64,000 nt of DNA, taken from contig CAJOEC010000002.1 in NCBI GenBank assembly GCA_905233425.1, forward strand, positions 29,000-92,999. The letters are read 5' to 3'. A model generated the notes under the pieces. That model was not told the DNA's origin and did no database searches. It worked only from the letters and a program-made list of their open reading frames with translations. The translations under genes were made by a program, and so were the position numbers. The stretch comes from an uncultured Prevotella sp. GTDB lineage: Bacteria > Bacteroidota > Bacteroidia > Bacteroidales > Bacteroidaceae. Below, one piece after another: positions 1 to 64,000 of this stretch; within the stretch, counting starts at the first letter, position 1, and every line of letters starts with the position of its first letter.

Positions 1-1
1 G

Positions 2-601
2 AACCTGGCCGTGCAGAACTCGTACAACCAGACGTTCATCGACGTGGTGCGCGCCACAGGCGGCAACAACGAGAAGCGCCACCTTATAGTGCAGACCTAC
101 GTGTGCAACCCTGACTTCGGCATCAACAACGGCGATTTCATCATCCCGACAGACACCGAGGGCAACGGCAACAACTACATGAGTGTGGAGTTCCACTACT
201 ACACGCCGTGGGACTACGCCGGCGAGTGCAAATACAATTTTTGGGGAACCCCCTACAAAGACAAGGGCGAGGCCTCGGAGAGCGACGAGAACACCATGAC
301 GACGTTCTTCAACAAGGTGGTCAGCACATGGGGTATCAAGGGCCTGGGCATCGTCGTGGGCGAATGGGGTGTCACCGACCGACAGAAGGCCGGGCTGACA
401 GATGTCATTCACGAGAACATGACCTACTACTGCAGCTTCTTGGTCAGCGAAGCGAAGAAGCGGGGCTTCTCCACCTTCGTCTGGGACAACAACAGTTTCG
501 GAAGCGGCCCGGAGCATTTCGGTATCTTCGACCGCAAGGCAAGCATGAAGGTGAAGGCCGACTGGGTGCTGAACGGCATCATGGAAGGGAAAGCGAAATA
601 A
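2..601 (+). CDS. Glycoside hydrolase family 5 endo-beta-glucanase, C-terminal part (5' end upstream of window)
   Basis: The frame is open from nt 2, and the track start at 11 is an internal GTG. GH5 hallmarks are SVEFHYYTPWDY and the nucleophile motif IVVGEWGV. Confidence 0.75.
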   Translation, partial: NLAVQNSYNQTFIDVVRATGGNNEKRHLIVQTYVCNPDFGINNGDFIIPTDTEGNGNNYMSVEFHYYTPWDYAGECKYNFWGTPYKDKGEASESDENTMTTFFNKVVSTWGIKGLGIVVGEWGVTDRQKAGLTDVIHENMTYYCSFLVSEAKKRGFSTFVWDNNSFGSGPEHFGIFDRKASMKVKADWVLNGIMEGKAK

Positions 602-631
602 ACACATAACAACTTAAAACAACAACGAAAC

Positions 632-1783
632 ATGAAAAGACTTATGAAAGGCGTGGCCGTAATGGCCATGACGGTGCTCGCCCTGACGGCCTGCACACAG
701 AAAAACGAGACTGTGAACACGGTGAATGACTTCAAGATCCAGCGGGGCACGAATGTGAGCCACTGGCTGTCGCAGAGCGAGGAGCGCGGCGAGGCCCGCC
801 GTATGCACATCCAGGAGGATGACTTCGCACGGCTTGACTCATTAGGCTTCGACTTTGTGCGCCTGCCTATCGACGAGGTACAGTTCTGGGACGAGGAAGG
901 GAACAAGCTGCCAGAGGCCTGGGAGCTGATGGACAATGCCATCCGCTGGGCCGAGAAGCACCATCTGCGCACCATTGTCGACCTGCACATCATCCGCTCG
1001 CACTACTTCAACGCCGTGAACGAGGACGGGGCCAACGCCAACACGCTCTTCACATCGGAGAAGGCACAGCAGGACCTCATCAATATGTGGTACCAGCTGA
1101 GCGACGTGCTGAAGGGCTACAGCTGCGACTCGGTGGCCTACGAGTTTATGAACGAGCCGGTGGCCGAAGACCATGAGCAGTGGAACCAGCTCATCGCCAA
1201 GGTGCACAAGGCCCTGCGTGAGCGCGAGCCGCAGCGCACGCTCGTCATCGGATCGAACATGTGGCAGAGCTATGGAACCATACAACATTTGAAGGTGCCT
1301 GAGAACGACAAGAACATCATCCTCTCGTTCCACTACTACAACCCCATGATCCTGACCCACTACGGGGCATGGTGGACACCCATCGGCAAATATACCGGCA
1401 AGGTGAACTATCCCGGCATCCTTGTTTCGCAGGAGGACTACGAGGCTGCCAACGACACAGTCAAGGCTGTCATCGACGAAAACGAGTTTACCACGCAGGT
1501 GTGGGACATCGACAAGATCCGTGCTGACTTTGCTGATGCCATTGCTGCTGCAAATAAGTACGGCCTGCAGCTGTTCTGTGGCGAGTGGGGCGTTTACGAG
1601 CCTGTCGACCGCGAGTTAGCCTACAAGTGGACGAAGGACATGCTGACCGTATTCAAGGAGAACAACATTGCCTGGACTACCTGGTGCTACGATGCCGACT
1701 TCGGTTTCTGGGATCAGCAGAAGCACGACTTCAAGGACAAGGGACTCGTTGACCTGCTCGTTGGCGAAGGGGAAAGTGAATAA
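632..1783 (+). CDS. GH5 cellulase-family lipoprotein
   Basis: Lipoprotein signal (..VLALTAC). GH5 acid/base motif FMNEP, HYYNP, and nucleophile motif FCGEWGV. Confidence 0.85.
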   Translation: MKRLMKGVAVMAMTVLALTACTQKNETVNTVNDFKIQRGTNVSHWLSQSEERGEARRMHIQEDDFARLDSLGFDFVRLPIDEVQFWDEEGNKLPEAWELMDNAIRWAEKHHLRTIVDLHIIRSHYFNAVNEDGANANTLFTSEKAQQDLINMWYQLSDVLKGYSCDSVAYEFMNEPVAEDHEQWNQLIAKVHKALREREPQRTLVIGSNMWQSYGTIQHLKVPENDKNIILSFHYYNPMILTHYGAWWTPIGKYTGKVNYPGILVSQEDYEAANDTVKAVIDENEFTTQVWDIDKIRADFADAIAAANKYGLQLFCGEWGVYEPVDRELAYKWTKDMLTVFKENNIAWTTWCYDADFGFWDQQKHDFKDKGLVDLLVGEGESE

Positions 1784-1809
1784 TTTGCTACCGCATGAGG
1801 TGACAAACC

Positions 1810-1831
1810 GTAAATAGTAAATTCGTAAATT
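1810..1831. repeat. AT-rich 7-8 bp microsatellite (GTAAATT x3) abutting the GH94 start codon
   Basis: Direct reading: gtaaata gtaaattc gtaaatt followed immediately by ATG at 1832. Confidence 0.6.
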
Positions 1832-4579
1832 ATGAAGACTTTTGGATATTTCGACGATAAGAACAGGGAATACGTCATCACCGACCCGGCAACACCGTTC
1901 CCATGGATAAACTACTTAGGCAATGAAGATTTCTTCGGACTGATAAGCAACACCGCCGGCGGCTACGACTTCTACAAGGACGCCAAGTTCCGCCGCATCA
2001 CGCGCTATCGCTACAACGGAGTGCCAATGGATGCGGGGGGCAGATACTTCTATATCAAGGAAAGCCCCACCCCCGACCCCTCCCGCGGAGGGGAGGGGAG
2101 TAGTTACTCTGAGCCTTGGAGTCCGGGGTGGAAGCCCTGTAAGACCCCGCTCGACAGTTACGAGTGCCGCCATGGCATGAACTACACCCGCATTACGGGC
2201 AGTAAGAATGGGGTGGAGGCAAGCGTGCTATTCTTCGTGCCGCTGAAGACGTGGGCGGAGGTGCAGAAGCTGACGCTGACGAACAAGAGCGGAGATACGA
2301 AGCGGCTTAAGCTGTTCTCCTTCACGGAGTGGTGCCTCTGGAATGCGGCTACGGACATGGAGAACTTCCAACGCAACTGGTCGACGGGGGAGGTGGAGAT
2401 AGAGAAAGCCCCCCTTTCGCCCCCCGAGGGGGGCACTACACCCTCTGCCACTAAAAGTATAGAAGCCCCCTCGGGGGCCGTAGGGGGGGCTACAACGATT
2501 TACCACAAGACCGAATACAAGGAACGCCGCAACCACTACGCCTACTATGCGCTGACCAATGCCGAGGCGCAGGGCTTCGACACCGATCGCGAGAGCTTCA
2601 TCGGGCTGTATAACGATTTCTCGAACCCGCAGTGCGTCATGGCTGGGAAGCCCAGCAACAGCGTTGCGCATGGGTGGAGCCCCATAGCCTCCCATTACGT
2701 CGAGGTGGAGCTACAGCCAGGAGAAAGCAAGGACTTCATCTTCGTGCTGGGGTACGAGGAGAATGAACAGGAGAAGAAGTTCAGCAGCCCCACCCCCAGC
2801 AGACCCTCCCCCCAGCCCCTCCCTGTGAGGGAGGGGAGTATATACTCTCAAGACGGAAATACAGCAACAGAAGTAACTACTCCCCTCCCTCACAGGGAGG
2901 GGTCGGGGGAGGGTCTTCTTCTTACCTCCCTCGGCTCTCTTGACCACACCATTATTAATAAAGAGAAGGCACATGCCGTCATTTCGCGTTTCTCGACTGT
3001 GGAGGCAGTTGATGCAGCCTTCGCCGAGTTGCGGGCAATGTGGGACGGGCTGCTGTCGAAGTTCACCGTGGAGAGCGGCGACGAGCGGCTCGACAGGATG
3101 GTGAATATCTGGAACCAGTACCAGTGCATGATCACGTTCTGCTTCTCCCGTAGCGCGTCATTCTTCGAGAGTGGCGTGGGGCGTGGCATGGGATTCCGCG
3201 ACTCAAACCAGGACCTTGTGGGCTTCGTCCACCAGATTCCGAGCCGTGCACGGCAGAGGATTATCGACATCGCCTCGACGCAGTTCCCCGACGGCGGTTG
3301 CTACCACCAGTACCAGCCACTGACGAAACGAGGCAACAACGACATCGGCGGAGGGTTCAACGACGACCCCTGCTGGCTCATCTTCGGCACGGTGGCATAT
3401 ATCAAGGAGACGGGCGACTTCTCCATCCTCGACGAGCCGGTGCCCTTCGACAACCAGCCGGGAACAGAGGTGTCGCTCTTTGAGCACCTGCGCATCTCGT
3501 TCAATCACGTCGTAGAGAACCTCGGCCCACATGCGCTGCCGCTCATAGGCCGCGCCGACTGGAACGACTGCCTGAACCTGAACTGCTTCTCATGGGACCC
3601 CAACGAGAGCTTCCAGACGACGGAGAACAACAGTGAAGGTTCGAAAGCCGAGAGCCTCATGATTGCCGGGCTGTTCGTGCTGACAGGGAAGCAGTACGTG
3701 GAGCTGTGCCGGGAGCTGGCTGGTTCGGTACACGGCGGCAATGCCGCCGTCTACAGGACAGAGGCCGACAGAGCACAAGGCTGTATCGACACCATGGTGG
3801 AGGCCGTGAAGAAGCACGGCTGGGACGGTGAGTGGTATCTCCGTGCCTACGACTTCTACGGCAACAAGATTGGAAGCAAGGAATGCGAGGAGGGAAAAAT
3901 CTTCATCGAGAGCCAGGGCTTCTGCACGATGGCAGGAATAGGACTTGAAGAGGGAATGGTCGACAAGGCCCTCGACTCGTGCAAGAAACACCTCGACTGC
4001 GAACACGGCATGGTGCTGAACAATCCCGCCTTCACCCGCTACTATGTGGAGATGGGCGAAATCTCAAGCTATCCAGCAGGCTACAAGGAGAACGCAGGTA
4101 TCTTCTGCCACAACAACCCGTGGGTTATCATCGGCGAGACCGTGGCACGACGTGGCAACGACGCCTGGGAGCACTACACGAAGATCGGCCCCGCGTGGAT
4201 CAAGGACCAGCAGCTGCACAAGGTGGAGCCTTACGTCTACTGTCAGATGGTGGCCGGCAAGGACGCCGCCAAGCCCGGAGAGGGCAAGAACTCATGGCTC
4301 ACCGGCACCGCCGCATGGAACTGGCTGACCATCACCCAGTATATCCTCGGCATTCGGCCTACCTATGACGGACTGGAGATTGACCCCTGCATTCCCTCGA
4401 CGCTGAAGGAATATCGCGTGCACCGCGTCCTCCGCGACGCTGAGTTCGAAATAACGGTGAAGAACCCCGACGGGAAACAGAGCGGGGTGACGAGCGTGAC
4501 CCTCGACGGGAAAACCGTCGAGCGCGGCCGTGCCATAAAGGCAACGCCGGGTAAGCATGTCGTTGAAGTGATAATGTAA
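1832..4579 (+). CDS. GH94 cellobiose/cellodextrin phosphorylase (cytoplasmic), with three in-frame repeat insertions
   Basis: The N-terminus [30 protein letters not shown] and the catalytic-region motif [11 protein letters not shown] match GH94 phosphorylases along the whole length. There is no signal peptide. The ORF is 915 aa versus roughly 810-820 aa for characterised enzymes. Confidence 0.9.
2063..2110. repeat. GC-rich hairpin insertion 1 inside GH94 (solo arm of the MITE-like family)
   Basis: agccccaccccc..CCCCTCC-cgc-GGAGGGG (stem 2077-2083/2087-2093)..gaggggagta..actct. It shares flanking strings with the left arm of the 2801-2917 element and encodes [16 protein letters not shown]. 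Confidence 0.7.
2406..2492. repeat. GC-rich nested-palindrome insertion 2 inside GH94
   Basis: Perfect palindromes GCCCCCCGAGGGGGGC (2419-2434) and GCCCCCTCGGGGGC (2465-2478), bounded by AGCCCCCC (2407) and GGGGGGCT (2484). Encodes [29 protein letters not shown]. Confidence 0.7.
2801..2917. repeat. 117-bp MITE-like element with ~35-nt terminal inverted repeats, in frame inside GH94
   Basis: Left arm agaccctccccccagcccctccctgtgagggagggg (2801-2836). Right arm cccctccctcacagggaggggtcgggggagggtct (2883-2917) is its near-perfect reverse complement. 117 bp equals 39 codons with no stop. Confidence 0.8.
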
Positions 4580-4598
4580 GAAGAATTGTGTTACTACA

Positions 4599-4638
4599 AA
4601 ATGAAAGGCTGGCCCAATGGGTCAGCCTTTCATTTTGT
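4599..4638. terminator. Bidirectional intrinsic terminator between convergent GH94 and GH3 genes
   Basis: An 11-bp perfect stem atgaaaggctg (4601-4611) / cagcctttcat (4623-4633), flanked by an A-run upstream and a T-run downstream. Confidence 0.7.
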
Positions 4639-4647
4639 CTTCGCCGT

Positions 4648-7104
4648 TTACAGGATGGTAACCTCGGAGAAATAGTGCTCGCGGAGGGGCTTGTGGACGG
4701 GGTCGCCTTTCAGCGTGACGGTCTGCTCGATGCGGATGTCCTGCGACGAGGCGCCAATCTTGATGACGTACTGGCCTGGGGCGATGTTCCATTGGCGCTG
4801 GCCCTCGTTGCTGTAGTAGCCGAACTGCTCGGTGTACAGTTTTACCTTGACGGTCTTGGACTCTCCGGGCTGTAACGACACGCGGATGAAACCCTGTAGC
4901 TGAATCGGCTTCAGAGGCTGGTCGGGAGATGTGGGTGAGAGATAAATCTGGGCCACCTCGTCGGCAGCGACTGCGCCGGTGTTCTTTATTTGGAAAGAGA
5001 GGGTGATGGCCTCGTCGGTGGCGCAGCCCTCGGCTGATGCCTCGGGAACGGTGGCTGTGCCCTCGGCTGATGCGTCGGGAACGGTGGTGGAAGCCTCAGG
5101 GACGGAATATTCGAAGGTGGTGTAGCTTAGTCCGTAGCCGAAGGGCCAGGCGACGCGTGGGTCTTGCTCAAGGCTGTAGTTATAGCACAGCGGCTCGTAG
5201 ACCTCGGTGTTGGGATAGCTTACGGAGAGCTTGCCCGATGGCGACACCTTGCCGAAGAGGATGTCGGTCACGGCGTTGCCGCCCTCCTCGCCCGGATACC
5301 ATGCCTGTATGACAGCGGCGCAACGCTCGGCAAGGCCGCTGATGACCTGTGCCCTGCCGCCGAATACCACGAGCACCACTGGCTTGCCTGTAGCCAGAAG
5401 CTCCTCGACAAACTCCTGCTGTTTGCCCGGCAGACGCAGACCCTGACGGTCGCGGTTCTCACCACAGAGCATCACATTCTCACCCACGGCTGCGATGATG
5501 ACATCGGCCTGACGTGCCATCTGCAACGCCTCCTTCTTGTCGGCCTTCTCGCCAGAGTCTACCTTACGATGCAGAATCTCGTACTCCCAAGCACGCTCGT
5601 CGCCCAGTTCGCTGAACTTGGTCTCAATCTCCTCAGTCCAGTCACAGCCACGGGAGTACATGAGGTTCACGCCTTCAGGCTTACGGCTCTGCATTCCCTC
5701 TAACAGGGTGACGATGTCGGGATGCTCCAGGTCGTCGGTGACCTTCTTCCAGAAGTAAGTCATGGAAGGGAAGGAGTAGTCGCCGCACATGGCCCACATA
5801 GAGTTGGCGTTAGGGCCGGTGAGGAGGATGTTTAGTGTTGAGGGTTGAGAGTTTAGAGTTGAGGGTTGAGAGTTTAGAGTTGAGGGTTGAGAGTTAAGCG
5901 TTGAGGGTTGAGAGTTGAGCGCAAGAGGCAGTACGCCGTTGTTCTCCAATAACACGATGCTCTGCGTTGCGATGTCGTAGGCAGTCTGCCTTTCCTCAGA
6001 CGTGTCGAGGGTGATGTCCTCTTTGCTGTAAAGGTAGGGGTTCTCATCGAAGAGACCGGCGCGGAATTTCATGCGGAGAACATCCTTGACAGCACGCTCG
6101 AAGGCTTCGGGTTTCACGAGACCCTTGTCGATGGCCTCCTGCAGATGCTGGTAGTTGGCACCGAAGGGGAAGTCGACATCGTTGCCCGCGTTGATTGCGG
6201 CGGCAGCTTTCTCTACAGGAGTGGACAAGTCGGGAATCTGGTCGATGGCCGTGTAGTCGCTGACTACCATGCCGTCGAAACCGATATAGCCGCGAAGAAT
6301 GTCCTGCAGGATTTCGCTGTTGGCCACACACCTCGTTCCATGCACATCGTGATAGCCCGGCATAAGAGCCACGCTGCCTGTCAGGCGTATCATCGCTTCG
6401 TGGGGCAGCAGAATCTCCTCCATCAGTTCCTTCTCGTCGGCATCGCCACCGCCGCCGTAGCCGAGGTAGTGTTTCGAGCAGGCACCCACGCCCTGCTTCA
6501 TGTCGCTCTGTTGCAGTCCCTTTACGAATGCTGTGCCCATGACGGCTGAGAGATAGCCGTCCTCGCCATACGACTCTTCCAGTCGGTTGAACGACGGAGT
6601 GCGGCACACGTCGACCATGGGCGATAGCGACAGTATGCCGCCCATCTTGCGTAAGGCTGTGCTCGTCTGCCGCGTCTTCACCTCGGCCAGTTCGGGATTG
6701 AACGAGCAGGCCTGGCCTATCTGTTGTGGATAGATGGTTGCGCCACGGGTGTCGATGCCCGAGAGCACCTCCTCGTGCATAAGTGCCGGAATGCCACTTG
6801 GCGTGTTCTTCATCAGCCACTGCTGCAAGGCGGCCACGTGGTCGCGCAATGTGTTAGGGTCGCGTGGTTTCTGTAGACAGAACTGCGAGAAATGGCCGAT
6901 GCCGTTTGGAATCAGCTCCCGGCATTTCGCCGTGTCGAGCTTTCCCTCGTCATCGAACAGTTCGTCCATGTACATACTCCTCAGTTGGGCGATGCGCTCC
7001 TCCTGAGTCATCCTTTCATAAAGTTCATTGACCTGCTGTTCCAAGTCGACAGCAGTGTTACAGCCTGTGAAAAGTACCGTCATAACAATCAATAGTTTGT
7101 TCAT
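4648..7104 (-). CDS. GH3 beta-glucosidase (periplasmic), with two in-frame tandem-repeat insertions
   Basis: Signal peptide, GH3 motifs KHYLGYGGGG and nucleophile region GFDGMVVSDY, and a C-terminal Fn3-like domain (GLSYTTFEYS.., ..IKNTG..). Confidence 0.9.
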   Translation of the reverse strand: MNKLLIVMTVLFTGCNTAVDLEQQVNELYERMTQEERIAQLRSMYMDELFDDEGKLDTAKCRELIPNGIGHFSQFCLQKPRDPNTLRDHVAALQQWLMKNTPSGIPALMHEEVLSGIDTRGATIYPQQIGQACSFNPELAEVKTRQTSTALRKMGGILSLSPMVDVCRTPSFNRLEESYGEDGYLSAVMGTAFVKGLQQSDMKQGVGACSKHYLGYGGGGDADEKELMEEILLPHEAMIRLTGSVALMPGYHDVHGTRCVANSEILQDILRGYIGFDGMVVSDYTAIDQIPDLSTPVEKAAAAINAGNDVDFPFGANYQHLQEAIDKGLVKPEAFERAVKDVLRMKFRAGLFDENPYLYSKEDITLDTSEERQTAYDIATQSIVLLENNGVLPLALNSQPSTLNSQPSTLNSQPSTLNSQPSTLNILLTGPNANSMWAMCGDYSFPSMTYFWKKVTDDLEHPDIVTLLEGMQSRKPEGVNLMYSRGCDWTEEIETKFSELGDERAWEYEILHRKVDSGEKADKKEALQMARQADVIIAAVGENVMLCGENRDRQGLRLPGKQQEFVEELLATGKPVVLVVFGGRAQVISGLAERCAAVIQAWYPGEEGGNAVTDILFGKVSPSGKLSVSYPNTEVYEPLCYNYSLEQDPRVAWPFGYGLSYTTFEYSVPEASTTVPDASAEGTATVPEASAEGCATDEAITLSFQIKNTGAVAADEVAQIYLSPTSPDQPLKPIQLQGFIRVSLQPGESKTVKVKLYTEQFGYYSNEGQRQWNIAPGQYVIKIGASSQDIRIEQTVTLKGDPVHKPLREHYFSEVTIL
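5028..5105. repeat. 33-bp tandem repeat x2.3 inside GH3
   Basis: cctcggctgatgcctcgggaacggtggctgtgc / cctcggctgatgcgtcgggaacggtggtggaag / cctcagggacgg. On the gene strand it encodes ..PEASTTVPDASAEGTATVPEASAEG.. Confidence 0.8.
5837..5920. repeat. 21-bp tandem repeat x4 (three RGTTGAG heptamers per unit) inside GH3
   Basis: gttgagggttgagagtttaga x2, then ..gttaagc and ..gttgagc variants. On the gene strand it encodes NSQPSTL x4, between the GH3 N-terminal and C-terminal domains (..NNGVLPLA[..]ILLTGPNAN..). Confidence 0.9.
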
Positions 7105-7130
7105 AGTTGCGTAATATATTAATTTTGGCG

Positions 7131-7138
7131 CAAAGTTA
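7131..7138 (-). promoter_or_regulatory. Candidate Bacteroidetes -7 box (TAACTTTG) for the GH3 gene
   Basis: The reverse complement of caaagtta matches TAnnTTTG, 27 nt upstream of the GH3 start codon. Confidence 0.45.
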
Positions 7139-7161
7139 GTAATTATTTATAAAATAATGTG

Positions 7162-7169
7162 TACCTTTG
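7162..7169 (+). promoter_or_regulatory. Candidate -7 box (TACCTTTG) for the sugar symporter gene
   Basis: Matches TAnnTTTG, 30 nt upstream of ATG 7199. Confidence 0.5.
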
Positions 7170-7198
7170 CAGCATAATTTTACGCAACACTTCAAATT

Positions 7199-8539
7199 AT
7201 GGCAAAACTAAGAGAAAAAATCGGCTACGCGCTCGGCGACGCCGCAGCGGGTGGCATCACGTGGAAGGTGATGTCGATTGCCTTTCCCCTGTTCTTCACC
7301 AACGTCTTCGGCCTCACCGTTGCCGACACGGCGACGCTGATGCTCATCGCACGAATGTTTGATGTCGTCACCGACCCGATGATGGGTATGCTTGCCGACC
7401 GCACGCAGAGCCGCTGGGGTACCTACCGCCCGTGGCTCATCTACGGTGCCGTGCCCTTCGGCCTCATCTTTGCCCTGCTGCTCTACACTCCTGAGTTCGG
7501 ACCTGTGGGCAAGCGCATCTGGGCCTATTCGCTCTATCTGCTTATGATGGTCGTCTACACCGCTGTCAATGTGCCTTACGGCTCGCTGCTCGGCGTGATG
7601 ACCGACGACGACAACGAGAAGAACCAGTTCTCGTCGTTCCGCATGGTCGGTGCCTACGCCATGGGATTCATCACGCTGCTGTCGTTCCCCTATCTGCAGA
7701 AGATGGTGGGCGGAAGCGACCAGCACCAGTATGCTGTGCTTGGAGCTTTCTTCGGTGTGATAGCCGCTGTCGGCACACTCGTCTGCGGTCTCTTGACCAA
7801 GGAGCGGTTGAAACCCATAAGGGCAGAGAAATTCTCGTTCAAACCCTTCGCCGACCTCTTCCGCAACCGTCCTTGGGTTATCCTGACGCTTGTCGGTGTA
7901 TGCATGAACTTCTTCAATGGCTTCCGCTATGCCGTCGCCGGCTACCTGTTCGAGTACTGCATGCACGGCGATGTCACCGTCTCGGGGCTGATTATCAACT
8001 ATACCGTGTTCATGACCTTTGGCGAACTCACCTGCATGATCTTCGGCGGTGTCTCGCCCGTGTTCACCAAGTGGGTTGGCGGCAAGCGCAAAGCCTTTAT
8101 GTGGGCCGCCGTCATTTGTGCCCTGACTTCCGTAGGATTCTTCTTCCTTCCCATGGATCCTGCATATATCTGGGTGATGGTTGCTGTCGTCATCCTCACC
8201 TCCGTGGGCATCGGCATCTACTCGCCGCTGCTCTGGTCGATGTATGCTGATGTCGCCGACTACGCCACCGAGAAGAACGGCACGTCGTCGACGGGCGTAA
8301 TATTCTCATCAGGCACCATGGCCATGAAGTTCGGCACCGCCATCAGCGGCTCGTTGGTTGCCATTTTGCTCGGCTTTGCCGGCTTCATCTCCGGCACCGA
8401 CGCCACGGGCCAGACCGTCATCACCATCACCGATGCCGATGCCGTAAACCGCATGATATGGGCGCTTTTCTCCATCATCCCCGCAGTCATTGCCTGCATC
8501 ATGTGGGGGTTGCTGTACATTTACCCCATCAAGAAGTGA
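7199..8539 (+). CDS. Glycoside-pentoside-hexuronide (GPH) family sugar:cation symporter
   Basis: Polytopic hydrophobic profile. N-terminal KIGYALGDAAAGG and FDVVTDPMMGMLADRT loop are typical of MelB/YicJ/XynP-type transporters. Confidence 0.8.
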   Translation: MAKLREKIGYALGDAAAGGITWKVMSIAFPLFFTNVFGLTVADTATLMLIARMFDVVTDPMMGMLADRTQSRWGTYRPWLIYGAVPFGLIFALLLYTPEFGPVGKRIWAYSLYLLMMVVYTAVNVPYGSLLGVMTDDDNEKNQFSSFRMVGAYAMGFITLLSFPYLQKMVGGSDQHQYAVLGAFFGVIAAVGTLVCGLLTKERLKPIRAEKFSFKPFADLFRNRPWVILTLVGVCMNFFNGFRYAVAGYLFEYCMHGDVTVSGLIINYTVFMTFGELTCMIFGGVSPVFTKWVGGKRKAFMWAAVICALTSVGFFFLPMDPAYIWVMVAVVILTSVGIGIYSPLLWSMYADVADYATEKNGTSSTGVIFSSGTMAMKFGTAISGSLVAILLGFAGFISGTDATGQTVITITDADAVNRMIWALFSIIPAVIACIMWGLLYIYPIKK

Positions 8540-8587
8540 CCTCACTAATGAACGATAATTCTGTCAAACACTAATTAAATATCAAGT

Positions 8588-11500
8588 ATGATTAAAATAA
8601 AAACGATTCTCTGCTTGCTCTTTACAGGCATGTCAGGGATGCCGCTGATGGCCGATGCCAGTTCAGCGGCATCCGCTTTGGCCGGCGGCTCTGCGACGCA
8701 TGAGGCCGCTCCGGCACCCGACGACCAGACTATTACTGGTGTCGTGGAGGATGCCGAAGGGCCTATGATTGGCGCCACCGTCAAGGTGGTGGGTTCATCG
8801 GCCGGAACTGTTACCGACCTAAACGGAAAATTCACCATCAGGTGCAAACCCGGCGATATGCTTGAGGTGAGTTACGTGGGCTACACGCCAGTCAAACTAC
8901 AGGCCAAAAACGGTATGAAGATTGTTTTGGCCGAGGACAAGACACAGCTGAGCGAGGTAGTTGTAACCGCTCTCGGCGTGAAGCGCGACCGCAAGGCCCT
9001 GGGCTACGGTCTGGCTGAGGTAAAGGGCGAGGAGCTGACCAAGGCCAAGGAGACCAACGTCATCAACTCGCTGTCGGGTAAGGTGGCAGGCCTCGTGGTG
9101 CAGAACACAGCCGGCGGTGCCTCTGGCTCCACCCGCGTGCTATTGCGAGGCAATACGGAAATGACGGGCAACAACCAGCCCCTGTATGTCATCGACGGTG
9201 TGCCTCTTGACAACACCAACTTCGGGGCTGCGGGCGTCGAAGGCGGCTACGACCTGGGCGACGGCATCTCGGCCATTAACCCCGACGACATTGAGAACAT
9301 GACGGTGCTGAAAGGCCCCGCCGCATCGGCACTCTACGGCTCGCGTGCCTCGCATGGTGTCATACTCATCACCACGAAGAAGGCCGAGAAGGACAAAGTC
9401 TCAGTCGAGTACAACGGTTCGCTGACCGTCGACGTGCAGAACGCCGAGTGGGACGACATACAGGAGGTCTATGGCATGGGCTACAGCGGAGCTTACAGCA
9501 AGACGGCGACAAGCGGCACCAACAGCAGTTGGGGACCGAAGGCCGACGACTTCCTCGTAGAGTACTTCGACCACGAGAAACGTCCGTTCCTGATGTACCC
9601 GAACAACACGAGCGATTTCTTCCGTACAGGTCTGACCACGCAGAATACTGCAATACTGTCGGTCAACTCCGGGAAGACCGGGGTCCGCTTCTCCGTCACC
9701 GACATGAGGAACAAGGACATACTGCCGCAGACCCACATGAGCCGCGACAACTTCAATCTGCGTGTGACAACGGCGGCAGGACCCGTCGACTTTGACTTCA
9801 CCGCCAACTACACCCGCGAAGACGTGAAGAACCGTCCGGCACTGGGCGACTCGCAGAGCAACGTGGGCAAGAACCTTATGACACTGGCCGGGACGTACAA
9901 CCAGGCATGGCTGAAGAACTACCAGACAGCCGAGGGCGAATACGCCAACTGGAACGGCAACGACCAGTACAACAAGAACCCCTACTGGGACCTCTACAAG
10001 AACGAGAACACATCGGCAAAGGACGTGTTCCGTCTGACAGCCAAGGCCATCTGGAACATCACCGACCACCTGAAGCTACAGGGCACCGTGGGCACCGACA
10101 TGAGTTTCATGGACTTCGAGGACTTCATAGCCCGCACCACTCCCGGCAAGCTGGCCGGACAGCTGCTGCAACAGAAGTTCAATAACCGCACGCTCAATGC
10201 CGAGCTGCTGGCTCTCTACAACCAGTCATTCGGCGACTTCGACATCAACGCCACCCTTGGCGGCAACATCTTCAAGGTGTCGAACCACACCGACATCTTC
10301 ACCGGTCTGGACCAGCAGATGAAGGACGTAATCGCCATAATGAACTACGCCGAGCAGAGCATCCAGCAGAACCAGTACCGCAAGCAAATCAACTCCATTT
10401 ATGGCTCAGCCAGTGTGGGCTACCAGCACACCTACTATTTAGAGGCCACCGTCCGCGGCGACAAGTCGTCGACGCTGCCTATAAATAATAATGTGTACGT
10501 GTACCCATCGTTCTCTGGCTCGGTTGTCTTCTCTGAGTTCATCAAGAACAAGAGCCTTATCAACTACGGTAAGGTTCGCGCCTCGTGGGCACAGGTGGGT
10601 AGCGACACCGACCCCTACCAGCTCGCGCTGAACTACTCGACGGCCAAATACAGCTACGGCGGCTTCGTCATCGGTATGATCAACAACACCACGACACCCA
10701 ACAAGGATCTGAAGCCCACACGTACCAACTCGTTTGAGCTGGGTCTCGAGATGAAATTCTTCAACGGTCGTCTCGGCCTCGACTTCACCTACTATAACCA
10801 GTTGTCGAAAGACCAGATCATCGGACTCGCCTCGTCGTCGACCTCCGGCTATAACTACCGTTTGGTAAATGCCGGCGAGATAGAGAACAAAGGTATAGAG
10901 GTCACGCTCAACGGCCGTGTGCTGCAGATCAAGGACTTCGCCTGGGATGCCGGTGTGAACTTCTCGAAAAACAAGAACAAAGTTAAGTCGCTCGTCGAGG
11001 GCATGGACTACTTCGAGCTTGAGAAGGCCACATGGTGCGGTGTCAGCGTTGGCGCCGAGGTGGGCAAGAACTACGGCTCCATCATCGGTAAGGACTATGT
11101 GCGCAATGAGAAGGGCGAGGTCATCATCAATACTGATAGCGGTCTTCCCATGACCGACGACAAGACCCACACCTTGGGCAACGCATCGTGGGACTGGACA
11201 GGCGGTTTCTATTCCACCTTCACTTACAAGAACTTCCGCCTCTCTGCCGGCTTCGACGTGAAAGTCGGTGCCGACCTCTTCTCGATGTCGATGCGCTCGG
11301 CCTACGCCACGGGTAAGGCTTCCGAGACGCTCGAAGGCCGCGAGGAGTACTACCTGTCGCAGGAAAAGCGCAGAGAGCTCAACATGTCGAACGACGAGTG
11401 GAACGAAAACATTAAGACGCTGCTCGCCCTCGAACCTGACGACCAGAAGCGCGTCGAGATGGGCAAGACGTATGGCTACGTCGTACCCGGAGTCATAGAC

Positions 11501-11836
11501 AATGGAGACGGCACATACACGCCCAACTATATCCCCGTGAACCCTGAGTCGTACTGGAAGTCGGCCTCGGAGAACTGTCCGTCGCTGTTCATCTACGACA
11601 ACTCGTATGTTAAGTGCCGCGAGATAACCTTCGGCTACACCTTCCCGGAGAAATGGTTAGGCAAGACCGTAAAGGCTCTCAGCGTCAGCTTCGTAGCCCG
11701 TAACCCGTTCATCGTGTGGAAGAACATCCCCAACATCGACCCCGACTCGGGCTACAACACCAGCGGTCTCGGACTCGAGTACGGCTCGCTGCCCTCGCGT
11801 CGCAGCTATGGTTTCAACGTCAATCTTAAGTTTTAA
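8588..11836 (+). CDS. SusC/RagA-family TonB-dependent outer-membrane transporter
   Basis: Carboxypeptidase-regulatory-like N-domain (ITGVVEDAEGPMIGATVKVVGS..DLNGKFTI), plug region (EVVVTALGVKRDRKALGY, VINSLSGKVAGL), 1082 aa, terminal ..NVNLKF. A SusD-like gene follows. Confidence 0.9.
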   Translation: MIKIKTILCLLFTGMSGMPLMADASSAASALAGGSATHEAAPAPDDQTITGVVEDAEGPMIGATVKVVGSSAGTVTDLNGKFTIRCKPGDMLEVSYVGYTPVKLQAKNGMKIVLAEDKTQLSEVVVTALGVKRDRKALGYGLAEVKGEELTKAKETNVINSLSGKVAGLVVQNTAGGASGSTRVLLRGNTEMTGNNQPLYVIDGVPLDNTNFGAAGVEGGYDLGDGISAINPDDIENMTVLKGPAASALYGSRASHGVILITTKKAEKDKVSVEYNGSLTVDVQNAEWDDIQEVYGMGYSGAYSKTATSGTNSSWGPKADDFLVEYFDHEKRPFLMYPNNTSDFFRTGLTTQNTAILSVNSGKTGVRFSVTDMRNKDILPQTHMSRDNFNLRVTTAAGPVDFDFTANYTREDVKNRPALGDSQSNVGKNLMTLAGTYNQAWLKNYQTAEGEYANWNGNDQYNKNPYWDLYKNENTSAKDVFRLTAKAIWNITDHLKLQGTVGTDMSFMDFEDFIARTTPGKLAGQLLQQKFNNRTLNAELLALYNQSFGDFDINATLGGNIFKVSNHTDIFTGLDQQMKDVIAIMNYAEQSIQQNQYRKQINSIYGSASVGYQHTYYLEATVRGDKSSTLPINNNVYVYPSFSGSVVFSEFIKNKSLINYGKVRASWAQVGSDTDPYQLALNYSTAKYSYGGFVIGMINNTTTPNKDLKPTRTNSFELGLEMKFFNGRLGLDFTYYNQLSKDQIIGLASSSTSGYNYRLVNAGEIENKGIEVTLNGRVLQIKDFAWDAGVNFSKNKNKVKSLVEGMDYFELEKATWCGVSVGAEVGKNYGSIIGKDYVRNEKGEVIINTDSGLPMTDDKTHTLGNASWDWTGGFYSTFTYKNFRLSAGFDVKVGADLFSMSMRSAYATGKASETLEGREEYYLSQEKRRELNMSNDEWNENIKTLLALEPDDQKRVEMGKTYGYVVPGVIDNGDGTYTPNYIPVNPESYWKSASENCPSLFIYDNSYVKCREITFGYTFPEKWLGKTVKALSVSFVARNPFIVWKNIPNIDPDSGYNTSGLGLEYGSLPSRRSYGFNVNLKF

Positions 11837-11866
11837 TTAGCAATTAGTAATTAGAAATTAGTAATT
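11834..11866. repeat. Heptamer microsatellite (NAATTAG x4.7) forming the whole SusC-SusD spacer
   Basis: taattag caattag taattag aaattag taatt, then ATG. The first unit contains the SusC stop codon TAA (11834-11836). Confidence 0.75.
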
Positions 11867-13666
11867 ATGATTACCAAATATCTGCATAATAGAGTTGTAG
11901 GACTATTCTACTTATTACTTTTCTCCTCAACTCCTTTACTCCATCAGAGTTGCAGCGACAGCTATATGGAGGAGATGAACACCGACGACACGAAAGCCGA
12001 GTCGATAGACCCCAGCGCACAGCTCACCACCGCCCTGCTACAGACTTACGGCGACTTCGGATTCATGGACACCTATCGCTCGTACATCACAGGCTTTACC
12101 CAGCACTTTGCCGGGGGATGGAACGTCTCGAACTATGCCGGCGACGTGCACCCGCAGGACGACCAGATGCGCCTCGTCTGGGACCAGTTCTACTCCGTAG
12201 GCATTAAGAACCTTGTCGACGCCATCGCCAACAGCGCACCCGCCGACGCCGCCACAGTGTCCGAAGCGTTAGCTTCCGGCTCCAAACCCAACACCAACGC
12301 CGCCCTCCGCATCCACCGCGTTTACATGATGAACATCCTCACCGACATCTACGGCGATATCCCCTGCATGGACGCTGGCAAGGGCTACACCGATGGCATC
12401 TCCACCCCTAAGTACGACAAGCAGGAGGACATCTACAACTTCTTCTTCGACGAACTCGCCGCCTGCGCCGAGCAGCTAACCGTTGGTGCCGACGTCATCG
12501 GCGGCGACGTGACCAGCCTCGGCGGCGACCCAGCCGCCTGGAAGCGCTACGCCAACACCCTCCGTCTGCGCTATGCCATGCGCATCAGCGACGTGAACCC
12601 CGCGAAGGCCAAGGAGGAGTTTGAAAAGGCACTCAACGCCGACGGCGGCATCATCGAGAACGCCGAGCAGGATGCCTACATCATCTACACCGACGGCCCC
12701 TTCACACTCTACGACGGCTCACGCGACCTCGATTTCCGTGTGAACGCCCTTGGAGAGATTCTCTACGGTCAGGATCCCACCTCGCCCACGTTTGTTTGCT
12801 CCACGCTCTATGACATCCTGAAAGCATACGACGACCCGCGTCTCTACCGCATCTGCCGCCACTACATCAACACCAAGCGTGCCGAGGTGAAGCCCGACCG
12901 CGAGTGGAACGTTGATGTGACCGACGAGGTGAGGCGTTATCTGGAGCGCACCAACACCTACACTCCCTGCGTTCCCGGCGCAGCATGGTGGAGCGACTGG
13001 GTGAACGCCCCGGCCAACAGCGAGATACCGACACTTGAGAAGCTCGTCGCACAGTACCCTGAGGCCGGCTTCGACCAGAACAACTTCAACGCCCGCATGT
13101 TGCGCCCCTTCCTGAGCATCGACTTCGAGATGCCCGACTGTCCCGGTGCCCTTATCAACTCTGCCGAGGTGGAGTTTCTGCTCGCCGAGGCAAAGCTGAA
13201 GGGCTGGAACGTCCCCGGCACCGTGGAGGAGCACTTCCATGCTGGCATCCGCGCTGCTATGCACTGGCTTAATGACCACTATCTGCAGAGCAAGGACAAG
13301 ATTTCCGAAAGCGAGATAGATGCATACATTTGGGTGTTTACCGACGGCCCATTGTTCACTACCGCCAACGCCAAGGAGGCCATCAACACACAGGCATGGA
13401 TCCTCCACCTGATGAACCCCTCGGAGGCATGGGCCAACCTACGCCGCTCTGACTATCCCGTCATAGCCGACCGCACCAAGCTGCCCACGCGCCCCGACTT
13501 CCCCAACGACGAGCCAGACAAGCGGACACCTACACGCCTCCGCTATCCCATCCTTGAGAACCAGTACAATAGCGCCAACTATCAAGAGGCCCTCGACCGC
13601 CTCGGCGGTAGCGACGACTGGCACCACCGCCTCTGGTGGGACGTGGCAGACATTAACGTCAAGTAG
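11867..13666 (+). CDS. SusD/RagB-family nutrient-binding outer-membrane lipoprotein
   Basis: Lipoprotein signal (..PLLHQSC). A ~600-aa helical protein immediately downstream of the SusC-like gene. Confidence 0.85.
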   Translation: MITKYLHNRVVGLFYLLLFSSTPLLHQSCSDSYMEEMNTDDTKAESIDPSAQLTTALLQTYGDFGFMDTYRSYITGFTQHFAGGWNVSNYAGDVHPQDDQMRLVWDQFYSVGIKNLVDAIANSAPADAATVSEALASGSKPNTNAALRIHRVYMMNILTDIYGDIPCMDAGKGYTDGISTPKYDKQEDIYNFFFDELAACAEQLTVGADVIGGDVTSLGGDPAAWKRYANTLRLRYAMRISDVNPAKAKEEFEKALNADGGIIENAEQDAYIIYTDGPFTLYDGSRDLDFRVNALGEILYGQDPTSPTFVCSTLYDILKAYDDPRLYRICRHYINTKRAEVKPDREWNVDVTDEVRRYLERTNTYTPCVPGAAWWSDWVNAPANSEIPTLEKLVAQYPEAGFDQNNFNARMLRPFLSIDFEMPDCPGALINSAEVEFLLAEAKLKGWNVPGTVEEHFHAGIRAAMHWLNDHYLQSKDKISESEIDAYIWVFTDGPLFTTANAKEAINTQAWILHLMNPSEAWANLRRSDYPVIADRTKLPTRPDFPNDEPDKRTPTRLRYPILENQYNSANYQEALDRLGGSDDWHHRLWWDVADINVK

Positions 13667-13705
13667 CCGGTTGCTTTTGGCGGTTCCCCCGTCAAACTCC
13701 GCTCT

Positions 13706-13745
13706 CGTAATAACGTAATAACGAAATAACGTAATAACGAAAAGA
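13706..13745. repeat. 8-bp microsatellite (CGTAATAA x5) just upstream of the next start codon
   Basis: cgtaataa cgtaataa cgaaataa cgtaataa cgaaaaga, ending 3 nt before ATG 13749. Confidence 0.7.
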
Positions 13746-13748
13746 ACA

Positions 13749-14762
13749 ATGAAAACCAAGAATATTTTCAAATCTCTCGCCCTGATTTGTTCCGTATGTT
13801 GCGGTTTAGCTGCAACAACCGCCTGCTCCAGCAACGATGATCCCTTCTTCACGGCAACTGAGGACGATGCCCCGCGCATCCTGAATACCGACATTCCCGA
13901 GGGCACAGGCGGCAATCCGGGTGTCATCAAGACCATCTCGCGTACCGAGAACTTCACATTCGAGGTGATGGTCACCCCCGTCCACTTCACCACCGTAACA
14001 TGGTTCATCGACGACGTTCAGGTGGCCGAGGGTCTCAAAATCGACGTGCCCGTGAAGACGGGCAGTCACACCCTGAAAATCGTGGCCACGACTACTAAGG
14101 GCCTCTCCACCTCACGCACTTGTACGCTTGTCGTATTGCCCGTTGATGACGACCCCGTGCCTGGCGACGACATCTACGACCGCCTCGTCAAGCCCGGCAC
14201 CAAGGCCAAGCTCCACGGCGCTTACATGTCGAAGGTCGTGAAGGTCATTATCGGCAGCGCCGCCGTCAGCGCTACCTACAACGCCGACGAAGACTGTGTG
14301 GAGTACACCGTCCCCGAACTTCCCGACGGTGTTTATCCCTTGCAGGTGGCCGATGCCGATGGCAACATCTTTGATGCCGGACAAATCGAGCTGAACGCAA
14401 ATCCCGAGTACCCCGATGTAAGCAAAGAGACCACCCTCTGGGAAGGTTCTTTCAACGTCGCATGGGATAATCCCTTCAAGGAACTCCAGAAGGAACTCAT
14501 TAACCACGTGAAGGCCGGCACCATCCTCCGCGCCTACGTCACAGGCTCAGGCCAGGGTGCTGCCACTACCGCATGGTGGCGTAACATCCTCACCGGTGTC
14601 TCCGAGGACGACGTGCCCGGCGGTCGTGGCGACATTATGATTAACGGCGACGCTGTTTTGGAGTACACCCTCATCGACCAGTCCATCTCCCTCCTGAAGG
14701 CCCAGGACGGTTTCCTCATGGTCGGCAATGGCTACACCCTCAAAAAGATTACGGTGGAATAG
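13749..14762 (+). CDS. PUL-encoded surface lipoprotein, putative SusE/F-like glycan-binding protein
   Basis: Lipobox LAATTAC. A beta-rich 337-aa protein in the position usually held by surface glycan-binding proteins. No catalytic motif recognised. Confidence 0.5.
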   Translation: MKTKNIFKSLALICSVCCGLAATTACSSNDDPFFTATEDDAPRILNTDIPEGTGGNPGVIKTISRTENFTFEVMVTPVHFTTVTWFIDDVQVAEGLKIDVPVKTGSHTLKIVATTTKGLSTSRTCTLVVLPVDDDPVPGDDIYDRLVKPGTKAKLHGAYMSKVVKVIIGSAAVSATYNADEDCVEYTVPELPDGVYPLQVADADGNIFDAGQIELNANPEYPDVSKETTLWEGSFNVAWDNPFKELQKELINHVKAGTILRAYVTGSGQGAATTAWWRNILTGVSEDDVPGGRGDIMINGDAVLEYTLIDQSISLLKAQDGFLMVGNGYTLKKITVE

Positions 14763-14770
14763 GCAAATCA

Positions 14771-14852
14771 TTCCCCCGGTGGGAACAAATCATTCCCACC
14801 GGGGGAATAAATTGTTCCCCCGGTGGGAATAAAACGTTCCCCCGGTGGGAAT
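14771..14852. repeat. Array of four 15-bp palindromic units TTCCCCCGGTGGGAA (one inverted), ~22-23 bp period
   Basis: Cores at 14771-14785, 14793-14807 (reverse-complement form TTCCCACCGGGGGAA), 14815-14829 and 14838-14852. Confidence 0.85.
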
Positions 14853-14876
14853 GAAATGTCTCCTCCCACGTGAATC

Positions 14877-14916
14877 AAAGACGGCCGACATTCTGTATGG
14901 GATGCCGGCCGTCTTT
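14877..14916. terminator. Bidirectional intrinsic terminator between the PUL and ackA
   Basis: An 11-bp perfect stem aaagacggccg (14877-14887) / cggccgtcttt (14906-14916). Confidence 0.7.
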
Positions 14917-14948
14917 CTTCTGGCTTGTCTTTACTAAAGAACCGCCCT

Positions 14949-16139
14949 TTACAGCAGGTTCATCGTGTCGGTGGCAATCATCAGCTCCTCGTCGGTGGGG
15001 ATGACTACAACCTTCACGCGGCTGTCGTCGGCAGAGATGACTGCCTCCTCGCCGCGCACCTTGTTCTTCTCCTCGTCGAACTTCACGCCGAGGAACTCCA
15101 TGTTCTTGCAGACCTCCGAGCGCATACCAATCTGGTTCTCGCCGACGCCGGCTGTGAACACGATGACATCCAGGCCGCCCATGGCTGCGGCATAGGCACC
15201 GATGTATTTCTTTATGCGGTAGAAATACATGTCCTGGGCCAGCTGTGCGCGCTCGTTGCCAGCCTTGGCGGCGCTTTCCACGTCGCGCATGTCGCTGCTG
15301 CCGCCCGTCAGACCGGCCACGCCGCTCTTCTTGTTCAGCAGGGCCGACATGCCGTCGGCATCGAGGCCCAGCTTCTTCTCGATGAACGTCACGGCACCGC
15401 CGTCGATGTCGCCGGCACGGGTGCCCATCATCAGCCCCTCCAACGGGGTCAGGCCCATCGACGTGTCGATGCACTTGCCGTCGACGACTGCGGCGATGCT
15501 TCCGCCGTTGCCCACGTGGCAGGTCACCATCTTCGTGCCCTCGGCCTTGATGCCAAGGAACTCACAGGCACGGGCCGAGACGTAGCGGTGGCTGGTGCCG
15601 TGAAAACCGTAGCGGCGAATGCCGTACTTCTCGTAAAGTTCGTAGGGGATGGCATACATGAAAGCCTTTGGCGGCATGGTCTGGTGGAAGGCGGTGTCGA
15701 ACACGCCTACCTGGGGCAGCCCCGGCATCAGCTCCTTCACGGCGTTCACACCCTTCAGGTTGGCGGGGTTGTGAAGCGGGGCCAGGTCGGAGCATTTCTC
15801 AAACTCCTTCAGCACCTCGTCGGTGAGCACCACGCTCTTGTTGAACTTCTCGCCGCCGTGCACCATGCGGTGGCCCACAGCGTCAATCTCCTTCAGATCC
15901 TTGATGACACCAATCTCGGGGTCGGTCAATAGCGAGAAGATGAACTTCACTCCCTCGGTGTGCTCGGGGATGTCGTGCATTATCTGCCGCTTCTCGCCGT
16001 TTGCCAGCTTCACCTTCACGAATGCGCCGTCGAGGCCCACGCGCTCGGCACCGCCACTTGTCATCACACTCTTGTCGTCCATGTTATACAGGGCATACTT
16101 GATAGACGAACTTCCACAATTCAAAACTAATATCTTCAT
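14949..16139 (-). CDS. ackA: Acetate kinase
   Basis: Full-length acetate kinase pattern: MKILVLNCGSSSIKY.., ..RRYGFHGTSHRYV.., ..VFTAGVGEN.. Confidence 0.95.
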   Translation of the reverse strand: MKILVLNCGSSSIKYALYNMDDKSVMTSGGAERVGLDGAFVKVKLANGEKRQIMHDIPEHTEGVKFIFSLLTDPEIGVIKDLKEIDAVGHRMVHGGEKFNKSVVLTDEVLKEFEKCSDLAPLHNPANLKGVNAVKELMPGLPQVGVFDTAFHQTMPPKAFMYAIPYELYEKYGIRRYGFHGTSHRYVSARACEFLGIKAEGTKMVTCHVGNGGSIAAVVDGKCIDTSMGLTPLEGLMMGTRAGDIDGGAVTFIEKKLGLDADGMSALLNKKSGVAGLTGGSSDMRDVESAAKAGNERAQLAQDMYFYRIKKYIGAYAAAMGGLDVIVFTAGVGENQIGMRSEVCKNMEFLGVKFDEEKNKVRGEEAVISADDSRVKVVVIPTDEELMIATDTMNLL

Positions 16140-16143
16140 AATC

Positions 16144-16279
16144 AGACCCCCTCCCGACCTCCCCCTGTATGGGGAGGAGTGGTTACCTTTGGGAGTTATA
16201 GGGGCATTTCTTTAAATGGTTACACTTGCTTTTTTCTATCTATTCCCCTCCATTCAGGGAGGGGTTAAGGGGAGGGTCT
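16144..16279. repeat. 136-bp MITE-like hairpin element filling the pta-ackA spacer
   Basis: Left arm agaccccctcccgacctccccctgtatggggagg (16144-16177) and right arm cccctccattcagggaggggttaaggggagggtct (16245-16279) are inverted repeats of the same family as 2801-2917. The right end overlaps the pta stop codon. Confidence 0.8.
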
Positions 16280-17288
16280 ACTTCTTCGCGTCCATGGCCT
16301 GGCAGGCGGTGATGGCGACGAGGTAATAGATGTCGTCGACGGAGCAGCCGCGTGAGAGGTCGTTCACCGGGCGGGCTATGCCTTGTAGGATGGGGCCTAT
16401 GGCCACGGCGTCGCCGAGGCGCTGCACGAGTTTGTAGGCGATGTTTCCCACCTCGAGGCAGGGGAATACGAGGACGTTGGCATTTCCGGCGATGTCGCTG
16501 CCCGGAGCCTTCTTCTTGCCCACAGAGGGCACGAGGGCGGCATCGGCCTGCAGCTCGCCGTCAATCTTGATGCTGGGGTCGAGTTCCTTTGCCAAACGCG
16601 TGGCCTCTGTCACCTTGTCGACCACCTCGTGGCTGGCGCTTCCCTTCGTCGAGAACGACAGCATGGCTACACGTGGGTCGTCGAATCCAGCCACCGAGCG
16701 GGCTGTCTGCGCCGTGCACACGGCAATCTGGCTGAGCTGGTTGGCGTCGGGCATGGGCGTAACGGCCACGTCGGCGAAGACGAGCACGCCGTTCTCGCCG
16801 TATTCCGGCTTCTTAGTGATCATAAGCATGGCTCCGCTGACGCATGTGATGCCCGGGGCGCACTTGATGATCTGTAGGGCGGGGCGAAGTGTCTCGCCAG
16901 TCGTCGACAGGGCACCGGAGATCTGTCCGTCGGCCCCTTCCGTCTTGATAATCATGCAGCCGAGGTAGAGCGGGTCCTTCACCAGCTCGCGGGCTTTCTC
17001 TATTGTCATGCCCTTCTTCTCGCGCAGCTTCGTGAGCAGCTGGGCCAGCTCCTCCGAGCGCTCGTAGTTCAGCGGATCGATGAGCGTAGCCTTGCCGATG
17101 TGGGTCAGCCCCTTCTCCTCGGCCAGGGCGTTCACCTTCGCGGGGTTGCCAATGAGTATGAGGTCTGCGATGTCGTCGGCCAGCACGCGGTCGGCGGCAC
17201 AAAGTGTGCGCTCCTCCTCAGCTTCGGGGAGCACGATGCGCTGTTTGTTGCTCTTAGCACGCGCAATAATCTGTTCAATTAGTCCCAT
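16278..17288 (-). CDS. pta: Phosphate acetyltransferase
   Basis: MGLIEQIIARAKSNKQRIVLPEAEEERTL.. and the remainder match Pta. ATG 17288 was chosen because the track ORF carries a 27-codon upstream extension through the promoter region. Confidence 0.9.
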   Translation of the reverse strand: MGLIEQIIARAKSNKQRIVLPEAEEERTLCAADRVLADDIADLILIGNPAKVNALAEEKGLTHIGKATLIDPLNYERSEELAQLLTKLREKKGMTIEKARELVKDPLYLGCMIIKTEGADGQISGALSTTGETLRPALQIIKCAPGITCVSGAMLMITKKPEYGENGVLVFADVAVTPMPDANQLSQIAVCTAQTARSVAGFDDPRVAMLSFSTKGSASHEVVDKVTEATRLAKELDPSIKIDGELQADAALVPSVGKKKAPGSDIAGNANVLVFPCLEVGNIAYKLVQRLGDAVAIGPILQGIARPVNDLSRGCSVDDIYYLVAITACQAMDAKK

Positions 17289-17338
17289 AAATGAGTTTTG
17301 TTTGTTGATTGTTTGGTTAATAAAAAGGTTTGTGACTG

Positions 17339-17346
17339 CAAAATTA
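17339..17346 (-). promoter_or_regulatory. Candidate -7 box (TAATTTTG) for pta-ackA
   Basis: The reverse complement of caaaatta, about 50 nt upstream of the pta ATG. Confidence 0.45.
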
Positions 17347-17452
17347 CTCATTTTCCCGCAAACCGCCAAACATTTTACTACTCCTATCCCCTAATATTTA
17401 TTAAAGATGTACAGTTTTTTTGCAAAAAGGAGTCGTTCTCGATTTATTTTCG

Positions 17453-17460
17453 TAATTTTG
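17453..17460 (+). promoter_or_regulatory. Candidate -7 box (TAATTTTG) for the res-mod pair
   Basis: Matches TAnnTTTG, 24 nt upstream of ATG 17484. Confidence 0.45.
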
Positions 17461-17483
17461 CCGAGTAATTGTAAAGAAGCAAA

Positions 17484-20375
17484 ATGCTATATCAACTGAT
17501 ACACAACAAGCGGGAACAATGGCTACATTCAGAAGAGTGTACCGTACACTCGGTGATTGACTACATCGTTCAGCGTGGCATGATGCGTGACGCACAGGTT
17601 GAGGCTATCAAGACCTATCTCTATCTGAAAGTGAAATGCCGGAACAAGCCACTTTGGGAATTGTTCAGCGACGGCGAATTCAACACGCTCGACCTTGACC
17701 AACTATACATACCCGCTAAGGCACGTGCCGTCATGCTTCGCGACAAAGGCGTGGCAGCACTCTATGAATACGCCATCCAGCGCGACCGCGACGGCAGGGA
17801 GATAGCCCCCCGGCTGCGTGAATATATCAGCGAACATGCCGACGAGATAGATGCCCGGCTGGTGTTCCGCAACATCTTCTACGGTGTCAGCTATACCGAC
17901 TACCTCTTCTCGCTGCCCATGGGTGCGGGCAAGACCTTCCTGATGGCTGCTTTTATCTATCTCGACCTGTACTATGCCAAAGATGAGCCTGGCAACCCAG
18001 CCTTTGCCCATAACTTCATGGTTATGGTTCCCGCAGGGCTGAAGACCTCCATCCTGCCCAGTCTGAAGAACATACGTGACTTCGACCCGAGATGGATTCT
18101 GCCTGAACCTGATGCTTCCGCCATCAAGAGCATGATCAAGTTCGAAGTCCTCGACGAGGTGAAGCCTGGCAGGAAAACAACCGTGGTGCGCAACCCCAAC
18201 GCCCATAAAATCAGCCTTCATCTGGCCAAGCACGACCTGATGGGACTTGTGGCCGTGACCAATGCCGAGAAGGTGAACCTGGACCTTGTTGACAAACAGG
18301 TTGCCCCTGGTATAATCGTGTCTGAAGAAATGAAAGCTGAGAGGGAAAAAGTCCGCGTGGCCAACGAGTTGCGCGACATCATTGAGCGCATTCCCCGGCT
18401 GGCAATCTTCATCGACGAGGTGCATCACGCTGGCGGTGAGCAGAAGCTGCGCGAGGTGGTGAACCAATGGAGCGACAGCCGGAATTTCTGTGGTATGTTG
18501 GGCTTCTCAGGCACTCCCTATTTGGAGACAGCCAAGAAAATAAGCGTGGGGGTGGATGCCGACGTGAAGAACAAGGAGTTCAACAACGTGGTTTATTACT
18601 ACCCGCTGGCTTCGGGCATTGACAACTTTCTGAAGCACCCTTCGGTATATCGCACCGACAACGACCAGCTGGCCATTATCCGCGAGGGTATCAGCATGTT
18701 TATCGACCAGTATTGGGATATGCGCTACGCCAACGGCACCCAGCCCAAACTGGCCATCTATTGCGGACAGGTGACGACGCTCGAAGAGACCATCTACCCC
18801 TACGTTGTGAATCTGCTCATGGAGCGGGGACTGGATACTGAGACCGTATTGAAATATCACAAGGGCAGCACTGGAAAAGGCCGAAAGAAATACCCTGAGC
18901 CAGAAGGAGCCGCCCTGGAGTTTGCCATCCTCGACACACTCCAGTCGTACAAGCGCATCGTTCTATTAGTGCAGATTGGCAAGGAGGGATGGGACTGCAA
19001 GAGTCTGGCCGGCGTCATCCTGCCCCACGAGGGATCATGTCCGAAGAACATGGTGCTGCAGACCTCATGCCGTTGTCTCCGCCAGGTGGACCGTGGCGCC
19101 AAGGAGGAGGCAGTCATCTGGCTCAACAACAGCAACTACAAGACGCTCGACGACCAGTTGAAGAAGCAGCAGAACACATCGGTAAACGAGCTGACCAGCC
19201 GCCGCGAGCCTACTGAGGTAAAGATTGAGCGCCATTCGCGCATGGATTTCCTCAGAGTGCCGGAGATAGACTTCTATCAGCTGCACGTGAACTACGACAC
19301 ACCCATCATAGAGAAGGAGAACAACGTAGGTGAACGGCTCAATAGTCCAGACATACTGCAAAAGGCCGACGAGAGCGTTGTCTATAAGCACGACTTCACT
19401 TCGAGTAGTGCCATCGACACCCTGATGTTGCGTAGTGACGAGGTGGAGTACACCACATTCAACCAATGGCTCTTTACCATCGCCAAAGAGAGTTTCGGAA
19501 CGCTCACCATGCAGGAGCTTCGGAAATATAGAAGTCAGCTTCGGCTTATTTTTGACACTATCACCGAGGCCGACGAGACAGGCATCCGTCTTCTCAACGA
19601 CTACAACCAAGCTGCCGTACGTTCCCGCATCCGCCAATGCTTCATCCCTCTGCGCGACTATCACGAGGCCGACAGTTGCGAAGAGGTACATTTCAGTCTG
19701 GTGAAGCAAGGACAGCCCACGTCGCCCTGCGAAACTACCGAGCAGAACAAGTACTATCCAAATAAGGATGTGGTAAAGGAAATCATCAGTTGGGACGCAA
19801 ACCCCAAGGACAAACCGCTGACTCCCGAAGTAGAGGCCTTGCTGAAACAGTTGGAGGCTCTGGGACAAGACACGTCATCCATGCGTCCACAATCCGACCC
19901 ATATCCAGAGCGCAAGCGCACCTACCACTATCTGCCCTACCGCTTCGACGTTGATTATGAGTGCCGTACATTCTTAGAGATGCTGAACAAGGATTATGTC
20001 AAAGACCTCGGCCTTGAACTCTATTTCAACGGCGATGAGAACGTGACCGATTTCTATATCCATTGCTACCACTATGACGGCCACCATTGGACGGACTTGG
20101 GCAACTACTATCCTGACTTCCTGCTGATAAAGCGTCGTGAGGACAAAATCCATAAGGTGATGATTGTAGAGACCAAGGGCGGCATCTATGCTGATAAGTT
20201 TGCGCTGCGCAAGCAGTTTATGGAGGGGCCTTTCCTTGTGGAGAACAACCATAAACATTTCAAATACGACCGTTTTGCCTTCCTCTATTTGGAGGACACG
20301 CTCAGTCGTGATGAGCGGTCAAGGAAGATGGACACAGCAATCAAGGAGTTTTTCAACGACAAACAAGAACAATAG
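17484..20375 (+). CDS. Type III restriction enzyme Res-like subunit (SF2 helicase plus C-terminal PD-(D/E)xK nuclease)
   Basis: Walker A LPMGAGKTF, DEAH-type FIDEVHH, motif III FSGTP, Res-typical EGWD, QTSCRCLRQ. C-terminal YYPDF..(17 aa)..ETKG is a nuclease-like motif. Confidence 0.8.
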   Translation: MLYQLIHNKREQWLHSEECTVHSVIDYIVQRGMMRDAQVEAIKTYLYLKVKCRNKPLWELFSDGEFNTLDLDQLYIPAKARAVMLRDKGVAALYEYAIQRDRDGREIAPRLREYISEHADEIDARLVFRNIFYGVSYTDYLFSLPMGAGKTFLMAAFIYLDLYYAKDEPGNPAFAHNFMVMVPAGLKTSILPSLKNIRDFDPRWILPEPDASAIKSMIKFEVLDEVKPGRKTTVVRNPNAHKISLHLAKHDLMGLVAVTNAEKVNLDLVDKQVAPGIIVSEEMKAEREKVRVANELRDIIERIPRLAIFIDEVHHAGGEQKLREVVNQWSDSRNFCGMLGFSGTPYLETAKKISVGVDADVKNKEFNNVVYYYPLASGIDNFLKHPSVYRTDNDQLAIIREGISMFIDQYWDMRYANGTQPKLAIYCGQVTTLEETIYPYVVNLLMERGLDTETVLKYHKGSTGKGRKKYPEPEGAALEFAILDTLQSYKRIVLLVQIGKEGWDCKSLAGVILPHEGSCPKNMVLQTSCRCLRQVDRGAKEEAVIWLNNSNYKTLDDQLKKQQNTSVNELTSRREPTEVKIERHSRMDFLRVPEIDFYQLHVNYDTPIIEKENNVGERLNSPDILQKADESVVYKHDFTSSSAIDTLMLRSDEVEYTTFNQWLFTIAKESFGTLTMQELRKYRSQLRLIFDTITEADETGIRLLNDYNQAAVRSRIRQCFIPLRDYHEADSCEEVHFSLVKQGQPTSPCETTEQNKYYPNKDVVKEIISWDANPKDKPLTPEVEALLKQLEALGQDTSSMRPQSDPYPERKRTYHYLPYRFDVDYECRTFLEMLNKDYVKDLGLELYFNGDENVTDFYIHCYHYDGHHWTDLGNYYPDFLLIKRREDKIHKVMIVETKGGIYADKFALRKQFMEGPFLVENNHKHFKYDRFAFLYLEDTLSRDERSRKMDTAIKEFFNDKQEQ

Positions 20376-20381
20376 AACATT

Positions 20382-22319
20382 ATGGCAGTAAAATATATCC
20401 CATTCAGTCCAAACATCCTGCAAGGGCAGGCAGTACTCGACAATTTTGTGCGCACCCAGCGCATCCTGCGCTATAAGGGTGACAGCGAGGTGGAAGCCAG
20501 CATACGGCGCGGGATGCCCCTCTACGAAGTGAAGGAAAAGGAGCCACACGGCGACCACGCAGCCGATAACATGATTATCCGTGGCGAGTGCGTGTCGGCC
20601 TGTGCTTATCTGAAAGATCGTGGCATCACGGTTGATCTCGTTTATATTGACCCGCCTTTCGCCTCGGGTGCCGACTATGCCAAGAAGGTCTATGTGCGCC
20701 GTAATCCCAAAGTGGCTGATGCCATCCGGCAGGCTGAGGAGGAACTTGACATCGAAGAGATGAAGACCTTTGAGGAAAAGATGTATGGCGACATCTGGAA
20801 CAAGGAGGACTACCTGAACTGGATGTACACCAACCTTATGGCCATCCGAAGCGTCATGAGCGAACGGGCAAGCATCTATGTGCATCTTGACTATCATATA
20901 GGGCACTATGTGAAGATTCTGATGGACGAGATTTTCGGTGAGGAGAATTTCAGGAATGAGATAATATGGCATTACACAAATAAAATGAGTGGAAGTAGCG
21001 ATCCGAAAGATTTTGTTTGTGAACATGATACAATTTTTCGCTATTCAAAGAGTGATGAATGTATTTACTGTGTCGTTAAAGAAGAAAGAGATGTGCCAGT
21101 CTTACAGAGCAAACGTGTAAAGGTTGACGGTAAAAACATGCGTGCACGTGATGAAAATGGCAATATTATTTATGAAGAATCTACAGACAAAAAGGTGAAG
21201 GATGTATGGACTATTCCATATATCGCTTCAACTGACTCACAACGTGTTGATTATGCCACCCAAAAGCCCGAAGCCCTTCTTGAGCGTATCATCAAAGCCA
21301 GCAGCGACGAAGGAATGCTGGTGGCCGACTTTTTCGGAGGCAGCGGGGTTACAGCAGCTGTAGCGAACAAGTTAGAGCGAAGGTTCATTCATGGTGATAT
21401 AGGTATAAACAGTATTCAGGTGGCACGAGACCGTCTGGTAGAGGCAGGTGCCAGCTTCACCCTTCTGGAGGTGAACGACGGCATCAACCTGTTCCGCAAC
21501 CCGCAGCAGACCAACGACAAACTGCTGGAACTGACGGGAGTCAGCCAGAACGCTTCCCTCGACAGTTTCTGGGCTGGCAGCATCAACGACAGCCAGATGG
21601 GCATGGTGCCCGTCTTTCTGCCAAACTTCCTGCCCGGCAAACAACCCATGATAGACGAAGCCTTCCTCAATCAGCTCATTCACGGCAAACTGGGCACTTT
21701 GCCCGACGGAACACGAAAAGTCATCGTCTATTATGTGGATAGCATCCCCAAGGAGCAGCGTGAGGCTTTCGTGCACGAACAGAATATCTACGTGAACATC
21801 GACGTGGAGTTCCGCGACCTGAAACCCTTGCTCGACCAGGTGGTGGTCAGCGACGAAGCCGACTTCACCCTCCAGGAAGTGCAACCCGAGGGGCAGGTGT
21901 TCCCCGTGTGGCAACTACGCATGAACAGTTTCGTAAGCGACCGCGTATTGCAGAAAATCAATGCCGTCAACGAGACCCGCCATGCCCAATATCTGAAAAA
22001 ACTTAACGAATATCGTAGCCATATTGAGGAAAGCCAGCTGAAGAGCAAGAAGGAACCCACCTTCACCCGTATCGACATCAGCGAAGAGGGATTAGAGACC
22101 ATCGAATGGCTTTCGCTTGACTGCGAAGAGGCCGACATCAACGCGCCCTGGCACAGCACCGTGGAAGTGAAGATTGACCGTGCGGGCTACGTCACCCGCA
22201 ACGGAAAGAAAACCGGCACGCTTTGGGACGGCACAATCGCAACCGACGACAATGCCCGAAAGCCATTGCGCCTGATGGTGCGAAACATCTGCGGCGACGA
22301 GACAATATTTCTTTTATAA
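20382..22319 (+). CDS. Type III Mod-like N6/N4 DNA methyltransferase (beta class) with ~300-aa C-terminal extension
   Basis: Motif [18 protein letters not shown] precedes motif [12 protein letters not shown]. Contains the Mod-typical block [17 protein letters not shown]. Start lies 6 nt after the Res stop. Confidence 0.8.
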
Positions 22320-22335
22320 AAATATTGTGACGGCC

Positions 22336-23310
22336 TTAGTCGCGATAGAACCAAGAGAAGATGCGGTTTATCCAGCCTATAGAGCATTGGAACCATCGGT
22401 AGGTGCTGGTGGGCTTACCGCCGAAGCGGAGGATAAACTCTCGGAACTTGTTTTTCTGGAACGGCAGTCCCACGTCCATGAAGAAGATGTGCTCACAGCC
22501 CTGCTCGTATGAGGTTTTTATGGCGTGCCAGATGGTGAGCACATCGGGGCTGAGCCACACGAAAGTCTTTCTTCTGTAGGCAGCATACCACAGGTAGGCC
22601 TGCCCCTGGCTGTATGCCACCGCCGAGCAGCCCACCACTCGTCCTCGGTAGCGTGTCAGGAACAGCCGTCCGTTCTCCTTGTGGAGACGGCGGAAGAACT
22701 CTTCTGCAGGTATGAAGCGCTTTGGCTTCATCCAGTTGTGGTGGCGCAAAAGTTTGTGGAAGGCATGCAAATCGGCATCGTCTTTCACCTCGTCGGTCAC
22801 GATGCCACGTTGGTATGCAAGGTTGATGCGCTGCTGCAGACGCTCGCTGATGCGCTCCTCAGGAGTTCGTGAGTGGAGTGAGTTGTGTATGCTCATCCAC
22901 CTGACGGGGAAATAATTGTTTTCGCGGAACTGCTTGTAACCGGCCATCTTCGTCGAGAGGTTGCTGAACTCGGTGTAGAGAATCCATCGCCCCAGCTTCT
23001 CAGTAAGTGCCTTCAGCATAAGCCCGAAAAGCTCGTAGCGTGGGCTTTCATCGTCATAGACACCCTCGCCATGCACGCGGCAGTGGCGGTAGAGATAGGG
23101 CGGCAGCCACGACGAGCGGTAGCGGACAACGGCAACCATCTGTCCCACGACGATGCCCTTGGCGGTCTCTGCTGTCACAAGGTACGGCTTTTGGCGCGGA
23201 GTGGCATGGCACAGCTCGAAGAACTGGGGGCTGTGGAAGAAATTGTCAGTACGCAAACTGTCGGGAAACGTACATGGCTGTGTGTATATGTGTACCGTGA
23301 ACTGGGGCAT
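22336..23310 (-). CDS. FemAB/GNAT-like (Acetyltransf_6-type) acyl- or aminoacyl-transferase, cytoplasmic
   Basis: Start set at MPQFTVHIY.. (ATG 23310), because the track ORF extension overlaps the upstream gene. The call rests on overall resemblance to FemAB-like GNAT proteins (..YLWYAAY.., ..FILRFGGKP..), from recall only. Confidence 0.45.
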   Translation of the reverse strand: MPQFTVHIYTQPCTFPDSLRTDNFFHSPQFFELCHATPRQKPYLVTAETAKGIVVGQMVAVVRYRSSWLPPYLYRHCRVHGEGVYDDESPRYELFGLMLKALTEKLGRWILYTEFSNLSTKMAGYKQFRENNYFPVRWMSIHNSLHSRTPEERISERLQQRINLAYQRGIVTDEVKDDADLHAFHKLLRHHNWMKPKRFIPAEEFFRRLHKENGRLFLTRYRGRVVGCSAVAYSQGQAYLWYAAYRRKTFVWLSPDVLTIWHAIKTSYEQGCEHIFFMDVGLPFQKNKFREFILRFGGKPTSTYRWFQCSIGWINRIFSWFYRD

Positions 23311-23349
23311 TGAGAGTTGAGGGTTGAGGGTTGAGATTTGAGAGTTTAG
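23311..23349. repeat. (RGTTGAG)5 heptamer array forming the whole spacer between two operon genes
   Basis: tgag agttgag ggttgag ggttgag atttgag agtttag. It contains the stop codon (23346-23348) of the upstream beta-barrel gene and abuts start codon 23310. Confidence 0.85.
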
Positions 23350-25094
23350 AAATTGCAGCCTACGGACAGGGTGGCAGTTGTGCGGTCGCAGCCTTGGCTG
23401 TAGTCGTTTGTGTTGTTTGCCTTGCGATGGCTGATGTCGGCACGGATGAAGGTGCGAATAGTGGCAAAGGAGGGTACGAATGAGTATTTCACCGAACCTC
23501 CAATCTCGTACTGTGCTGCCGTGAGCCACTGGTATTCGCGCCATAGGAAGGCATCCATGGTGGCGGGTGGCTCCTGCTTTTCGCTGGGCGTCTGGTAGGT
23601 CAGATCCTCGAAGGGCTGGCCACTGCCTTCGAGGAACGAGGCGTGGAGGGCGAGGGTCCAGTACCCTGAGGAGAAGAAGCGGGAACGTTGGCTATTATGG
23701 GTCACAGCGATGTTGTGGCAAACACAGACGAAGGGTTCCTTGCTCGTGAGCCTCTGGCGGCGGACGAAGGGGAAAGAGTAGGCCGTCTGCTTGCGATGGT
23801 GCCAGTTGAGGCCGGCTTGTAGGGTCCAAAGAGGGAGGCTGTAGATGCCGAGGTCGGCGGTAAGGGCGACGGTGCCGTCAACCCACAGCTTGTTGGCGGT
23901 CTTTACGGGGGTGTAGTATTCGTAGTAGGTTGCACCTTGCTCGTTTTGCAGTTCGCGGTAGTTGGAGGCATCGTTGCGGAGGTTCTCGGCATTGAAGGAG
24001 AGGTCGAGGGAGAACTCCGACCCGTGACCATTGAGGAAGGAGAGGCGGGCGTCGTAGTGGTAGATGTCGCTCTCATGGCCGGTGTAGGTGATGGTGTAGG
24101 GTGAGGGACGGCCATAATAGCCACGGCGATGGGCGTATGTGAAAGAGTTGTAGAATCTGAAAGGGGAGGGATGAGAAAGGAGAAATAAGAGGGGATTCTT
24201 ACTTGGCGATATGGAGAACTGGACTGACATACCGTTGTAGTCGCTGACGAGGGGCATTTCGCGGCTCTTGTCGGTGAAGCCGCTGTTGCCAAACTGCTCA
24301 ACGTGGCCCATGAAGTTGGCGTAGGCGATGAGCGAGTTGTAAACCTTGTCGTTCTTTCCGTATGTGCTGAACTGAACGCTCTCCGTGGTGCGGTGGTAGA
24401 GGTAGTTGGCACCGATGCTCAGCGTGGTGTTTCTTGTGATGGCAAGCGGCAGGAGAAAGCCAGCGGTGAGATTCATGTCCATCAGCTTGTTCTTGTGACG
24501 CAAGTCCTTGTATTTGGCATAGTTGGCGGCGGTGTAGTCAAGACGTGCGCCGAGGGAGAAGCCTTTGCAGAGGTCGTAGCCCAGGGCACCGGTGAGGCGG
24601 TAGGTGTCCAGGTGTTTTGTGCCGGGGTTGGTGAGTGAGTCTTCAACTATATCGAAGGGTATGTGGCGTGAGAGATGGGAGTTGAGGAGTCCCGAAGCTG
24701 ACGCTTCGAGCACAGTGGCTATTGAGGGCTGGGAGTTGATGAAGGCGGAGCCGGTCATGTCGTGGCCCGAGAAGTTGGTGTAGCTGATTGCACCGTAGAC
24801 GACGGCGCGGGGGGTTAGGCGGAAGAAGCTCTCCACCGAGGCGCCGGCGGTGAGGTCGTCGGGCGAGCCGTTGTAGTCCACGTGCCCGCCCTTGGCCTTT
24901 GTCAGCCACAGAATGGCCTCGGCACTGTTGGCAGAGTTGTAGCGTGTCAGGGCTGAGGCGTTGGCCGATGTGAGCCAGGGGTCGTTGCGTTTTATCTCCG
25001 ACATGGGGACGTATGAACATGAGTCTTCGGCATGGACGTGAAGGGCCATGCAGAAGAGTAGGGCAATGATTGTCGTGTGTGCCTTCATGTCCAT
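23346..25094 (-). CDS. Large outer-membrane beta-barrel protein (DUF6850-like)
   Basis: Signal peptide (..LLFCMALHVHA), alternating beta-strand pattern, C-terminal ..LSVGCNF. It sits after a TonB receptor and a DUF4876-like gene, as in the recurrent Bacteroidales triad. Confidence 0.55.
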   Translation of the reverse strand: MDMKAHTTIIALLFCMALHVHAEDSCSYVPMSEIKRNDPWLTSANASALTRYNSANSAEAILWLTKAKGGHVDYNGSPDDLTAGASVESFFRLTPRAVVYGAISYTNFSGHDMTGSAFINSQPSIATVLEASASGLLNSHLSRHIPFDIVEDSLTNPGTKHLDTYRLTGALGYDLCKGFSLGARLDYTAANYAKYKDLRHKNKLMDMNLTAGFLLPLAITRNTTLSIGANYLYHRTTESVQFSTYGKNDKVYNSLIAYANFMGHVEQFGNSGFTDKSREMPLVSDYNGMSVQFSISPSKNPLLFLLSHPSPFRFYNSFTYAHRRGYYGRPSPYTITYTGHESDIYHYDARLSFLNGHGSEFSLDLSFNAENLRNDASNYRELQNEQGATYYEYYTPVKTANKLWVDGTVALTADLGIYSLPLWTLQAGLNWHHRKQTAYSFPFVRRQRLTSKEPFVCVCHNIAVTHNSQRSRFFSSGYWTLALHASFLEGSGQPFEDLTYQTPSEKQEPPATMDAFLWREYQWLTAAQYEIGGSVKYSFVPSFATIRTFIRADISHRKANNTNDYSQGCDRTTATLSVGCNF

Positions 25095-25104
25095 TGTCTT
25101 TTCG

Positions 25105-26352
25105 TTATCTTCTTGACATGATTGTTATCACTGTTGAAATGTCGGCCACGTCGACGGTGCCGTCGCCATTGACGTCTGCGGAGATGGTGTCGAGAGTTGA
25201 GGGTTGTGAGTTGAGTGATGCCATGACGCTGATAATGGCCGAGATGTCGGCGACATCAACGACACCATCTACATTGACATCGCCTTTCACAGGCTCCACA
25301 ACCTGTGGGTGATAGTCGCGCAGCGAGCAGCGCAAACGCTCGTGGAAGTCGTTTCTCGAGTCGTTCCAGTCGCGGTAGACAATGTGCGCACCCTTCAGTA
25401 TGCTCTCCTCGGCGTCGATGCCCGACGGGTCGGTGCTGCCGTCGGTGCCCAATGAGTAGTTATAGACAAGTTTGCCCTTGTTCTCGGCCAATGCCTCGGT
25501 CATCTCCTTGTCAACGTTGCGGTAGAGCGAGTGCCCCAGCCTGTTAGTCAGACAGACATATCCGGCGTCGATGTCGGCTGTGAGCCGCTTCTTGCAGCTC
25601 TCTATCTTCGCTCCGTTGAACACCTCCACGCCGTCGATGATCCATTCCACGGGCACCATGACGTTGGCATTGATGGCATCGTGGGCCTCGCCGGGGGCAT
25701 ACCAGAGGTTGTCGGGATTGTTGCCGAAATCGACTGGCGAAACGTCCTCTGTACAGAAGAGGAACAGTGCCGGCGACGTTGTGCTCAGGGGCCATGAGTT
25801 GGCCTGTCCGTACTTCACGGCCTTGAGATAGTGGGTGTCAGGGATAACGTCTGACGGGGTGGGGTAGTACATGGTGTTGAAGTAGCCGCTCTCAGGGTCG
25901 TACATGCAATAGTACTCCTTGAAGGCGTAGTTCACCGACTGCGAGTAGGTCTTGGTGTTGTCGATGGCCCCATGAACATTGACAACGACCTGCTGGAACG
26001 GCTCGATGACGAGCGTCGAGGGGAAATACCAGATGCCGTTCCGGGCGGGGATGAAACCTTCGTCTTCGTAGACCAGAATGCCTTCCCTGTCGTAGATTCT
26101 GTCTATGCTGTTTGCCTCGGCGTTGTAGGGGGTGGCAAATCCTAAGCAGAGGTTTGTCGCCACCACCAGTTCGGGGCAGTTGTTGTAGAGCACAATGCTC
26201 TTGTCCATGTGGAAGACGTCGCTGCCCTCGTCTTTCGGACATCCGCCACAATAGATTTCCTTGATGACTATCTGGTCGGCGTTCTGGTCGGTCTGAGCCC
26301 CTGCATGGACGGTTGACAATAAACAAGCGATAAACAATAAAATCTGTTTCAT
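25105..26352 (-). CDS. Secreted DUF4876-like protein with C-terminal dockerin-type double Ca-binding repeat
   Basis: Signal peptide. C-terminus GDVNVDGVVDVADISAIISVM..ADVNGDGTVDVADISTVITIM fits the duplicated dockerin DxNxDGxxxxxD F-hand pattern. The N-terminal family call is from recall. Confidence 0.55.
   Translation of the reverse strand: MKQILLFIACLLSTVHAGAQTDQNADQIVIKEIYCGGCPKDEGSDVFHMDKSIVLYNNCPELVVATNLCLGFATPYNAEANSIDRIYDREGILVYEDEGFIPARNGIWYFPSTLVIEPFQQVVVNVHGAIDNTKTYSQSVNYAFKEYYCMYDPESGYFNTMYYPTPSDVIPDTHYLKAVKYGQANSWPLSTTSPALFLFCTEDVSPVDFGNNPDNLWYAPGEAHDAINANVMVPVEWIIDGVEVFNGAKIESCKKRLTADIDAGYVCLTNRLGHSLYRNVDKEMTEALAENKGKLVYNYSLGTDGSTDPSGIDAEESILKGAHIVYRDWNDSRNDFHERLRCSLRDYHPQVVEPVKGDVNVDGVVDVADISAIISVMASLNSQPSTLDTISADVNGDGTVDVADISTVITIMSRR
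25195..25215. repeat. Three RGTTGAG-type heptamers (21 bp) between the two dockerin repeats
   Basis: agttgag ggttgtg agttgag. On the gene strand it encodes ..LNSQPST.. Confidence 0.6.
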
Positions 26353-26365
26353 ATTTTCTTTGTTT

Positions 26366-26755
26366 TTAATGTACTACTCTTTTGCGTGACGATTTCAGTG
26401 TGATGTCAGCGTGGTTGGTGCTGTCGGGGTCTACGATGATCATGCTCTTTACTCCGTTGAAGTTGTATCGCCACCAAGTCGCGGTAGTGCTGTCGAGGAA
26501 CTGCGCGGTGGAGCTGGCCTCGTAGATGCCGGGCGTGACGGTGAAGCGTGTTGTGCCGTTAGCGTCGGTGGAATCGACGAAGATGGCGTTGCGGCCAATG
26601 CTACGCAGCTCCACGCGGGCGCCGGCGTACGGCTCAATGGTGTTCTCCGGGTATTGCAGCTGCACGGTGAGGGTGCAGAGGTCGAGCTCCTCGGAATAGG
26701 AACAGGAGGTAAGCACCGTAAGGCATATTGTCTTTATTATTGAGGTGGCTTTCAT
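26366..26755 (-). CDS. Small lipoprotein with carboxypeptidase-regulatory/Ig-like beta-sandwich
   Basis: Start MKATSIIKTICLTVLTSC (lipobox) at 26755, overlapping the upstream receptor stop by 4 nt (ATGA). ..GARVELRS..TDANGTTRFTVTPGIYE.. resembles CarboxypepD_reg-type folds. Confidence 0.55.
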   Translation of the reverse strand: MKATSIIKTICLTVLTSCSYSEELDLCTLTVQLQYPENTIEPYAGARVELRSIGRNAIFVDSTDANGTTRFTVTPGIYEASSTAQFLDSTTATWWRYNFNGVKSMIIVDPDSTNHADITLKSSRKRVVH

Positions 26756-29700
26756 ATCTTCAGTCTCAGTGACAGTCCGTAGTAATAGCTTGGTATGTAG
26801 CTGCTGCCGAACAGCGATGTCTCGAGGTCGGTCTGCGAGGAGTGCACGCGGCGCATGTTGTTGAAGAAGTTGTTGGCGTAGAACGAGATGCTGATGTGGT
26901 CGCCAATCTCTTTTGTCACGCTCATGTTGGCGGAGTAATATGCGGAGAGACGGTTGGGGTTCATGGTGTAGGCATAGTTCGACCGTACAATGAGCTGTGA
27001 GAGGTCGCTGTAGAGCTTTTTGTCGTTGTCCTTTGCGGCGATGAAGGCCTCGGCGAAGGGTATCAGCTCCGTGGGGTTCTCCCATGTGGAGTAGTATTCG
27101 GGCCAGACCACTACGAACTTGTTTTCCGTCACGCCATCGTAGGGACTCGCTGCGTCAATTCCGTTGAGGTCAGCGTCATCCTTGTTGTCGAGCATGATGC
27201 CTCGTGGCGAACCGTCGGTCTGCTGGCTCAGCGAGCGGCGGAAGCTGTAGAGTGTCGACTCTATGCGCAGGGCAACTATGAGGCGAATCTTAGGTATGTG
27301 TGTCGTCACGGTGGCGTTCAGATTCAACTGCTTCGACAGTGTGCCATTGCTCACCGATGCCGAGGCGCTGCTTCCCGCTGTGGTGACGCTTGTTCCGCGA
27401 TAGTAGCCGATGTACTGGAAGGGCTGTCCGCTGCTTGTCACATTGCTGATGCCCAAGGGCACATCGGCGAAGAACGTGTCGTCGGTGCTCTTGTAGCGGT
27501 AGTAGTTGCCGTCTATGCGCAGCTGAGTGCGAAGGGCCTTTATCTGAGCGAAATCGACAATCCACTCCAGACCGTAGCGTGAGAGCGGCGTGGCGTTGGT
27601 GTAGTGCTGGTTCACCACGTATGTGTGCTTATCTGTGTACTGTAGGGGCAGGCCCTGTGCCAGCCCGCCATCCACAGAATATACGTACACCGTTCCTGTC
27701 TCGTGGTCGATGGTGAAGACGCGGTCGGCCACTGGTATTCCGCTCTGCTGGGCTGCCGACGGGGCTGTGTAGCGGTAGGAGAATGGAGTGTAGTTCTTCT
27801 CGGCCATATACGAGTCGTGGGTCTTGTGGTGGAATGCGGAAAGACTCACGTGCGAACCTTTTATATTAAACTCCACGCCGACGTCCCACTGGTTAGTGTG
27901 CTGCCAGCGCAACGACGGGTTGTACTGTGATTGCGAAGGGTAGGTGTGGTAGGCGTAGTAAGAGACGTTGTCGGCGGTCGATGTCGAGGCGAACACCTGC
28001 AGGTCGCTGTATGCCGGACGTGGGTATAGTACCTGGAACGACGGCAGTTTCACGCTCTTGCCCCATCCGGCATGAAACTCCAAGTCGCTGACTACTCGCT
28101 TGCGTTGTCCGCGCCAGAATATGAGCCGGCCGTTGAATCGTGGCGACAGACTGCTCACCGTGCCGTAGGTTGAGCCGCTGATCATCGTGATGTCGTCGCG
28201 AAGGCCTGCTGTGAGTTCAAATGACCCATTTTTACTGCCTGTGGATGAGCGTGAGGATTGTTTTCTTAGTGGTATGATGATTTTGTCTTCCGCATAAAGT
28301 GCGAGGTTGTGCATCGTCGGCAGCTTGTCGTAGCGGTATTCGCGCCATGTGGGCGCCACGCTGATGTCCTCGTAGTATGTGCCGCGACCGTTGTTACGGG
28401 AGGCGTTGTACTGGGCGCCAATCGCAAAACGATTGGCCACGCTGCCGAAACGGCGGTTACTCTCACCCTTCAGTTTCACGCTCCACGACATTGGCTTCGA
28501 GTCATTGTAGCTGCGCACGTACCAGTAGCCGGTGGGGCTGAGTATGACAGCCCCAGCAGACCCACCCCCTGCCATATTATATCCCAGCTCCGTGGCGTGA
28601 ATGTATGGCTGTGTGGAGGCACTGCTGGTGTGGGCGTATGTCTCCTGCTTTCGGTCCTGGAAAGAGAAGGAAGCCGAAAGGCGCAGGTTGGTGATGAAAG
28701 GCTTGTTAAGCAGCCATTGCATGTCGAGTGTAGAGCGCAGGGCGTTGTCGCGTGCTTTCGTGTAGTCGTCAAGTTCCTCGTCGGGGTCGGCCTCGCTGTT
28801 ATATCCTCCGATGTTGCCTGTGAGACCGACGTTTAGTGTCAGTGGCATCGTTTGCTTGAAGAATACGTTCATGTAGTGAAGCGAGAAAATGTTGCGTTGG
28901 TAGGCGGTATGGGGCGATGCCGCGTCGGAAAAAGAGTGGGCGTGCTCGAAAGAAGTGTTGAGAACACCGAGTGAGGAGCGATGGGTGTTGGGTGTTGAGT
29001 GTTGAGTGAGGTCGAAACCTTTGCTGACGGCTATCTGCCGGGTGTGCTGGTTTATGCTTCCCTCCACGATGAATGGAGATTTTCCTCGCCGTGTCTGCAC
29101 TTTCACTATTCCGTTACTCAGGTCGCCGTATTCCACTGATGGGATGCCAGTTACCACCTCAACACTCTCCACGTTGCTTGTGCTGATGGTGCGTGTCGAT
29201 GCGCCCGTGGTCTCGTCGGAGGCAGCGTTGTTGTCCATACGCATTCCGTCCACTTCTATTGCCGTGCCAAAGGAGGCATTGCCCTTCTCCTGGTGTCCGC
29301 TGCGCAGGGCCAATCGTGTGTCGTTCATCAGCGAGGGGTTCACGGTTTTGCCGCCGGGCAGTAGTGTGGCAATGTCGGCAACATTGATTATCTGTTGCTG
29401 GTCGAGTGTCGTGCGGTCGATGGTGTAGCTTGTCGTCGCCTCATCCTGCTTGCGCCGTGCCGTGACGGTCACCTCGTCGAGCTTCAGATTGCCCGCATTG
29501 AGTTTGAACTTCAGGTTGTCGATGTTGCGCTCCACGCTTATCGGCCACGAGCGTTTCTGGTAGCCCAGACACTGCACCGTGAACGTGTTCTTACCACGTG
29601 GCACGCCATTGATGGTGAACTCGCCTTTTGCACCCGTCACCGCCCACAGCCCGCTCTCTGAGAGCAGCACCGAGGCGAACTCCACGGGCTGGTTAGTGTC

Positions 29701-29823
29701 GGCATCGACCACGGTGCCCTGTATCTGAAAAAGCGCACTGGCCCTCCCCGGCTTATCGTCGGCATGGAGGGCCAGGGCTGCGCATAGTAGCACAAGTGAC
29801 AATATGTGTCGGCTGCCTTTCAA
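26752..29823 (-). CDS. TonB-dependent receptor with N-terminal carboxypeptidase-regulatory-like domain
   Basis: Signal peptide, QIQGTVVDADTNQPVEFASVLL.. domain, plug and a ~800-aa barrel. The only possible start is TTG at 29821-29823, directly after in-frame TAG and the upstream gene's TAA. Confidence 0.85.
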   Translation of the reverse strand: MKGSRHILSLVLLCAALALHADDKPGRASALFQIQGTVVDADTNQPVEFASVLLSESGLWAVTGAKGEFTINGVPRGKNTFTVQCLGYQKRSWPISVERNIDNLKFKLNAGNLKLDEVTVTARRKQDEATTSYTIDRTTLDQQQIINVADIATLLPGGKTVNPSLMNDTRLALRSGHQEKGNASFGTAIEVDGMRMDNNAASDETTGASTRTISTSNVESVEVVTGIPSVEYGDLSNGIVKVQTRRGKSPFIVEGSINQHTRQIAVSKGFDLTQHSTPNTHRSSLGVLNTSFEHAHSFSDAASPHTAYQRNIFSLHYMNVFFKQTMPLTLNVGLTGNIGGYNSEADPDEELDDYTKARDNALRSTLDMQWLLNKPFITNLRLSASFSFQDRKQETYAHTSSASTQPYIHATELGYNMAGGGSAGAVILSPTGYWYVRSYNDSKPMSWSVKLKGESNRRFGSVANRFAIGAQYNASRNNGRGTYYEDISVAPTWREYRYDKLPTMHNLALYAEDKIIIPLRKQSSRSSTGSKNGSFELTAGLRDDITMISGSTYGTVSSLSPRFNGRLIFWRGQRKRVVSDLEFHAGWGKSVKLPSFQVLYPRPAYSDLQVFASTSTADNVSYYAYHTYPSQSQYNPSLRWQHTNQWDVGVEFNIKGSHVSLSAFHHKTHDSYMAEKNYTPFSYRYTAPSAAQQSGIPVADRVFTIDHETGTVYVYSVDGGLAQGLPLQYTDKHTYVVNQHYTNATPLSRYGLEWIVDFAQIKALRTQLRIDGNYYRYKSTDDTFFADVPLGISNVTSSGQPFQYIGYYRGTSVTTAGSSASASVSNGTLSKQLNLNATVTTHIPKIRLIVALRIESTLYSFRRSLSQQTDGSPRGIMLDNKDDADLNGIDAASPYDGVTENKFVVVWPEYYSTWENPTELIPFAEAFIAAKDNDKKLYSDLSQLIVRSNYAYTMNPNRLSAYYSANMSVTKEIGDHISISFYANNFFNNMRRVHSSQTDLETSLFGSSYIPSYYYGLSLRLKI
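28985..29010. repeat. GTGTTGA heptamer run (x3.7) inside the TonB-dependent receptor
   Basis: gtgttgg gtgttga gtgttga gtgag. On the gene strand it encodes ..LTQHSTPNTH.. Confidence 0.6.
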
Positions 29824-29826
29824 CTA

Positions 29827-30336
29827 TTACAGTTTATAGCAGACACCGATTGCGAACACTGGGCGGTCGATGTCTTTCAGGTATTGGTACTTGAAATCGA
29901 AATTAACCTTGAGTTCGTCGTTAAGCTGATATTCCCAACCGGCACCGAGGTTCACGCCGAAACGTGTGTGATAGCCACTGCCTACGATGTTGTCGCCGGT
30001 TTTGTAGGTCATAATCGACGGGCCAATGATGGGGTAGACGTTCATCTTCTCAGCGACATGGATGAGATACTGGGCGTTAACGTTGACGTCCCACTGCGAG
30101 GCGCTATAGCCACCCCACTCTTCACTCACAGTCCGCTTGAAGAAATAGTTGGCAGCAGCCTCAAGTCGGAGGTTCTGTTTGATTTCATACTGCAACTTGC
30201 CACCCACACCGAAATTCTTGAACTTGTTGTTCACGCCGTAGCTGAGGTTCACACCGACCCACTTGTCGCCTTCTTCTGCAAAAGTTGCTGTTGTGCTGAC
30301 AAGCATCACGGCCAAAATAGCGAGAATTTTCTTCAT
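29827..30336 (-). CDS. Small 8-strand-type outer-membrane beta-barrel protein (OmpW/OMP_b-brl-like)
   Basis: Start MKKILAILAVMLVSTTATFA at 30336, alternating aromatic beta-strand pattern, C-terminal ..IGVCYKL. Confidence 0.7.
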   Translation of the reverse strand: MKKILAILAVMLVSTTATFAEEGDKWVGVNLSYGVNNKFKNFGVGGKLQYEIKQNLRLEAAANYFFKRTVSEEWGGYSASQWDVNVNAQYLIHVAEKMNVYPIIGPSIMTYKTGDNIVGSGYHTRFGVNLGAGWEYQLNDELKVNFDFKYQYLKDIDRPVFAIGVCYKL

Positions 30337-30378
30337 AACTCTATTGTTTTTGTTGATAAATGTGAATAATATTCGATG

Positions 30379-30386
30379 CAAAAGTA
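30379..30386 (-). promoter_or_regulatory. Candidate -7 box (TACTTTTG) for the six-gene outer-membrane operon
   Basis: The reverse complement of caaaagta, 43 nt upstream of start 30336. Confidence 0.5.
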
Positions 30387-30490
30387 CGAAGAATAATTTG
30401 AATGACCAAAGAAATAAAGATATTTTACAGTAAAAACCTGCTTTTTGCGTTAATCATCCAAAAAAAGTTTGTCACGTCAGCATTATTTCA

Positions 30491-30498
30491 TAATTTTG
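30491..30498 (+). promoter_or_regulatory. Candidate -7 box (TAATTTTG) for kdsB
   Basis: Matches TAnnTTTG, 27 nt upstream of ATG 30525. Confidence 0.5.
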
Positions 30499-30524
30499 CA
30501 CTCAATAATGAAAAACAGAATGAT

Positions 30525-31289
30525 ATGAAAACAATTGTTATTATCCCCGCCCGCTATGCTTCAACACGTTTCCCCGGCAAGCCCTTGGCCTTGCTCGGAG
30601 GAAAGCCAGTGGTGCAGTGGGCTTACGAAACTGTCGCCAAGATGTTTGAGTATGTCTATGTCGCCACCGACGACGAGCGCATACGCCAGACCGTGGAGGC
30701 ATTTGGTGGCAGGGCTGTTATGACCCGTGCCGACCACAAGAGCGGCACCGACCGCATCTGCGAGGCCGTTGAGACGCTGGGCATTGCCGAAGACAACGAC
30801 ATCGTGGTGAACATCCAGGGCGACGAGCCGTTCATAAAGATTGCGCAGATATTGACAGTGTGCGGCCAGTTCTCCGACCTTCAGACGCAGATAGCCACAC
30901 TTGGCATACCATTTAAGACCATGGATGCAGTGGACAATCCCAACTCGCCGAAGATTGTCACCGACAACAACGGCAACGCCCTATATTTCAGCCGCAGTGT
31001 CATACCCTTCGTGCGCGGAACTGAACACGGACAATGGCTGGCACAGTTCCCATTTCTGAAGCACATCGGTATCTATGCCTACCGCTACCATGTGCTGCGC
31101 GAGATAACACAGCTGCCGCAGAGTCCGTTGGAGATGGCTGAGAGTCTGGAACAGCTGCGATGGCTGCAGAACGGCTACCGCATTCGCGTGGGCATCACCG
31201 AAGAGGAGACAGTGGGAATAGACACCCCCGAAGACCTGGCACGTGCAGAGGCCATGCTGGCTGCCGGAGGGAATTTCCCGTCTCATTAG
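30525..31289 (+). CDS. kdsB: 3-deoxy-manno-octulosonate cytidylyltransferase (CMP-KDO synthetase)
   Basis: MKTIVIIPARYASTRFPGKPL.., ..HKSGTDRI.., ..VNIQGDEPF.. ATG 30525 was chosen over the 41-codon upstream extension in the track. Confidence 0.92.
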   Translation: MKTIVIIPARYASTRFPGKPLALLGGKPVVQWAYETVAKMFEYVYVATDDERIRQTVEAFGGRAVMTRADHKSGTDRICEAVETLGIAEDNDIVVNIQGDEPFIKIAQILTVCGQFSDLQTQIATLGIPFKTMDAVDNPNSPKIVTDNNGNALYFSRSVIPFVRGTEHGQWLAQFPFLKHIGIYAYRYHVLREITQLPQSPLEMAESLEQLRWLQNGYRIRVGITEEETVGIDTPEDLARAEAMLAAGGNFPSH

Positions 31290-31293
31290 GCCT

Positions 31294-31410
31294 CATAAGT
31301 CTTATAAGTCTCATAAGTCTCATAAGTCCTATAAGTCTCATAAGTCCTATAAGTCTCATAAGTCCTATAAGTCTCATAAGTCCTATAAGTCCCATAAGCC
31401 CCATAATTAG
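31294..31410. repeat. 9-bp tandem array (YATAAGTCY x13) occupying essentially all of the kdsB-sensor kinase spacer
   Basis: cataagtct tataagtct cataagtct cataagtcc tataagtct .. cataagccc cataattag, with an 18-bp higher-order alternation. Confidence 0.9.
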
Positions 31411-31415
31411 TCCCA

Positions 31416-34400
31416 GTGGTCTCATTGTTCCCATCATCCCCAGCGCTGCCATCAGTCGCAGACCGTCGCGCCAGTCCTCTTCTCTTTTTGCTGTTGGCGC
31501 TATTGGCCGCCTGCAGCCCCGGGGGCGTTCCCACTGCCGACTCGCTCAACGACCAGGCTTACTACTGGCACTACCGCAATGTAGACTCTACCGAGCATTA
31601 CGCCCGTCTGGCCCTTCACTCGTCGCCCAACTATGCTACCGGGCAGGCCGAGGCAATGAACAACTTGGCTTTCGTAAGGCTTGTGCGCATGGACTACGAC
31701 GGCGCACGCCGAATCCTCGACTCCATACCGATCATCACCGACAACCAGATAGAGATGCTCGTGGGCTACGTACAGCAGATGCGGTTATGCCAGCGTCGCT
31801 CTGCCAACCGCGAGTTCTATGACTACCGCGAACAGGCTACACGCTGCCTCCAGCGCATCGACGAGGACCGCTCGGTGCTCACACCACGGCAACAACGCCG
31901 CATGCTCTATGCAGAGAGCGAGATGGCCATCGTCACCTCCACATATTATTATTATGTGGGACTGGAGCGGCAGTCGTCGGAGACGATGCTTGCCATAGCC
32001 CCTGGCATAGAGCGCGATACCGCCCAATACCTCAACTATCTCTACAACGTCGGGGCGGGCGGAATAATCACCGCCGGTTCACAGACCGACATTAGCCAGC
32101 AGGAGTTCGACCATCTGATGCGCTGCCACCTCCTGGCCCGACATACCGGCTGTGTCTTTTTTGAGGCCAACGCACTCGAGGCCATGGCCGAGCACCTGAT
32201 AAACCCAGCCAGCCGTAGCATGATTATTGCTGACAATCTGCCGGCAATGAAATTCCTGAACCCCGACGGTGTGTCGGACGACAGCCTCCCCCTGTGGCTT
32301 TCCGGGAAAGCGCTCGACATGTTCTCTGCCTACGGCGACACCTACCAGATAGCTGGTGCATATCGCACATTGGCTTCATGCTATCTCGCACAGGATGACT
32401 ACCAGCATGCCCTCGACTGTCTGCAAATGAGCCTCAGCGACACCATCATCGAGCAGGCCCCCGACCTCGTGGCCAGCATCCGCGAACAGATGAGCGTGGC
32501 CTTCGCCGCCGTCGACAACAAGGTCGAGAGCGACCGAAACCGCAACATCTACCTCGACCTACAGGAACAGACACGACAGGACCGCCAGTTGGAGGCGCGT
32601 GCCGGACAGTTAGAGCAGTCGCTGAGCAACACCAGCCGCATGTTGTGGGCTGTCATCGCCACCATCGTCGTGCTGGTGGCCGTCGTGGCGTTTTACTATC
32701 AGTGGCGCAGACGGCGTGCTGACATGCCCGACGGTGACATGGAAGAGCGCGAGGAGCAGCTGCGTGAACAGATTGCCGTCATGCGTTTGCGTGTGGAACA
32801 GGGTGAGCGACGCCATCTGGAGCAGAGGGCGAAAGTGTCGCTTATAACAGGCATAACGCCATTCATCGACCGAATACTTCACACCATCTCACGCCTCGCC
32901 CAGTCATCCCCGGCAGGGACACCACTACACGAGCAGCGGATGGAATATGCTATAGAGCTGACCGACGAAATAAACCGACAGAACACGCTGCTGACAAACT
33001 GGATACAGCTGCGCCAGGGGGAGTTGAGCCTGCACATAGAGACATTTCCCTTGCAGGATCTGCTCGACATGGTAAGGCGCTCAGAGCAGAACTTCGCCTC
33101 GAAGGGCATCACCCTCAGCGTGCTCCCTTCCACAGCCAGCGTCAAGGCCGACCGCGTGCTGACTCTATTCATGCTCAACACCCTTGCCGACAATGCCCGG
33201 AAGTTCACCCCGCAGGGAGGCTCGGTGACTATAAGCACTACTGAGGCTTCCGACTATGTGGAGATTTCGGTCAGCGACACAGGCTGCGGCATCGACCAGC
33301 AGACGCTTGCCCACATCTTCGAGCAGTCCCATGGCTTTGGCCTTCGCAACTGCAAGGGCATCATGGAGAAGTACCGCAAGATGAGTGCCATCTTCCGGGT
33401 GTGCACAATAGCTGCCGAAAGCACAGTCGGCGTGGGCAGCCGCTTCTTCTTCCGTCTGCCGAAAGGGACTTTAGGCCGTATGGGTCATATAGGCATTATA
33501 AGCCTTGTATGCCTTATGTCATTTGCCACAGCCACTGCACAGCCGACGGTGAACAGTCTCGACCGCGCTGCCAGTTATGCCGACTCGGCATATTTCTCAA
33601 ACGTCTATGGCTACTACGAGCGTGCTCTGCTGTTTGCCGACTCATGCCGTCAATGCCTCAACGACCATTTCCGCCAGCATCATCCGGGCAGCGCAGACAC
33701 CCTTCTCGCCGTCGACGACCTCGCGGCAGTGCCCACGGACATACGATGGTTCCACGACAGTATAGACTGTAGCTACAGCACCATACTCGACATGCGCAAC
33801 GAGAGCGCGGTGGCCGCGCTCGCACTCCACAAGTGGAATCTCTACCAATACAACAACCGCATCTACACACAGCTGTTCAAGGAGCTGTCGGCTGACAACT
33901 CGCTCGACGACTACTGCCGCAAGATGCAGCTGTCGCAGACAAACCGACAGGTGGCCGCAGTAATGCTTGTGCTGCTCTTCATCTGCATCCTTGCCGCTGT
34001 GGCATGGCAGATGGTGCAGATGCTCAGCCTCTCGGAACGGCGGCGCAGACAGCAGCAGGAACGTCTCGACGCTCTGGCCGACGAGCTGCAGCGGCTGACG
34101 ATGGAAAACAATGCACTACATGTCAGCAATGCGGTGCTCGACAACACCCTCTCCACACTGAAGCATGAGACGATGTACTACCCAAGCCGCATAAGACAGG
34201 CTGTTGAGCAGCGACTGGAGTTCCACGAACTGCAACAGCTCGTCTCATACTACCGCGAACTCTACGGACTGCTGAGTGCACAGTCGCTCGACCAGGTGCA
34301 AAGGTGCTCGCTTCACCTCAAGCCCCTTCATCATGGAATCCTCGGCGACGAGAACCTCATTAACTTCCTCTTCGACATCCTCAAGCGCGAGAATGCACAA

Positions 34401-34655
34401 CAGCCGCCCACGGTAGAATATGCGACGAAGGACGAGAAATATGTGGAATGCCGGGCCACGATGACCGCCTTACGGCGCACAGACCTGTTCACTCCTTCCG
34501 ACGAAGCCAACATTCCCTGGCTGCTCTGCCGCCAGATAGTGCGCGACCATGGCGAGGCCACAAACCGCAGGGCATGTGCCATACGCGCAGAGGCACACCC
34601 CAACGCCACAATAATAGTTATCACCCTCCCCAAGAGTCCCGCAAAGTCGCAATAA
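31416..34655 (+). CDS. TPR-containing sensor histidine kinase fused in frame to a DUF5113-like module
   Basis: GTG start directly after the repeat array. Lipoprotein-like signal (..LLALLAAC), TPR-like region and a TM helix. HATPase N-box LNTLADNARKF, G1 SDTGCGI, G2 GFGLRNCKG. After ..FFFRLPKG the frame continues into a second signal-peptide-like segment (MGHIGIISLVCLMSFATATAQ) and a module containing LSTLKHETMYYPSRI. Confidence 0.7.
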   Translation: MVSLFPSSPALPSVADRRASPLLFLLLALLAACSPGGVPTADSLNDQAYYWHYRNVDSTEHYARLALHSSPNYATGQAEAMNNLAFVRLVRMDYDGARRILDSIPIITDNQIEMLVGYVQQMRLCQRRSANREFYDYREQATRCLQRIDEDRSVLTPRQQRRMLYAESEMAIVTSTYYYYVGLERQSSETMLAIAPGIERDTAQYLNYLYNVGAGGIITAGSQTDISQQEFDHLMRCHLLARHTGCVFFEANALEAMAEHLINPASRSMIIADNLPAMKFLNPDGVSDDSLPLWLSGKALDMFSAYGDTYQIAGAYRTLASCYLAQDDYQHALDCLQMSLSDTIIEQAPDLVASIREQMSVAFAAVDNKVESDRNRNIYLDLQEQTRQDRQLEARAGQLEQSLSNTSRMLWAVIATIVVLVAVVAFYYQWRRRRADMPDGDMEEREEQLREQIAVMRLRVEQGERRHLEQRAKVSLITGITPFIDRILHTISRLAQSSPAGTPLHEQRMEYAIELTDEINRQNTLLTNWIQLRQGELSLHIETFPLQDLLDMVRRSEQNFASKGITLSVLPSTASVKADRVLTLFMLNTLADNARKFTPQGGSVTISTTEASDYVEISVSDTGCGIDQQTLAHIFEQSHGFGLRNCKGIMEKYRKMSAIFRVCTIAAESTVGVGSRFFFRLPKGTLGRMGHIGIISLVCLMSFATATAQPTVNSLDRAASYADSAYFSNVYGYYERALLFADSCRQCLNDHFRQHHPGSADTLLAVDDLAAVPTDIRWFHDSIDCSYSTILDMRNESAVAALALHKWNLYQYNNRIYTQLFKELSADNSLDDYCRKMQLSQTNRQVAAVMLVLLFICILAAVAWQMVQMLSLSERRRRQQQERLDALADELQRLTMENNALHVSNAVLDNTLSTLKHETMYYPSRIRQAVEQRLEFHELQQLVSYYRELYGLLSAQSLDQVQRCSLHLKPLHHGILGDENLINFLFDILKRENAQQPPTVEYATKDEKYVECRATMTALRRTDLFTPSDEANIPWLLCRQIVRDHGEATNRRACAIRAEAHPNATIIVITLPKSPAKSQ
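33487..33531. repeat. Degenerate 9-mer run related to YATAAGTCY at the kinase/second-module junction
   Basis: gtatgggtc atataggca ttataagcc ttgtatgcc ttatgtcat. It contains the in-frame ATG at 33489. Confidence 0.55.
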
Positions 34656-34679
34656 TTCCCAAAACAACCCAATATCACT

Positions 34680-35396
34680 ATGGAAAAATTCAAAGTCATC
34701 ATCGTTGAAGACGTGCCCTTGGAGCTGAAGGGCACACTGGGTATCATCAGTGCCGACATCCCCGAAGCTGAAGTGCTGGGCACAGCCGACTGCGAGCCGG
34801 CATACTGGCGGCTGCTCAAGCAGCAGCTGCCCGACCTCGTGCTCCTCGACCTCGGACTTGCCGGCTCCACGACTGTCGGAGTGGAGCTGTGCCGCCAGAC
34901 CAAGGAACTATACCCGCAGATAAAGGTGCTCATCTTCACAGGCGAGATACTGAACGAGAAACTGTGGGTCGACGTGCTCGATGCAGGAGCCGACGGCATT
35001 ATCCTCAAGACAGGTGAACTGCTCACCCGCCACGACGTAATGGCCGTCATGGACGGCAAGCAGCTTGTGTTCAACGAGCCTATTCTGCGCAAGATCGTTG
35101 AGCGGTTCAAACGCAGTGTGGGCATGCAGATATACAAGCAGGAGGCACTGGTGGACTACGAGATTGACGAGTATGATGAGCGTTTCCTGCGTCATCTTGC
35201 ACTTGGCTACACAAAGGAGCAGATAACACAGCTGCGTGGGATGCCTTTCGGAGTGAAAAGCTTGGAGAAGAGGCAGAACGACCTCGTGAACCGACTCTTC
35301 AACGACACGCGGGGGGTGAATGCCACCCGCCTCGTCGTAAAGGCTCTCGAACTGCATATCCTCGACATCGACAACCTTACGCCCGATGAGGATTAA
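34680..35396 (+). CDS. LuxR/GerE-type two-component response regulator
   Basis: REC domain (KVIIVEDVP.., ..DLVLLDLGL.., ..KVLIFTG..) plus a C-terminal HTH (..LALGYTKEQITQL..VKSLEKRQNDLVNRL). Confidence 0.8.
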   Translation: MEKFKVIIVEDVPLELKGTLGIISADIPEAEVLGTADCEPAYWRLLKQQLPDLVLLDLGLAGSTTVGVELCRQTKELYPQIKVLIFTGEILNEKLWVDVLDAGADGIILKTGELLTRHDVMAVMDGKQLVFNEPILRKIVERFKRSVGMQIYKQEALVDYEIDEYDERFLRHLALGYTKEQITQLRGMPFGVKSLEKRQNDLVNRLFNDTRGVNATRLVVKALELHILDIDNLTPDED

Positions 35397-35559
35397 CCAA
35401 AGTCGACAATTGGAACTATGTTTTAGCAAAACAGAAAAAAACAACAAAAACAGATAAAAACCATTTGTCCTGTTTTTCTCGGTTTTTCTTGTTTTTTCCT
35501 GTATTTCTAAAAAGCATTGGCTACTTAGTAACAGTAAAGAAACAAATAGCGTTAATGTA

Positions 35560-36147
35560 GTGAATATCAAGAGATTCATAGGGGTGGTCACTGCTACTTT
35601 CTTTGTGGCCTGGCTTCTGCTGGTGTTGCTGTCGTGGCTGTTGTCGGCCACGATGGTGCCCGGTGTCAGGTCGCTGCTCACGGGCGAAGGTCTCCGCTGG
35701 TTCTTCTCACATCTCGTTGACGGCATCGCCACGCCGATGCTCGTCTGGCTGCTCATGGCCGCCATGGCCGGAGGGTGTCTTGCACGCTGTGGCATATTCA
35801 ATTTCCAGTCCTCGACCCTCAACCTTCGGTCTCGTCCGTTGCGCCTCGCCCTTCTCTTGCTGCTTGCATATATCTTTCTCCTTTCTCTGCTCACCGCTGT
35901 TCCCCATGCCGCGCTCCTGTCAGCGACTGGCACGCTGAGCCATTCGCCGTTCAGCCGCGCCATAGTTCCACTGGCCGCCGCTGCCGTCGTGCTTTTCAGC
36001 GTGGCCTACGGGCTGGTTGCCCATGCCTTCGAGTCGCTGGCCGACATCACCGATGCCATGGTCTTCGGATTGGCCAAGGCAGCGCCATTGCTTTTCGTCT
36101 ACATCGCAGCAATGGTATTCCTCCGCACCCTGAACTACGTGTTCTGA
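35560..36147 (+). CDS. Hypothetical polytopic membrane protein
   Basis: Five to six hydrophobic helices. GTG start is uncertain. The segment SLLTGEGLRWFFSHLV faintly resembles AbgT-family N-termini. Confidence 0.4.
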   Translation: MNIKRFIGVVTATFFVAWLLLVLLSWLLSATMVPGVRSLLTGEGLRWFFSHLVDGIATPMLVWLLMAAMAGGCLARCGIFNFQSSTLNLRSRPLRLALLLLLAYIFLLSLLTAVPHAALLSATGTLSHSPFSRAIVPLAAAAVVLFSVAYGLVAHAFESLADITDAMVFGLAKAAPLLFVYIAAMVFLRTLNYVF

Positions 36148-36300
36148 GATTTATAATTGGCTCTACGAGATCCGTGTTGGCCATTATGACACAGTCTTGT
36201 GGTCGCTTTCGCACCAATACGGGGAATCATGGAGAATAGTACGGGAAAACAGGAAGAGAGGTTCGGCTTCCGAGGGAGTCAGCCCGTACACCCGCGGTTC

Positions 36301-36383
36301 ATAGCGCCCGCCAAAAACATTCACAGCGGCCGCTACGAATATTAATAGCGTCCGCCAAAAACATTCACAGCGGCCGCTACGAA
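36301..36383. repeat. Two 39-bp direct repeats (44-bp period), each carrying a 20-bp near-palindrome TTCacAGCGGCCGCTacGAA
   Basis: atagcgcccgccaaaaacattcacagcggccgctacgaa (36301-36339) and atagcgtccgccaaaaacattcacagcggccgctacgaa (36345-36383). A partial third copy starts near 36426. Confidence 0.8.
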
Positions 36384-36582
36384 CCAAATTTTCACCTACT
36401 TCACACCGTGGCCTCACACTACGCAATAGCGTGCAAACGCAAAAACTTGGTTATTTGACATTTCGCAAAGGATATTTGACATTATTTTGCCTGTAAGGCC
36501 GATTATCCCTAATTTTGCACAGCAAACAGCAATCTGTTGGTGAAAAAACGTGAAAACATTTGGTGGTGAGACAGGAAAGCAG

Positions 36583-36590
36583 TACTTTTG
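36583..36590 (+). promoter_or_regulatory. Candidate -7 box (TACTTTTG) for the antitoxin-PIN remnant gene
   Basis: Matches TAnnTTTG, 32 nt upstream of ATG 36622. A second box, TAATTTTG, lies at 36500-36507. Confidence 0.4.
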
Positions 36591-36621
36591 CCAATCAAAA
36601 GAGAACTGAAACAAAGGAACA

Positions 36622-37032
36622 ATGAGAACAACAGCAGTAAACATAAGCACATCACTTTATAACCACGTTTACCAGTATGCTCAAAGGCAGAACACAAGCG
36701 TGGACAGAATACTGGAGGCGTTTATCCTAACGCTACCAAATTATGAAGCAAAAGAGAAAAAACTAAAGCGTCCTACTGAGTATTCGCCCGAACTTCTGAA
36801 GTTGGTAGGAGCCGTGAAAGGAGACTATCAGCAGGATGACCTGAACGGCGACGAAGCCCGATGGGATTATCTGAAGGAGAAATATAATCTAGATTTTGAA
36901 GATATGCTGCAATATGAGTCTGCAAATGCCGCTAATTGTGATGTCATCATTACCAGAAACGGAAAGCATTTTCCTCAAGACAATATACAAATCATGACAC
37001 CAACAGAATTCTTGGAACAATATACAGAATAA
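36622..37032 (+). CDS. Antitoxin-like (DUF6364/RHH-type) N-terminus fused to the C-terminal ~45 aa of a PIN-domain toxin (decayed TA locus)
   Basis: The N-terminal part ends in ..RWDYLKEKYNL, like small Bacteroidetes antitoxins. The remainder, DFEDMLQYESANAANCDVIITRNGKHFPQDNIQIMTPTEFL, is the typical C-terminal strand-helix of VapC-type PIN proteins but lacks the N-terminal acidic residues. Confidence 0.5.
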   Translation: MRTTAVNISTSLYNHVYQYAQRQNTSVDRILEAFILTLPNYEAKEKKLKRPTEYSPELLKLVGAVKGDYQQDDLNGDEARWDYLKEKYNLDFEDMLQYESANAANCDVIITRNGKHFPQDNIQIMTPTEFLEQYTE

Positions 37033-37040
37033 ACAATAAG

Positions 37041-37143
37041 TATTTTTATTACTAACTAAACAAAAAAACAATGAAAAAAACAAAACTCTTCAAGTCGCTC
37101 CTCGTAGCAGCTGGGCTGTGCGTGGGGGCAAGTGCGTGGGCAG
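37041..37143 (+). repeat. Direct repeat copy 1 (leader plus signal-peptide codons of the T9SS cargo gene)
   Basis: About 103 bp, near-identical to 37878-37980 (one mismatch in the coding part, small A-run differences upstream). Confidence 0.9.
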
Positions 37144-37160
37144 AAGAGGGAAAACAATAA
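37071..37160 (+). pseudogene. Orphan duplicated 5' end (signal peptide only, 29 codons) of the downstream T9SS cargo gene
   Basis: MKKTKLFKSLLVAAGLCVGASAWA is identical to residues 1-24 of the 37908 gene. It then diverges (EEGKQ) and stops. Confidence 0.8.
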
Positions 37161-37175
37161 GAAATCCGAACGATT

Positions 37176-37439
37176 ATGTTGATAGATGACTACAATTATT
37201 TCGACCAGCACCGCAAGGAACTGGCGACGGCCTATCCCGACAAATGGCTTCTCATCAAAGACCAGAAGGTGCTCTTTGCCGTGGACACGCTCCTGCAAGC
37301 TCTGGACACCACCTACAAGAACGGCATGAAGGAGGGTGACTGTCTCACCACATTCTGCCGGAAGGACGGGAAGAAAGAAATCATAAGAATAGGACGGGCA
37401 CACATTTCACCAAGCAGCTATGCAGACAGAAGAGCCTAA
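37176..37439 (+). CDS. Small DUF5678-like protein (putative partner of the adjacent protease)
   Basis: 87 aa. The segment ..HRKELATAYPDKWLLIKDQKVLFAVDTLLQAL.. resembles the DUF5678 pattern (recall only). It overlaps the next gene by 20 nt. Confidence 0.4.
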   Translation: MLIDDYNYFDQHRKELATAYPDKWLLIKDQKVLFAVDTLLQALDTTYKNGMKEGDCLTTFCRKDGKKEIIRIGRAHISPSSYADRRA

Positions 37440-37854
37440 GGCATTCACTAAATCGTACCCCGGCTATGTTGATGAACTCTATAAAGAGTGCAGCGTCTAT
37501 AACTACCGGGGGCGCAAGGCCGACTATCTCGCTTTTTGGGATACAGGAGCAAGCAATTCGCTAATCACTAAGAAGGTGGCGGAAGACTTGCAGCCCGCCG
37601 TGTCAGAATTTGCTGAGTTGTATCATGCAGGAGGCAGCAACTTGTCGAACTGCTATAACGTGTTCATCGAACTGCCTAACGAGATACTGATAGGGCCGCT
37701 GAAGGTCATAGAAGGGCAAATCGAGGGTTCCGACGTTCTGATAGGCATGGACATCATTGGCAGTGGAGACTTAATGATAACAAACAACGACGAACATACA
37801 GAATTAGCGTTCTCCATCCCATCAAGCCTGAAAGTAAAAGATATATTCAAATAG
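37420..37854 (+). CDS. Retropepsin-like (clan AA) single-domain aspartic protease
   Basis: Active-site motif FWDTGASNSLI and the downstream flap/dimer motif DVLIGMDIIG. At 144 aa it matches homodimeric bacterial retropepsin-like proteins. Confidence 0.7.
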   Translation: MQTEEPKAFTKSYPGYVDELYKECSVYNYRGRKADYLAFWDTGASNSLITKKVAEDLQPAVSEFAELYHAGGSNLSNCYNVFIELPNEILIGPLKVIEGQIEGSDVLIGMDIIGSGDLMITNNDEHTELAFSIPSSLKVKDIFK

Positions 37855-37877
37855 CAAAAAAATTAGCAAAATAATTC

Positions 37878-37980
37878 TATTTATTAACTAACTAAACAAA
37901 AAAAACAATGAAAAAAACAAAACTATTCAAGTCGCTCCTCGTAGCAGCTGGGCTGTGCGTGGGGGCAAGTGCGTGGGCAG
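37878..37980 (+). repeat. Direct repeat copy 2 (native 5' end of the T9SS cargo gene)
   Basis: See copy 1. The period is 837 bp. Confidence 0.9.
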
Positions 37981-40382
37981 CAGGCTACACCCGGACATTA
38001 ACGGCTTCCTTAGAAGTCTCTGGCTACAAGAATGGTACACTCTATGATTTCCAAAACAACAATCCAGAGGTTCTTCCTACCAGCGGTGATTTACGTTATC
38101 GTGCATACGAGAATGGAGGTTATTGGGGGCTTCACAACTTTGGTGGTGGGGCTCGTTCTGCTACAGTGTCTATTGCCGTTTCCACAGGAAATCTTCTAGT
38201 TCTACAAGACTACAGCAGTACTTATCCTACTACTGTTAATGTAGGAACTCTGGACGAGGCTCTGTCGTCATCCACAGGCTATCGTTGCTTTAATATTACA
38301 TCAGATGTCACAACGATTACTTTGAGTTGTCCTCGTTATGGTGGCGTTGTTGCCGCTCTCTTAATGGAGAAGGACGCTTCCGTTGAAACTGCTGATTATA
38401 CTATTAATTACGTTTGTAACAGCGAAACTGTTAAGACAACCACAGGTAATACTACCGTTGGCAGCAGTGTTAATACTGAGGCTTCGTTCTTTGCAAACGG
38501 TGTGAAATATATTCGTGATAATGGTGAAGCAGAAAGTGTTACCATTGCAGCTACAGGCAACACCTTCACTGTGAATGTACATCAGGCTCCAAAGTATACC
38601 TATACACTTAATGCTGTTGATGGTGACAATAACTTACTCAAAGTGCTGGGTACTGGCGAGCAGTATGAAGGAGAAAATGCTACGGTTTATTTCAATAAGG
38701 CATTCTTCTTAAATGGTAAATGGTATATTACTGATGCTGTAGGTAACTGGGTATTCCACAAGGATTATACTTCTGCAGACATAGTGTTTACAGAAGATGC
38801 TAGCATCTCCTATTTCATTGAGGTAGAGGATATTAATACGTCTCATAGTTGGGCAGCAACAGGTGACTATGCTAATCTTTATTCTAATGGTAAGGTTGGA
38901 CGTCTGTATAAAGATTCTTACGCATATACCGATGCTTTGGAAGGTGGCATTTACACTGTGACCCTTTGGGGGCGTAACCATGCAGGCTCTACAACAGCAA
39001 ACGTAGCAGTTTATGTACGTGATTCTGAGGGCAACGAGACAAAGTGCCATAATCAGTTTGAGGAATGGGGCAATGGTGCCCAGGGAGCAAAGTCCATCAT
39101 GATTGAGATTCCCGATGGCTACAGCCTTGAGCTCAAGAACGAGAACGCTGATTACAACAGCAATTTGGAGATGGACTACCTCATCCTGCGTAAGAGCGGC
39201 ATCAATACTATGTCTATTGTTGGATTTACTCCTGAAAGTGGCCTGAACGACGCTGACAAGTGGAATCCTGCCAATGGCATCGCCATGACACGTGACGCAG
39301 ATGATCCTTCAGTTTGGACGGCTGTTGTTGAGAACTACATTATCAGGGGAAGTGGCTCTGAACTGAAATACTATTACAAGGCAGCCGCTAACGGTACTTT
39401 TGATGGTTATCAGCTTCCTGCTTCTGGCAATCAAAACTTTGATTTTAACTATAGTGAGGCTGGAGAAGGCAAGTATAAACTGACTTTCACTGCTAATACA
39501 TTCACAAACGAAGTAAGTTTGGCTATTGAGAAGCAGATTACTGGCACTATTTATTATGTAAACACTTGGGATTGGTCAACCGTTTCTGCTTGGGTATGGA
39601 ATGACTCTAAGAATTTCACAGGTGGTAATTGGCCTGGGCAAGGCATGACTAAGACCGAGGATCAAATAGACGGACACGATGTTTACGTTTGGAGCACATA
39701 CGATATTGACACTCCAACTTCTGTCATCTTTAATGATGGTAGCAGCAATAACCAAACTGGTACTTTGACTTACGAGAACGGTGCTACCTACGGCTATTAT
39801 GGCGCATCCACCGTCTCCAAAACCATTACCGCTGCTGGATACGCCACTTATTGTAGTGAAAATGCTCTTGATTTCACTGGCACAGGGCTGACCGCTTACA
39901 TCGCCAAAAAGGATGAGCAGAATGCTTCGAAGATAATCTTTGTGTCTGTTACAAAGGTTCCTGCCAATACAGGTTTACTTCTGAAGGGTGATGCAGGTAA
40001 TCACACCATTAACACAACTACAAGTAACGAACTTGATGATGTTACAAATAATGTCCTCAAGGGTGTGACCAAGGCAGAGAGTAAAGAGGCTGGCATCTTC
40101 GTCCTGATGAACGGTTCTAAGGGCGTTGGTTTCTACATGACCACAAAGACCTTTACCGTGGGTGCCAATACTGCTTACATTCCCTCTTTGAACGAACTGG
40201 CTGGTGGTGGCGGCGAGGTCCGCTTCATCGGCTTCAACTTTGACGGCGAGACCACTGGTGTTGATGGTATTGCCACAGTTCAGCAGAACAATGGCGAGGT
40301 TTACAACCTGCAGGGCCAGCGTGTCAGCGCAGCCAAGAAGGGACTCTACATCATCAATGGCAAGAAAGTCCTTGTGAAGTAA
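37908..40382 (+). CDS. T9SS-secreted surface protein with CBM-like module
   Basis: Signal peptide. The C-terminus ..GEVYNLQGQRVSAAKKGLYIINGKKVLVK fits the T9SS type A sorting-domain pattern. YYVNTWDWSTVSAWVWND..GGNWPGQGMT resembles starch/glycan-binding modules. Confidence 0.7.
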   Translation: MKKTKLFKSLLVAAGLCVGASAWAAGYTRTLTASLEVSGYKNGTLYDFQNNNPEVLPTSGDLRYRAYENGGYWGLHNFGGGARSATVSIAVSTGNLLVLQDYSSTYPTTVNVGTLDEALSSSTGYRCFNITSDVTTITLSCPRYGGVVAALLMEKDASVETADYTINYVCNSETVKTTTGNTTVGSSVNTEASFFANGVKYIRDNGEAESVTIAATGNTFTVNVHQAPKYTYTLNAVDGDNNLLKVLGTGEQYEGENATVYFNKAFFLNGKWYITDAVGNWVFHKDYTSADIVFTEDASISYFIEVEDINTSHSWAATGDYANLYSNGKVGRLYKDSYAYTDALEGGIYTVTLWGRNHAGSTTANVAVYVRDSEGNETKCHNQFEEWGNGAQGAKSIMIEIPDGYSLELKNENADYNSNLEMDYLILRKSGINTMSIVGFTPESGLNDADKWNPANGIAMTRDADDPSVWTAVVENYIIRGSGSELKYYYKAAANGTFDGYQLPASGNQNFDFNYSEAGEGKYKLTFTANTFTNEVSLAIEKQITGTIYYVNTWDWSTVSAWVWNDSKNFTGGNWPGQGMTKTEDQIDGHDVYVWSTYDIDTPTSVIFNDGSSNNQTGTLTYENGATYGYYGASTVSKTITAAGYATYCSENALDFTGTGLTAYIAKKDEQNASKIIFVSVTKVPANTGLLLKGDAGNHTINTTTSNELDDVTNNVLKGVTKAESKEAGIFVLMNGSKGVGFYMTTKTFTVGANTAYIPSLNELAGGGGEVRFIGFNFDGETTGVDGIATVQQNNGEVYNLQGQRVSAAKKGLYIINGKKVLVK

Positions 40383-40430
40383 AAGGGTAAGTAATAATGA
40401 ATGTTTAAAAACCAAAAAGAAAACAGAAAA

Positions 40431-40616
40431 ATGAAAAAGACATATCAAACACCCGAGACGCTGCTGACTGCTGTCGAGCTTCAGCAGATGATAGCTATCA
40501 GTGGCAACGGCTATGGCCAGCCCGAACTGGGTCAGGACCTTGACAAAGTCGAGGATACCCAAGCCTCCGATGGCAACCTCTCCCGCCGTCGTTCCGTTTG
40601 GGACGATGAGGATTAA
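40431..40616 (+). CDS. Small hypothetical protein (61 aa), acidic C-terminus
   Basis: MKKTYQTPETLLTAVELQQMIAISG.. starts 49 nt after the cargo gene and is followed by a clean terminator. There is no hydrophobic signal core. Confidence 0.35.
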   Translation: MKKTYQTPETLLTAVELQQMIAISGNGYGQPELGQDLDKVEDTQASDGNLSRRRSVWDDED

Positions 40617-40646
40617 TCTTGTCGATATTGACACTGTGAAAAGAAT

Positions 40647-40677
40647 GGCCGGTTCCGTGTTGGAGCCGGCCTTTCTT
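40647..40677 (+). terminator. Intrinsic terminator
   Basis: Stem ggccggttcc (40647-40656) / ggagccggcc (40662-40671) followed by tttctt. Confidence 0.7.
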
Positions 40678-40782
40678 GTGCAAAAGCGGGTGTTTTGTGT
40701 TACAAAGCAAATGATTTGCGTGAAAAATCATCATTTTTAGGTAAAAAATTTGGTGGTATGGCTTTTTCTTCTTACCTTTGCA

Positions 40783-40790
40783 AAGGTATA
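40783..40790 (+). promoter_or_regulatory. Candidate -7 box (TACCTTTG) for rubrerythrin
   Basis: Matches TAnnTTTG, 75 nt upstream of ATG 40865. Confidence 0.4.
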
Positions 40791-40864
40791 GGACAAGCAT
40801 GAACTGTGAATCCATACATTTAAAGAATATTAGTACTAACAAAAAAACGAAGAATCAAAACGAA

Positions 40865-41425
40865 ATGAAGAAGAAATTTATCTGCGCCGTTTGTGGATAT
40901 ATCTACGAAGGCGATGTTGCTCCTGAGAAGTGCCCCATCTGTAAGGCTCCTGCCTCGAAGTTCTCTGAACTGAAAGATGAGGGTGAGACCACCTACGCCA
41001 CCGTCCACCGCATCGGCGACGGCAAGCCCGAGGGTGTTAGCGAGGAGATGATCCAGGACTTGCGCAACCACTTCAACGGTGAGTGCAGCGAGGTGGGCAT
41101 GTACCTTGCCATGGCCCGCCAGGCCGACCGCGAGGGCTATCCCGAGATTGCCGAGGCTTTCAAGCGCTACGCCTTCGAGGAGGCCGACCATGCCAGCCGT
41201 TTCGCCGAGCTGCTCGGCGAGTGTGTTTGGGACGACACTAAGACCAACTTGGAGAAGCGCGCCGCCGCCGAGGCCGGTGCCTGCGAGGACAAGTTCCGCA
41301 TTGCCAAGAACGCCAAGGCCGCCGGTTTCGACGCCATCCACGACACCGTCCACGAGATGGCAAAGGACGAGGCACGCCACGGTGCCGGCTTTGCCGGGCT
41401 GCTGAAGCGCTATTTCGGAAAGTAA
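40865..41425 (+). CDS. rbr: Reverse rubrerythrin (N-terminal rubredoxin-like domain plus diiron ferritin-like domain)
   Basis: [17 protein letters not shown] precedes a four-helix domain with ExxH motifs ([19 protein letters not shown]). ATG 40865 was chosen over the 29-codon extension in the track. Confidence 0.88.
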
Positions 41426-41451
41426 GAGGTCGGCAAGTCCGATTCTGGTTC

Positions 41452-41487
41452 ACAGCGTCCGCCGCAATCGTTTGCGACGGACGCTGT
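41452..41487 (+). terminator. Intrinsic terminator after rubrerythrin
   Basis: A 16-bp stem acagcgtccgccgcaa / ttgcgacggacgctgt (one mismatch), followed by a T-rich tract. Confidence 0.65.
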
Positions 41488-41584
41488 AGTTATTTGCAAC
41501 TTTGAGTAAAAAAAACTTAAAATCGAAGCGTGTTTCAAAATTATTTTGTAACTTTCGGGCCTGAAACGAAAACCGTACACTGAA

Positions 41585-44500
41585 ATGATGAAGAACAAAT
41601 TCAAGTTCCTGATTGTAACAGCTTTTCTACTAACGACATACGTTGGCGCATACGCACAGCAGATTCAGGCCAAACTGTCACACTACTCAACCGACGACGG
41701 ACTGGCCAGCAACGCCATAGCCAAGATGCGGCAGGACGACTGGGGCTACATCTGGTTGGCCACGTGGAACGGCCTGTCGCGCTTCGACGGATACAATTTC
41801 TATAATTACCGCACTGGCACACTCAGCCACGTACCTAATCTGCACAACCGCGTAGAGCAGATTGCCGTGGACAACCAGCAGAACATTTGGATGCGCATGT
41901 ACGACAAGCGCATCTTCGTCATGAAGCGTTCTGCCGACAAAATCATCAACCCCTTTGCCAGCATCAAGGGCAACGAGGAGTTCCGCACGAACCGTTCCAT
42001 TTTCGTCACAAGTGGTGGCGACGTCCTTGTGCCCATAGTCGACAAGGGCATTTACAAGATGCGCATGGAGAACGACGGAGTGGACTGCAAACTGGTGACT
42101 ACCGGCGGAATGGAGGTCACGTCGATGGCCGAGGGCTACCAGAACGACATCTGGCTTGGCACCAACACCGGCATACACCGTATGGACGCCAGCAACATGA
42201 CCGTTGAGCGAAAGGGCTTGTTCCTCGACGAGTATATCGAGTGCCTCTATTCCAACGGCTACAACATCTTCGCCGGCACAAGGTCGGGAAAGATTGTGTC
42301 CTTCGCCTATGGGCAGGACCCTGTGGTGATACGCACTGGCGGCAACCAGGTGGAGACAATCTTCGTGGACAGCCACGGACTGATATGGTTTGCCGACAGC
42401 GAGAACGGAGTGCTGAAGTACGACCCGGAGACGAAGCAGGAACGGCGCTACACCCAGACGCTGAAGACCATCAACTACGACGGCTACGGAGGTGAGTTCA
42501 ACGAGGTGAACGGCACGGTGTGGATGCACATGAACCATGGAGGCTACGGCTACTACAACCGTGAGAAAGACGAGGTGGAGTATTTCCATAACGACCCCAG
42601 CAACCCGTGGAACCTGTCGAACATCTGCAACGCATCGTTGGAGAGTGCCGACGGAGTGGTGTTCGAGTCGACAAGCAACCGAGGGCTGGAGAAACTGGAG
42701 ATAATGAAGAACACCATTGAGCGCAAACTGCTGGTACACGACACCACGGTGCCCTACGACAATGACATTCGTGCCCTCTACTACGATGCCAAGCACAGGA
42801 TCCTGTTCATGGCAAACAAGAGCGGGACGCTCTTCCTCACCTACGAGGACAGCACGCGCACGGCCATCACCCAAAGCGACGACGGGACGAGGCTGAAACG
42901 TGTCTACGGCATTTCAAAGGACTCGAAGGACAACATCTGGCTGGCATCAAAAGACAAAGGCGTGTTCCGCATGACGCCAAGGGCCACGGGAGGATGGACG
43001 ATAGTGAACTACGCGCACGACGACAACGACCCGATGTCGCTCAACGACAACCATGCCTACCAGACGGTGGAAGACAAAGACGGCAACATCTGGGTAGCGA
43101 CATACGGCGGCGGTGTGAACCTGATACCACGGGGGACATCGAAATTCATCAACTGCAACAACGAGATGAAAGACTATCCCCTCAACTCCTACCGCAAGGT
43201 GCGCACATTGGCTGTCGACCACGACGGAAAGGTCTGGGCTGGCACCACCGACGGCATTCTCCTGCTGGAATACAAAGGGGGGAATGTGACTATCGAGAAG
43301 CTCGAACAGTCGGAGGAATATCCTGAGAGTATCCTCTACTCCAACGACATCGTGTGTCTGGCATGTGACAACAACGGCATGATGTGGGTGGGCACCAACG
43401 GCGGCGGACTGGGTCATACCACAGGCAAGGACGAACAGGGACGCTGGCTGTTCGAGACCTTCGGCTCACACGACGGTCTGCCTTCGGAGGAGATACTCAG
43501 CCTGGCATTCGACATGAGGGGCAACGTGTGGTTCTCAACCGAGCATGTGCTCTGCTCTTTCAACAGGGAGAAGCGCATCTTCACGTCGTTCTCCACATTA
43601 GAGGGTGTCGACGAGACGATGATTTCCGAGGGGGCCGCCCTGGTGCTGCCAAACGGCAACATACTCTTCGGAACGACAAATGGATACTACGTCGTAGACC
43701 GCGACAAACTTATGAGCAACAACGCCGCGATGTACAAGCTGAGATTCACCGATTTCTGGGTCGACGGCGAGCTGCAAAGCCCCAACCTCACCAACCTCTA
43801 CGACTATTACGTGCCCGACTCGAAGCACGTTGAGCTGCCGTCGCACCTCTCGTCGTTTGCCATACGCTTCGTGTCGCTCAACTACCAGTTGCAGCATCGC
43901 GTCCACTACCAGTATATGCTTGAAGGCTACGACCCCGAATGGGTGAATGCCGACAAGACCCGCACGGCATCCTACGAGAACGTGCCCTCAGGGACATACA
44001 AGTTTGTCGTGAAGGCCTTCCTGCTTGAGTCGCCCGAGAAATACGACATCAAGGAGTTGGAAATCATTGTCCCGCCAATGTTCTTCTTCTCCTCCGGCGC
44101 TATATGGCTCTACATGCTGTTGGTTGCCGGAATAGGCCTTGGACTGCTGTTCTGGAGGCAGAAGCTCATGCGTGAGAAAATGAGGAGGATGAAGGTGAAT
44201 ACCGTGGTTCAGACCGACAACGGCGACTTGGACATGACGCAGAACATATTCCTCGTACAGTTGGAGGCGTGGTTGGAGAACCACTATAGCGAGCATCAGA
44301 TGACCTTCGACGCGTTCCTGCTGAACCAGGGCATGAGCCGTGCCGACTTTGAGGACGAACTGCGAAGCGCGACGAAGAAGACGCCACGCGAGTTCCTCAA
44401 CGACTACCGTTTGGAAAAAGCGAAGAAAATGCTGGAACAGACCACCGACAACGTGGCCGACATTTCCTTCAACTCAGGCTTCAGCGACCCCGTGCAGTTC

Positions 44501-44605
44501 AACCGCCTCTTCTCTGTAAAGACGGGCATGACACCCTCGCAATACCGCGATAAACACCACGAAAACGCCAGCGGACCCACCGATGCTTACGAGGTCATAG
44601 AATAA
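41585..44605 (+). CDS. Membrane-anchored propeller/Y_Y_Y sensor fused directly to an AraC-type HTH (hybrid two-component-like regulator lacking kinase and receiver)
   Basis: Signal sequence, repeated regulator-propeller repeats (IWLATWNGLSRFDG, IWVATYGGGVN, MWVGTNGGGL), Y_Y_Y-type segment (HRVHYQYMLEGYDPEW) and one TM helix. C-terminal AraC HTH (ISFNSGFSDPVQFNRLFSVKTGMTPSQYR). Only ~40 aa lie between the TM helix and the HTH region. Confidence 0.8.
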   Translation: MMKNKFKFLIVTAFLLTTYVGAYAQQIQAKLSHYSTDDGLASNAIAKMRQDDWGYIWLATWNGLSRFDGYNFYNYRTGTLSHVPNLHNRVEQIAVDNQQNIWMRMYDKRIFVMKRSADKIINPFASIKGNEEFRTNRSIFVTSGGDVLVPIVDKGIYKMRMENDGVDCKLVTTGGMEVTSMAEGYQNDIWLGTNTGIHRMDASNMTVERKGLFLDEYIECLYSNGYNIFAGTRSGKIVSFAYGQDPVVIRTGGNQVETIFVDSHGLIWFADSENGVLKYDPETKQERRYTQTLKTINYDGYGGEFNEVNGTVWMHMNHGGYGYYNREKDEVEYFHNDPSNPWNLSNICNASLESADGVVFESTSNRGLEKLEIMKNTIERKLLVHDTTVPYDNDIRALYYDAKHRILFMANKSGTLFLTYEDSTRTAITQSDDGTRLKRVYGISKDSKDNIWLASKDKGVFRMTPRATGGWTIVNYAHDDNDPMSLNDNHAYQTVEDKDGNIWVATYGGGVNLIPRGTSKFINCNNEMKDYPLNSYRKVRTLAVDHDGKVWAGTTDGILLLEYKGGNVTIEKLEQSEEYPESILYSNDIVCLACDNNGMMWVGTNGGGLGHTTGKDEQGRWLFETFGSHDGLPSEEILSLAFDMRGNVWFSTEHVLCSFNREKRIFTSFSTLEGVDETMISEGAALVLPNGNILFGTTNGYYVVDRDKLMSNNAAMYKLRFTDFWVDGELQSPNLTNLYDYYVPDSKHVELPSHLSSFAIRFVSLNYQLQHRVHYQYMLEGYDPEWVNADKTRTASYENVPSGTYKFVVKAFLLESPEKYDIKELEIIVPPMFFFSSGAIWLYMLLVAGIGLGLLFWRQKLMREKMRRMKVNTVVQTDNGDLDMTQNIFLVQLEAWLENHYSEHQMTFDAFLLNQGMSRADFEDELRSATKKTPREFLNDYRLEKAKKMLEQTTDNVADISFNSGFSDPVQFNRLFSVKTGMTPSQYRDKHHENASGPTDAYEVIE

Positions 44606-44643
44606 CTGCACTCTGAATTGTTAAACAGAAAAAAGTTCATGAA

Positions 44644-46278
44644 ATGAACAACAAGAATCGCCTCTCCCCCCTATGGCTTGCCCTCAGTGCTGTCATCGGC
44701 ATAGCCATCGGCACTTTCTATGCCAAACATTTCTCAGGTAACCGCCTAAGCATTATCAATTCTGGCAGTAACAAGCTGAACAATCTGCTCTACATTGTCG
44801 ACGACCAGTATGTGGACACCGTCAACATGACCGACCTTGTGGAGAAGGCCATGCCCCAGATACTCTCAGAGCTTGACCCTCACTCTCTCTACATCAGCGC
44901 ACGCGACGTGCAGGCTGCCAACGACGACCTGCGGGGGTCGTTCTCAGGAGTGGGCATCGAGTTCACCATTCGTCAGGACACGCTGCGCGTACAGGGAGTC
45001 ATCAGCAACGGCCCGGCAGAACAGGCAGGAGTGCTTGCCGGCGACAAGATAGTGACTGTCGACGACTCGGTGTTCACTGGCAAGACCCTCACCAACGACG
45101 AGGCCATGCGCCGGCTGAAAGGCCCGGAGGGGACGAAGGTGAAGCTCGGCATACTGCGCTATGGCGAGACCGCGCTCAGGGAGATTGTTGTGACGCGGGG
45201 CGAGATTCCCATGAACAGCGTAACTGCCGCCTATATGCTCGATGACGAGACAGGCTACATAAAACTGAAGAACTTCGGCGAGAACACCTACATGGAGATG
45301 CTCGTGGCACTGGCACAGCTGTCGCAGGACGATTTCCAGCAGCTGGTCATCGACCTGCGCGGGAACACTGGCGGCTACCTGCAGTCGGCTGTGCAGATAG
45401 CCAACGAATTCCTGCCACGACAGAAACTCATCGTCTATACCGAGGGGCGCAACTCGCCACGCGAGGACTACTCCAGCGACGGGCGCGGCAGCTACCAGCG
45501 TCTGCCATTGGTGGTGCTTATTGACGAAGGCTCGGCATCGGCAGCTGAGATCCTGGCCGGTGCCATTCAGGACAACGACCGCGGCACAATCATCGGGCGC
45601 CGCTCCTTCGGCAAGGGCCTGGTGCAGAAGCCAATAGAGTTTGGCGACGGTTCCATGATGAGGCTCACCATTGCACGCTACTACACTCCGTCGGGACGAT
45701 GCATTCAGAAACCTTACAGCAGCGGCTCGGACAAAGACTATGAGGACGACCTCATAAACCGCTACCAGCATGGTGAGTTCTTCTCGCAGGACAGCATCAA
45801 GCACACCGGTCCTGAATACCACACACGCAACGGCCGCACCGTCTATGGCGGAGGTGGCATCACGCCTGACATCTTCGTGCCTGAAGACACTACTGACTAC
45901 ACATCTTATTATAAAGAGGCCTCGATGACCGGTCTGCTGTTGCAGTTCGGCTACGAATACACCGACCAGAACCGTGCGGCAATGAACGAATACGACGATA
46001 TGACCTCGCTCGTCAAATACCTCAAGAAGCAGAACCTCGTCGAGAAATTCGCCGTCTTCGCCGAAAAACACGGACTGAAGAGGCGCAACCTTATGATAAA
46101 GCGCAGCCACCAGCTTCTCGAACAGTATGCCATCAGCCGCATCGTCTACGGTATGCTCGATGAGGCCGCCCTCATTGAATATCTCAATAAGGACGACAAA
46201 GCCATCACCGAGACGCTTCGTGTGTTCCGCGACGGTGAGTCGTTCCCTGCGCCACCCGCAGATGACGTGAAGGAGTAG
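44644..46278 (+). CDS. S41 family C-terminal processing (tail-specific) peptidase
   Basis: PDZ segment (GVGIEF..GPAEQAGVLAGDKIVTVDD) and catalytic region LVVLIDEGSASAAEILAGAIQDNDRGTIIGRRSFGKG. Confidence 0.9.
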   Translation: MNNKNRLSPLWLALSAVIGIAIGTFYAKHFSGNRLSIINSGSNKLNNLLYIVDDQYVDTVNMTDLVEKAMPQILSELDPHSLYISARDVQAANDDLRGSFSGVGIEFTIRQDTLRVQGVISNGPAEQAGVLAGDKIVTVDDSVFTGKTLTNDEAMRRLKGPEGTKVKLGILRYGETALREIVVTRGEIPMNSVTAAYMLDDETGYIKLKNFGENTYMEMLVALAQLSQDDFQQLVIDLRGNTGGYLQSAVQIANEFLPRQKLIVYTEGRNSPREDYSSDGRGSYQRLPLVVLIDEGSASAAEILAGAIQDNDRGTIIGRRSFGKGLVQKPIEFGDGSMMRLTIARYYTPSGRCIQKPYSSGSDKDYEDDLINRYQHGEFFSQDSIKHTGPEYHTRNGRTVYGGGGITPDIFVPEDTTDYTSYYKEASMTGLLLQFGYEYTDQNRAAMNEYDDMTSLVKYLKKQNLVEKFAVFAEKHGLKRRNLMIKRSHQLLEQYAISRIVYGMLDEAALIEYLNKDDKAITETLRVFRDGESFPAPPADDVKE

Positions 46279-46298
46279 AACCTGAAATAAACTTCATT

Positions 46299-46865
46299 AT
46301 GACCCAGGAACAAGACATCAAGAACGCCGTGGAGGTGCTACGCCGTGGAGGTGTGATACTCTATCCGACCGATACCATCTGGGGCATCGGATGCGATGCA
46401 ACCAATGCCGAAGCCGTAAGGCGTGTCTACGAAATCAAGCAGCGCGACGACTCGAAGGCACTCATCTGCCTTGTCGACAGCGACGCCCGTCTGCAGCGCT
46501 ATGTGAGAAACGTCCCCGACGTGGCATGGCAGCTCATAGACTGTGTGGTGAAACCCACGACGCTCATACTCGACGGTGCCGTGAACCTCGCTCCGAACCT
46601 CATTGCCGCCGATGGCTCAATAGGCATCCGTATCACTCAGGAACCTTTTTCACATGAGCTATGCTACCGTTTCCAGAAGGCCATCGTTTCAACATCGGCA
46701 AACATCAGCGGGGAGACTCCGGCACAAAACTACCGCGACATTGACCCGCGCATCATTGAGCAGGTCGACTATGTGTGCTGGTCACGCCGACAGGAGCACA
46801 AGCCCCATCAGCCCTCGGCCATAATCAAGTTGGGAATGGATGGAGAAGTGAAGGTAATCAGGTGA
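46299..46865 (+). CDS. tsaC: L-threonylcarbamoyladenylate synthase (YrdC/TsaC family)
   Basis: ..GGVILYPTDTIWGIGCDATN.., ..STSANISGE.. At 188 aa it is the single-domain form. Confidence 0.85.
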   Translation: MTQEQDIKNAVEVLRRGGVILYPTDTIWGIGCDATNAEAVRRVYEIKQRDDSKALICLVDSDARLQRYVRNVPDVAWQLIDCVVKPTTLILDGAVNLAPNLIAADGSIGIRITQEPFSHELCYRFQKAIVSTSANISGETPAQNYRDIDPRIIEQVDYVCWSRRQEHKPHQPSAIIKLGMDGEVKVIR

Positions 46866-47486
46866 TTACTTCAAGTATTCGTATATTTCTTCGGTCCAGT
46901 CTTCACCGTTCTTCGGACAGAAGGTGTTGATGCCTATTTGGCTGGCAGCGGCCACATTGCGCGGCCCGTCGTCTACAAAGAGACATTCCGACGGAATGAT
47001 CTGTTCGGCCATGAGCACGCGGCGGAAAAATGTCTCGTCGGGCTTCATGACCTTCATCTTGTAACTCAGATAGCAGGCATCGAGATAATGGCTCAGTGGA
47101 TGGCCTTTTCCGTCGAAGGCCGGCGACATGGCCCACGCCATCATGCAGGGGTTGGTGTTCGAGAGCAGTATCAGACGGTAGCCTTCCTTTCTTAGTCTTA
47201 CGAGTGCGTCGAGGTTACGCTGCGGCACCTCCTTGGCATATCCCTGCCAGGCGTACTCACATTCTGCGATGGTCAGCTCACGGCCAATGATGAGGCTCAG
47301 TTCGCGCCGGAAGTCCTCGGCGCTGATTAAGCCGTTCTCCAACTCGCCGAATATTCCTTTCTGTGTGTAGGGGTCGAGCCATGTTGTGGCATCCTTCAGG
47401 CCAAGGGCGGTGAAACGCCTGACGGCCTCATCGTGGTCGATGGTGAGGATAACGCCGCCAAGGTCGAAGATTACAGTCTTTATCAT
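46866..47486 (-). CDS. HAD-superfamily hydrolase (subfamily IA)
   Basis: Motif I VIFDLGGV, motif III-IV ..KPDETFF..CLFVDDGPRN. Its stop codon abuts the tsaC stop. Confidence 0.8.
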   Translation of the reverse strand: MIKTVIFDLGGVILTIDHDEAVRRFTALGLKDATTWLDPYTQKGIFGELENGLISAEDFRRELSLIIGRELTIAECEYAWQGYAKEVPQRNLDALVRLRKEGYRLILLSNTNPCMMAWAMSPAFDGKGHPLSHYLDACYLSYKMKVMKPDETFFRRVLMAEQIIPSECLFVDDGPRNVAAASQIGINTFCPKNGEDWTEEIYEYLK

Positions 47487-47542
47487 TGTGGTTGGGGTGG
47501 GTTTCGTATGGGTATTGTGGGTAGGGTGGGGCGGAGTTGATG

Positions 47543-48028
47543 TTAGTGGCGGAAGTCCTTCATGGCCCGGTCAATCTCACGACGGTCTTCCTTCTCCTTC
47601 AGCGTCTGTCGTTTGTCGTAGGCTTTCTTTCCCTTGCAGAGCGCGAGGTCCATCTTTGCACGTCCGTTCTCGTCAATCCATATCAGCGTGGGCACAATGG
47701 TGTAACCCGTCTGGCGTGTGGCGCTTTCCAGCCGGTTTATCTCGCGGCGCGTGAGAAGCAGCTTGCGGTCGCGCTTCTGCTCGTGGTTGTTGTATGAGCC
47801 GTAGAAATAGGGGCTGACGCTCATTCCCTTGACCCACATCTCACCATTGATTATGGTACAGTATGTGTCGACGAGACTTGCCTTGCCTGCTCTTATCGAC
47901 TTTATCTCGGTGCCGGTGAGCACAATGCCGGCGGTGAATTCCTCGATGAAGAAATACTCGAAGGCCGCCTTCTTGTTCTTTATCTGTATGGGGCTCTTCT
48001 TGCGGAGCTCCTGTAGTTCTTTGTTCAT
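47543..48028 (-). CDS. smpB: SsrA-binding protein
   Basis: ..[35 protein letters not shown].., ..[10 protein letters not shown].. Confidence 0.92.
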
Positions 48029-48080
48029 TGCCCCTAAGTTTGGGGGCTGGGTGTCTGAACGACCTCTCCAACCCGAATTG

Positions 48081-48587
48081 TTATTTTACTGTTGCGAATT
48101 TTTCCAGGTTCTCGTCGACGTAGTGTGCAATCTGCTCTGTCCAAGCCGGTTCGTTTTCTATGAACGCGTCGTCGTAGTCGTCAAACTGCGGGTACTGCTC
48201 ATAGAGCGCCATGAACTCGTCCTCTGTGCAGTCGCGCTCTAATGGTTCGCGGTTCTCAAGCCACAGGGTGTGCACCTCGTAGAGCATTTTCGAAAGGTCG
48301 CGTATGTGCCACATCTTGTTCAGCGCCTTGGCAAAGGGATTCTTGAATATGAACGGGCCATAACCGTTGTGTATCAGCTGGATAAAGCCGCCACACATCA
48401 CCTCCTCGCGCAGCGTGTCCCAGCAGAGCAATGTCATCTGGTCGGCATTAAGCTCGGTCATTGTCTCGTCTGTCAGTTCTCCGCCAATGGCCTCGCGTAT
48501 GGCATTGATAAATACTTGCAGGAAAGAGTTCATGCCATCGAGGGCAGCCTGCGACAGTTCTGAGTCTTTTACGGTAATTGTTTTCAT
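48081..48587 (-). CDS. DMP19/DUF4375-family protein
   Basis: ..[17 protein letters not shown].. matches the DUF4375 core pattern. ATG 48587 is preferred to the upstream TTG used by the track. Confidence 0.55.
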
Positions 48588-48678
48588 AACAGAGCGCAAA
48601 ATTACTATTTTTTCCCAACACCACCAAATAAACGGCGTAAAAACTATTCAAGACAGTCCCAAAACGGTGATTAGTGTC

Positions 48679-49533
48679 TCAGAATCCTGCATCCCAGAAC
48701 TTTTCTATTCTTGAAAGATATTCATTGCCCGTCTGCCGTCCCATGTCGTAGACGAGCTTCATCTGTTGTGCGTCGTGGGAGACATGTCCGATTGGGATTA
48801 TCCCTTTCGGGCGGATGACAAGACACCGGCCTTCGCCCTCGGCACGGGCGACGTAGTCCAGTTGCTGGTTGTACATCTTATAGCGCTGTGCCAGTGCCTC
48901 AACCATCTTGGGGTAGCGGCGCAGGGCAAGGCGCATGAGTGGCATCAGTCGGCTTGGCCCTTTGCGGTAGCCGTCGGGTTGTGTCAGGATTACAACATTC
49001 CGTCTGTAGCCCAGACTCTCGAAATGTTCCAGGGGGATGCTGTCGGCAACTCCGCCGTCGAGCAGCAGACGGCCGTCGAGGCGGACTACACGCGAGACTA
49101 ACGGCATCGATGCCGAGGCGCGAATCCAGTCGTAAGCCGTGTCGTCTGCCTCTGTCAGCTGCTTGTAGACTGGCAAACCGGTGAGCACGTCGGTGCACAC
49201 CAGATAAAACGCCATGGGCGAACTGTTGAATGCCTCGTTGTCGAAAGGGTCCAGCTCACGCGGCATGGTGTGGTAGGCGAACTCGGCGTTGAAATAGTCG
49301 CCTGTGGTTATCAGCGAGCGCAGTCCGCTGTAGCGGCTGTCGCGTGCGAAGCGCATATTGTAACGTATTGCCCGCCCTGGCTGCCGCGACTTGTAGTTGC
49401 AGCCAAAGGCGGCCCCCGCCGACACGCCGATAATCCCGTCGGGACACACGTCGTGCTCCATCAGCACGTCGGTTATGCCGCTGGTGAACAGCCCGCGCAA
49501 TGCGCCGCCCTCAAGTACTAATCCTCGTTTCAT
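48679..49533 (-). CDS. Patatin-like phospholipase
   Basis: Oxyanion motif LEGGALRG and nucleophile elbow GVSAGA, with a downstream DGG. Confidence 0.85.
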   Translation of the reverse strand: MKRGLVLEGGALRGLFTSGITDVLMEHDVCPDGIIGVSAGAAFGCNYKSRQPGRAIRYNMRFARDSRYSGLRSLITTGDYFNAEFAYHTMPRELDPFDNEAFNSSPMAFYLVCTDVLTGLPVYKQLTEADDTAYDWIRASASMPLVSRVVRLDGRLLLDGGVADSIPLEHFESLGYRRNVVILTQPDGYRKGPSRLMPLMRLALRRYPKMVEALAQRYKMYNQQLDYVARAEGEGRCLVIRPKGIIPIGHVSHDAQQMKLVYDMGRQTGNEYLSRIEKFWDAGF

Positions 49534-49585
49534 GTAAAAGGCGGACTGCCAAACAGTCCGCCCGAACTTGATTTCAATATCCTAA

Positions 49586-50857
49586 TTATTCACCCTTGAT
49601 TGCTGCTACTCCTGGGAGCACCTTGCCCTCGATGGCCTCGAGCAGAGCACCGCCGCCGGTGGAGATGTAGCTCACCTGGTCGGCCAGACCGAACTTGTTT
49701 ACGCAAGCAACCGAGTCGCCACCGCCGATAAGTGAGAAAGCACCCTCGGCCGTAGCCTTTGCAATTGCATCGCCGATGGCACGTGAGCCGGCGGTGAAAG
49801 CGTCGCACTCGAACACACCGGCGGGACCGTTCCACAGAATAGTCTTTGCGCCTTCGATAGCCTTGCGGAAGTCCTCCTGAGAGGCCGGACCTGCATCTAC
49901 ACCCTCGAAGCCTGCGGGGACATTGTTGGCAGGGCAGGTGATAATCTCTGCGCCTTCCTTGACGGTCATTGTGCCGAAGTCGAGGCCGTTGGTGGCTGTG
50001 CAGTCACTTCCGAGAACCAGCTCCACGCCGTTCTTCTTGGCCAGCTCCTCAACGCCGAGGGCCACATCGAGCTTGTCAAGCTCCACGATGGAATTACCGA
50101 TCTCGCCATTGTGAGCCTTGGCGAAGGTGTATGTCATACCGCCGCAGAGGATGAGCTTGTCGACCTTGCCAAGCAGGTTCTCGATGATACCGATCTTCGA
50201 GCTAACCTTCGAGCCGCCCATGATTGCGACGAAGGGGCGCTTGATGTTGCTGAGCACATTGTCAACAGCCTGGACTTCCTTTTCCATGAGCAGACCGAGC
50301 ATCTTGTTGTCGGCATCGAAATAGTCGGCGATGACAGCTGTGGAAGCATGCTTGCGGTGAGCGGTGCCGAAGGCATCCATGACATAGCAGTCGGCGTAGG
50401 AAGCAAGTGTCTTTGCGAACTCCTTCTGACTGGCCTTCATGGCCTTCTTGGCCTCGTCGTATTCGGGTGTGCCCTTCTCCACGCCTACAGGTTTGCCTTC
50501 CTCCTCGGGATAGTAGCGCAGGTTCTCAAGCAGCAGAGCCTCACCCATCTTCAATGCAGCGGCAGCGTCGGCAGCCTTGGCGCAGTCGGGGGCGAAAGCC
50601 ACAGGAACGCCGAGTGCCTTCTCCACAGCCTCGCGGATCTGTCCTAAGGAGAGCTTCGGGTTCACCTTGCCCTTGGGCTTGCCCATGTGACTCATGATGA
50701 TGACAGCACCGCCGTCGGCCAGAATCTTCTTCAGCGTGGGTAGGGCACCGCGGATGCGGGTGTCGTCAGTTATCTTACCATTCTCATCTAGGGGCACGTT
50801 GAAGTCAACGCGCACGATTGCCTTTTTACCGGCAAAGTTAAATTCGTTGATTGTCAT
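49586..50857 (-). CDS. pgk: Phosphoglycerate kinase
   Basis: ..[26 protein letters not shown].., ..SHMGKPKG.., ..STGGGALLE.. Confidence 0.95.
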
Positions 50858-50894
50858 AGTACTATTAATTAATGAATAGAAAATATCTTCGCTG

Positions 50895-50902
50895 CAAAAT
50901 TA
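50895..50902 (-). promoter_or_regulatory. Candidate -7 box (TAATTTTG) for pgk
   Basis: The reverse complement of caaaatta, 38 nt upstream of the pgk ATG. Confidence 0.5.
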
Positions 50903-51070
50903 CTACAATTTCTTCAAACAGCCTTACATGTTGCACCGAATTTATGTTTTTTTTAAATATTTATGTCCTTGTAAAAGGGGGCGCAATAAAAATGTTAGTA
51001 ATACGTTTCTTCTATGTACGACCTATTGGAGGTTGCGCTTCCGAGCGTGACAATAGTCTTGAGTCAGGAC

Positions 51071-52219
51071 ATGAAGAATAATGCATGGATGCTATTGAGA
51101 CACTGCCTGTTGCTGCTTGTGCTACTTGTGGCACAGACATCTTCAGGCCAGGAGGAGTTGTCTGCAGACACGTTGCGACTCCATGAATCGCAGCCTCCTG
51201 TCGACAGTATCGTGCACAAGAAGCCTCGCAAGCTGGGGTTGATAAGGCGCATTATACGTGGCTTTGACCGCCTCAACGATGCCTACATTGAGCCACAGCA
51301 CTACGTATTCACAGTGATGACGCAAGGCTCATACGCCTACGACCGCTATACCCTGAGTTCGTCGGGTAGCAACCGCCAGACGGTGACCTTCGCCCCCGAC
51401 ATGAATCTGCGCATTGGTTCATACTTTGGCTGGAAATGGTTCTTCGGAGGCTACTCCATCGAACTGGGAAACGTCAATTTCACAAAGATAAAGCAGGAGG
51501 TGGATCTCAGCATCTACAGTTCGCAGATAGGAATCGACCTGTTCTACCGCCGCACGGGCAGCGAGTACAAGCTGCGCGAAGCTAAATTCGGCGACAAAGA
51601 CGATGACCTACTCGACGGAGTGCCATTCGACGGACTGAAGGCGGGCATCACCGGTTTCAACCTCTACTACATCTTCAACCACGGAAAATTCTCTTATCCA
51701 GCGGCTTTCGCACAGAGCACAATACAAAAGATCAGCTGTGGCTCGTGGATGGCTGGTGTGGGCTACACCACGAACAGCGTTGAGCTGGACTACGAGAAAC
51801 TACAACGTACTATCGACGAGAAGCTGGGTCACAAAGAGGTGAAGATAGACAGCGGACTGATGTTCCGCAGCGCGAACTACTACGACATAAACCTCTCGGC
51901 AGGATATGCCTACAACTGGGTCTTTGCCAAGAACTGGCTGTTAGGGGCGAGCCTACAAGCGGCACTCGCCTACAAGTACAGTTCGGGAAACGTGATTGGC
52001 GGACTCCGGGACTTCACCTTCCGCGACGTGAACATCGACGCCATAGGACGCTTCGCGCTGGTGTACAATTGCATGAGGTGGTATGCGGGAGCAAGTATGA
52101 TACTCCATTCGAACAACTATCACAAGCCACGCTTCTCAACCAACAACACCTTCGGGTCGATGAACATGTATGTGGGATATAACTTCGGACTTAAAAAGAA
52201 ATACAGGAAAGAACAATGA
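51071..52219 (+). CDS. Outer-membrane-type protein (DUF4421-like)
   Basis: Start MKNNAWMLLRHCLLLLVLLVAQTSSGQ (signal peptide) and a beta-rich aromatic pattern. The family name is from recall. Confidence 0.4.
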   Translation: MKNNAWMLLRHCLLLLVLLVAQTSSGQEELSADTLRLHESQPPVDSIVHKKPRKLGLIRRIIRGFDRLNDAYIEPQHYVFTVMTQGSYAYDRYTLSSSGSNRQTVTFAPDMNLRIGSYFGWKWFFGGYSIELGNVNFTKIKQEVDLSIYSSQIGIDLFYRRTGSEYKLREAKFGDKDDDLLDGVPFDGLKAGITGFNLYYIFNHGKFSYPAAFAQSTIQKISCGSWMAGVGYTTNSVELDYEKLQRTIDEKLGHKEVKIDSGLMFRSANYYDINLSAGYAYNWVFAKNWLLGASLQAALAYKYSSGNVIGGLRDFTFRDVNIDAIGRFALVYNCMRWYAGASMILHSNNYHKPRFSTNNTFGSMNMYVGYNFGLKKKYRKEQ

Positions 52220-53064
52220 AAACCATGAAATCAAAACTGCTACTTTTCATCATTTTTATGATTGCACCGATGGTGGCGGTAGCTTCCACTAAAGCTGGCA
52301 CTCATAATACCGACAGTGCTGTCGTTGAGCGTCTTCTGAGTTCGGGCGACACCACCACGCTCCATTATGCACGCGAGTTGCTGAACCGCCCCTACGTGGC
52401 CTATACGCTCGAAGTGAACGACAGCGAGAAGTTGGTTGTGAACACCCGTCAGCTCGACTGTACCACACTTGTGGAGAATGTCTGCGCCCTGACGCTGTGT
52501 GCCCGCAACGGCAAGAAGGACTATGCCTCCTTCTGCCGCTATCTGCGCATGTTGCGCTACAGACAGGGACGGCTCGACGGCTATGCTAGCCGACTGCACT
52601 ATTTCAGCGACTGGATAGCCGACAACGCAAAAATGGGTCTCGTCAGCGAGATTACTTCCTCACAGCCACCATTCACGGCTGTACAGACACTCGACATCAA
52701 CTACATGAGCCGACATCCGCAGTCGTACAAGGCTCTGCGGCAGTCTCCCTCACTGATACCATTGATAGCAGCACAGGAGAAACAGCTGACAGGCCAGAAG
52801 CATCGCTTCATCCCCAAGTCACAAGTCGTTGACAGCAAACAGCTTCGCAGCGTGGTACACGATGGAGATATCATAGCCATCACTTGCTCTAAGCCCGGAC
52901 TCGATATAGCCCATTTAGGATTTGCCGTATGGCGGAACGATGGGCTTCATCTGCTCAACGCGTCACAACTGCACAAAAAAGTCGTGGAGGAACCGATGAC
53001 CTTAGGACAGTATCTTGCAAAACATCCGTCGCACACAGGCATAAGAATCATACGGTTGCGGTAA
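52216..53064 (+). CDS. DUF1460 (amidase-like/transglutaminase-like) domain protein
   Basis: Signal peptide. ..QLDCTTLVENVCAL.. and ..RLHYFSDWIADN.. fit the DUF1460 pattern. The 4-nt start/stop overlap with the previous gene suggests co-translation. Confidence 0.55.
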   Translation: MKTMKSKLLLFIIFMIAPMVAVASTKAGTHNTDSAVVERLLSSGDTTTLHYARELLNRPYVAYTLEVNDSEKLVVNTRQLDCTTLVENVCALTLCARNGKKDYASFCRYLRMLRYRQGRLDGYASRLHYFSDWIADNAKMGLVSEITSSQPPFTAVQTLDINYMSRHPQSYKALRQSPSLIPLIAAQEKQLTGQKHRFIPKSQVVDSKQLRSVVHDGDIIAITCSKPGLDIAHLGFAVWRNDGLHLLNASQLHKKVVEEPMTLGQYLAKHPSHTGIRIIRLR

Positions 53065-53133
53065 AATGGAAATTAACGTTAAACAATCGTAAAGAGGGGC
53101 GTTATTCCATATTTTTGGTGTAATTTTGCAGCC

Positions 53134-56100
53134 GTGAAACAGAAACCAAGCTTTTTGGCATTCATTGCCATCTGCATATTGCTGACGTGGGCTTGTACAC
53201 CTCTTTCCCTGATGAAGAACAAAAAAAGCACAGGGGAAGAGGGTGTTTCTGTTGTATCGAAAGCCCAAAATGCTGACCTTCCTGCCATTGGTGAAATTAT
53301 TCGTGAGACAGCAGCCTCAGCCGGTGCCGACTCACTTCGTGAGGTAATCGAAGGGTTGGCACAGCAGGTCACAGTTACCGACTCCGCCGCTATAGAAGCC
53401 TTTGCCGACAGCCTAAAGACCGTTGCCGACAGTCTGGTAATATCGCAGGACAGCCTGGGTACTGCCATTGCCGAGGCCATGGACATGTTTGACGATGACA
53501 TTCCCGACGACGACGGCAGCACACCACGGGCACCGGCAGCCGCAGCACTAAAACGCGACACCACCACCATGGACTCTTTGGAACTGGCCATATATAAATA
53601 TAATAAGGTTATAGACGACTCACTGCGCTTGGACAGTCTGAACCGCCAGCGCAAGAACGGAATAGACTCGCCTGTGGAGTTCTCGGCCAAGGACTCGCTA
53701 ATCTACGAGGCAGGGACAGGCATGGCACATCTTTTCGGCGACTCGCATGTGAAATACCAGAACATGGACCTCAAAAGTGAGAAGATTTATATGTGTCTCG
53801 ACTCGTCGCTCGTCCACGCCACAGGTGCACGTGACAGCGTAGGAAAAATGTTTGGAACGCCTGTTTTCCAGATGGGAAGCGACACATACGAGAGCGATAC
53901 CATGGCCTTCAACTTCAAGACTAAGAAGGGACTCATACAGCAGGTCTACACTGAGCAGGAGGACGGTTTCCTCACCAGTGAAATCTCGAAACGCGACAGC
54001 AACGGCGAGCTATACCTCCAGCACGGACGCTACACCACCTGCGACGCCCCTCATCCCGACTTCTATATAGCACTCTCGCGTGCCAAGGTACGCCCTGGCA
54101 AGGATGTCATCTTCGGCCCCGCCTACCTCGTCGTTTGCGACGTGCCGGTGCCCTTAGCAGTTCCATACGGTTTCTTCCCCTTCACCAAGAGCTATTCCAG
54201 CGGATTCATCATGCCCACATACGGCGACGAGACAGAGCGCGGATTCTATCTGCGCGACGGAGGTTACTATTTCGCCATCTCCGACAAAGTCGACCTCAAG
54301 CTGCTCGGCGAAATCTACACCAAGGGTTCGTGGGGCCTAAGCGTCGCGTCGAACTATAGGAAACGATACCGATACAACGGTACATTCTTCGGTAGCTACC
54401 AAAACACTGTAAATGGAGAGAAAAACCTGCCCGACTATTCTAAGCAGACCAGCTTCAAGATACAGTGGAGTCACAGGCAAGACCAGAAAGCCAACCCATA
54501 CACCAATTTCTCGGCAAGCGTAAACTTCGCCACGACGAGCTTCGAGCGAAACAACCTGACATCGATGTACAACCCACAGGCCATGACGCAAAGCACTCGT
54601 ACATCGTCGGTAAGCTACAGCACGGGATTCTCAAGCATTGGAATGAGCCTGAGCCTGGGAATGAACCTCAACCAGAACATGCGCGACTCGACCATAGCGC
54701 TCACATTCCCCGACATGAACATCTCAATAAGCCGATTCTACCCATTCAAACGCAAGAAGATGGCGGGTGAGGAACGATGGTACGAGAAGATAGCACTCAG
54801 CTACACAGGAAACTTCAGCAACTCCATCAACACCAAGGAAAACCTGCTGTTGCACTCCCGACTGAACCGTGACTGGAAAAACGGAATGCAACACACCATA
54901 CCCATCACTGCCACATTCAACCTCTTCGGGTACATCAACCTCACTCCGTCGATAAACTTCACAGACAAGACATACCTCAATAGGATAATGCAGTCGTGGG
55001 ACGAAGACAAGGGAGAAGTGGTCAAGGACACGGTGAACGGTTTCTTCAACGTCTACAACTATAACATATCTGTGTCGGCAAACACAAAGCTCTACGGTTT
55101 CTACATACCCTCAAGGAAGTTGTTCGGCGACAAGATAGACAGGATAAGACACGTCTTCACACCACAGGTTAGCTTCACATACGCTCCTGACTTCAGTGCT
55201 CAACGCTACGGGTTCTACAAGACATACCAGAAGACCGACGCAGAGGGGAATGTCACACTGGTGCAATACTCACCCTACGATGGATTGCTCTATGGAGGAG
55301 CACCGAAGGGCAAGACCGGCACCGTGACGTTTGACATGTCGCATAACCTAGAAATGAAGGTGAAAAGCGACAAAGACTCAACGGGTTTGAAGAAACTAAG
55401 CCTCATCGACGAACTGGGCATGTCCATGAGCTATAACCTTGCAGCATCGGTGCGCCCATGGAGCGACCTCAGCACCCGTCTAAGGCTGAAAATCACAAAA
55501 AGCTATACTTTCAACCTCAACGCAGTCTTCGCCAGCTATGTCTACGAGGCCGACTCCGTAGGGGCGACCCCAAGGCTTAGCGAGCACACCACTTACTGGC
55601 AGCAGGGGAAAATAGGCCGCTTCCAGGGCATTTCGCAAAACCTCTCCTACACCATCTCCAACGACAAGGTTACCAAGTTCTTCAAATGGCTTAGGGGAGA
55701 AAGGGAAGATGATGACAACGATGACAGCAGTCAGGACGATTATGAGGACGACTACGACGTGGAGTCTAACATCGACAAAGACCTCGAGGCGGGAAAGCAT
55801 GGGGCGGAGAGGAGCAGCATGGCTGACACCGACGAGGACGGATACATGAAATACCAGTTGCCGTGGTCGCTAAGCTTCGGCTACGGCATAAGTATGCGTG
55901 AAGACACCGACGTGAAACGCTTCAACTACTCCACGATGCGCTACCCCTACAAGATAACGCAGAACCTCAACGTCAGCGGGAACATACGGCTGTCAGAGGG
56001 GTGGAACATATCGTTCTCGTCGGGCTACGACTTCGAGAACAAGCGCATATCAATGACCACGGCTTCGTTGTCACGCGACCTCCATTGCTTTAACATGTCG

Positions 56101-56226
56101 TGCTCGCTGGTGCTCTCACCCTACACCAGCTACAATTTCTCCTTCCGGTGCAACGCGTCCACGCTCACCGACGCACTGAAGTACGACAAGCAGAGTAGTT
56201 ACTCCAACTCCGTGCAGTGGTACTGA
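53134..56226 (+). CDS. Bacteroidetes-type LptD/OstA-like LPS assembly protein
   Basis: OstA-like N-domain (..VEFSAKDSLIYEAGTGMAHLFGDSHVKYQNMDLKSEKIY..), a ~800-aa beta-rich C-terminal region and an acidic insert (..EDDDNDDSSQDDYEDDYD..). GTG start lies 5 nt after a TAATTTTG box (53121-53128). Confidence 0.6.
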   Translation: MKQKPSFLAFIAICILLTWACTPLSLMKNKKSTGEEGVSVVSKAQNADLPAIGEIIRETAASAGADSLREVIEGLAQQVTVTDSAAIEAFADSLKTVADSLVISQDSLGTAIAEAMDMFDDDIPDDDGSTPRAPAAAALKRDTTTMDSLELAIYKYNKVIDDSLRLDSLNRQRKNGIDSPVEFSAKDSLIYEAGTGMAHLFGDSHVKYQNMDLKSEKIYMCLDSSLVHATGARDSVGKMFGTPVFQMGSDTYESDTMAFNFKTKKGLIQQVYTEQEDGFLTSEISKRDSNGELYLQHGRYTTCDAPHPDFYIALSRAKVRPGKDVIFGPAYLVVCDVPVPLAVPYGFFPFTKSYSSGFIMPTYGDETERGFYLRDGGYYFAISDKVDLKLLGEIYTKGSWGLSVASNYRKRYRYNGTFFGSYQNTVNGEKNLPDYSKQTSFKIQWSHRQDQKANPYTNFSASVNFATTSFERNNLTSMYNPQAMTQSTRTSSVSYSTGFSSIGMSLSLGMNLNQNMRDSTIALTFPDMNISISRFYPFKRKKMAGEERWYEKIALSYTGNFSNSINTKENLLLHSRLNRDWKNGMQHTIPITATFNLFGYINLTPSINFTDKTYLNRIMQSWDEDKGEVVKDTVNGFFNVYNYNISVSANTKLYGFYIPSRKLFGDKIDRIRHVFTPQVSFTYAPDFSAQRYGFYKTYQKTDAEGNVTLVQYSPYDGLLYGGAPKGKTGTVTFDMSHNLEMKVKSDKDSTGLKKLSLIDELGMSMSYNLAASVRPWSDLSTRLRLKITKSYTFNLNAVFASYVYEADSVGATPRLSEHTTYWQQGKIGRFQGISQNLSYTISNDKVTKFFKWLRGEREDDDNDDSSQDDYEDDYDVESNIDKDLEAGKHGAERSSMADTDEDGYMKYQLPWSLSFGYGISMREDTDVKRFNYSTMRYPYKITQNLNVSGNIRLSEGWNISFSSGYDFENKRISMTTASLSRDLHCFNMSCSLVLSPYTSYNFSFRCNASTLTDALKYDKQSSYSNSVQWY

Positions 56227-56290
56227 CCCACGGATTATTATTCACTTCACCACAGCCATCACGGTCTTGTGGCAAACTGAAAAAAGATAT

Positions 56291-57646
56291 ATGTCAGACA
56301 GAGGCGGTTTCGCATCGCGCATGGGTGTTATCCTGGCCACGGCAGGTTCGGCTGTGGGACTGGGTAACGTATGGCGCTTCCCCTACGTGACAGGTGAGGA
56401 TGGGGGTGCAGCATTTATACTTATTTATATATGTTGCATTTTAGTCTTGGGCATACCGGGAATGCTCAGCGAGTTTATCATAGGCCGTCACGGTCAGAGT
56501 AATGCCGCACGTGCCTACCATTTTTTTTCCGGCAGCCGTCTGTGGCGCATGGTTGGCCATCTGGGCATACTCACCTCGACCATTATTCTGGGGTTCTACG
56601 CAGTGGTGGCGGGATGGTGTCTGCAATATCTGTTTGCCTCCATTACCGGCACGCTCGTAGGTGATCTGCAGTATGTTACGGACTATTTCTCAACTTTTGC
56701 TTCACATCCTTGGAAACCGTGCCTTTGGGGAGTTGTCTTCGTACTTCTGACCCATCAGGTCATCGTCCGCGGTGTACAAAAGGGCATAGAGCGCGCTTCA
56801 AAGATTCTCATGCCGCTGCTTCTGATATTGCTGGTAGTCATCGTTGTCGCGTCGTGTTCGCTTCCCGGGGCAGGGCAGGGGGTAAGGTTCCTCTTCCATC
56901 CCGACTTCTCACGCCTGAACCACCACGTGTTGCTTGACGCCCTCGGCCAGGCATTCTTCTCGCTGTCATTAGGCACAGCCTGCCTGTGCACATACGCCAG
57001 CTATTTCTCACGCGACACCCATCTGCTGCGCTCTGCCTCGCAAATAGCCTTCATCGACCTGGGTATTGCCCTCTTGGCGGGTCTGATGATATTCCCGGCG
57101 GTGTTCTCTGTGGGTGTGGAACCCACGCAGGGGCCGTCGCTCATCTTCGTAACACTGCCCAACGTGTTCCAGCAGGCTTTTGCGAGTGTGCCTGTAGTAG
57201 GTCGCGCCATAGCTATCACGTTTTATGCTCTTCTGGTTTTCGCCGCCCTCACCTCCACCATTTCCATGCACGAGATTGGAACGGCTTTCTTCACCGAGGA
57301 GCTGCACATGCCACGTCATCGCTCGGCATGGATCATCACCATCGTATGCTCCGTACTTGCCGTGCTGTGTTCGCTCAGCGTAGGTGCGGTGGAGGGCATC
57401 AGCGTCATGGGGCAGTCGCTCATGGATTTCTGCGACAACCTCACCGCCAAGTTCATGCTGCCTCTTGGCGGACTTCTCACCAGCATCTTTATCGGTTGGT
57501 TTGCCAACAAGCAAATTGTGCGCGACGAGTTCACCAACCATGGCACCGTGGCCCGTGGTTTCTTCGCGGGCTACCTCTTTGCTGTGCGTTTCGTGCTCCC
57601 AGTACTCATAGTGCTGATCTTCCTCCATCAGTTCAATATCCTCTGA
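56291..57646 (+). CDS. Sodium-dependent transporter, neurotransmitter:sodium symporter (SNF) family
   Basis: Signature ..ATAGSAVGLGNVWRFPY.. with 11-12 TM helices. ATG 56291 is preferred to the upstream TTG. Confidence 0.9.
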   Translation: MSDRGGFASRMGVILATAGSAVGLGNVWRFPYVTGEDGGAAFILIYICCILVLGIPGMLSEFIIGRHGQSNAARAYHFFSGSRLWRMVGHLGILTSTIILGFYAVVAGWCLQYLFASITGTLVGDLQYVTDYFSTFASHPWKPCLWGVVFVLLTHQVIVRGVQKGIERASKILMPLLLILLVVIVVASCSLPGAGQGVRFLFHPDFSRLNHHVLLDALGQAFFSLSLGTACLCTYASYFSRDTHLLRSASQIAFIDLGIALLAGLMIFPAVFSVGVEPTQGPSLIFVTLPNVFQQAFASVPVVGRAIAITFYALLVFAALTSTISMHEIGTAFFTEELHMPRHRSAWIITIVCSVLAVLCSLSVGAVEGISVMGQSLMDFCDNLTAKFMLPLGGLLTSIFIGWFANKQIVRDEFTNHGTVARGFFAGYLFAVRFVLPVLIVLIFLHQFNIL

Positions 57647-57764
57647 CTGGGGACAACAATTATTTTTTTGTGACATCAGTGTTTTTTTGCGATTTTCACG
57701 AAAATAATGATTGGAAAATATGAAAAAATGACTGAAAATGTTCTGCCGTCTGGCAGGAAATCAG

Positions 57765-57772
57765 TACCTTTG
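57765..57772 (+). promoter_or_regulatory. Orphan candidate -7 box (TACCTTTG) preceding a structured non-coding stretch
   Basis: Matches TAnnTTTG. No convincing ORF follows on this strand. Confidence 0.35.
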
Positions 57773-57985
57773 CACCGCAGCCTGAAGGATAGTGGGACTC
57801 TGCTGGGGAGCAACCCCATGAGGAATAGGGCTGTGCAAAACGACAAGTATGGGCAGGGGGCTCTATCAACGCGGCCCCTGCATTTTAGCATCCATACTTA
57901 GAGTTTCTGCCCATGCCAAGAAAAACCCAACGGTGGCATAGCCCCGGCGCAGCCGGCCTTTCCATGTTGTCTGCCAGTCCTGCTT

Positions 57986-58720
57986 TCATCGTCCCTTCGC
58001 TTTCCATAGTTTCCTGCCCGGCACCTCGCCGTGATACACGTCGAGCGGCTTCTTGTTGCCGATGCTCATGTGAGGGCGGACGTTGTTGTAGAAGTCAATC
58101 ATGCTGGCGATCTCGCGCCTTGCCTCGCCGTAGTCGCGGAACATGGCCTGGTGGTAGAGCCACTCGTCCTTGAGGATGCCGTTCATGCGCTCTGCCACGG
58201 CGTTGTCCGTGGGGTTGTAGCGCTCGGTCATGCTGATGCGTATGTGGTGCTCCATGAGGATGCCGACGTACTTGTTGCAGGCGTATTGCACGCCACGGTC
58301 TGAGTGGTGGATGGTGCCGCACAGGTTGCCCCCGCCCGCTGCGGCGATGGCCATCTCCAGCGCCATGGCGGTGTTCTCCGCCTCCAGCGTCAAGCCCAGC
58401 ACGGCGTGCGAGTAGCCGTCGGTGACGAGGTGCAGGTAGAGCACGTCGTCCTCTATCCAGATGTAGGTGATGTCGGCGTACCACACGTGGTTGGGGTACG
58501 CGGCCACGAGGCCCTCGGTCAGGTTGGGGTACTTGAAGTACACGTGGCCGGAGTCCGTCGTGCGGCGCGGCTTCTTCTTCGGCAGCGTCAGCCCGTGGCG
58601 CCCCAGAAGGGCCAGGAACGTGTCACGGCCGCGCACAATGTCGCGGCCCAGGTCGGCGGTCAGCAGCACGTGCAGCTTCACCCCGCCCATGCGGTAAGTC
58701 GATATGATTTCATCCGGCAA
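57986..58720 (-). mobile_element. IS3-family transposase OrfB (rve/DDE integrase core), 5'-truncated element
   Basis: ..HVWYADITYIW.., ..HHSDRGVQY.., ..NAVAERMNGILKDE.. give the DDE pattern. There is no orfA, no frameshift region and no left end. It is visibly GC-richer than its flanks. Confidence 0.8.
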
Positions 58721-58749
58721 AGATAGCGCTTCTGAGTCAGAATGTTTGC

Positions 58750-61700
58750 CTACAAGCCAGCCAGTGAGCGAAGTTGCTGTATGCCCTGGTGGTTATTGTC
58801 GAGGGCTTCCAACTCTGCAAGAAATTTCAGCGCATGAGTAGTGTCGTCCATGCCACAATAGCCCAGTGCGAGCATATAGAGGCAGTGGATGCGGTTGCGG
58901 TCGTCGAGGCTGTCGTCCCAGATGAGCAGGTCGGGGAGCGAGACGGCGAAATAGTCCATGGTGACATGGTCGAAGATGTGCTGCTTGCCGTAGCCGATAA
59001 GACGGTTGAGTAGGCTCCGTGCCTTGTCCTCCTGACCCAGACGGCGGTAGCATAATCCGGCGTAGAATATCTTGTCGGGCTTAGCGTCGTTGTAGTACAT
59101 GGCGGCAGCGGGCTCGGTAGGGCCGACGGTGCCTTTCTGCCAGCAGTCAATGGCCTTCTGCTTGTCGCCGATAGCGTCAAAGACAATGCCCAACAGATAA
59201 TAGAAATCGTTCTCCTGTGCTCCGTATAGTTTGCCTTCGCCAAGGTGGGGAGGGTAGACAAGGCATTCCTCCAAAAGATTCCGGGCTGTTTGTGCCTTCT
59301 CTGAGGCCCCAGAAGCCCCAGAGGTCCCAGAAGCTTCTGTGAGAAAGCGTTTAGCCAGCTCCACTCGGCAAATCTGATACTGTGCCGACACCTTTCCTTC
59401 GCCACCCTCCCAAGGATGGAACTTGTGGGCGTCGAGTTTTTCTTTTGCCTCCTCGTAGCGTCCTAACTGGTTGAGCAGAGTGATTTCCTCGAGTACGAGG
59501 TCGTCGCGCTGGGCTATGAGCTGTGGGTACTTCTGCAGGATGTCGAGACGCTCCTGGTGCGGAAGGTGCAGCCGCTTGTAGAGCTGGTCGAGTTCCATTA
59601 GCGTGCGGGCGTCGGTCTCGTCGAGGTGGAAGGATCGTTCCATGTATTCCAAAGCCTCATCCTGCCTTCCTTGCTTGTTGAAGCGGGCCAGCGCGAGGTT
59701 GCGCCAGACGGTGGGGAACGACGGGTCGAGCCGGGCCGACAGCTCCCAGTTCCCGATGGCCACGTCATACTGACGTTTGTCATAGTAAAGACATCCAAGG
59801 TAGTAAGGGGCCTTGCTGAATTTGCAATCTGACGATTTGTCGTTTGCCATCTTGGCTGCGCTCAGCACGAGAATATCCTCTATACGGTTGGGGAAACAGT
59901 AGGTACTGTCTGTCTGCTCGGCCTGTTCGTAGAAGGCGATGGCCTCGTCGGTCTTGCCCTGCATCTCCTTGAAATAGCCTATATAATAGGATGTAAGGGG
60001 TGACGCCTCCTTCAACGACTCGGCAACGGCGGGGATGGAGAGCACGTCGATGGCCTCCTGCCACAGTCCTGCCTGGGCATAGTCAAGAGCCAGCTCATGG
60101 TAGTTAAAGACGTTGTCGTGCATCATCGCCATCATCTGCTTCAGCACGGCTTCGCTCTCCTCCTTCCTCTCTCCTCTCTCCTCTTTCAATAGCAAGTACT
60201 TTTCGTATAGACAGCCGTAGTTGAAGCGGTCTATGGCGAGACTTTCTTCGATGAAGGCGAGGCGGGAAGACTGCGTCAAGCTGGATGGCTGTCCTGTAGG
60301 TTGCGGCATTGCCGAAACGAACCTGATAACGGCGGCCTTCAGGGCGCGGGCCTTGTGGTTGCAGCTGTTGAACGTGAGGCAGCGGTTCAGCTCGTCGAGG
60401 GCGTCGTCGTAGCGGCCTTGGCTGACGCTGATACATGCGGCCTCGAAGTAGCCGGCATCGGCCCATGCCTTGTTCCAGGTGGATTTCCAGAACAATTCGT
60501 AAGCCTCGTCGGGTCGGTATTGGTATTTCAGACAGAGCGCGAGGTTGAAGATTGCCTCCCCGTCGTAGGGGTTCGGGTTGCGCTTCTGCCAGATCTTCAC
60601 AGCGCGGCGCAGGTAGGACTCTGCCTTGTCGAAACGTCCGCGGCGCAGATACCAAAGCCCCGCATGGTTCAGGCAGCGCACATCGTTGGGGTCGCGGCGC
60701 AGAGCCTCCTCGTAGTAGTCGAGTGCACTCCACGTGGCATGGCGGTACTGCTCCAGATGCAGACCCGTGAGGTAGAGCTGGTCGTTGGTCTTGGTGTCCT
60801 GTGGCGGCAACGCGGCCTCGGCAGCGTCGGGTATGGGACGGATGTCGTCAGGCTCGGCCTGCCAGAGGAGAGCCCCACCTCCGAGGCTGAACAACAGGTC
60901 TTCCATCTTGGCACTCTTCACGTCGACAGTCTGCTCGAAGACCTCTTTCGGGGAAAGCGTCACTGTCTGCTCGAAATATGTCTCTCCCTTTTTATTGCAC
61001 AGCTTCATCCGCACCGTCTTCTTGCTTGTGGCCAGCACCTTGAAGGTAACTATATTCCCCTCATCCGGGGAAAGGCTACGGGTAGGCGCGTCAGCGGGAA
61101 TGGAGGGGTGGCCGTAGGCCGGGGTGGTGGCGATATTGAATATAAAGTCCTTTGTCGCCTGTTTCACAACACCGAGCTCCCGATACGGCATGAAGTACTG
61201 TGTGAACTGTTTCTCCTCGTAAGGCATAAGCCACGTGAAGTCCGGCTGGTTCTCCGTGTACACTCCCGCCATCAGTTCGATGTAGGGGCGGAAGCCAGAG
61301 CGTAGAGGACCATAAATGCCGGCGGGGGAACCACCGGGCGCAGCCGCATCGTCGGTCAGGTTCCTGTCCCACGCCCTTCCGAAGTCGCCGTTGCCCCATG
61401 TCCACTGCTTCTTTCCCGGCGAATAGTTGTGGCTGGCCACATGGAGCATACCGCCGTGGCTGTCGTTCTCGTAGCCGCCCTCGAAGTCGTACTTGGAATT
61501 GACAGCCATATACGACGTAGGCACTGGGATGTTCCTGTAGTTCGAGATGTCCACCCCGGCTGAGTAGTCCATCTTGTAATAGGTGCCCGTGGCGATGGGG
61601 AACGACGACACGGCACGCTTGCCGTGGTCGAAGACGGCATTCACGTCGGGCGGGAACACACTTTGGTACTCGTCGTTCACCTCGACGGCTGGGTTTGCCC

Positions 61701-62262
61701 ACCAGAGGAATGTCTGGGGTAGGGGAGTGCGGTTCGACACGCGCCCCTGTATCTCCAAATAAGCGCAGCCCGGCCGCAGGGTGAATCCGGCTGCTCCCTT
61801 CTGGTGAAACATACGCTCCATCTCGTTCACCCAGACGGTGACGCTTCCGTCCTCGTTCTCAACTATTGTTGAGTCAACAGGCATATACGTCGACGGACGG
61901 TGGTGCTGCGGCCAGTTGAACTCTATGCCGCCTGAAATCCACGGCCCGGCAAGTCCCACAAGGGCAGGCTTTATGACATGGTTATAGTACACAAAGTGCC
62001 GCTTTTTCAACTTGTCGTAGGCCATCTGCACACGACCGCCTAACTCAGGAAGTATCATCACCTTGATATATTCGTTCTCCAACCAGACGGCCTGCCACTC
62101 CTTCGGCACCGGCTCGTCGGCTATCGACTCAATGACGGGGTAGGGATAAACAACTCCGCTCGATCCCTGATACACACGCTTCTCCAAGAACATCGGGCTC
62201 TTCTCGGCCTTCCCAACTTCATACGTCGGGATGGTCACAGTCTCTTTCCATGCTTTTACCAT
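58750..62262 (-). CDS. DUF5107-domain protein with long C-terminal TPR region
   Basis: The N-terminus MVKAWKETVTIPTYEVG..PMFLEKRVYQGSSGVVYPYP is typical of DUF5107. Multiple TPR-like repeats follow. Confidence 0.65.
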   Translation of the reverse strand: MVKAWKETVTIPTYEVGKAEKSPMFLEKRVYQGSSGVVYPYPVIESIADEPVPKEWQAVWLENEYIKVMILPELGGRVQMAYDKLKKRHFVYYNHVIKPALVGLAGPWISGGIEFNWPQHHRPSTYMPVDSTIVENEDGSVTVWVNEMERMFHQKGAAGFTLRPGCAYLEIQGRVSNRTPLPQTFLWWANPAVEVNDEYQSVFPPDVNAVFDHGKRAVSSFPIATGTYYKMDYSAGVDISNYRNIPVPTSYMAVNSKYDFEGGYENDSHGGMLHVASHNYSPGKKQWTWGNGDFGRAWDRNLTDDAAAPGGSPAGIYGPLRSGFRPYIELMAGVYTENQPDFTWLMPYEEKQFTQYFMPYRELGVVKQATKDFIFNIATTPAYGHPSIPADAPTRSLSPDEGNIVTFKVLATSKKTVRMKLCNKKGETYFEQTVTLSPKEVFEQTVDVKSAKMEDLLFSLGGGALLWQAEPDDIRPIPDAAEAALPPQDTKTNDQLYLTGLHLEQYRHATWSALDYYEEALRRDPNDVRCLNHAGLWYLRRGRFDKAESYLRRAVKIWQKRNPNPYDGEAIFNLALCLKYQYRPDEAYELFWKSTWNKAWADAGYFEAACISVSQGRYDDALDELNRCLTFNSCNHKARALKAAVIRFVSAMPQPTGQPSSLTQSSRLAFIEESLAIDRFNYGCLYEKYLLLKEERGERKEESEAVLKQMMAMMHDNVFNYHELALDYAQAGLWQEAIDVLSIPAVAESLKEASPLTSYYIGYFKEMQGKTDEAIAFYEQAEQTDSTYCFPNRIEDILVLSAAKMANDKSSDCKFSKAPYYLGCLYYDKRQYDVAIGNWELSARLDPSFPTVWRNLALARFNKQGRQDEALEYMERSFHLDETDARTLMELDQLYKRLHLPHQERLDILQKYPQLIAQRDDLVLEEITLLNQLGRYEEAKEKLDAHKFHPWEGGEGKVSAQYQICRVELAKRFLTEASGTSGASGASEKAQTARNLLEECLVYPPHLGEGKLYGAQENDFYYLLGIVFDAIGDKQKAIDCWQKGTVGPTEPAAAMYYNDAKPDKIFYAGLCYRRLGQEDKARSLLNRLIGYGKQHIFDHVTMDYFAVSLPDLLIWDDSLDDRNRIHCLYMLALGYCGMDDTTHALKFLAELEALDNNHQGIQQLRSLAGL
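59303..59338. repeat. 9-bp tandem repeat (GARGYCCCA x3-4) in frame inside the DUF5107/TPR gene
   Basis: gaggcccca gaagcccca gaggtccca gaagcttct. On the gene strand it encodes ..EASGTSGASGAS.. Confidence 0.75.
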
Positions 62263-62278
62263 AGTTGTATATGTATTT

Positions 62279-64000
62279 TTAACGGTAGACGTCTTCCTTT
62301 TTCAACTCCACCACTTTGCCAAAGCGGGCGAGGGCTTTCATGTCGGTGAGTTTCCTGTCGCCGATGACAATCCAGACACGGTGCGGGTTGTCGCCGATGT
62401 GCTGGCGATGGAACTGCACGATGTCCTGTGTGGTGACGGCGGGCAGCTGTCGGGCGATGTCGGCATTGGGGTCGGCGGTGTAGCCCTCCCTCAACTGGTT
62501 GGCCACATATTTTGACATTGTGCGGAAGGTGGGGTAGCTGTTCTGTATGTCGTTGAGCACGCTCTGGCGGGCGGCATCGAGGTTTTCCTCCTTCATGGGC
62601 ATCTGGCGCAGCAGCGAGTCGATGGTGGCGATGGCCTCCAGCGTCTTGTCGGCCTGTGTGCCGGTGGCGGTGACGTATGCCTGTGGCTCTGAGGCATGAA
62701 GGGCGAGACTGGTGGAGTAGCTATGGCCATTAGTGGAATAGGCCAGCGAGCGGAACTCACGGACATTCTGGAAAAGCACCGACGACATGCCGCCACCGAA
62801 GTATTCGTCCCAAAGCTTGAACCGGGCGCGCTGCTCTGCCGTGGGCAGGGGACTGACGGCATCGTAGCTGACGACATAGTTCTGGCGCGACTTGGGCACG
62901 TGGAAGAAATAGACCGTAGGCTCCGTGTACTGCTGGAGGGGACGGAATGTGTCGGCCTGTGGCTTGGTGCACAGGGCGAGGGGCAGCGTTTGTTGCGACT
63001 GAGTCGCAACATACTCGACGGGATGGCGGCCGCAGTAGAACAGCTCGCAGTCGTACTGTTGCAGCTCATGGAAAAGGGCGAGCAGGTCGTCGTTCTTCAG
63101 GGCTTTCACCTCTTTCTTGCTCAGTTGGAGGTAGGAGGACTTCTGACCGTAGAGGATGCGGTGCAGCACGGGTTTCAGCACGTCGTCCTTCATCTTGCCG
63201 AAGCTCTTGCGGTCCACCTTGTCGGCATCCTTGGCGTCTTTGAGGGCATCATTGTCACCCTTTGCGGCACGCAGGAAATGGGCCAGCAGCTGTAGGGCGG
63301 GCTTCAGTTCGCTGTCGGGGCCTGTGAGGTTGATGCTGAAGGCCACGTCGCCGGGAACGATTTCCATTGTGGTGCCGATGCGCTGCCAGGCTCTCTCCAA
63401 CTGCTGCTTGGTCAGCGAGTCGGTGCCGAGCTGCGACAGATAGGGTGCCAGAATGTTCAGCGCGGGCGTGTGCAGGTTACCATCCTTATAGCGGATGGTG
63501 AAGGTGAAAATATCGTTGACGGGATTCTTCTTGTAGTAGAGGGTGGGACTTATAGGTCTTATAGGACTTATGGGTCTTATAGGACTTATAGGACCTATAG
63601 GAAGGACCGTCACGTCGTGGTCGAAGTCTACGGTGCGGACTGCCGTCTGCTCCACCAGCATCTGCTCCAACTGCTTTGCGAAGGCCGATTTCGCATCGGT
63701 GTTCTTCGGACTGATGGGCTTGTAGCCTGGCTGCTTCAGCGTTTCCTTGTTGGGTGTGCCGTATTTCTTCGTCAGCTTGATGTAGTTGGCACCGTAGTAT
63801 TTCTTGGCCGCAGCCACCACGTCGGCCTTCGTCAGTCGGCGGATACCCTCGATCTTGTCGAGCACGTCCTGCCACGTGCGGCCTTTCGAGAAGGCATCCA
63901 CCAGCGTCTGTGCACGGCTGCTGATGGTCTCTATCTCCTGTTCGGCCTCCATCACCATCTCTCGCTTCAGCGCCTCCACCTGCTGGTCGCTGAAGTTGCC
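62279..64000 (-). CDS. M16 (pitrilysin/insulinase) family peptidase, C-terminal ~570 aa (5' end beyond window)
   Basis: The frame stays open to nt 64000, and the track start at 63979 is an internal GTG. Contains the M16 C-terminal-half motif FGGGMSSVLFQNVREFRSLAYS. Confidence 0.8.
   Translation of the reverse strand, partial: GNFSDQQVEALKREMVMEAEQEIETISSRAQTLVDAFSKGRTWQDVLDKIEGIRRLTKADVVAAAKKYYGANYIKLTKKYGTPNKETLKQPGYKPISPKNTDAKSAFAKQLEQMLVEQTAVRTVDFDHDVTVLPIGPISPIRPISPIRPISPTLYYKKNPVNDIFTFTIRYKDGNLHTPALNILAPYLSQLGTDSLTKQQLERAWQRIGTTMEIVPGDVAFSINLTGPDSELKPALQLLAHFLRAAKGDNDALKDAKDADKVDRKSFGKMKDDVLKPVLHRILYGQKSSYLQLSKKEVKALKNDDLLALFHELQQYDCELFYCGRHPVEYVATQSQQTLPLALCTKPQADTFRPLQQYTEPTVYFFHVPKSRQNYVVSYDAVSPLPTAEQRARFKLWDEYFGGGMSSVLFQNVREFRSLAYSTNGHSYSTSLALHASEPQAYVTATGTQADKTLEAIATIDSLLRQMPMKEENLDAARQSVLNDIQNSYPTFRTMSKYVANQLREGYTADPNADIARQLPAVTTQDIVQFHRQHIGDNPHRVWIVIGDRKLTDMKALARFGKVVELKKEDVYR
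63546..63601. repeat. Six YATAAGTCY-family 9-mers (reverse orientation) in frame inside the M16 peptidase gene
   Basis: ggacttata ggtcttata ggacttatg ggtcttata ggacttata ggacctata. On the gene strand it encodes PIGPISPIRPISPIRPISP. Confidence 0.85.

Follow-up and report, generated by a model that had tools for sequence, protein, structure and literature searches.

Rickettsia palindromic elements (RPEs) are short (~100-150 bp) palindromic repeats that lie in-frame in many unrelated, functional housekeeping genes (Ogata et al. 2000, 2002; summarized in PMC10969869). The peptide that each contributes falls where the protein fold can accommodate it, and coding and intergenic copies coexist. A 2024 review of MITEs cites RPEs as the extreme case and leaves Bacteroidota unmentioned. 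Other intragenic bacterial elements include QMITE1 of Coxiella (PMC5896051) and the MITEs of Anabaena and intragenic ERIC (cited in PMC10969869). Palindromic repeats have also been described outside genes, in the RAYT/REPIN systems, which are mainly gammaproteobacterial (PMC2817692), and in the BoxC repeat of E. coli, which is 56 bp long and present in about 32 copies (PMC2267715).

Here, we describe a GH94 cellobiose phosphorylase gene from a Prevotellaceae MAG in which four P/S/G/E-rich patches are very probably copies of small non-autonomous mobile elements that keep the reading frame within loops of a functional enzyme and are translated as extra peptide. The gene lies near the start of a 64-kb stretch of DNA, hereafter the window (Table 1). 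In a phmmer search against the PDB, residues 3-915 of its product matched the Clostridium thermocellum cellobiose phosphorylase 3qde (811 aa) with 1158 bits, and the ORF carries the Pfam domains PF06165 and PF17167. The alignment breaks at query residues 78-91, 193-220, and 320-373, which coincide with the palindromes, and an additional gap of ~9 aa occurs around residues 627-637. The surplus length noted in the original prediction was thus borne out by a full-length match with three large gaps, but its baseline of 810-820 aa was not, since the baseline of the clade is about 826-851 aa and not 811. Likewise, all three patches were located where they had been placed, but three is an undercount, the gap at ~627-637 representing a fourth, small insertion. 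Among the 120 closest orthologues (790-939 aa), length variation was confined to four sites. An AlphaFold2 model built from 63 close orthologues had a poor mean pLDDT of 57.6 and served only to order the secondary-structure elements; each of the four sites falls between such elements. RPE insertion sites, for comparison, lie on the protein surface. The best match to the locus among the GTDB representative genomes scanned was 80% identical.

Table 1. Positions of the host gene and of the palindromic features in the window.
Feature	Position	Strand	Remark
GH94 cellobiose phosphorylase ORF	1832..4579	+	Intact, 915 aa, host of inserts
Site-1 insertion, family-A singlet (half element)	2063..2116	+	aa 78-95, 18 residues
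Site-2 insertion, family-B doublet	2405..2491	+	aa 192-220, 29 residues
Extra duplicated outer C-run AGCAGCCCCACCCCCAGC	2783..2800	+	Precedes site-3 A doublet
Site-3 core, family-A doublet, 117 nt (39 codons)	2801..2917	+	Encodes 39 residues
Site-4 insertion, 27-nt palindrome GTACACGGCGGC-AAT-GCCGCCGTCTAC	3728..3754	+	Within 11-residue stretch
Degenerate family-A doublet, non-coding	16144..16279	.	Fills pta-ackA spacer

The basic module consists of a short C-run, 2-4 nt, and a GC-rich hairpin. A complete element, or doublet, comprises two inverted modules around a variable spacer of 30-130 nt and can fold as a whole into a single long hairpin, a layout known from REPINs and MITEs, and the terminal inverted repeats of doublets read AGACCC[T/A]CCCC...GGGG[A/T]GGGTCT. 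Two kinds of hairpin were distinguished, CCCCTCCC-loop-GGGAGGGG in family A and GCCCCCC-GA-GGGGGGC in family B; these differ throughout, and the existence of one element family only was therefore rejected. Accordingly, the proposal that one element had entered the gene three times stands with respect to insertion but not with respect to a single family, as family A occupies sites 1 and 3 and family B occupies site 2. The palindromes themselves were all present at the positions given in the original prediction, including CCCCTCC-CGC-GGAGGGG at 2077-2093. Shuffle controls rejected a chance or compositional origin for them, and two occurrences of the pattern CCCCTCCCTNNNAGGGAGGGG in the window compare with an expectation of 0.00 from 100 shuffles. 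No Rfam family reached its gathering threshold anywhere in the window, neither a target-site duplication nor a defined target was found at 12 complete doublets, and no parent IS with matching ends was present in the sequence examined.

Comparison with orthologues, which had been suggested as a check, allowed each patch to be scored as present or absent at the nucleotide level and showed a widespread short ancestral state. At site 1, a C-run (AGCCCCACCCCC) is followed by GA, the hairpin at 2077-2093, and AGGGGAGTAGTTACTCT, while the empty alleles read GAAGGGGCCTGCATC in the related locus L003 and GACGGCAACACGGTG in L005. The same module lies within the RNase R gene of L148, where it encodes 13 residues. 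By itself, the site-1 patch does not fold significantly as single-stranded DNA (z = -1.3). The site-2 unit has the layout AAGCCCCCC-TTTC-GCCCCCCGAGGGGGGC-spacer-GCCCCCTCGGGGGC-CGTA-GGGGGGGCT, with GCCCCCCGAGGGGGGC at 2419-2434, GCCCCCTCGGGGGC at 2465-2478, and the bounds AGCCCCCC (2407) and GGGGGGCT (2491). It has inverted-repeat arms of 35 nt at 2407-2441 and 2457-2491 that are 80% complementary, and the single-stranded DNA folds with -27 kcal/mol (z = -3.6). This family-B doublet is missing from L002, L003, and L005, and about 70 Bacteroidales species have the short ancestral state EI[ED]GS[TV]IY; Clostridium is also short here. The seemingly empty alleles at site 2 proved not to be truly empty, as each holds a 20-21-nt hairpin of its own, in one of two register types. 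Sites 2 and 3 are messy in relatives, with other short hairpins or repeats, and some of the apparent insertions may be replacements or the result of local palindrome growth.

The predicted 39-codon unit with terminal inverted repeats was recovered at site 3 as a doublet laid out as AGACCCTCCCCCCAG-CCCCTCCCTGTGAGGGAGGGG-AGT..spacer..ACT-CCCCTCCCTCACAGGGAGGGG-TCG-GGGGAGGGTCT, with arms of 38 nt at 89% complementarity (2809-2846 and 2872-2909) and outer arms at 2798-2818 and 2899-2919. The 117-nt unit folds as single-stranded DNA with -48.1 kcal/mol (z = -11.2); a hairpin of -48 kcal/mol within an mRNA is unusual. Around the duplicated outer C-run, Tandem Repeats Finder reported a 15-nt period in 2.9 copies (2782-2823), and similar doubled outer runs also flank the doublets of L170, L175, and L120. 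The site-3 doublet was present neither in L005 and L287-L290 nor in about 70 Bacteroidales species. Site 4 is likewise a presence/absence polymorphism, with L287 and L290 lacking the palindrome, which has a perfect 8-bp stem at 3732-3750 and a fold z of -3.9. Across five orthologues, the site-4 stem has 12 pairs and is 88% paired; 7 of the 12 show double compensatory changes and none shows a one-sided change, and the observed score was reached by 0 of 500 shuffles.

A non-coding relative had been proposed in the pta-ackA spacer, between the ORFs 14949..16139(-) and 16278..17369(-). This copy exists and shares the termini (AGACCC...GGGAGGGTCT), with two internal hairpins between them; it is degenerate, however, and its fold is weak (z = -1.6). 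In the stop codon of pta (TAG, 16278-16280 on the minus strand), the last two bases come from the element terminus. Stops occur in all six frames of the spacer copy, compared with three open frames out of six in the coding copies, and three or four of the five element copies in the window are coding. No bias toward lengths divisible by three was demonstrated in coding versus non-coding doublets, a comparison in which the hairpin-to-hairpin distance is not equivalent to the insertion length.

The elements move or are copied, as they recur across loops, in an intergenic spacer, and in unrelated genes. A family-B element of ~90 nt is present at sites 1, 2, and 3 of a single orthologue (P0003/L004). 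It also occupies site 2 of the gene in the window and site 3 of P0056, and it recurs in L021. The B copies are 93-96% identical to one another, and every indel between them is 3 nt. The family-A doublet is 96-97% identical to its counterparts in L002 and L003, compared with 78-87% for the flanks (Fisher p = 2e-3 to 3e-5), so that even with synonymous sites counted its DNA is more similar than the coding sequence on either side. A module scan of metagenomes returned at least 120 stretches, and the architecture recurs in contigs of 36 to 71% GC. Among the 85 copies listed from contigs of at most 58% GC, 30 fall within stretches of 250 aa or more that are free of stops. Hosts confirmed with Pfam were RsgA, a PIF1 helicase, an Mfd-like protein, RNase R (RNB), VapE, UvrA (twice), peptidase U32, MnmG (GIDA), and a two-component propeller protein. 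The A-type modules in rumen contigs are in-frame, and six different reading frames are used among the matches listed. In addition, 18 matches were obtained among 1.8 billion representative proteins, of which about 13 were genuine and 5 were spurious repeat proteins; for two of the genuine matches, inspection by eye suggested a TonB-dependent receptor and an AraC-like regulator, respectively. The open frame, together with the recurrence of element DNA at other sites, in the spacer, and in unrelated genes, upholds the central claim that REP/MITE-like elements had entered in-frame.

Alternatively, the patches may have grown locally by replication slippage and template-switch (snap-back) synthesis with no mobile element involved. 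The short stems at sites 2 and 4 vary among orthologues and keep perfect Watson-Crick symmetry, as expected from snap-back copying, tandem peptide repeats such as AQHFSHS and EHSEHS occur at variable sites, and short tandem repeats abound in the window, with outer C-runs duplicated locally. Local growth nevertheless fails for the 90-117-nt sequences shared by different sites, other genes, and intergenic DNA, as it does for a module architecture conserved over so wide a range of GC content. It is plausible for the small hairpins at sites 2 and 4 only and, as an account of the patches together, unlikely. Whether the inserts reach the mature protein is a separate matter. GC-rich palindromic elements of yeast mitochondrial genes are bypassed in translation, and the extreme stability of the A doublet could similarly favor translational bypassing or removal from the mRNA. 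If this were so, an open frame, indels of 3 nt, and tolerant sites would be needless; yet all coding copies are open-framed, unlike the intergenic copy, the B-copy indels keep the frame without exception, and inserts are confined to regions of the protein alignment in which changes in length are tolerated. We therefore consider bypassing or excision very unlikely and infer that the inserts are translated into peptide.

The remaining explanations dispense with the element or with the gene. Flexible P/G/S/E-rich linkers or interaction motifs could have been selected as protein features with palindromy incidental to them, and the patches are indeed of low complexity, probably disordered (pLDDT <50 in the poor AlphaFold2 model), and kept over species-level divergence. 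We find this highly implausible in view of shared DNA that is read in six frames across hosts to give unrelated peptides, that also occurs in non-coding DNA, and that is more similar than the flanking coding sequence even at synonymous sites. The locus might also be an artefact of assembly or a pseudogene in decay, given that the sources are metagenome assemblies and repeats can mislead assemblers. However, the identical 915-aa protein is encoded on 3-4 contigs assembled independently, orthologues with matching inserts derive from different samples and sequencing centers, and the inserts, at most 117 nt long, have unique flanking sequence. Furthermore, the ORF is intact and its catalytic RADWNDCLN block is conserved with 3qde and, over the 11 residues R574-N584, invariant across 63 orthologues. 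The pseudogene check proposed at the outset was thereby passed, and to an artefact or decay we attach almost no weight.

The appearance of the coding copies may reflect insertion and subsequent selection. The insertion event itself would probably be frame-blind, with selection retaining those copies that fall in tolerant loops, have a stop-free frame, and add a net length divisible by three. Since hairpin modules are stop-free in every frame, their survival in coding DNA is likely. Once in place, the palindromes may be kept perfect at the DNA level by templated correction within a palindrome or by gene conversion between copies; such maintenance would make the element more conserved than the surrounding gene and stem changes strictly Watson-Crick.

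A candidate for the mobilizing enzyme is suggested by small DUF559 genes, which are flanked by modules in many lineages much as RAYT genes are by REPs. Modules flanked all eight DUF559 ORFs in the loci examined, and the five such ORFs tested against Pfam matched PF04480 (E = 1e-29 to 1e-39). In an independent IMG/VR sample, 9 of ~14 small DUF559 genes lay between inverted repeats of 12-35 nt that exceeded the shuffle controls; in L211, two full doublets with the termini AGACCCTCACCC...GGGTGAGGGTCT flank the gene. Larger phage-encoded DUF559-like ORFs (>200 aa) were without flanking modules, so the association holds only for small stand-alone genes, and the low-GC examples are not independent, as three of the four share one syntenic site. 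No DUF559 gene lies within the window. DUF559, a Vsr-like PD-(D/E)XK nuclease, may thus mobilize the elements, a correlative proposal that we would place somewhat short of an even chance.

The DUF559 gene of E. coli, ycjD, also has a module beside it (CCCCTCTGGGGAGAGGG-TTA-GGGTGAGGGG). BoxC is a GC-rich imperfect palindrome dispersed at about 20-30 copies per E. coli genome. Across 5426 genomes, the ycjD-adjacent repeat occurs at a median of 17 places per genome and at up to 30, which agrees with the reported BoxC figure, and the repeat may be BoxC. The broader notion, more tentative still, is that DUF559, E. coli YcjD included, serves one cross-phylum family of hairpin modules as its dedicated nuclease. 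This family would comprise BoxC-type repeats and the families described here, and in rumen Prevotellaceae the system would have invaded coding DNA. If true, a second system in which a single-copy nuclease maintains palindromic repeats would exist, evolutionarily independent of RAYT/REPIN, and peptides of 10-40 residues would be continually added to, swapped on, and removed from the loops of core enzymes in rumen Prevotellaceae. In either case, the association points to DUF559 as a testable candidate enzyme for BoxC-type repeats.

These elements are an active source of length differences among proteins in a lineage prominent in gut and rumen, with hosts that include UvrA, RNase R, RsgA, MnmG, and a key enzyme of the cellulose pathway. 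Orthologue clusters are inflated and fragmented by them, as seen in lengths of 790-939 aa at about 75-100% identity, and gene callers and structure predictors can be confused. The inserts also mark GH94 loops that tolerate 14-54 additional residues, which should be useful for enzyme engineering.

In architecture, the elements resemble REPINs and the REP-RAYT system, with which they share an inverted pair of hairpins around a spacer, folding into a long hairpin, and the occurrence of both singlets and doublets (PMC3116915, PMC2817692, PMC3337134). A flanked gene for a small single-domain nuclease, the lack of target-site duplication, and compensatory changes that preserve palindromy are further points of likeness. 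The flanked gene here, however, is DUF559 (PF04480) and not an HUH/Y1 RAYT (Y1_Tnp), the elements have no GTAG or CGTC tag, and their distribution crosses phyla. REPs are, moreover, extragenic by definition, whereas about a third of the listed low- and mid-GC copies here lie in coding regions. The ycjD-adjacent module shares with the present elements the order of hairpin, 2-3 nt, and G-run but differs in its stems (CCCTCT/AGAGGG rather than CCCCTCCC/GGGAGGGG), and we know of no report of BoxC inside coding sequences. Intragenic MITEs are likewise non-autonomous, with terminal inverted repeats and, sometimes, in-frame fusions with host ORFs. Those events are occasional and involve classical terminal repeats and target-site duplications, in contrast to the present elements, which have a hairpin of their own at each end, lack target-site duplications, and have inserted recurrently in conserved enzymes, up to four times per gene.

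In behavior, the nearest counterpart is the RPE, as the original prediction had anticipated: both are multicopy palindromes, here of 117 nt, that lie in-frame in unrelated and apparently functional genes, with coding and intergenic copies side by side. The expectation that this would be new for Bacteroidales also agrees with our literature searches, which yielded no Bacteroidota description of in-frame palindromic elements in coding sequence. The hosts differ, being free-living rumen Bacteroidota here and obligate intracellular Alphaproteobacteria for RPEs. The present elements are also GC-rich, are built as modules of C-run plus hairpin, and are read in several frames, and single loops have been hit repeatedly by different families. 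A candidate nuclease gene is associated with them, and we know of none for RPEs. They are thus an analogue of RPEs and not a member, likened by what they do and not by consensus sequence. Collectively, these comparisons indicate that protein-coding palindromic repeats, so far described mainly for Rickettsia, are a more general phenomenon that extends to the abundant, free-living Prevotellaceae of the rumen.

The cellobiose phosphorylase gene encodes a protein that aligned over residues 3-915 with the 811-aa Clostridium thermocellum cellobiose phosphorylase (3qde; 1158 bits) in a phmmer search of all PDB chains. Query segments 78-91, 193-220, and 320-373 were left unaligned, splitting the alignment into three blocks, and an additional gap of ~9 residues occurred near residues 627-637. 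On re-reading the sequence, every palindrome quoted in the original prediction was found where it had been placed. The largest palindromic unit, at site 3, has 38-nt arms that are 89% complementary, and as single-stranded DNA it folded at -48.1 kcal/mol (z = -11.2); the site-2 unit folded at -27 kcal/mol (z = -3.6), and folding of the site-1 patch alone was not significant (z = -1.3). The hairpin pattern CCCCTCCCTNNNAGGGAGGGG occurred twice in the window (0.00 expected). The non-coding relative claimed for the pta-ackA spacer is indeed present and fills that spacer exactly, with AGACCC...GGGAGGGTCT termini and two hairpins common to both copies; it is degenerate (fold z = -1.6) and contains stops in all six frames.

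Among the closest 120 orthologues in a 5.8-billion-protein collection (74-100% identity, 790-939 aa), length variation in the alignment was limited to four sites. Three of these coincide with the three inserts originally claimed; the fourth, at residues ~625-641, and the existence of two element families had escaped that reading. In a nucleotide alignment with four orthologues (L002-L005), every patch was a discrete block, either there or missing between conserved flanks, and site 2 is a plain EI[ED]GS[TV]IY in about 70 Bacteroidales species in GTDB, as in Clostridium (loci from the scan of GTDB representative genomes leave out the window organism's own genome). All sequences compared were metagenome derived, and, as judged from these alignments, the inserts are derived and polymorphic.

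The same comparisons indicate that the inserts are mobile DNA of two families, A and B. Family A (C-run, 2-3 nt, hairpin CCCCTCCC-loop-GGGAGGGG-AGT) is represented in the host gene by a singlet module at site 1 and a complete inverted doublet at site 3. Doublet identity was 96-97% among the window, L002, and L003 versus 78-87% in flanking coding DNA (Fisher p = 2e-3 to 3e-5), so either the family A element postdates the divergence of the gene or homogenisation at the DNA level has kept its copies alike. Family B (AAGCCCCCC-TTTC-[GCCCCCCGAGGGGGGC]-spacer-[GCCCCCTCGGGGGC]-CGTA-GGGGGGGCT) occupies site 2 in the window and in RUG178 (L021), site 3 in the orthologue P0056, and sites 1, 2, and 3 in the 939-aa orthologue of L004, whose three copies are 93-96% identical, with all indels between them being 3 nt. 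Directly 3' of the stop codon of this L004 gene, the spacer carries an A-like array with two CTACAAGGGAGGGGAGAGCCGC units (L004 3234-3366); elements therefore gather around the locus as well as within it.

Shorter palindromes are also retained. Site-2 alleles lacking B keep perfect hairpins of 20-21 nt (CTTGACGG/CCGTCAAG in L002, CTCAACGG/CCGTTGAG in L287, and, in a different register, CCCGAAGG/CCTTCGGG in L005), and site 4 is a 27-nt palindrome, polymorphic for presence, with conserved GTA...TAC ends. Across five orthologues, its 12 pairs were 88% paired, with both-side changes in 7 and a one-sided (G-U type) change in none, a covariation score reached by 0 of 500 shuffles. In this small sample, two observations favour upkeep of the palindromes at the DNA level over a selected RNA structure: compensation is strictly Watson-Crick, and the element is better conserved than the gene that hosts it. 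Candidate routes are templated correction inside the palindrome and conversion with other copies as donors.

JGI metagenomes, scanned for exact matches to the A hairpin pattern, yielded at least 120 stretches. Among the matches listed, 30 of 85 copies on contigs of at most 58% GC lay within stretches of 250 aa or more that contain no stop, and ten hosts were assigned by Pfam: RsgA, PIF1 helicase, an Mfd-like protein, RNase R, VapE, UvrA (two loci), peptidase U32, MnmG, and a two-component propeller protein. The RNase R insert encodes a 13-residue peptide that is essentially that of site 1 in the window. The peptidase U32 gene (L160 473-2425) contains four separate patches that by eye derive from modules (PPYGGGRGE, APSLRGRAGGEA, SPLPLKGGEP, and TPLPLWEGQGVG); therefore, several insertions per gene are not unique to cellobiose phosphorylase. 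A modules were read in all six frames among the matches listed (e.g., TPLPxREGxGGGS, YSPPSxGGAGGGS, PLPxREGS, NPSPxGRGV, and TPPxKGGE); the hairpin modules are stop-free in every frame, and a full doublet of either family, A or B, leaves three of six frames open. When 1.84 billion representative proteins were searched exhaustively with HMMER, an A-peptide query gave 18 matches, about 13 of them genuine; two of these were read by eye as a TonB-dependent receptor and an AraC-like regulator. A third in-frame family (IDHSxLTIDH...ANNGQxSMVNGQ) was seen at site 2 of the orthologue P0077 and in an Mfd-like protein (L112 1190-3808), and other patches, such as QTPPPSEGLGEA, are shared by site 1 of P0051 and site 3 of P0088; this clade therefore holds further mobile in-frame families. 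Some element termini that start with AG follow directly on a T, creating TAG at the junction (in the window, at L017 7760-7800, and at L168 near 4300). This TAG is the host stop codon at pta in the window and in L017, and junction sequence only in L168; elements may supply or replace host stop codons.

Unexpectedly, a CCC[A/T]CCCCC run, absent from the search pattern, lay 2-3 nt upstream of the hairpin in nearly all scan matches listed (contigs of 36-71% GC). Among these, 32 had an inverted partner within 260 nt, giving doublets of 85-193 nt with AGACCC...GGGTCT-type termini; in L137, L138, L192, and L114, the paired modules instead enclose an ORF of ~130 aa. Eight such module-flanked ORFs were found among the examined loci, some with different stems (CCTCTCCC/GGGAGAGG in L191, CTCCCCC/GGGGGAG in L017), and all five tested in Pfam were DUF559 (PF04480, E = 1e-29 to 1e-39), a family predicted to be a Vsr-like PD-(D/E)XK nuclease (PMC1189080). 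In an independent IMG/VR sample, chosen by protein similarity and not by hairpin, 9 of ~14 small DUF559 genes lay between inverted repeats of 12-35 nt, above shuffle controls, and larger phage DUF559-like ORFs had no flanking modules. The DUF559 gene of L211 has a full doublet on each side (termini AGACCCTCACCC...GGGTGAGGGTCT). Full-text literature searches found no link between DUF559 and repeats. From this correlative flanking, partly at syntenic and hence non-independent loci, we infer that DUF559 may mobilise the elements.

In Escherichia coli K-12, CCCCTCTGGGGAGAGGG-TTA-GGGTGAGGGG follows the DUF559 gene ycjD and is a dispersed repeat (median 17, maximum 30 copies per genome across 5426 genomes) that may be BoxC. 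The reported BoxC copy number (PMC2267715) agrees with this count. Downstream of ycjD, ~40 nt of its 3' end (GGAGACGGTGCTGGAGAATATTC...) occur a second time, between the gene and the BoxC-like module (L206 6360-6400), suggesting a past rearrangement at the element boundary.

Collectively, modular palindromic elements have been copied between sites and persist in frame in loops of conserved enzymes. Insertion would be blind to frame, with selection keeping only copies that are in loops, stop-free, and of a net length that is a multiple of three; with stop-free GC-rich modules, such survival would be common, and the inserts would be translated as disordered P/G/S/E-rich loops. In a low-confidence predicted model, all four inserts fall between secondary-structure elements (after E73-77, E189-193/E221-226, H312-314/H378-386, and H602-632/H636-661). 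Different elements recur at the same four loops, perhaps because these loops tolerate them or because pre-existing palindromes are targeted; a search for target-site duplications at the elements found none.

The window contains other repeats, including a 9-nt microsatellite family (TATAAGTCC / TTATGAGAC) found twice. Two in-frame tandem repeats in the ORF adjoining the host gene represent a different type of in-frame change in the length of a conserved enzyme.

Coordinates of the host gene, its insert sites, and other repeats in the window
Feature	Position	Unit and copies	Remarks
Cellobiose phosphorylase (GH94) ORF	1832-4579		915-aa product
Site 1	2063-2116
Site 2	2405-2491
Site 3	2801-2917	117 nt
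Site 4	3728-3754
818-aa ORF	4648-7104 (-)		Read as GH3 beta-glucosidase; repeats at 5830-5916 and 5016-5087
First tandem repeat of 818-aa ORF		21 nt (heptamer GTTGAGA), 4.1 copies	NSQPSTL four times
Second tandem repeat of 818-aa ORF		33 nt, 2.2 copies	Duplicated ...VPDASAEG... segment
Hairpin array	14751-14871	22 nt (CAAATCATTCCCCCGGTGGGAA), about four	Nested 16-bp perfect hairpins; spacer from ORF 13749-14762 to ackA 3' end; family unlike A and B
pta-ackA spacer copy	16144-16279
TAG junction at pta	16278-16280
Microsatellite array	31280-31406	14 copies	Just upstream of ORF 31416-34655
Tandem array	36297-36383	22 nt (TTCACAGCGGCCGCCAAAAACA), 3.6 copies	Embedded NotI-like palindrome GCGGCCGC
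Microsatellite array	63546-63602	6.3 copies	Within ORF 62279-63979 (-); would read in-frame

The architecture of the elements matches that of REPINs, and RAYT genes flanked by REPs (PMC2817692, PMC3116915) are a close parallel to the module-flanked DUF559 genes; E. coli BoxC-type repeats have similar element ends. The elements nonetheless fall outside the REP/RAYT system, since the gene between the modules is DUF559 and copies are not extragenic, nor are they classical MITEs, because they have neither a target-site duplication nor a parent IS. The supposition that such elements had not been described in Bacteroidales agrees with full-text literature searches, which turned up no account of palindromes that encode protein in Bacteroidota. 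As originally proposed, the elements behave like Rickettsia palindromic elements (RPEs), the comparison being one of behaviour; a 2024 review of MITEs names RPEs as the extreme case and only speculates that the same behaviour may occur in other prokaryotes.

Follow-up and report, generated by a model that had tools for sequence, protein, structure and literature searches.

The heptamer repeat inside a GH3 glycoside hydrolase gene, of rumen Prevotella-like type, of the window, i.e., the whole stretch of 64,000 nucleotides analyzed here, is probably an in-frame 21-bp minisatellite that developed from a short CTCAACN array and now constitutes a tolerated, near-neutral loop insertion in the enzyme. 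The anatomy of the array shows that its recent growth went by frame-preserving steps, as is evident from its 21-bp super-period (94% self-identity at this shift vs. 80% at that of a single heptamer) and from an independent 21-bp super-period in an ortholog, L120. The array is a real member of a very widespread, little-studied class of bacterial heptamer repeats and does not represent a new kind.

The GH3 Array and Its Reading Frame

The gene and the array are found at the following positions:

4648..7104, minus strand: GH3 glycoside hydrolase gene, 818 aa, with Pfam domains GH3_N (residues 35-344), GH3_C (383-661), and Fn3-like (716-787)
5830..5920, minus strand: GH3 array of 13 heptamers, ~4.3 copies of a 21-bp unit, encoding A-(LNSQPST)x4-LN

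The 91 bases of the array are built from the heptamer GTTGAGN, which reads CTCAACN on the coding strand. The first-pass annotation had described 12 heptamers at 5837-5920, organized as four 21-bp units. The 21-bp organization was retained, but when cores with at most one mismatch are counted, the array comprises 13 units at 5830-5920 and ~4.3 copies of the 21-bp unit. TRF described it either with a period of 21 (4.1 copies at 5830-5916, 95% matches) or with a period of 7 (11.9 copies at 5837-5919, 81% matches). When shifted against itself by 7, 14, and 21 nt, the array is 79.8, 79.2, and 94.3% identical, respectively. The longest perfect tract measures 59 nt (5837-5895) for period 21 and 13 nt for period 7, and neighboring heptamers are never identical. 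With its period of 21, a unit identity of 94-95%, and an intact ORF, the array has the features of an in-frame coding minisatellite and is a putative VNTR; with head-to-tail 7-nt units beyond chance and a motif that recurs at several loci, it also belongs to the long heptanucleotide SSRs. The TRF results and the intact ORF of 818 aa thus bear out the original proposal of a heptamer-derived repeat that was expanded in frame inside a GH3 gene.

The sense strand of CTCAACN is free of stop codons in all three frames, while the opposite strand carries TGA. Three consecutive heptamers hence encode L-N, x-Q, and x-S-T, resulting in a polar, proline-containing peptide. In the GH3 array, the diverged third unit places TAA in the other two frames. 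Removal or addition of 7 nt in silico led to a TAA stop codon at approximately residue 405-407, and removal of 21 nt left an intact protein of 811 aa. The higher identity at a shift of 21 than at a shift of 7, the long period-21 tract, and the stop codons encountered after a change of 7 nt mark the array as a putative VNTR with frame-preserving 21-bp units that go back to a heptamer, and not as a phase switch of the neuO type. In such an ON/OFF switch, slippage by a single heptamer would shift the frame and reversibly silence the GH3 gene. The heptameric unit would be in agreement with this idea, as would the similarity to the neuO unit AAGACTC, which is a rotation of CTCAAGA and, hence, one base different from CTCAACA, and the location of the gene in a glycan-utilization region with SusC/SusD-like genes. 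However, adjacent heptamers all differ, the array is built of 21-bp units and lies in the middle of the gene (residue 395 of 818) rather than at its 5′ end, and frameshifted alleles were absent among the 120 closest relatives, which represent species other than the host. A switch of this kind is, therefore, very improbable. As to the view that the heptamer repeat is prone to slippage, heptamer steps are unlikely in this array, with a perfect period-7 tract of at most 13 nt.

Position of the Array in the Enzyme

The Pfam matches of the 818-aa protein are highly significant (E-values of 3.7e-46 for PF00933, 1.8e-44 for PF01915, and 1.8e-16 for PF14310), and its closest solved relatives are the β-xylosidase 7zb3 (4e-125) and the β-glucosidase 5xxl. 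β-Glucosidase is only one possible identity of the enzyme. The protein is the sole member of its 90% cluster. Across the array, it reads ..NNGVLPL-A-LNSQPST x4-LN-ILLTGPNAN, and the array corresponds to residues 395-424. It was initially placed at the linker between the GH3 domains, but this linker covers residues 345-382, and the array starts 12 residues into GH3_C, where it occupies the first loop of the α/β-sandwich domain, a short turn after the first strand. The equivalent turn in 7zb3 (LPL-QKNKK-VALIGPN) has 5 residues. Structure prediction from an alignment of 16 sequences yielded an unusable model with a mean pLDDT of 46.8. The alignment to 7zb3 and the composition of the peptide suggest that the LNSQPST insert is a surface loop that is probably disordered.

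Loop Variation among Orthologs

The length of the loop was readable in 119 orthologs, in which it varies from 5 to 32 aa: 77 of them have 5 aa, 23 have 8 aa, and the rest have 10-32 aa. All loops of more than 11 aa except one are of a heptamer-derived type, LNxQxST or PLTSHxS. In the tree, they occur at scattered positions beside sisters that have a 5-aa loop, and in one pair of genes with 96.2% DNA identity, one gene contains a four-unit array and the other a short loop. Part of the variation is in 7-aa steps. For example, the loop of the L120 ortholog (P0118) is 24 aa long and that of its sister P0102 10 aa, a difference of 14 aa, i.e., 2 × 21 nt. The array of P0118 consists of [CTCAACN CTCAACN CTCCACG]x3 and has, therefore, a super-period of its own. 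The length of this segment does vary among orthologs with an intact gene, which agrees in this respect with the original proposal. A search with the 85-aa loop region yielded only short ORFs, representing GH3 fragments and spurious repeat peptides, and no further orthologs.

This variation could be taken as a sign of an adaptive contingency locus, where the copy number of the 7-aa repeat is kept variable and the length of the loop tunes the activity, oligomerization, or surface presentation of the enzyme. Long forms arose or were imported repeatedly among intact orthologs, a perfect period-21 tract of 59 nt should be mutable, and the catalytic activity of NeuO is reported to rise with more in-frame heptad repeats in work cited in PMC13001214. 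However, 77 of the 119 orthologs have kept the 5-aa turn, and the loop also takes unrelated inserts (in P0057, P0121, and P0122), as a merely permissive site would. Moreover, unrelated housekeeping proteins contain the motif in frame as well, and other copies are intergenic, which means that the sequence is not specific for the GH3 enzyme. An adaptive role of the array is, therefore, unlikely.

Evidence from Metagenomes

An artifact of assembly or sequencing, in the form of a repeat that was collapsed or made chimeric in a contig from metagenome data, also has to be considered, as the related loci are mostly on MAG contigs and as de Bruijn unitigs (Logan, k=31) break within the array. The best public runs contain at most 31% of the words sampled from a 1-kb query centered on the array region. 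In four rumen metagenomes, the depth of contigs over the array was ~50 times that over its flanks, and their loose ends were unrelated, which indicates that the motif recurs at very many loci in such metagenomes. When JGI metagenome contigs were searched for exact copies of the junction between flank and array, 19 matches resulted, all of them unrelated and attributable to chance. Run X16, which is labeled with an organism name, is also a mixture. In contrast to what an artifact would predict, the ORF is uninterrupted and keeps its frame, three contigs are reported to carry the identical protein sequence, orthologs from independent studies carry diverged arrays at the same codon position, and the motif is present in the genomes of isolates, i.e., Prevotella koreensis KCOM 3155 and Moorena producens 3L. 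Furthermore, a 146-nt contig of run X1 runs without gaps through the left flank and 83 nt of the array. There is, therefore, hardly any chance that the array is an artifact.

Other Copies in the Window

GTTGAGRGTTGAG with at most one mismatch was found 19 times in the window, against an expected number of 0.14. Besides the GH3 array, the window has the following arrays of the family:

23309..23349, minus strand: six-unit array (TRF 5.9) of the GH3 heptamer family, filling the 34-nt spacer between the DUF6850 and GNAT genes
25189..25215, minus strand: four-unit copy of the GH3 heptamer family, in a dockerin type I protein (ORF 25105..26352)
28985..29008, minus strand: variant of 3.4 units, GTGTTGA (coding TCAACAC), in a TonB-dependent receptor (ORF 26752..29823)

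Both genes that flank the first of these have CTCAACN on their own strand, with the DUF6850 stop codon at 23346-23348 and the probable ATG of the GNAT gene at 23311-23309. The second encodes ASLNSQPSTLDT (SLNSQPSTL), which links the two calcium-binding repeats of the dockerin, and the third encodes LTQHSTPNTH between the plug and the barrel of the receptor. All three further copies of the dispersed family that were reported previously are thus present, albeit with slightly corrected coordinates and with unit numbers raised from 5 to 6 and from 3 to 4 for the first two. An array of a different heptamer, (TTAGNAA)x4 at 11834-11867, lies directly upstream of a start codon in forward orientation. 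Scans of the whole window for Rfam families, at the gathering threshold, and for tRNAs gave no match.

The first-pass annotation had explained the presence of 12 and 3 heptamers in coding copies vs. 5 in the intergenic one by selection for preservation of the frame. This argument is weak: it concerns three loci only, the numbers change with the way of counting (13, 4, and 6 when one mismatch is allowed), and the pattern is nearly tautological, because any array in a gene that is intact has to have a length that keeps the frame. A broader test of the multiple-of-three rule gave a divided result among the loci listed. In the genome set, 4.x copies were found in 42 of 66 arrays inside genes vs. 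24 of 84 outside (p = 3e-5), but in the viral set, the corresponding numbers, 32 of 55 and 61 of 124, were not significantly different. Since the four-unit form is found inside as well as outside genes, selection on the frame is not the only factor that determines the number of units.

The Wider CTCAACN Family

CTCAACN arrays were detected at at least 119 loci in a genome collection and at at least 120 loci in a viral collection. They are distributed over many phyla, including Bacteroidota, Verrucomicrobiota, and Planctomycetota, and viral contigs. The 239 loci listed in addition to the GH3 array are overwhelmingly of the four-unit form. Among the loci listed, runs of perfect cores comprise three units in 137 cases, four units in 132, five units in six, and six units in seven. 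The four-unit elements have sharp edges and unrelated flanks, and the four-unit peak holds for T, C, and A as the seventh base. The family, including the copy at 25189-25215, thus consists of multicopy four-unit heptamer elements that are located both within and between genes, and the GH3 array with its 13 units is an expanded derivative of this form. Inside genes, the arrays are nearly always in the sense orientation (64:2 in the genome set and 54:1 in the viral set, among the loci listed). They encode in-frame inserts of 9-10 aa, often between Pfam domains, in proteins such as AlaRS, Mfd, UvrD, α-2-macroglobulin, a histidine kinase, and another GH3 enzyme. Sense-oriented intergenic copies tend to adjoin start codons, as far as can be judged with a crude gene caller.

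As a control, GTGAGTN x3 was found at 98 viral loci, which indicates that CTCAACN is one among several abundant heptamer families. GAGTTGN x3 was dropped as a control, since it becomes a rotation of the target motif when N is A. In 883 kb, 319 arrays with period 7 were counted vs. 54 with period 6 and 67 with period 8, in a sample that was chosen for the presence of one array per locus. The peptide words LNSQLST, LNPQPST, STLNPQP, and STLNSQL did not occur in the literature searched.

The sharp preference for four units, also outside genes, is not what simple slippage predicts and may point to some function or to a mechanism by which such elements are generated. (CTCAACN)4 could primarily be a nucleic-acid element, i.e., a site bound by a protein, a non-B structure of DNA or RNA, or a small element that propagates, with the peptide as a by-product and the GH3 array as an overgrown copy. 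Besides the discrete form and the broad distribution, the proximity of sense-oriented intergenic copies to start codons, reminiscent of the TAACTGA repeats of Beggiatoaceae, and the existence of four-unit heptamer elements in Geobacter and Xanthomonas argue for this possibility. However, conserved flanks, target duplications, or an associated gene were not found for the CTCAACN loci, an Rfam match is lacking throughout the window, the proximity to start codons depends on the crude gene calls, and the GH3 copy has 13 units instead of four. A G-quadruplex, with at least four G3 tracts and loops of at most 7 nt, was rejected for the GH3 array, where GGG is present only in every third heptamer and the tracts are, consequently, 21 nt apart, and for the family members with T as the seventh base, which contain no GG at all and cannot form the canonical structure. 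Altogether, a nucleic-acid element is a rather doubtful explanation of the array. The sharp ends, the near absence of more than four perfect units, the three open frames, and the spread across phyla and viral contigs may also be explained if (CTCAACN)4 is a discrete element of 27-30 nt that is not a slippage product but owes its origin or its persistence to a dedicated mechanism, which could involve a protein that binds it, a non-B structure, or templated repair synthesis. It would then enter conserved genes in frame and serve as a frame-independent linker cassette, which underwent a secondary 21-bp expansion in the GH3 gene; this is conceivable, with a low chance of being correct.

Possible Origin and Significance of the Array

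For the minisatellite reading, which we prefer, the seed of the GH3 array would have been a single four-unit heptamer element as is common in the host and in many other bacterial genomes. Three neighboring heptamers had diverged, into CTCAACT, CTCAACC, and CT[AT]AAC[TG], after which the 21-bp trimer was amplified approximately fourfold. At present, the length presumably changes in steps of 21 bp, each adding or removing one LNSQPST, through slippage during replication or through unequal recombination. Changes of 7 bp would be mechanistically disfavored and would also destroy the gene. On this reading, the insert itself is a tolerated, near-neutral, and probably disordered surface loop, rather than a device to tune the enzyme.

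For the GH3 gene, the significance of the array is small: it is probably a tolerated low-complexity loop, which could be used as a strain-typing marker if polymorphic. Of broader interest is that one stop-free heptamer, sharply limited to four units, recurs across many phyla as an in-frame part of housekeeping proteins, as well as in viral contigs. To our knowledge, neither this motif nor its in-frame use was described in the 2007 survey of long SSRs in prokaryotes. That survey revealed an excess of heptamers among the long SSRs of many bacterial genomes (Mrazek et al., 2007, cited in PMC4692102). The over-representation of heptamers and the preference for four units in bacteria are left without an explanation in PMC4692102 and PMC2700814, and the many natural CTCAACN arrays provide ample data on which models based on slippage, selection, or structure can be tested. 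Caution is required, as the arrays yield spurious “hypothetical proteins” with LNSQLST-type repeats and break short-read assemblies.

Comparison with Known Heptamer Repeats

In Geobacter metallireducens, elements of four tandem heptanucleotides, GGGACCG, are present in 49 copies within and between genes (PMC2700814). The CTCAACN family resembles them in being multicopy, discretely four-unit, and both intra- and intergenic. However, the Geobacter elements have a different sequence and are restricted to one genus, and the GH3 array differs from them by its 13 units and its 21-bp super-period. The GGGAATC and GGGGA(C/T)T repeats of Xanthomonas and Nostoc form G-quadruplexes, are mostly intergenic, and show under-representation within coding sequences, whereas CTCAACN arrays often lie within genes and G-runs are lacking from most of their variants.

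TAACTGA direct repeats are found in marine Beggiatoaceae, cyanobacteria, and some Bacteroidetes, where many of the copies, in forward orientation, are placed directly upstream of a start codon (PMC4679880). Like the cyanobacterial STRR heptamers, they share their patchy distribution across phyla with CTCAACN, and the window arrays at 23309-23349 and 11834-11867 directly precede start codons as well. Unlike CTCAACN, TAACTGA contains stop codons, is almost wholly intergenic, and has no in-frame coding role.

Within coding sequences, a close parallel is the VNTR in neuO, an O-acetyltransferase gene on the CUS-3 prophage of E. coli K1 with the unit AAGACTC (PMC13001214). In both cases, a heptanucleotide repeat is read in three phases, so that three units encode one 7-aa peptide repeat, and a full-length protein is produced only when the length of the repeat keeps the frame. 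The neuO tracts are perfect, contain 3-53 units at the 5′ end of the gene, and switch expression on and off by slippage of single units, with 65.6% of the complete genomes in the OFF phase (PMC13001214). In contrast, the GH3 array is composed of units that differ from each other, was amplified with a period of 21 bp, closes the alternative frames with TAA, and is located in the middle of its gene.

Structure and position of the GH3 array

The open reading frame 4648..7104 on the minus strand encodes an 818-aa GH3 protein with the following Pfam domains:

GH3_N, residues 35-344
GH3_C, residues 383-661
Fn3-like domain, residues 716-787

At window positions 5830-5920, the plus strand reads GTTTAGT GTTGAGG GTTGAGA GTTTAGA GTTGAGG GTTGAGA GTTTAGA GTTGAGG GTTGAGA GTTAAGC GTTGAGG GTTGAGA GTTGAGC. 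The sequence given is antisense to the gene; the coding-strand unit is CTCAACN. Tandem Repeats Finder reports it as period 21 (4.1 copies, 95% matches) and as period 7 (11.9 copies, 81% matches), and, if up to one mismatch is allowed, the pair pattern GTTGAGRGTTGAG is matched 19 times within the 64-kb window, against 0.14 expected. Its translation is ...NNGVLPL-A-LNSQPST-LNSQPST-LNSQPST-LNSQPST-LN-ILLTGPNAN... Hence, the first-pass annotation was correct in recognizing a heptamer repeat expanded in frame within this gene. However, it located the array in the linker between the GH3 barrel and the α/β sandwich, whereas residues 395-424 begin 12 residues into GH3_C and occupy the turn that follows the first strand of this domain; the interdomain linker comprises residues 345-382.

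The same gene contains a second in-frame tandem repeat at 5016-5087 (33 bp, 2.2 copies, 89% matches). The result is a duplication of TVPEASAEG within ..TVPDASAEGTATVPEASAEGCAT.., directly before the Fn3-like domain; the repeat is absent from the 15 aligned orthologs.

Self-identity of the GH3 array is 79.8% at a shift of 7, 79.2% at a shift of 14, and 94.3% at a shift of 21, and the longest perfect tract measures 13 nt for period 7 vs. 59 nt (5837-5895) for period 21. One heptamer in three has diverged to CTAAAC or CTTAAC, which creates TAA in the other two frames. In silico, addition or removal of one heptamer leads to a stop at approximately residue 405-407, and removal of 21 nt leaves an intact protein of 811 aa. 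Because of these shift identities, tract lengths and indel outcomes, the array is a heptamer-derived 21-bp in-frame repeat, a putative VNTR, and a poor candidate for single-heptamer slippage. A phase switch of the GH3 gene of the neuO type is contradicted by the lack of a perfect heptamer tract and by the position of the array in the middle of the gene.

Loop length and turnover among GH3 orthologs

At E ≤ 1e-50, 4990 GH3 homologs were found, the best 120 of which were analyzed. In the BLASTP table, these are 74-82% identical to the window protein, and most of them measure 777-779 aa. The loop, defined as the segment between G(V/I)LP(L/I) and (I/V)L(L/V)TGPN, was readable in 119 of them.

Loop lengths in the 119 GH3 sequences
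5 aa, K(D/N)xKN: 77 sequences
6 aa: 1 sequence
8 aa: 23 sequences
10-11 aa: 11 sequences
15 aa: 2 sequences
19, 23, 24, 31 (window), and 32 aa: 1 sequence each

Beyond 11 aa, every loop belongs to the same three-frame heptamer type (e.g., TLNAQHSTLHPQPSTLNTQPSTLN, LSTLNPQHSTFTPQPSTLN, SLNLKDTSNINPSTSSLNPQPSSLNAQPSSLN, GTNLSPLTSPPSPLN), with the sole exception of the 23-aa loop of protein P0057; the 11-aa loop SPLTSHPSPLN is of the heptamer type too. In a tree built after masking the loop, heptamer-type loops are scattered and adjoin sisters with a 5-aa loop. The DNA of one ortholog, L120, reads (CTCAACN CTCAACN CTCCACG)x3 + CTCAAC, a 21-bp super-period independent of that in the window, and the closest relative among the best 120, L121, carries a degenerate four-unit array of the CTCACCT type. 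Protein P0118 (24-aa loop) differs from its sister P0102 (10 aa) by 14 aa, i.e., 2 × 21 nt. The GH3 genes at loci L124 and L125, which share 96.2% DNA identity, differ here, one having (ACACCCA)x3+TCACCCA and the other AAAAATGCCAAAAAC; since identity drops locally around the loop site, the sequences suggest import of the allele by recombination. Unrelated inserts occupy the loop in P0057, P0121, and P0122, and in the best solved relative, the β-xylosidase 7zb3, the equivalent turn is LPL-QKNKK-VALIGPN. Judged from these comparisons, the site is a permissive turn, where heptamer arrays have been gained, lost or exchanged repeatedly. Two observations contradict an artefact: independent assemblies have diverged arrays at the same codon position, and the motif occurs in isolate genomes.

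Short repeat-like inserts were also seen in other loops of other GH3 orthologs, e.g., VPLSLPEGEAW and NAIKSQTSNPNSQ (columns 323-330, P0003, and 516-525, P0027, of the protein alignment A1). Short repetitive DNA may commonly colonize these rumen Prevotella-like genomes in frame.

Adaptive tuning of the enzyme by the number of repeat copies in the loop seems improbable, as nothing specific speaks in its favor. The best-supported account is an origin in four steps. A short CTCAACN-family array would first have settled in the α/β-sandwich domain, whose first loop is permissive, after which its heptamer units diverged. The resulting 21-bp trimer was then amplified to four copies, presumably by slippage or by unequal recombination, yielding a polar, proline-containing loop that is probably disordered, neutral and tolerated by the enzyme.

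Other repeats in the window

The first-pass annotation also reported the heptamer family at three further sites in the window, and these were found, all with CTCAACN on the gene strand:

23309-23349, CTCAACN array of 6 units, occupies the whole 34-nt gap from the stop codon of a DUF6850 gene to the probable ATG of a GNAT gene
25189-25215, CTCAACN array of 4 units, encodes ASLNSQPSTLDT between the two repeats of one dockerin
28985-29008, CTCAACN-family array of 3.4 units, encodes LTQHSTPNTH at the plug/barrel junction of a TonB-dependent receptor

Another four-unit heptamer element adjoining a start codon, (TTAGNAA)x4 at 11834-11867, exactly spans the gap from a SusC-like gene, with its stop at 11834-11836, to a SusD-like gene, with its ATG at 11867. 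Fourteen repeats of a nonamer family, GTCTCATAA/GTCCTATAA, are located between two plus-strand ORFs at 31280-31406 (18-bp super-period, seven copies); the reverse complement occurs in ~6 repeats at 63546-63602 inside ORF 62279..63979 (minus strand), with the predicted reading PIGPISPIRPISPIRPISP. Directly after the stop of ORF 13749..14762, at 14764-14851, a 22-bp unit is present four times, each around the near-palindrome TTCCC(C/A)CCGG(T/G)GGGAA, with a complementary variant in one copy.

The GH94 cellobiose-phosphorylase-like gene 1832..4579 (plus strand), whose closest named relatives are from Prevotella sp., contains three GC-rich palindromic segments inserted in frame:

2067-2131
2407-2491
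2809-2909

The arms of two of them measure 35 nt (80% complementary) and 38 nt (89% complementary), and the encoded peptides include PLPVREGS... In GH94 orthologs of 790-939 aa, the segments are present or absent, and P0141, a GH94 protein, has the same ~28-aa element at three different sites. The segments resemble a small, mobile palindromic element with in-frame insertion, as in the Rickettsia palindromic elements; a limited literature search found no report of these inserts.

Distribution, orientation and unit number of the CTCAACN family

Among public sequencing runs, the best matches come almost entirely from bovine or other gut metagenomes; together with the Prevotella relatives of the GH94 gene, this identifies the source organism as a rumen Prevotella-like bacterium of the order Bacteroidales. 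In four rumen metagenomes, the GH3 array had ~50 times the contig depth of its flanks, with heterogeneous loose ends, and the motif is therefore present at very many loci. An exact scan for GTTGAGNGTTGAGNGTTGAG in 185,579 species genomes yielded at least 119 loci, against a chance expectation of ~17 for the whole collection by our own estimate (596 Gb, 18 specified bases). By manual tally from record titles, the matches listed comprise ~41 loci in Bacteroidota, ~27 in Verrucomicrobiota/Kiritimatiellia/PVC and 15 in Planctomycetota; the remainder include Chloroflexota, Acidobacteriota, Gemmatimonadota, Fibrobacterota, Cyanobacteria, and Proteobacteria. Isolate genomes among them are those of Prevotella koreensis KCOM 3155 and Moorena producens 3L. 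Viral contigs carry the motif at no fewer than 120 loci. The 883 kb of window and genome loci contain 319 tandem arrays of period 7, 54 of period 6 and 67 of period 8, an excess to be read in light of the choice of this sample for one array per locus; 149 of the 319 are CTCAACN. A different heptamer core, ACTCACN, was found at 98 viral loci, so that CTCAACN, though prominent, is not the sole such motif.

In P. koreensis KCOM 3155 (L030, contig range 1864001-1872000), CTCAACG-type arrays (RSTLNAQRST) recur at ~1.52-kb spacing within three copies of a 135-nt direct repeat. Short "hypothetical proteins" in public collections (P0128-P0134), consisting largely of LNPQPST/LNSQLST repeats, look like spurious ORFs called through stop-free heptamer arrays.

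All three frames of the CTCAACN strand are free of stops, whereas each frame of the GTTGAG strand runs into TGA within three units, and within-gene arrays are consequently biased to the sense orientation (sense:antisense, 64:2 among the genome loci listed and 54:1 among the viral loci listed). Conserved proteins with such arrays include Mfd, alanyl-tRNA synthetase, UvrD, α-2-macroglobulin, CotH, a GT2 glycosyltransferase, a histidine kinase and another GH3 protein; the inserts are 9-10 aa long and often lie between Pfam domains. The arrays end sharply, and their flanks share nothing but a C at position -2.

Among the loci listed, perfect-core runs number 137 with three units, 132 with four, six with five and seven with six; most of the three-unit runs have a fourth unit at one mismatch, and the four-unit peak is kept whether the seventh base is T, C, or A. 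The earlier proposal of frame-preserving selection on copy number holds in part. Among the genome loci listed, arrays of ~4 copies account for 42 of 66 inside genes vs. 24 of 84 outside (p = 3e-5), where up to 20 units occur, but the viral loci listed show no such difference (32/55 vs. 61/124). Thus, frame selection trims the unit-number distribution in genes but does not alone create the four-unit mode.

Comparison with known heptamer repeats

Heptamer SSRs are over-represented in bacteria according to Mrazek et al. (2007), as cited in PMC4692102. The GGGAATC repeats of Xanthomonas share the preference for four units with the CTCAACN family, but they are intergenic G-quadruplex formers. Geobacter metallireducens contains 49 elements of four tandem GGGACCG heptamers, both within and between genes (PMC2700814), and in Beggiatoaceae, cyanobacteria and some Bacteroidetes, TAACTGA repeats lie immediately before start codons (PMC4679880). 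In neuO, an in-frame heptanucleotide VNTR is read in three phases; the unit there is AAGACTC, which on rotation gives CTCAAGA (PMC13001214). None of the peptide words of the CTCAACN motif occurred in the literature searched. The class of heptamer repeats is already known, and the GH3 array adds another member to it.

Follow-up and report, generated by a model that had tools for sequence, protein, structure and literature searches.

A repeated leader and signal-peptide sequence bounds gene cassettes upstream of a CBM26 surface-protein gene in rumen and gut Prevotella-like bacteria

Why should the start of a secreted-protein gene be repeated on the far side of two other genes? In the window, the whole 64-kb stretch of DNA that was analysed, a 103-bp unit comprising a leader and the coding sequence of a signal peptide occurs twice in the same orientation. 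The upstream copy, R1, lies at 37041..37143 (+) and the downstream copy, R2, at 37878..37980 (+), and both were recovered by nhmmer with a profile of the repeat R (E 5.9e-18 and 1.3e-18, respectively). A large surface-protein gene uses R2 as its functional 5′ end. In the 73-nt coding part (37071-37143 and 37908-37980) the two copies differ by a single silent C/A change at codon 6, and this stretch has exactly two occurrences in the window, where shuffled sequences (n=100) predict none. The AT-rich leaders of 30 nt (37041-37070 and 37878-37907) differ by three small indels in homopolymer tracts, and the overall identity is 95% with gaps counted. The likeness stops at GCAG (GCAG-A versus GCAG-C), immediately 3′ of the predicted signal-peptidase site, ASAWA. 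The 734 bp between the copies carry only two genes, here called B and C. These data bear out the direct repeat that an earlier sequence-only reading had placed at these coordinates, and also its description of the first copy as an orphan signal peptide. A 29-codon ORF (37071-37160, +) opens in R1 and shares its first 24 residues with the 824-aa protein encoded downstream. This ORF ends 16 nt upstream of B in the window and overlaps the start of B (ATGA) in a related locus, L013. The idea that it is, as a general feature, a conserved leader peptide that couples translation was rejected, since the layout varies, with early stops in two loci (L007 and L011) and the ATG missing in others.

The gene that starts in R2 (37908..40382, +) encodes an 824-aa secreted protein, in which CBM26 (2.8e-11) was the sole domain detected. 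Its C-terminal ~200 aa form a widespread module that carries no annotation, and the names of its homologues were uninformative. The earlier label of T9SS cargo was not confirmed: the T9SS C-terminal-domain models of Pfam and NCBIfam (TIGR04183, PF18962) gave no match at E<=10 to the whole protein or to its last 110-179 aa, and the C-terminal motif, ...NLQGQRV...GLYIINGKKVLVK, resembles a T9SS domain by eye only. Because the public gene call for this protein starts after the signal peptide, the repeat is hidden in the annotation; annotators should be aware that a call of this kind masks it.

The window was compared with about ten related metagenomic loci (labelled L002, L007, L011 and so on). 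In these loci an R unit of ~100-115 nt stands before every cassette, and the 2-9 copies of an array all point the same way. Each unit consists of ~30-45 nt of AT-rich leader followed by GC-rich signal-peptide coding sequence that ends at the signal-peptidase site. All copies found by nhmmer were on the + strand, with two in the window, three in L002, two in L007, eight each in L011 and L012, three each in L013 and L111, and two in L112; a ninth copy of the L011 array is visible in a longer stretch, L113. The final R of every array is the start of a large signal-peptide gene, and the arrays end in a CBM26 surface-protein gene. The cassettes are mostly toxin-antitoxin (TA) modules and comprise DUF6364-PIN, MNT-HEPN/HepT, B-C, DUF6169, DUF6722 and unknown pairs. 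The order R-B-C-R recurs in L111, L007, L011 and L013 at 50-76% identity (75.6% for L111, which is collinear with the window), in some of them with C only ~50% identical. The duplication in the window represents the smallest case of a previously undescribed type of gene-cassette array from rumen and gut Prevotella-like bacteria; a full-text literature search found no description of such arrays. A degenerate R pattern gave 0 matches in 185,579 GTDB species representatives, 0 in viral contigs and only 4 in JGI metagenomes, one of these a chance hit on a tRNA. R arrays thus have a rare or narrow distribution in these collections, and the sample studied here amounts to about ten arrays from a narrow lineage. 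No R-like arrays surrounded B-C in ten other Bacteroidales/Bacteroidota loci from GTDB that carry the gene pair.

The cassette held between R1 and R2 has a life of its own outside the arrays. C overlaps B by 20 nt, and the two genes are co-directional. C has 291 relatives among GTDB species genomes, spread over many phyla from candidate-phyla-radiation bacteria to Proteobacteria, and a B homologue lies immediately upstream of C in 65 of the 74 analysable loci, again from many phyla. B-C is an autonomous and co-conserved two-gene module, in keeping with the earlier presentation of the two genes as a pair. Its relatives are also present in Prevotella sp. MAGs, and C homologues occur in Leptospira LE1-like phages; none was found on plasmids. 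No third neighbour and no defence gene recurred across the 65 cross-phylum loci.

Gene B (37176..37439, +) encodes an 87-aa protein that we assign, by homologue alignment and a family HMM, to a divergent branch of the DUF5678 family and propose as an antitoxin or partner. The assignment to the DUF5678 type is supported through the family: B of the window is itself sub-threshold against PF18929 (11.8 bits, below the cut-off of 23.2; E 0.23), but it aligns over its full length with homologues that match this model, as 25 of the 32 aligned homologues do at E<=0.01 (best 1.3e-8). The B family had no HTH, RHH or AbrB match in Pfam. A low-confidence structural model (pLDDT 66) has an alpha-beta-beta-alpha-beta order with a disordered C-terminal tail, and this model had no structural neighbour in the PDB. 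The dN/dS of B is 0.03-0.09, and both B and C are under strong purifying selection.

Gene C (37420..37854, +) encodes a 144-aa protein that motif, fold and profile matches identify as a retropepsin-fold aspartic protease, the proposed effector. It contains the motifs FWDTGAS and LIGMD. W40, D41, T42, G43, A44, L107, G109, M110, G116 and D117 are invariant in 26 C-family sequences, and I108 and D111 are kept in at least 90% of them. The AF2 model (pLDDT 89.4) was closest in a Foldseek search of the PDB to the Rickettsia retropepsin ApRick (5c9f; E 1.8e-6), followed by XMRV protease and the Ddi1 RVP domain; Ddi1 was also reached with the C profile against PDB sequences (1.7e-3). C of the window falls below the Pfam gathering thresholds (20.4 versus 28.2 bits for PF13975 and 19.8 versus 24.3 bits for PF13650), and precomputed annotation places these domains in most of its homologues. 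Modelling supports the earlier call of a retropepsin-like protease, with a clan AA fold and an intact catalytic motif. Since C is the size of a single monomer, its active form would be a homodimer. C shares its fold, the D-T-G-A motif and the second motif with APRc/ApRick, the Ddi1 RVP domain and retroviral proteases. In contrast to these retropepsins, to which it is only ~15% identical, C has no membrane or UBL/UBA domains, carries an extra N-terminal beta-hairpin region and is obligatorily partnered by a DUF5678 gene.

We propose that B-C is a TA-type module in which C, as a dimeric aspartic protease, would be the effector and B, with its disordered C-terminal tail, the cognate inhibitor or partner. 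Like type II TA modules, B-C consists of a pair of small genes that run in the same direction and overlap or adjoin, the small protein being encoded first; it is likewise autonomous and horizontally mobile across phyla, and it is interleaved with bona fide TA modules (DUF6364-PIN and MNT-HEPN) in the same arrays. It differs from type II TA modules in its putative effector, a clan-AA aspartic protease, and in that no DNA-binding fold is recognisable in B, whose model is of low confidence. We know of no characterised toxin that is a clan-AA aspartic protease, and a full-text literature search also found none; the same search found neither the DUF5678-retropepsin pair nor any described function for it. 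A somewhat unlikely alternative is that B-C serves mainly in anti-phage defence by abortive infection, or is a regulated pair of protease and substrate, with no role in addiction and only an incidental position in the arrays. The retropepsin-like B component of the PADLOC defence candidate PDC-M08, for which no describing paper was found, is matched recurrently by C-family members (20 of 26; best 3e-5 and 1.5e-7), but these matches are weak (E 0.0027 for C of the window) and the B family matched no PDC-M08A model. B-C adjoins a BstXI-like restriction-modification system in two loci (L106 and L107), and the phage-borne C homologues also fit a role in defence; the absence of a recurrent defence gene across phyla does not. 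An anti-phage role would moreover be compatible with a TA-like mechanism. If C does act in either way, it would represent a new mechanistic class, in which the toxin or defence effector is an aspartic protease.

Cassettes are gained and lost at R, and the breakpoints between related arrays lie in it. L013 and L014 are 96.8% identical over B-C and R, and L013 has an additional MNT-HEPN cassette, with its R, placed precisely between two copies of R. From immediately past the R start codon onward, L011 and L012 are 99.3% identical, while their upstream sequences are unrelated. Relative to L111, L002 has an additional unit of R, promoter and PIN cassette. Two crossover points only were resolvable, and they lie at different positions in R, one near the ATG and one in the leader. 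The 3′ boundary of R is always at the signal-peptidase site, in more than ten independent junctions. R copies on the cassette side have derived, ORF-killing changes in common, including ATG to ATA in six L011 copies, which suggests that these copies propagate among themselves.

The reading that we favour, at a probability of roughly 0.55, is that homologous recombination and gene conversion at R shuffle addictive cassettes, B-C included, within one transcription unit. R serves as the functional 5′ end of the CBM26 gene and is repeated in the same orientation before each upstream cassette. Homologous recombination between R copies, within one array or between R-bearing paralogues, could then add, delete, duplicate or exchange cassettes by unequal crossing-over, by looping-out followed by Campbell-type re-integration, or by gene conversion. 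That R1 and R2 are so nearly identical, when pairs within one array are otherwise 67-86% identical, may reflect recent gene conversion or re-integration rather than an ancient scar. Because direct repeats delete the DNA between them, the cassettes that survive would mainly be addictive TA-type modules. Both the dependence on homologous recombination and the gene conversion are read from sequence comparison across different metagenomic lineages and are put forward as probable. The earlier reading had likewise set aside a transposase target duplication and suggested recombination at the 5′ leader; on this point it is supported, with the signal sequence included in the recombining stretch. A comparable arrangement is known downstream of rhs, cdiA and other polymorphic-toxin genes, where orphan toxin/immunity arrays adjoin a large secreted protein gene and short flanks of main-gene homology around silent cassettes permit swaps by homologous recombination. 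In contrast to those arrays, R arrays lie upstream of the main gene and their homology is to its 5′ end (leader and signal peptide). R cassettes, moreover, are complete genes in their own right rather than alternative domains for the secreted protein, which recombination at R therefore leaves unchanged.

R could instead be recognised by a dedicated site-specific recombinase whose gene lies elsewhere in the genome, in an integron-like platform with the cargo-side R akin to attI and the cassette-side R to attC. As in chromosomal integrons and CALINs, the cassettes are small, unidirectional and often without a promoter of their own, each is bounded by a reiterated site (~60-140 nt in integrons, ~100 nt here), many are TA modules, and their content differs between close relatives. 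The TA cassettes of integrons are thought to guard the array against repeat-mediated deletion. The very sharp 3′ boundary of R also fits a dedicated site, as does the separate lineage formed by cassette-side copies relative to cargo-side ones (ATA start, CCCGGG, and TTTCAG or AAGAG ends). However, the genes called within 4-10 kb of the arrays in five different contexts (the window, L002/L003, L013, L110 and L113) included no recombinase and no IntI-type integrase. R is moreover a copied protein-coding 5′ end and no imperfect palindrome, and single-stranded folding of eight R strands against shuffles (z -1.8 to +0.85) gave no attC-like hairpin. The two mappable crossovers lie at different R positions, and ~100 nt at 67-95% identity suffices as a RecA substrate. 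R arrays further differ from integrons and CALINs in their taxon, Prevotella-like Bacteroidota, and in that the last repeat serves as the start of a functional gene, with which the array ends. We consider a dedicated recombinase improbable, with some weight left for a site-specific mechanism in trans because only two crossover points were localised.

Equally improbable is that R copies are passive relics of tandem paralogous surface genes, whose bodies were deleted or replaced by TA modules, with no current recombination. Tandem paralogous cargo genes do exist: L022 has three in a row, and in L007 a paralogue of 547 aa immediately precedes the R-B-C-R-cargo segment. Many cassette-side R copies are also decayed, with stops, frameshifts and loss of the ATG. 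Passive decay is nevertheless hard to reconcile with junctions that arose independently and stop at the same signal-peptidase site, with derived mutations common to cassette-side copies, and with near-identical arrays that differ by whole R-bounded cassettes. R1 and R2 are 95% alike while B-C is 24% diverged from the collinear L111, and a clustering of R copies by array rather than by position, partly seen, also argues against it.

Had a mobile B-C cassette inserted once, and recently, directly behind the signal-peptide sequence of the cargo gene and duplicated 103 bp of target, this would account for an R1 that is intact and nearly identical to R2. This account, close to the fresh insertion suggested earlier, is very improbable and largely refuted by the comparative loci, in which R-B-C-R is collinear with the window or recurs where C is only about half identical, and in which R brackets other cassettes likewise. 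B-C also has no transposase or integrase. Transposon insertion with a target-site duplication was rejected, since 103 bp is far beyond the usual 2-15 bp and the 734-bp insert, encoding B and C alone, has no transposase and no terminal inverted repeats. A search for alleles of the window locus with the identical rubrerythrin and C proteins as probes recovered the same arrangement alone, with neither the empty site that had been envisaged nor an excised circle. Finally, an assembly artefact can be dismissed: ~100-bp repeats can be mis-joined in a metagenome assembly, but R1-B-C-R2 is identical on four contigs, the one substitution and three indels make R1 and R2 distinguishable, and MEGAHIT, SPAdes and Logan assemblies of other samples show the same array architecture, so that the duplication is real.

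A broader proposal, which we regard as possible but doubtful, is that R arrays are an unrecognised platform of Bacteroidota for the capture and shuffling of cassettes, possibly with a recombinase in trans, that preferentially holds addiction and defence modules, and that the DUF5678-retropepsin pair is a new phylum-spanning TA or defence family with an aspartic protease for its effector. Such a platform would be a functional analogue of the integron whose recombination site is the leader and signal-peptide sequence of a secreted protein. It would allow integron-like genome plasticity without integrase or attC, in a bacterial group that is dominant in gut and rumen and rarely carries integrons. 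It would also explain why TA and defence genes gather before large surface-protein genes.

The array of the window and its surface-protein gene appear to form one transcription unit, driven by the predicted promoter of a first, decayed cassette. A sigma-70 promoter scan was at chance level and uninformative, and the Bacteroidetes consensus was therefore used. It found 8 motifs in the window, where 0.7 were expected; from 36590 to 40749 there were none. Two of these motifs (TTTG-N17-23-TAnnTTTG; 36486-36517 and 36559-36590, +) precede the decayed cassette, and the second sits in a promoter module that is common to several cassettes (GAAAAAACGTGAAAACATTTGG...TAnTTTTG) and was aligned with L002 and L008. 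The decayed cassette (36622..37032, +) is a dead TA cassette, as proposed earlier from sequence, and consists of a 136-aa ORF in which a complete DUF6364 antitoxin-like protein (residues 3-90; 2.6e-5) continues in frame into the C-terminal ~46 aa of a PIN toxin, the PIN_3/PIN match being confined to the C-terminal part. Against L011, this ORF is 53% identical to the DUF6364 protein and 56% identical to residues 78-135 of the 138-aa PIN protein. Downstream of the cargo gene lies a small ORF of 61 aa (40431..40616, +), which also follows the cargo genes of L022, L002 and L111. It is followed by a G+C-rich hairpin and T-run (40647..40671, +) that match the terminator consensus and would mark the end of both the transcription unit and a low-GC island. 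GC is ~0.39-0.52 across 36.2-40.8 kb, compared to ~0.53-0.65 in the flanks, and no known RNA family or tRNA attachment site was found between 35.3 and 41 kb. The left edge of the island is occupied by a GC-rich palindromic element of four ~22-bp units (TTCAYAGCGSCCGC...; 36274..36388), detected by repeat analysis and with Rfam matches at chance level only. This element is homologous to positions 5852-5963 of L110, where it lies upstream of another array.

The window contains the 73-nt stretch coding for MKKTKLFKSLLVAAGLCVGASAWA at exactly two places (37071-37143 and 37908-37980), with a chance expectation of none. The two copies, R1 (37041-37143) and R2 (37878-37980), differ by a single silent substitution in the coding part, their 30-nt AT-rich leaders can be aligned with three small indels, and identity stops directly 3' of the predicted signal-peptidase site. 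These features bear out the 103-bp duplication described in the sequence-only reading. Also confirmed were the two small genes between the copies, B, an 87-aa DUF5678-type protein (37176-37439), and C, a 144-aa retropepsin-like aspartic protease (37420-37854), which overlap by 20 nt. ORF calls agreed that the first copy starts an orphan signal-peptide ORF of 29 codons; the second starts the 824-aa ORF of the surface-protein gene, here called the cargo (37908-40382). The same R1-B-C-R2 arrangement was found, identical, on four contigs, and the assembly artefact that had been considered as its source was therefore ruled out. The G+C content across 36.2-40.8 kb was ~0.39-0.52 compared to ~0.53-0.65 in the flanks.

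The upstream 136-aa ORF comprises a complete DUF6364 protein joined in frame to a 46-residue C-terminal remnant of a PIN toxin and is therefore a dead toxin-antitoxin module, as had been proposed. A CBM26 domain was identified in the 824-aa protein, which starts with a signal peptide. Its earlier label of T9SS cargo was not upheld, since T9SS C-terminal-domain models gave no match even when the C-terminus was scanned alone. Its last ~200 aa (39780-40379) form a conserved, widespread, unannotated module with at least 195 relatives, among which none had a covering Pfam domain or an informative name. The public gene call (L001/L105; L-numbers denote contigs or loci fetched for comparison) starts this gene at 38364 (672 aa) rather than at 37908, omitting the signal peptide and thus the repeat as well. 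An ORF of ~54-64 aa with no family match lies 3' of large surface-protein genes in the window (40431-40616), L022, L002 (7939-8118), L111 (5426-5620) and L106 (2261-2425), and carries the motif MKKTY..PET ... SRR..VW.DE in the window and L022. L022 encodes three large surface-protein paralogues in tandem on the reverse strand; a 62-aa small ORF follows the first, and the third alone has a leader and signal peptide of the R type (MKKLLLKSLLVAAGLCVGAMSSWA). A 195-aa ORF (35560-36147) that borders the low-GC island on the left matches the AbgT transporter profile in the middle only (positions 252-353 of 502) and looks like a truncated gene; an AT-rich 41-nt inverted repeat lies just 5' of it (35421-35512).

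The leader and signal-peptide unit, R, is not confined to the window. In L007, L011/L012 and L013, whose C proteins are ~50% identical to that of the window, a leader and signal-peptide copy, often decayed, again lies 5' of B, and the gene 3' of the array begins with an intact one. Repeat finding and an nhmmer profile showed that R precedes every cassette, always in one orientation. L011 has eight copies (the longer fetch L113 adds a ninth) and L012 eight; three are present in each of L013, L002 and L111, and two in each of L007, L112 and the window. The cassettes, several of them decayed, are of the DUF6364-PIN, MNT-HEPN/HepT, B-C, DUF6169 and DUF6722 types or unknown pairs. R is thus a reiterated unit rather than a one-off scar. 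R was absent from ten other B-C-bearing Bacteroidales and Bacteroidota GTDB loci, other Prevotella included, and from GTDB representatives under the degenerate pattern used, which places the arrays in a narrow, uncultured rumen/gut/bioreactor lineage.

Comparison of related arrays located differences at R. Identity between L013 and L014 is 96.8% over B-C and R, with an additional [MNT-HEPN + R] in L013 between two R copies; compared to L111, L002 has an additional [R + promoter + PIN cassette]; and L011 and L012 are 99.3% identical starting just 3' of the R start codon and unrelated further upstream. The window R1-B-C-R2 segment and L111 align collinearly (75.6% identity), indicating that the arrangement is old. 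L111, with the order DUF6364-PIN (intact)-R-B-C-R-DUF6169-R-cargo, looks like a fuller version of the window array. R1 and R2 are 95% identical compared to 67-86% for R pairs in other arrays. This closeness suggests a recent event, either gene conversion or re-integration through homologous recombination. We consider it somewhat better than even (about 0.55) that R copies serve as homologous-recombination substrates, turning the region 5' of these surface-protein genes into a cassette array. Alternatively, a recombinase acting in trans may recombine R. The 3' limit of R, at the signal-peptidase site, is constant in >10 junctions with unrelated cassettes, as such an enzyme might produce, and its 5' limit is a T-rich/TTATTAACTAAC leader ~30-45 nt ahead of the start codon; the two locatable crossovers lie at different positions within R, R has no attC-like fold, and no integrase or transposase was found within 4-10 kb of the arrays in five different housekeeping contexts. 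The copies could also be passive relics of tandem paralogues. Cassette-side copies, on the other hand, have derived changes in common (ATG to ATA in six copies of L011; an AAGAG end in all type-T copies), which argues that they propagate among themselves. A single fresh insertion at the 5' leader is not supported, as R recurs before every cassette in other arrays.

Two matches to the Bacteroidetes promoter consensus lie just 5' of the 136-aa gene (36486-36590), with none further 3' before the rubrerythrin gene at 40749. Beyond the small ORF after the cargo lies a strong terminator-like hairpin (40647-40671), and only 37-54 nt separate the C stop codon from the cargo ATG in all arrays. Together, these features suggest that the array and surface-protein gene are probably co-transcribed. 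No known RNA family or tRNA was found in the array region. A ~50-nt module (GAAAAAACGTGAAAACATTTGG...TAnTTTTG) is common to several otherwise unrelated cassettes (window 36530-36600; L002 3109-3199 and 4004-4094; L008 ~5900-5990), suggesting a promoter portable between cassettes. Four independent arrays have tandem palindromic units of ~21-22 bp a few hundred nt 5' of their first cassette (window 36298-36383; L110 5852-5963; L014 351-482; L113 ~3095-3180). Those of the window and L110 are homologous (74-76%), and those of L014 and L113 differ in sequence with equal period. These units might serve as operators, iterons or an insulator, or mark the left end of an island.

The assignment of C as a retropepsin-like protease held. 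C itself scores below the threshold of Pfam retropepsin models; its homologues contain Pfam retropepsin domains, the family motifs WDTGA and LIGMDIIGSGD are invariant or almost so, and a confident AF2 model (pLDDT 89) predicts a fold whose best PDB neighbours are Rickettsia retropepsin, XMRV protease and Ddi1. C has a dN of 0.094 with saturated synonymous sites. In the C-family alignment, the C-terminal tail of most distant homologues (165-205 aa) is basic, and in a few it contains a SEC-C zinc motif (PF02810); the Prevotella subfamily (144-147 aa) has no such tail. For B, the DUF5678 assignment stands at the level of the family, in which 25 of 32 members match and with which B aligns over its full length, and is marginal for B alone (E 0.23). 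B is modelled as a small alpha/beta domain ending in a disordered C-tail, and no structural neighbour was found for it; a dN/dS of 0.03-0.09 indicates strong purifying selection.

Scanning one genome per GTDB species revealed C relatives at 291 loci in the candidate phyla radiation, Bacteroidota, Firmicutes, Chloroflexi, Proteobacteria and others. A B homologue of 77-90 aa lies immediately 5' of C in 65 of 74 analysable loci, so that the two genes are co-conserved, and no other recurrent neighbour was seen in the neighbourhoods examined. On this comparative evidence B-C is a widespread autonomous pair; a full-text literature search found no paper describing a DUF5678-retropepsin pair. PLSDB plasmids yielded no C relative and phage records few; Leptospira LE1-like phages (KF114879, KF114880, KX656785) carry an unannotated homologue (~35% identity, 67% of query). 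In its layout, in the modules it occurs with and in its autonomy across phyla, B-C behaves like an addictive module, in which protease C would be the effector and B its partner. Direct repeats remove intervening DNA, and addictive modules would therefore persist; an equivalent argument has been made for the toxin-antitoxin cassettes of chromosomal integrons. B-C may instead have a defence function: PDC-M08B, a component of the PADLOC phage-defence candidate PDC-M08, is matched weakly by 20 of 26 C-family members, and models of its other component, PDC-M08A, did not match B. In L106 (2569-4852) and L107, B-C sits in a defence-island context, immediately 3' of a BstXI-like restriction enzyme, an N6/N4 methyltransferase and an HTH regulator. 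In a Bacteroidales MAG (L089 10221-10396), CRISPR-like repeats of 36-37 nt occur at a spacing of 66-67 nt, ~2 kb from the pair. Decayed extra pairs were also observed, at the 5' end of the L011 array (145-724, equal to L113 4145-4724; an 85-aa B' and a 62-aa C remnant) and in L110 (6425-6505), where an intact B accompanies a C that has lost a large internal segment.
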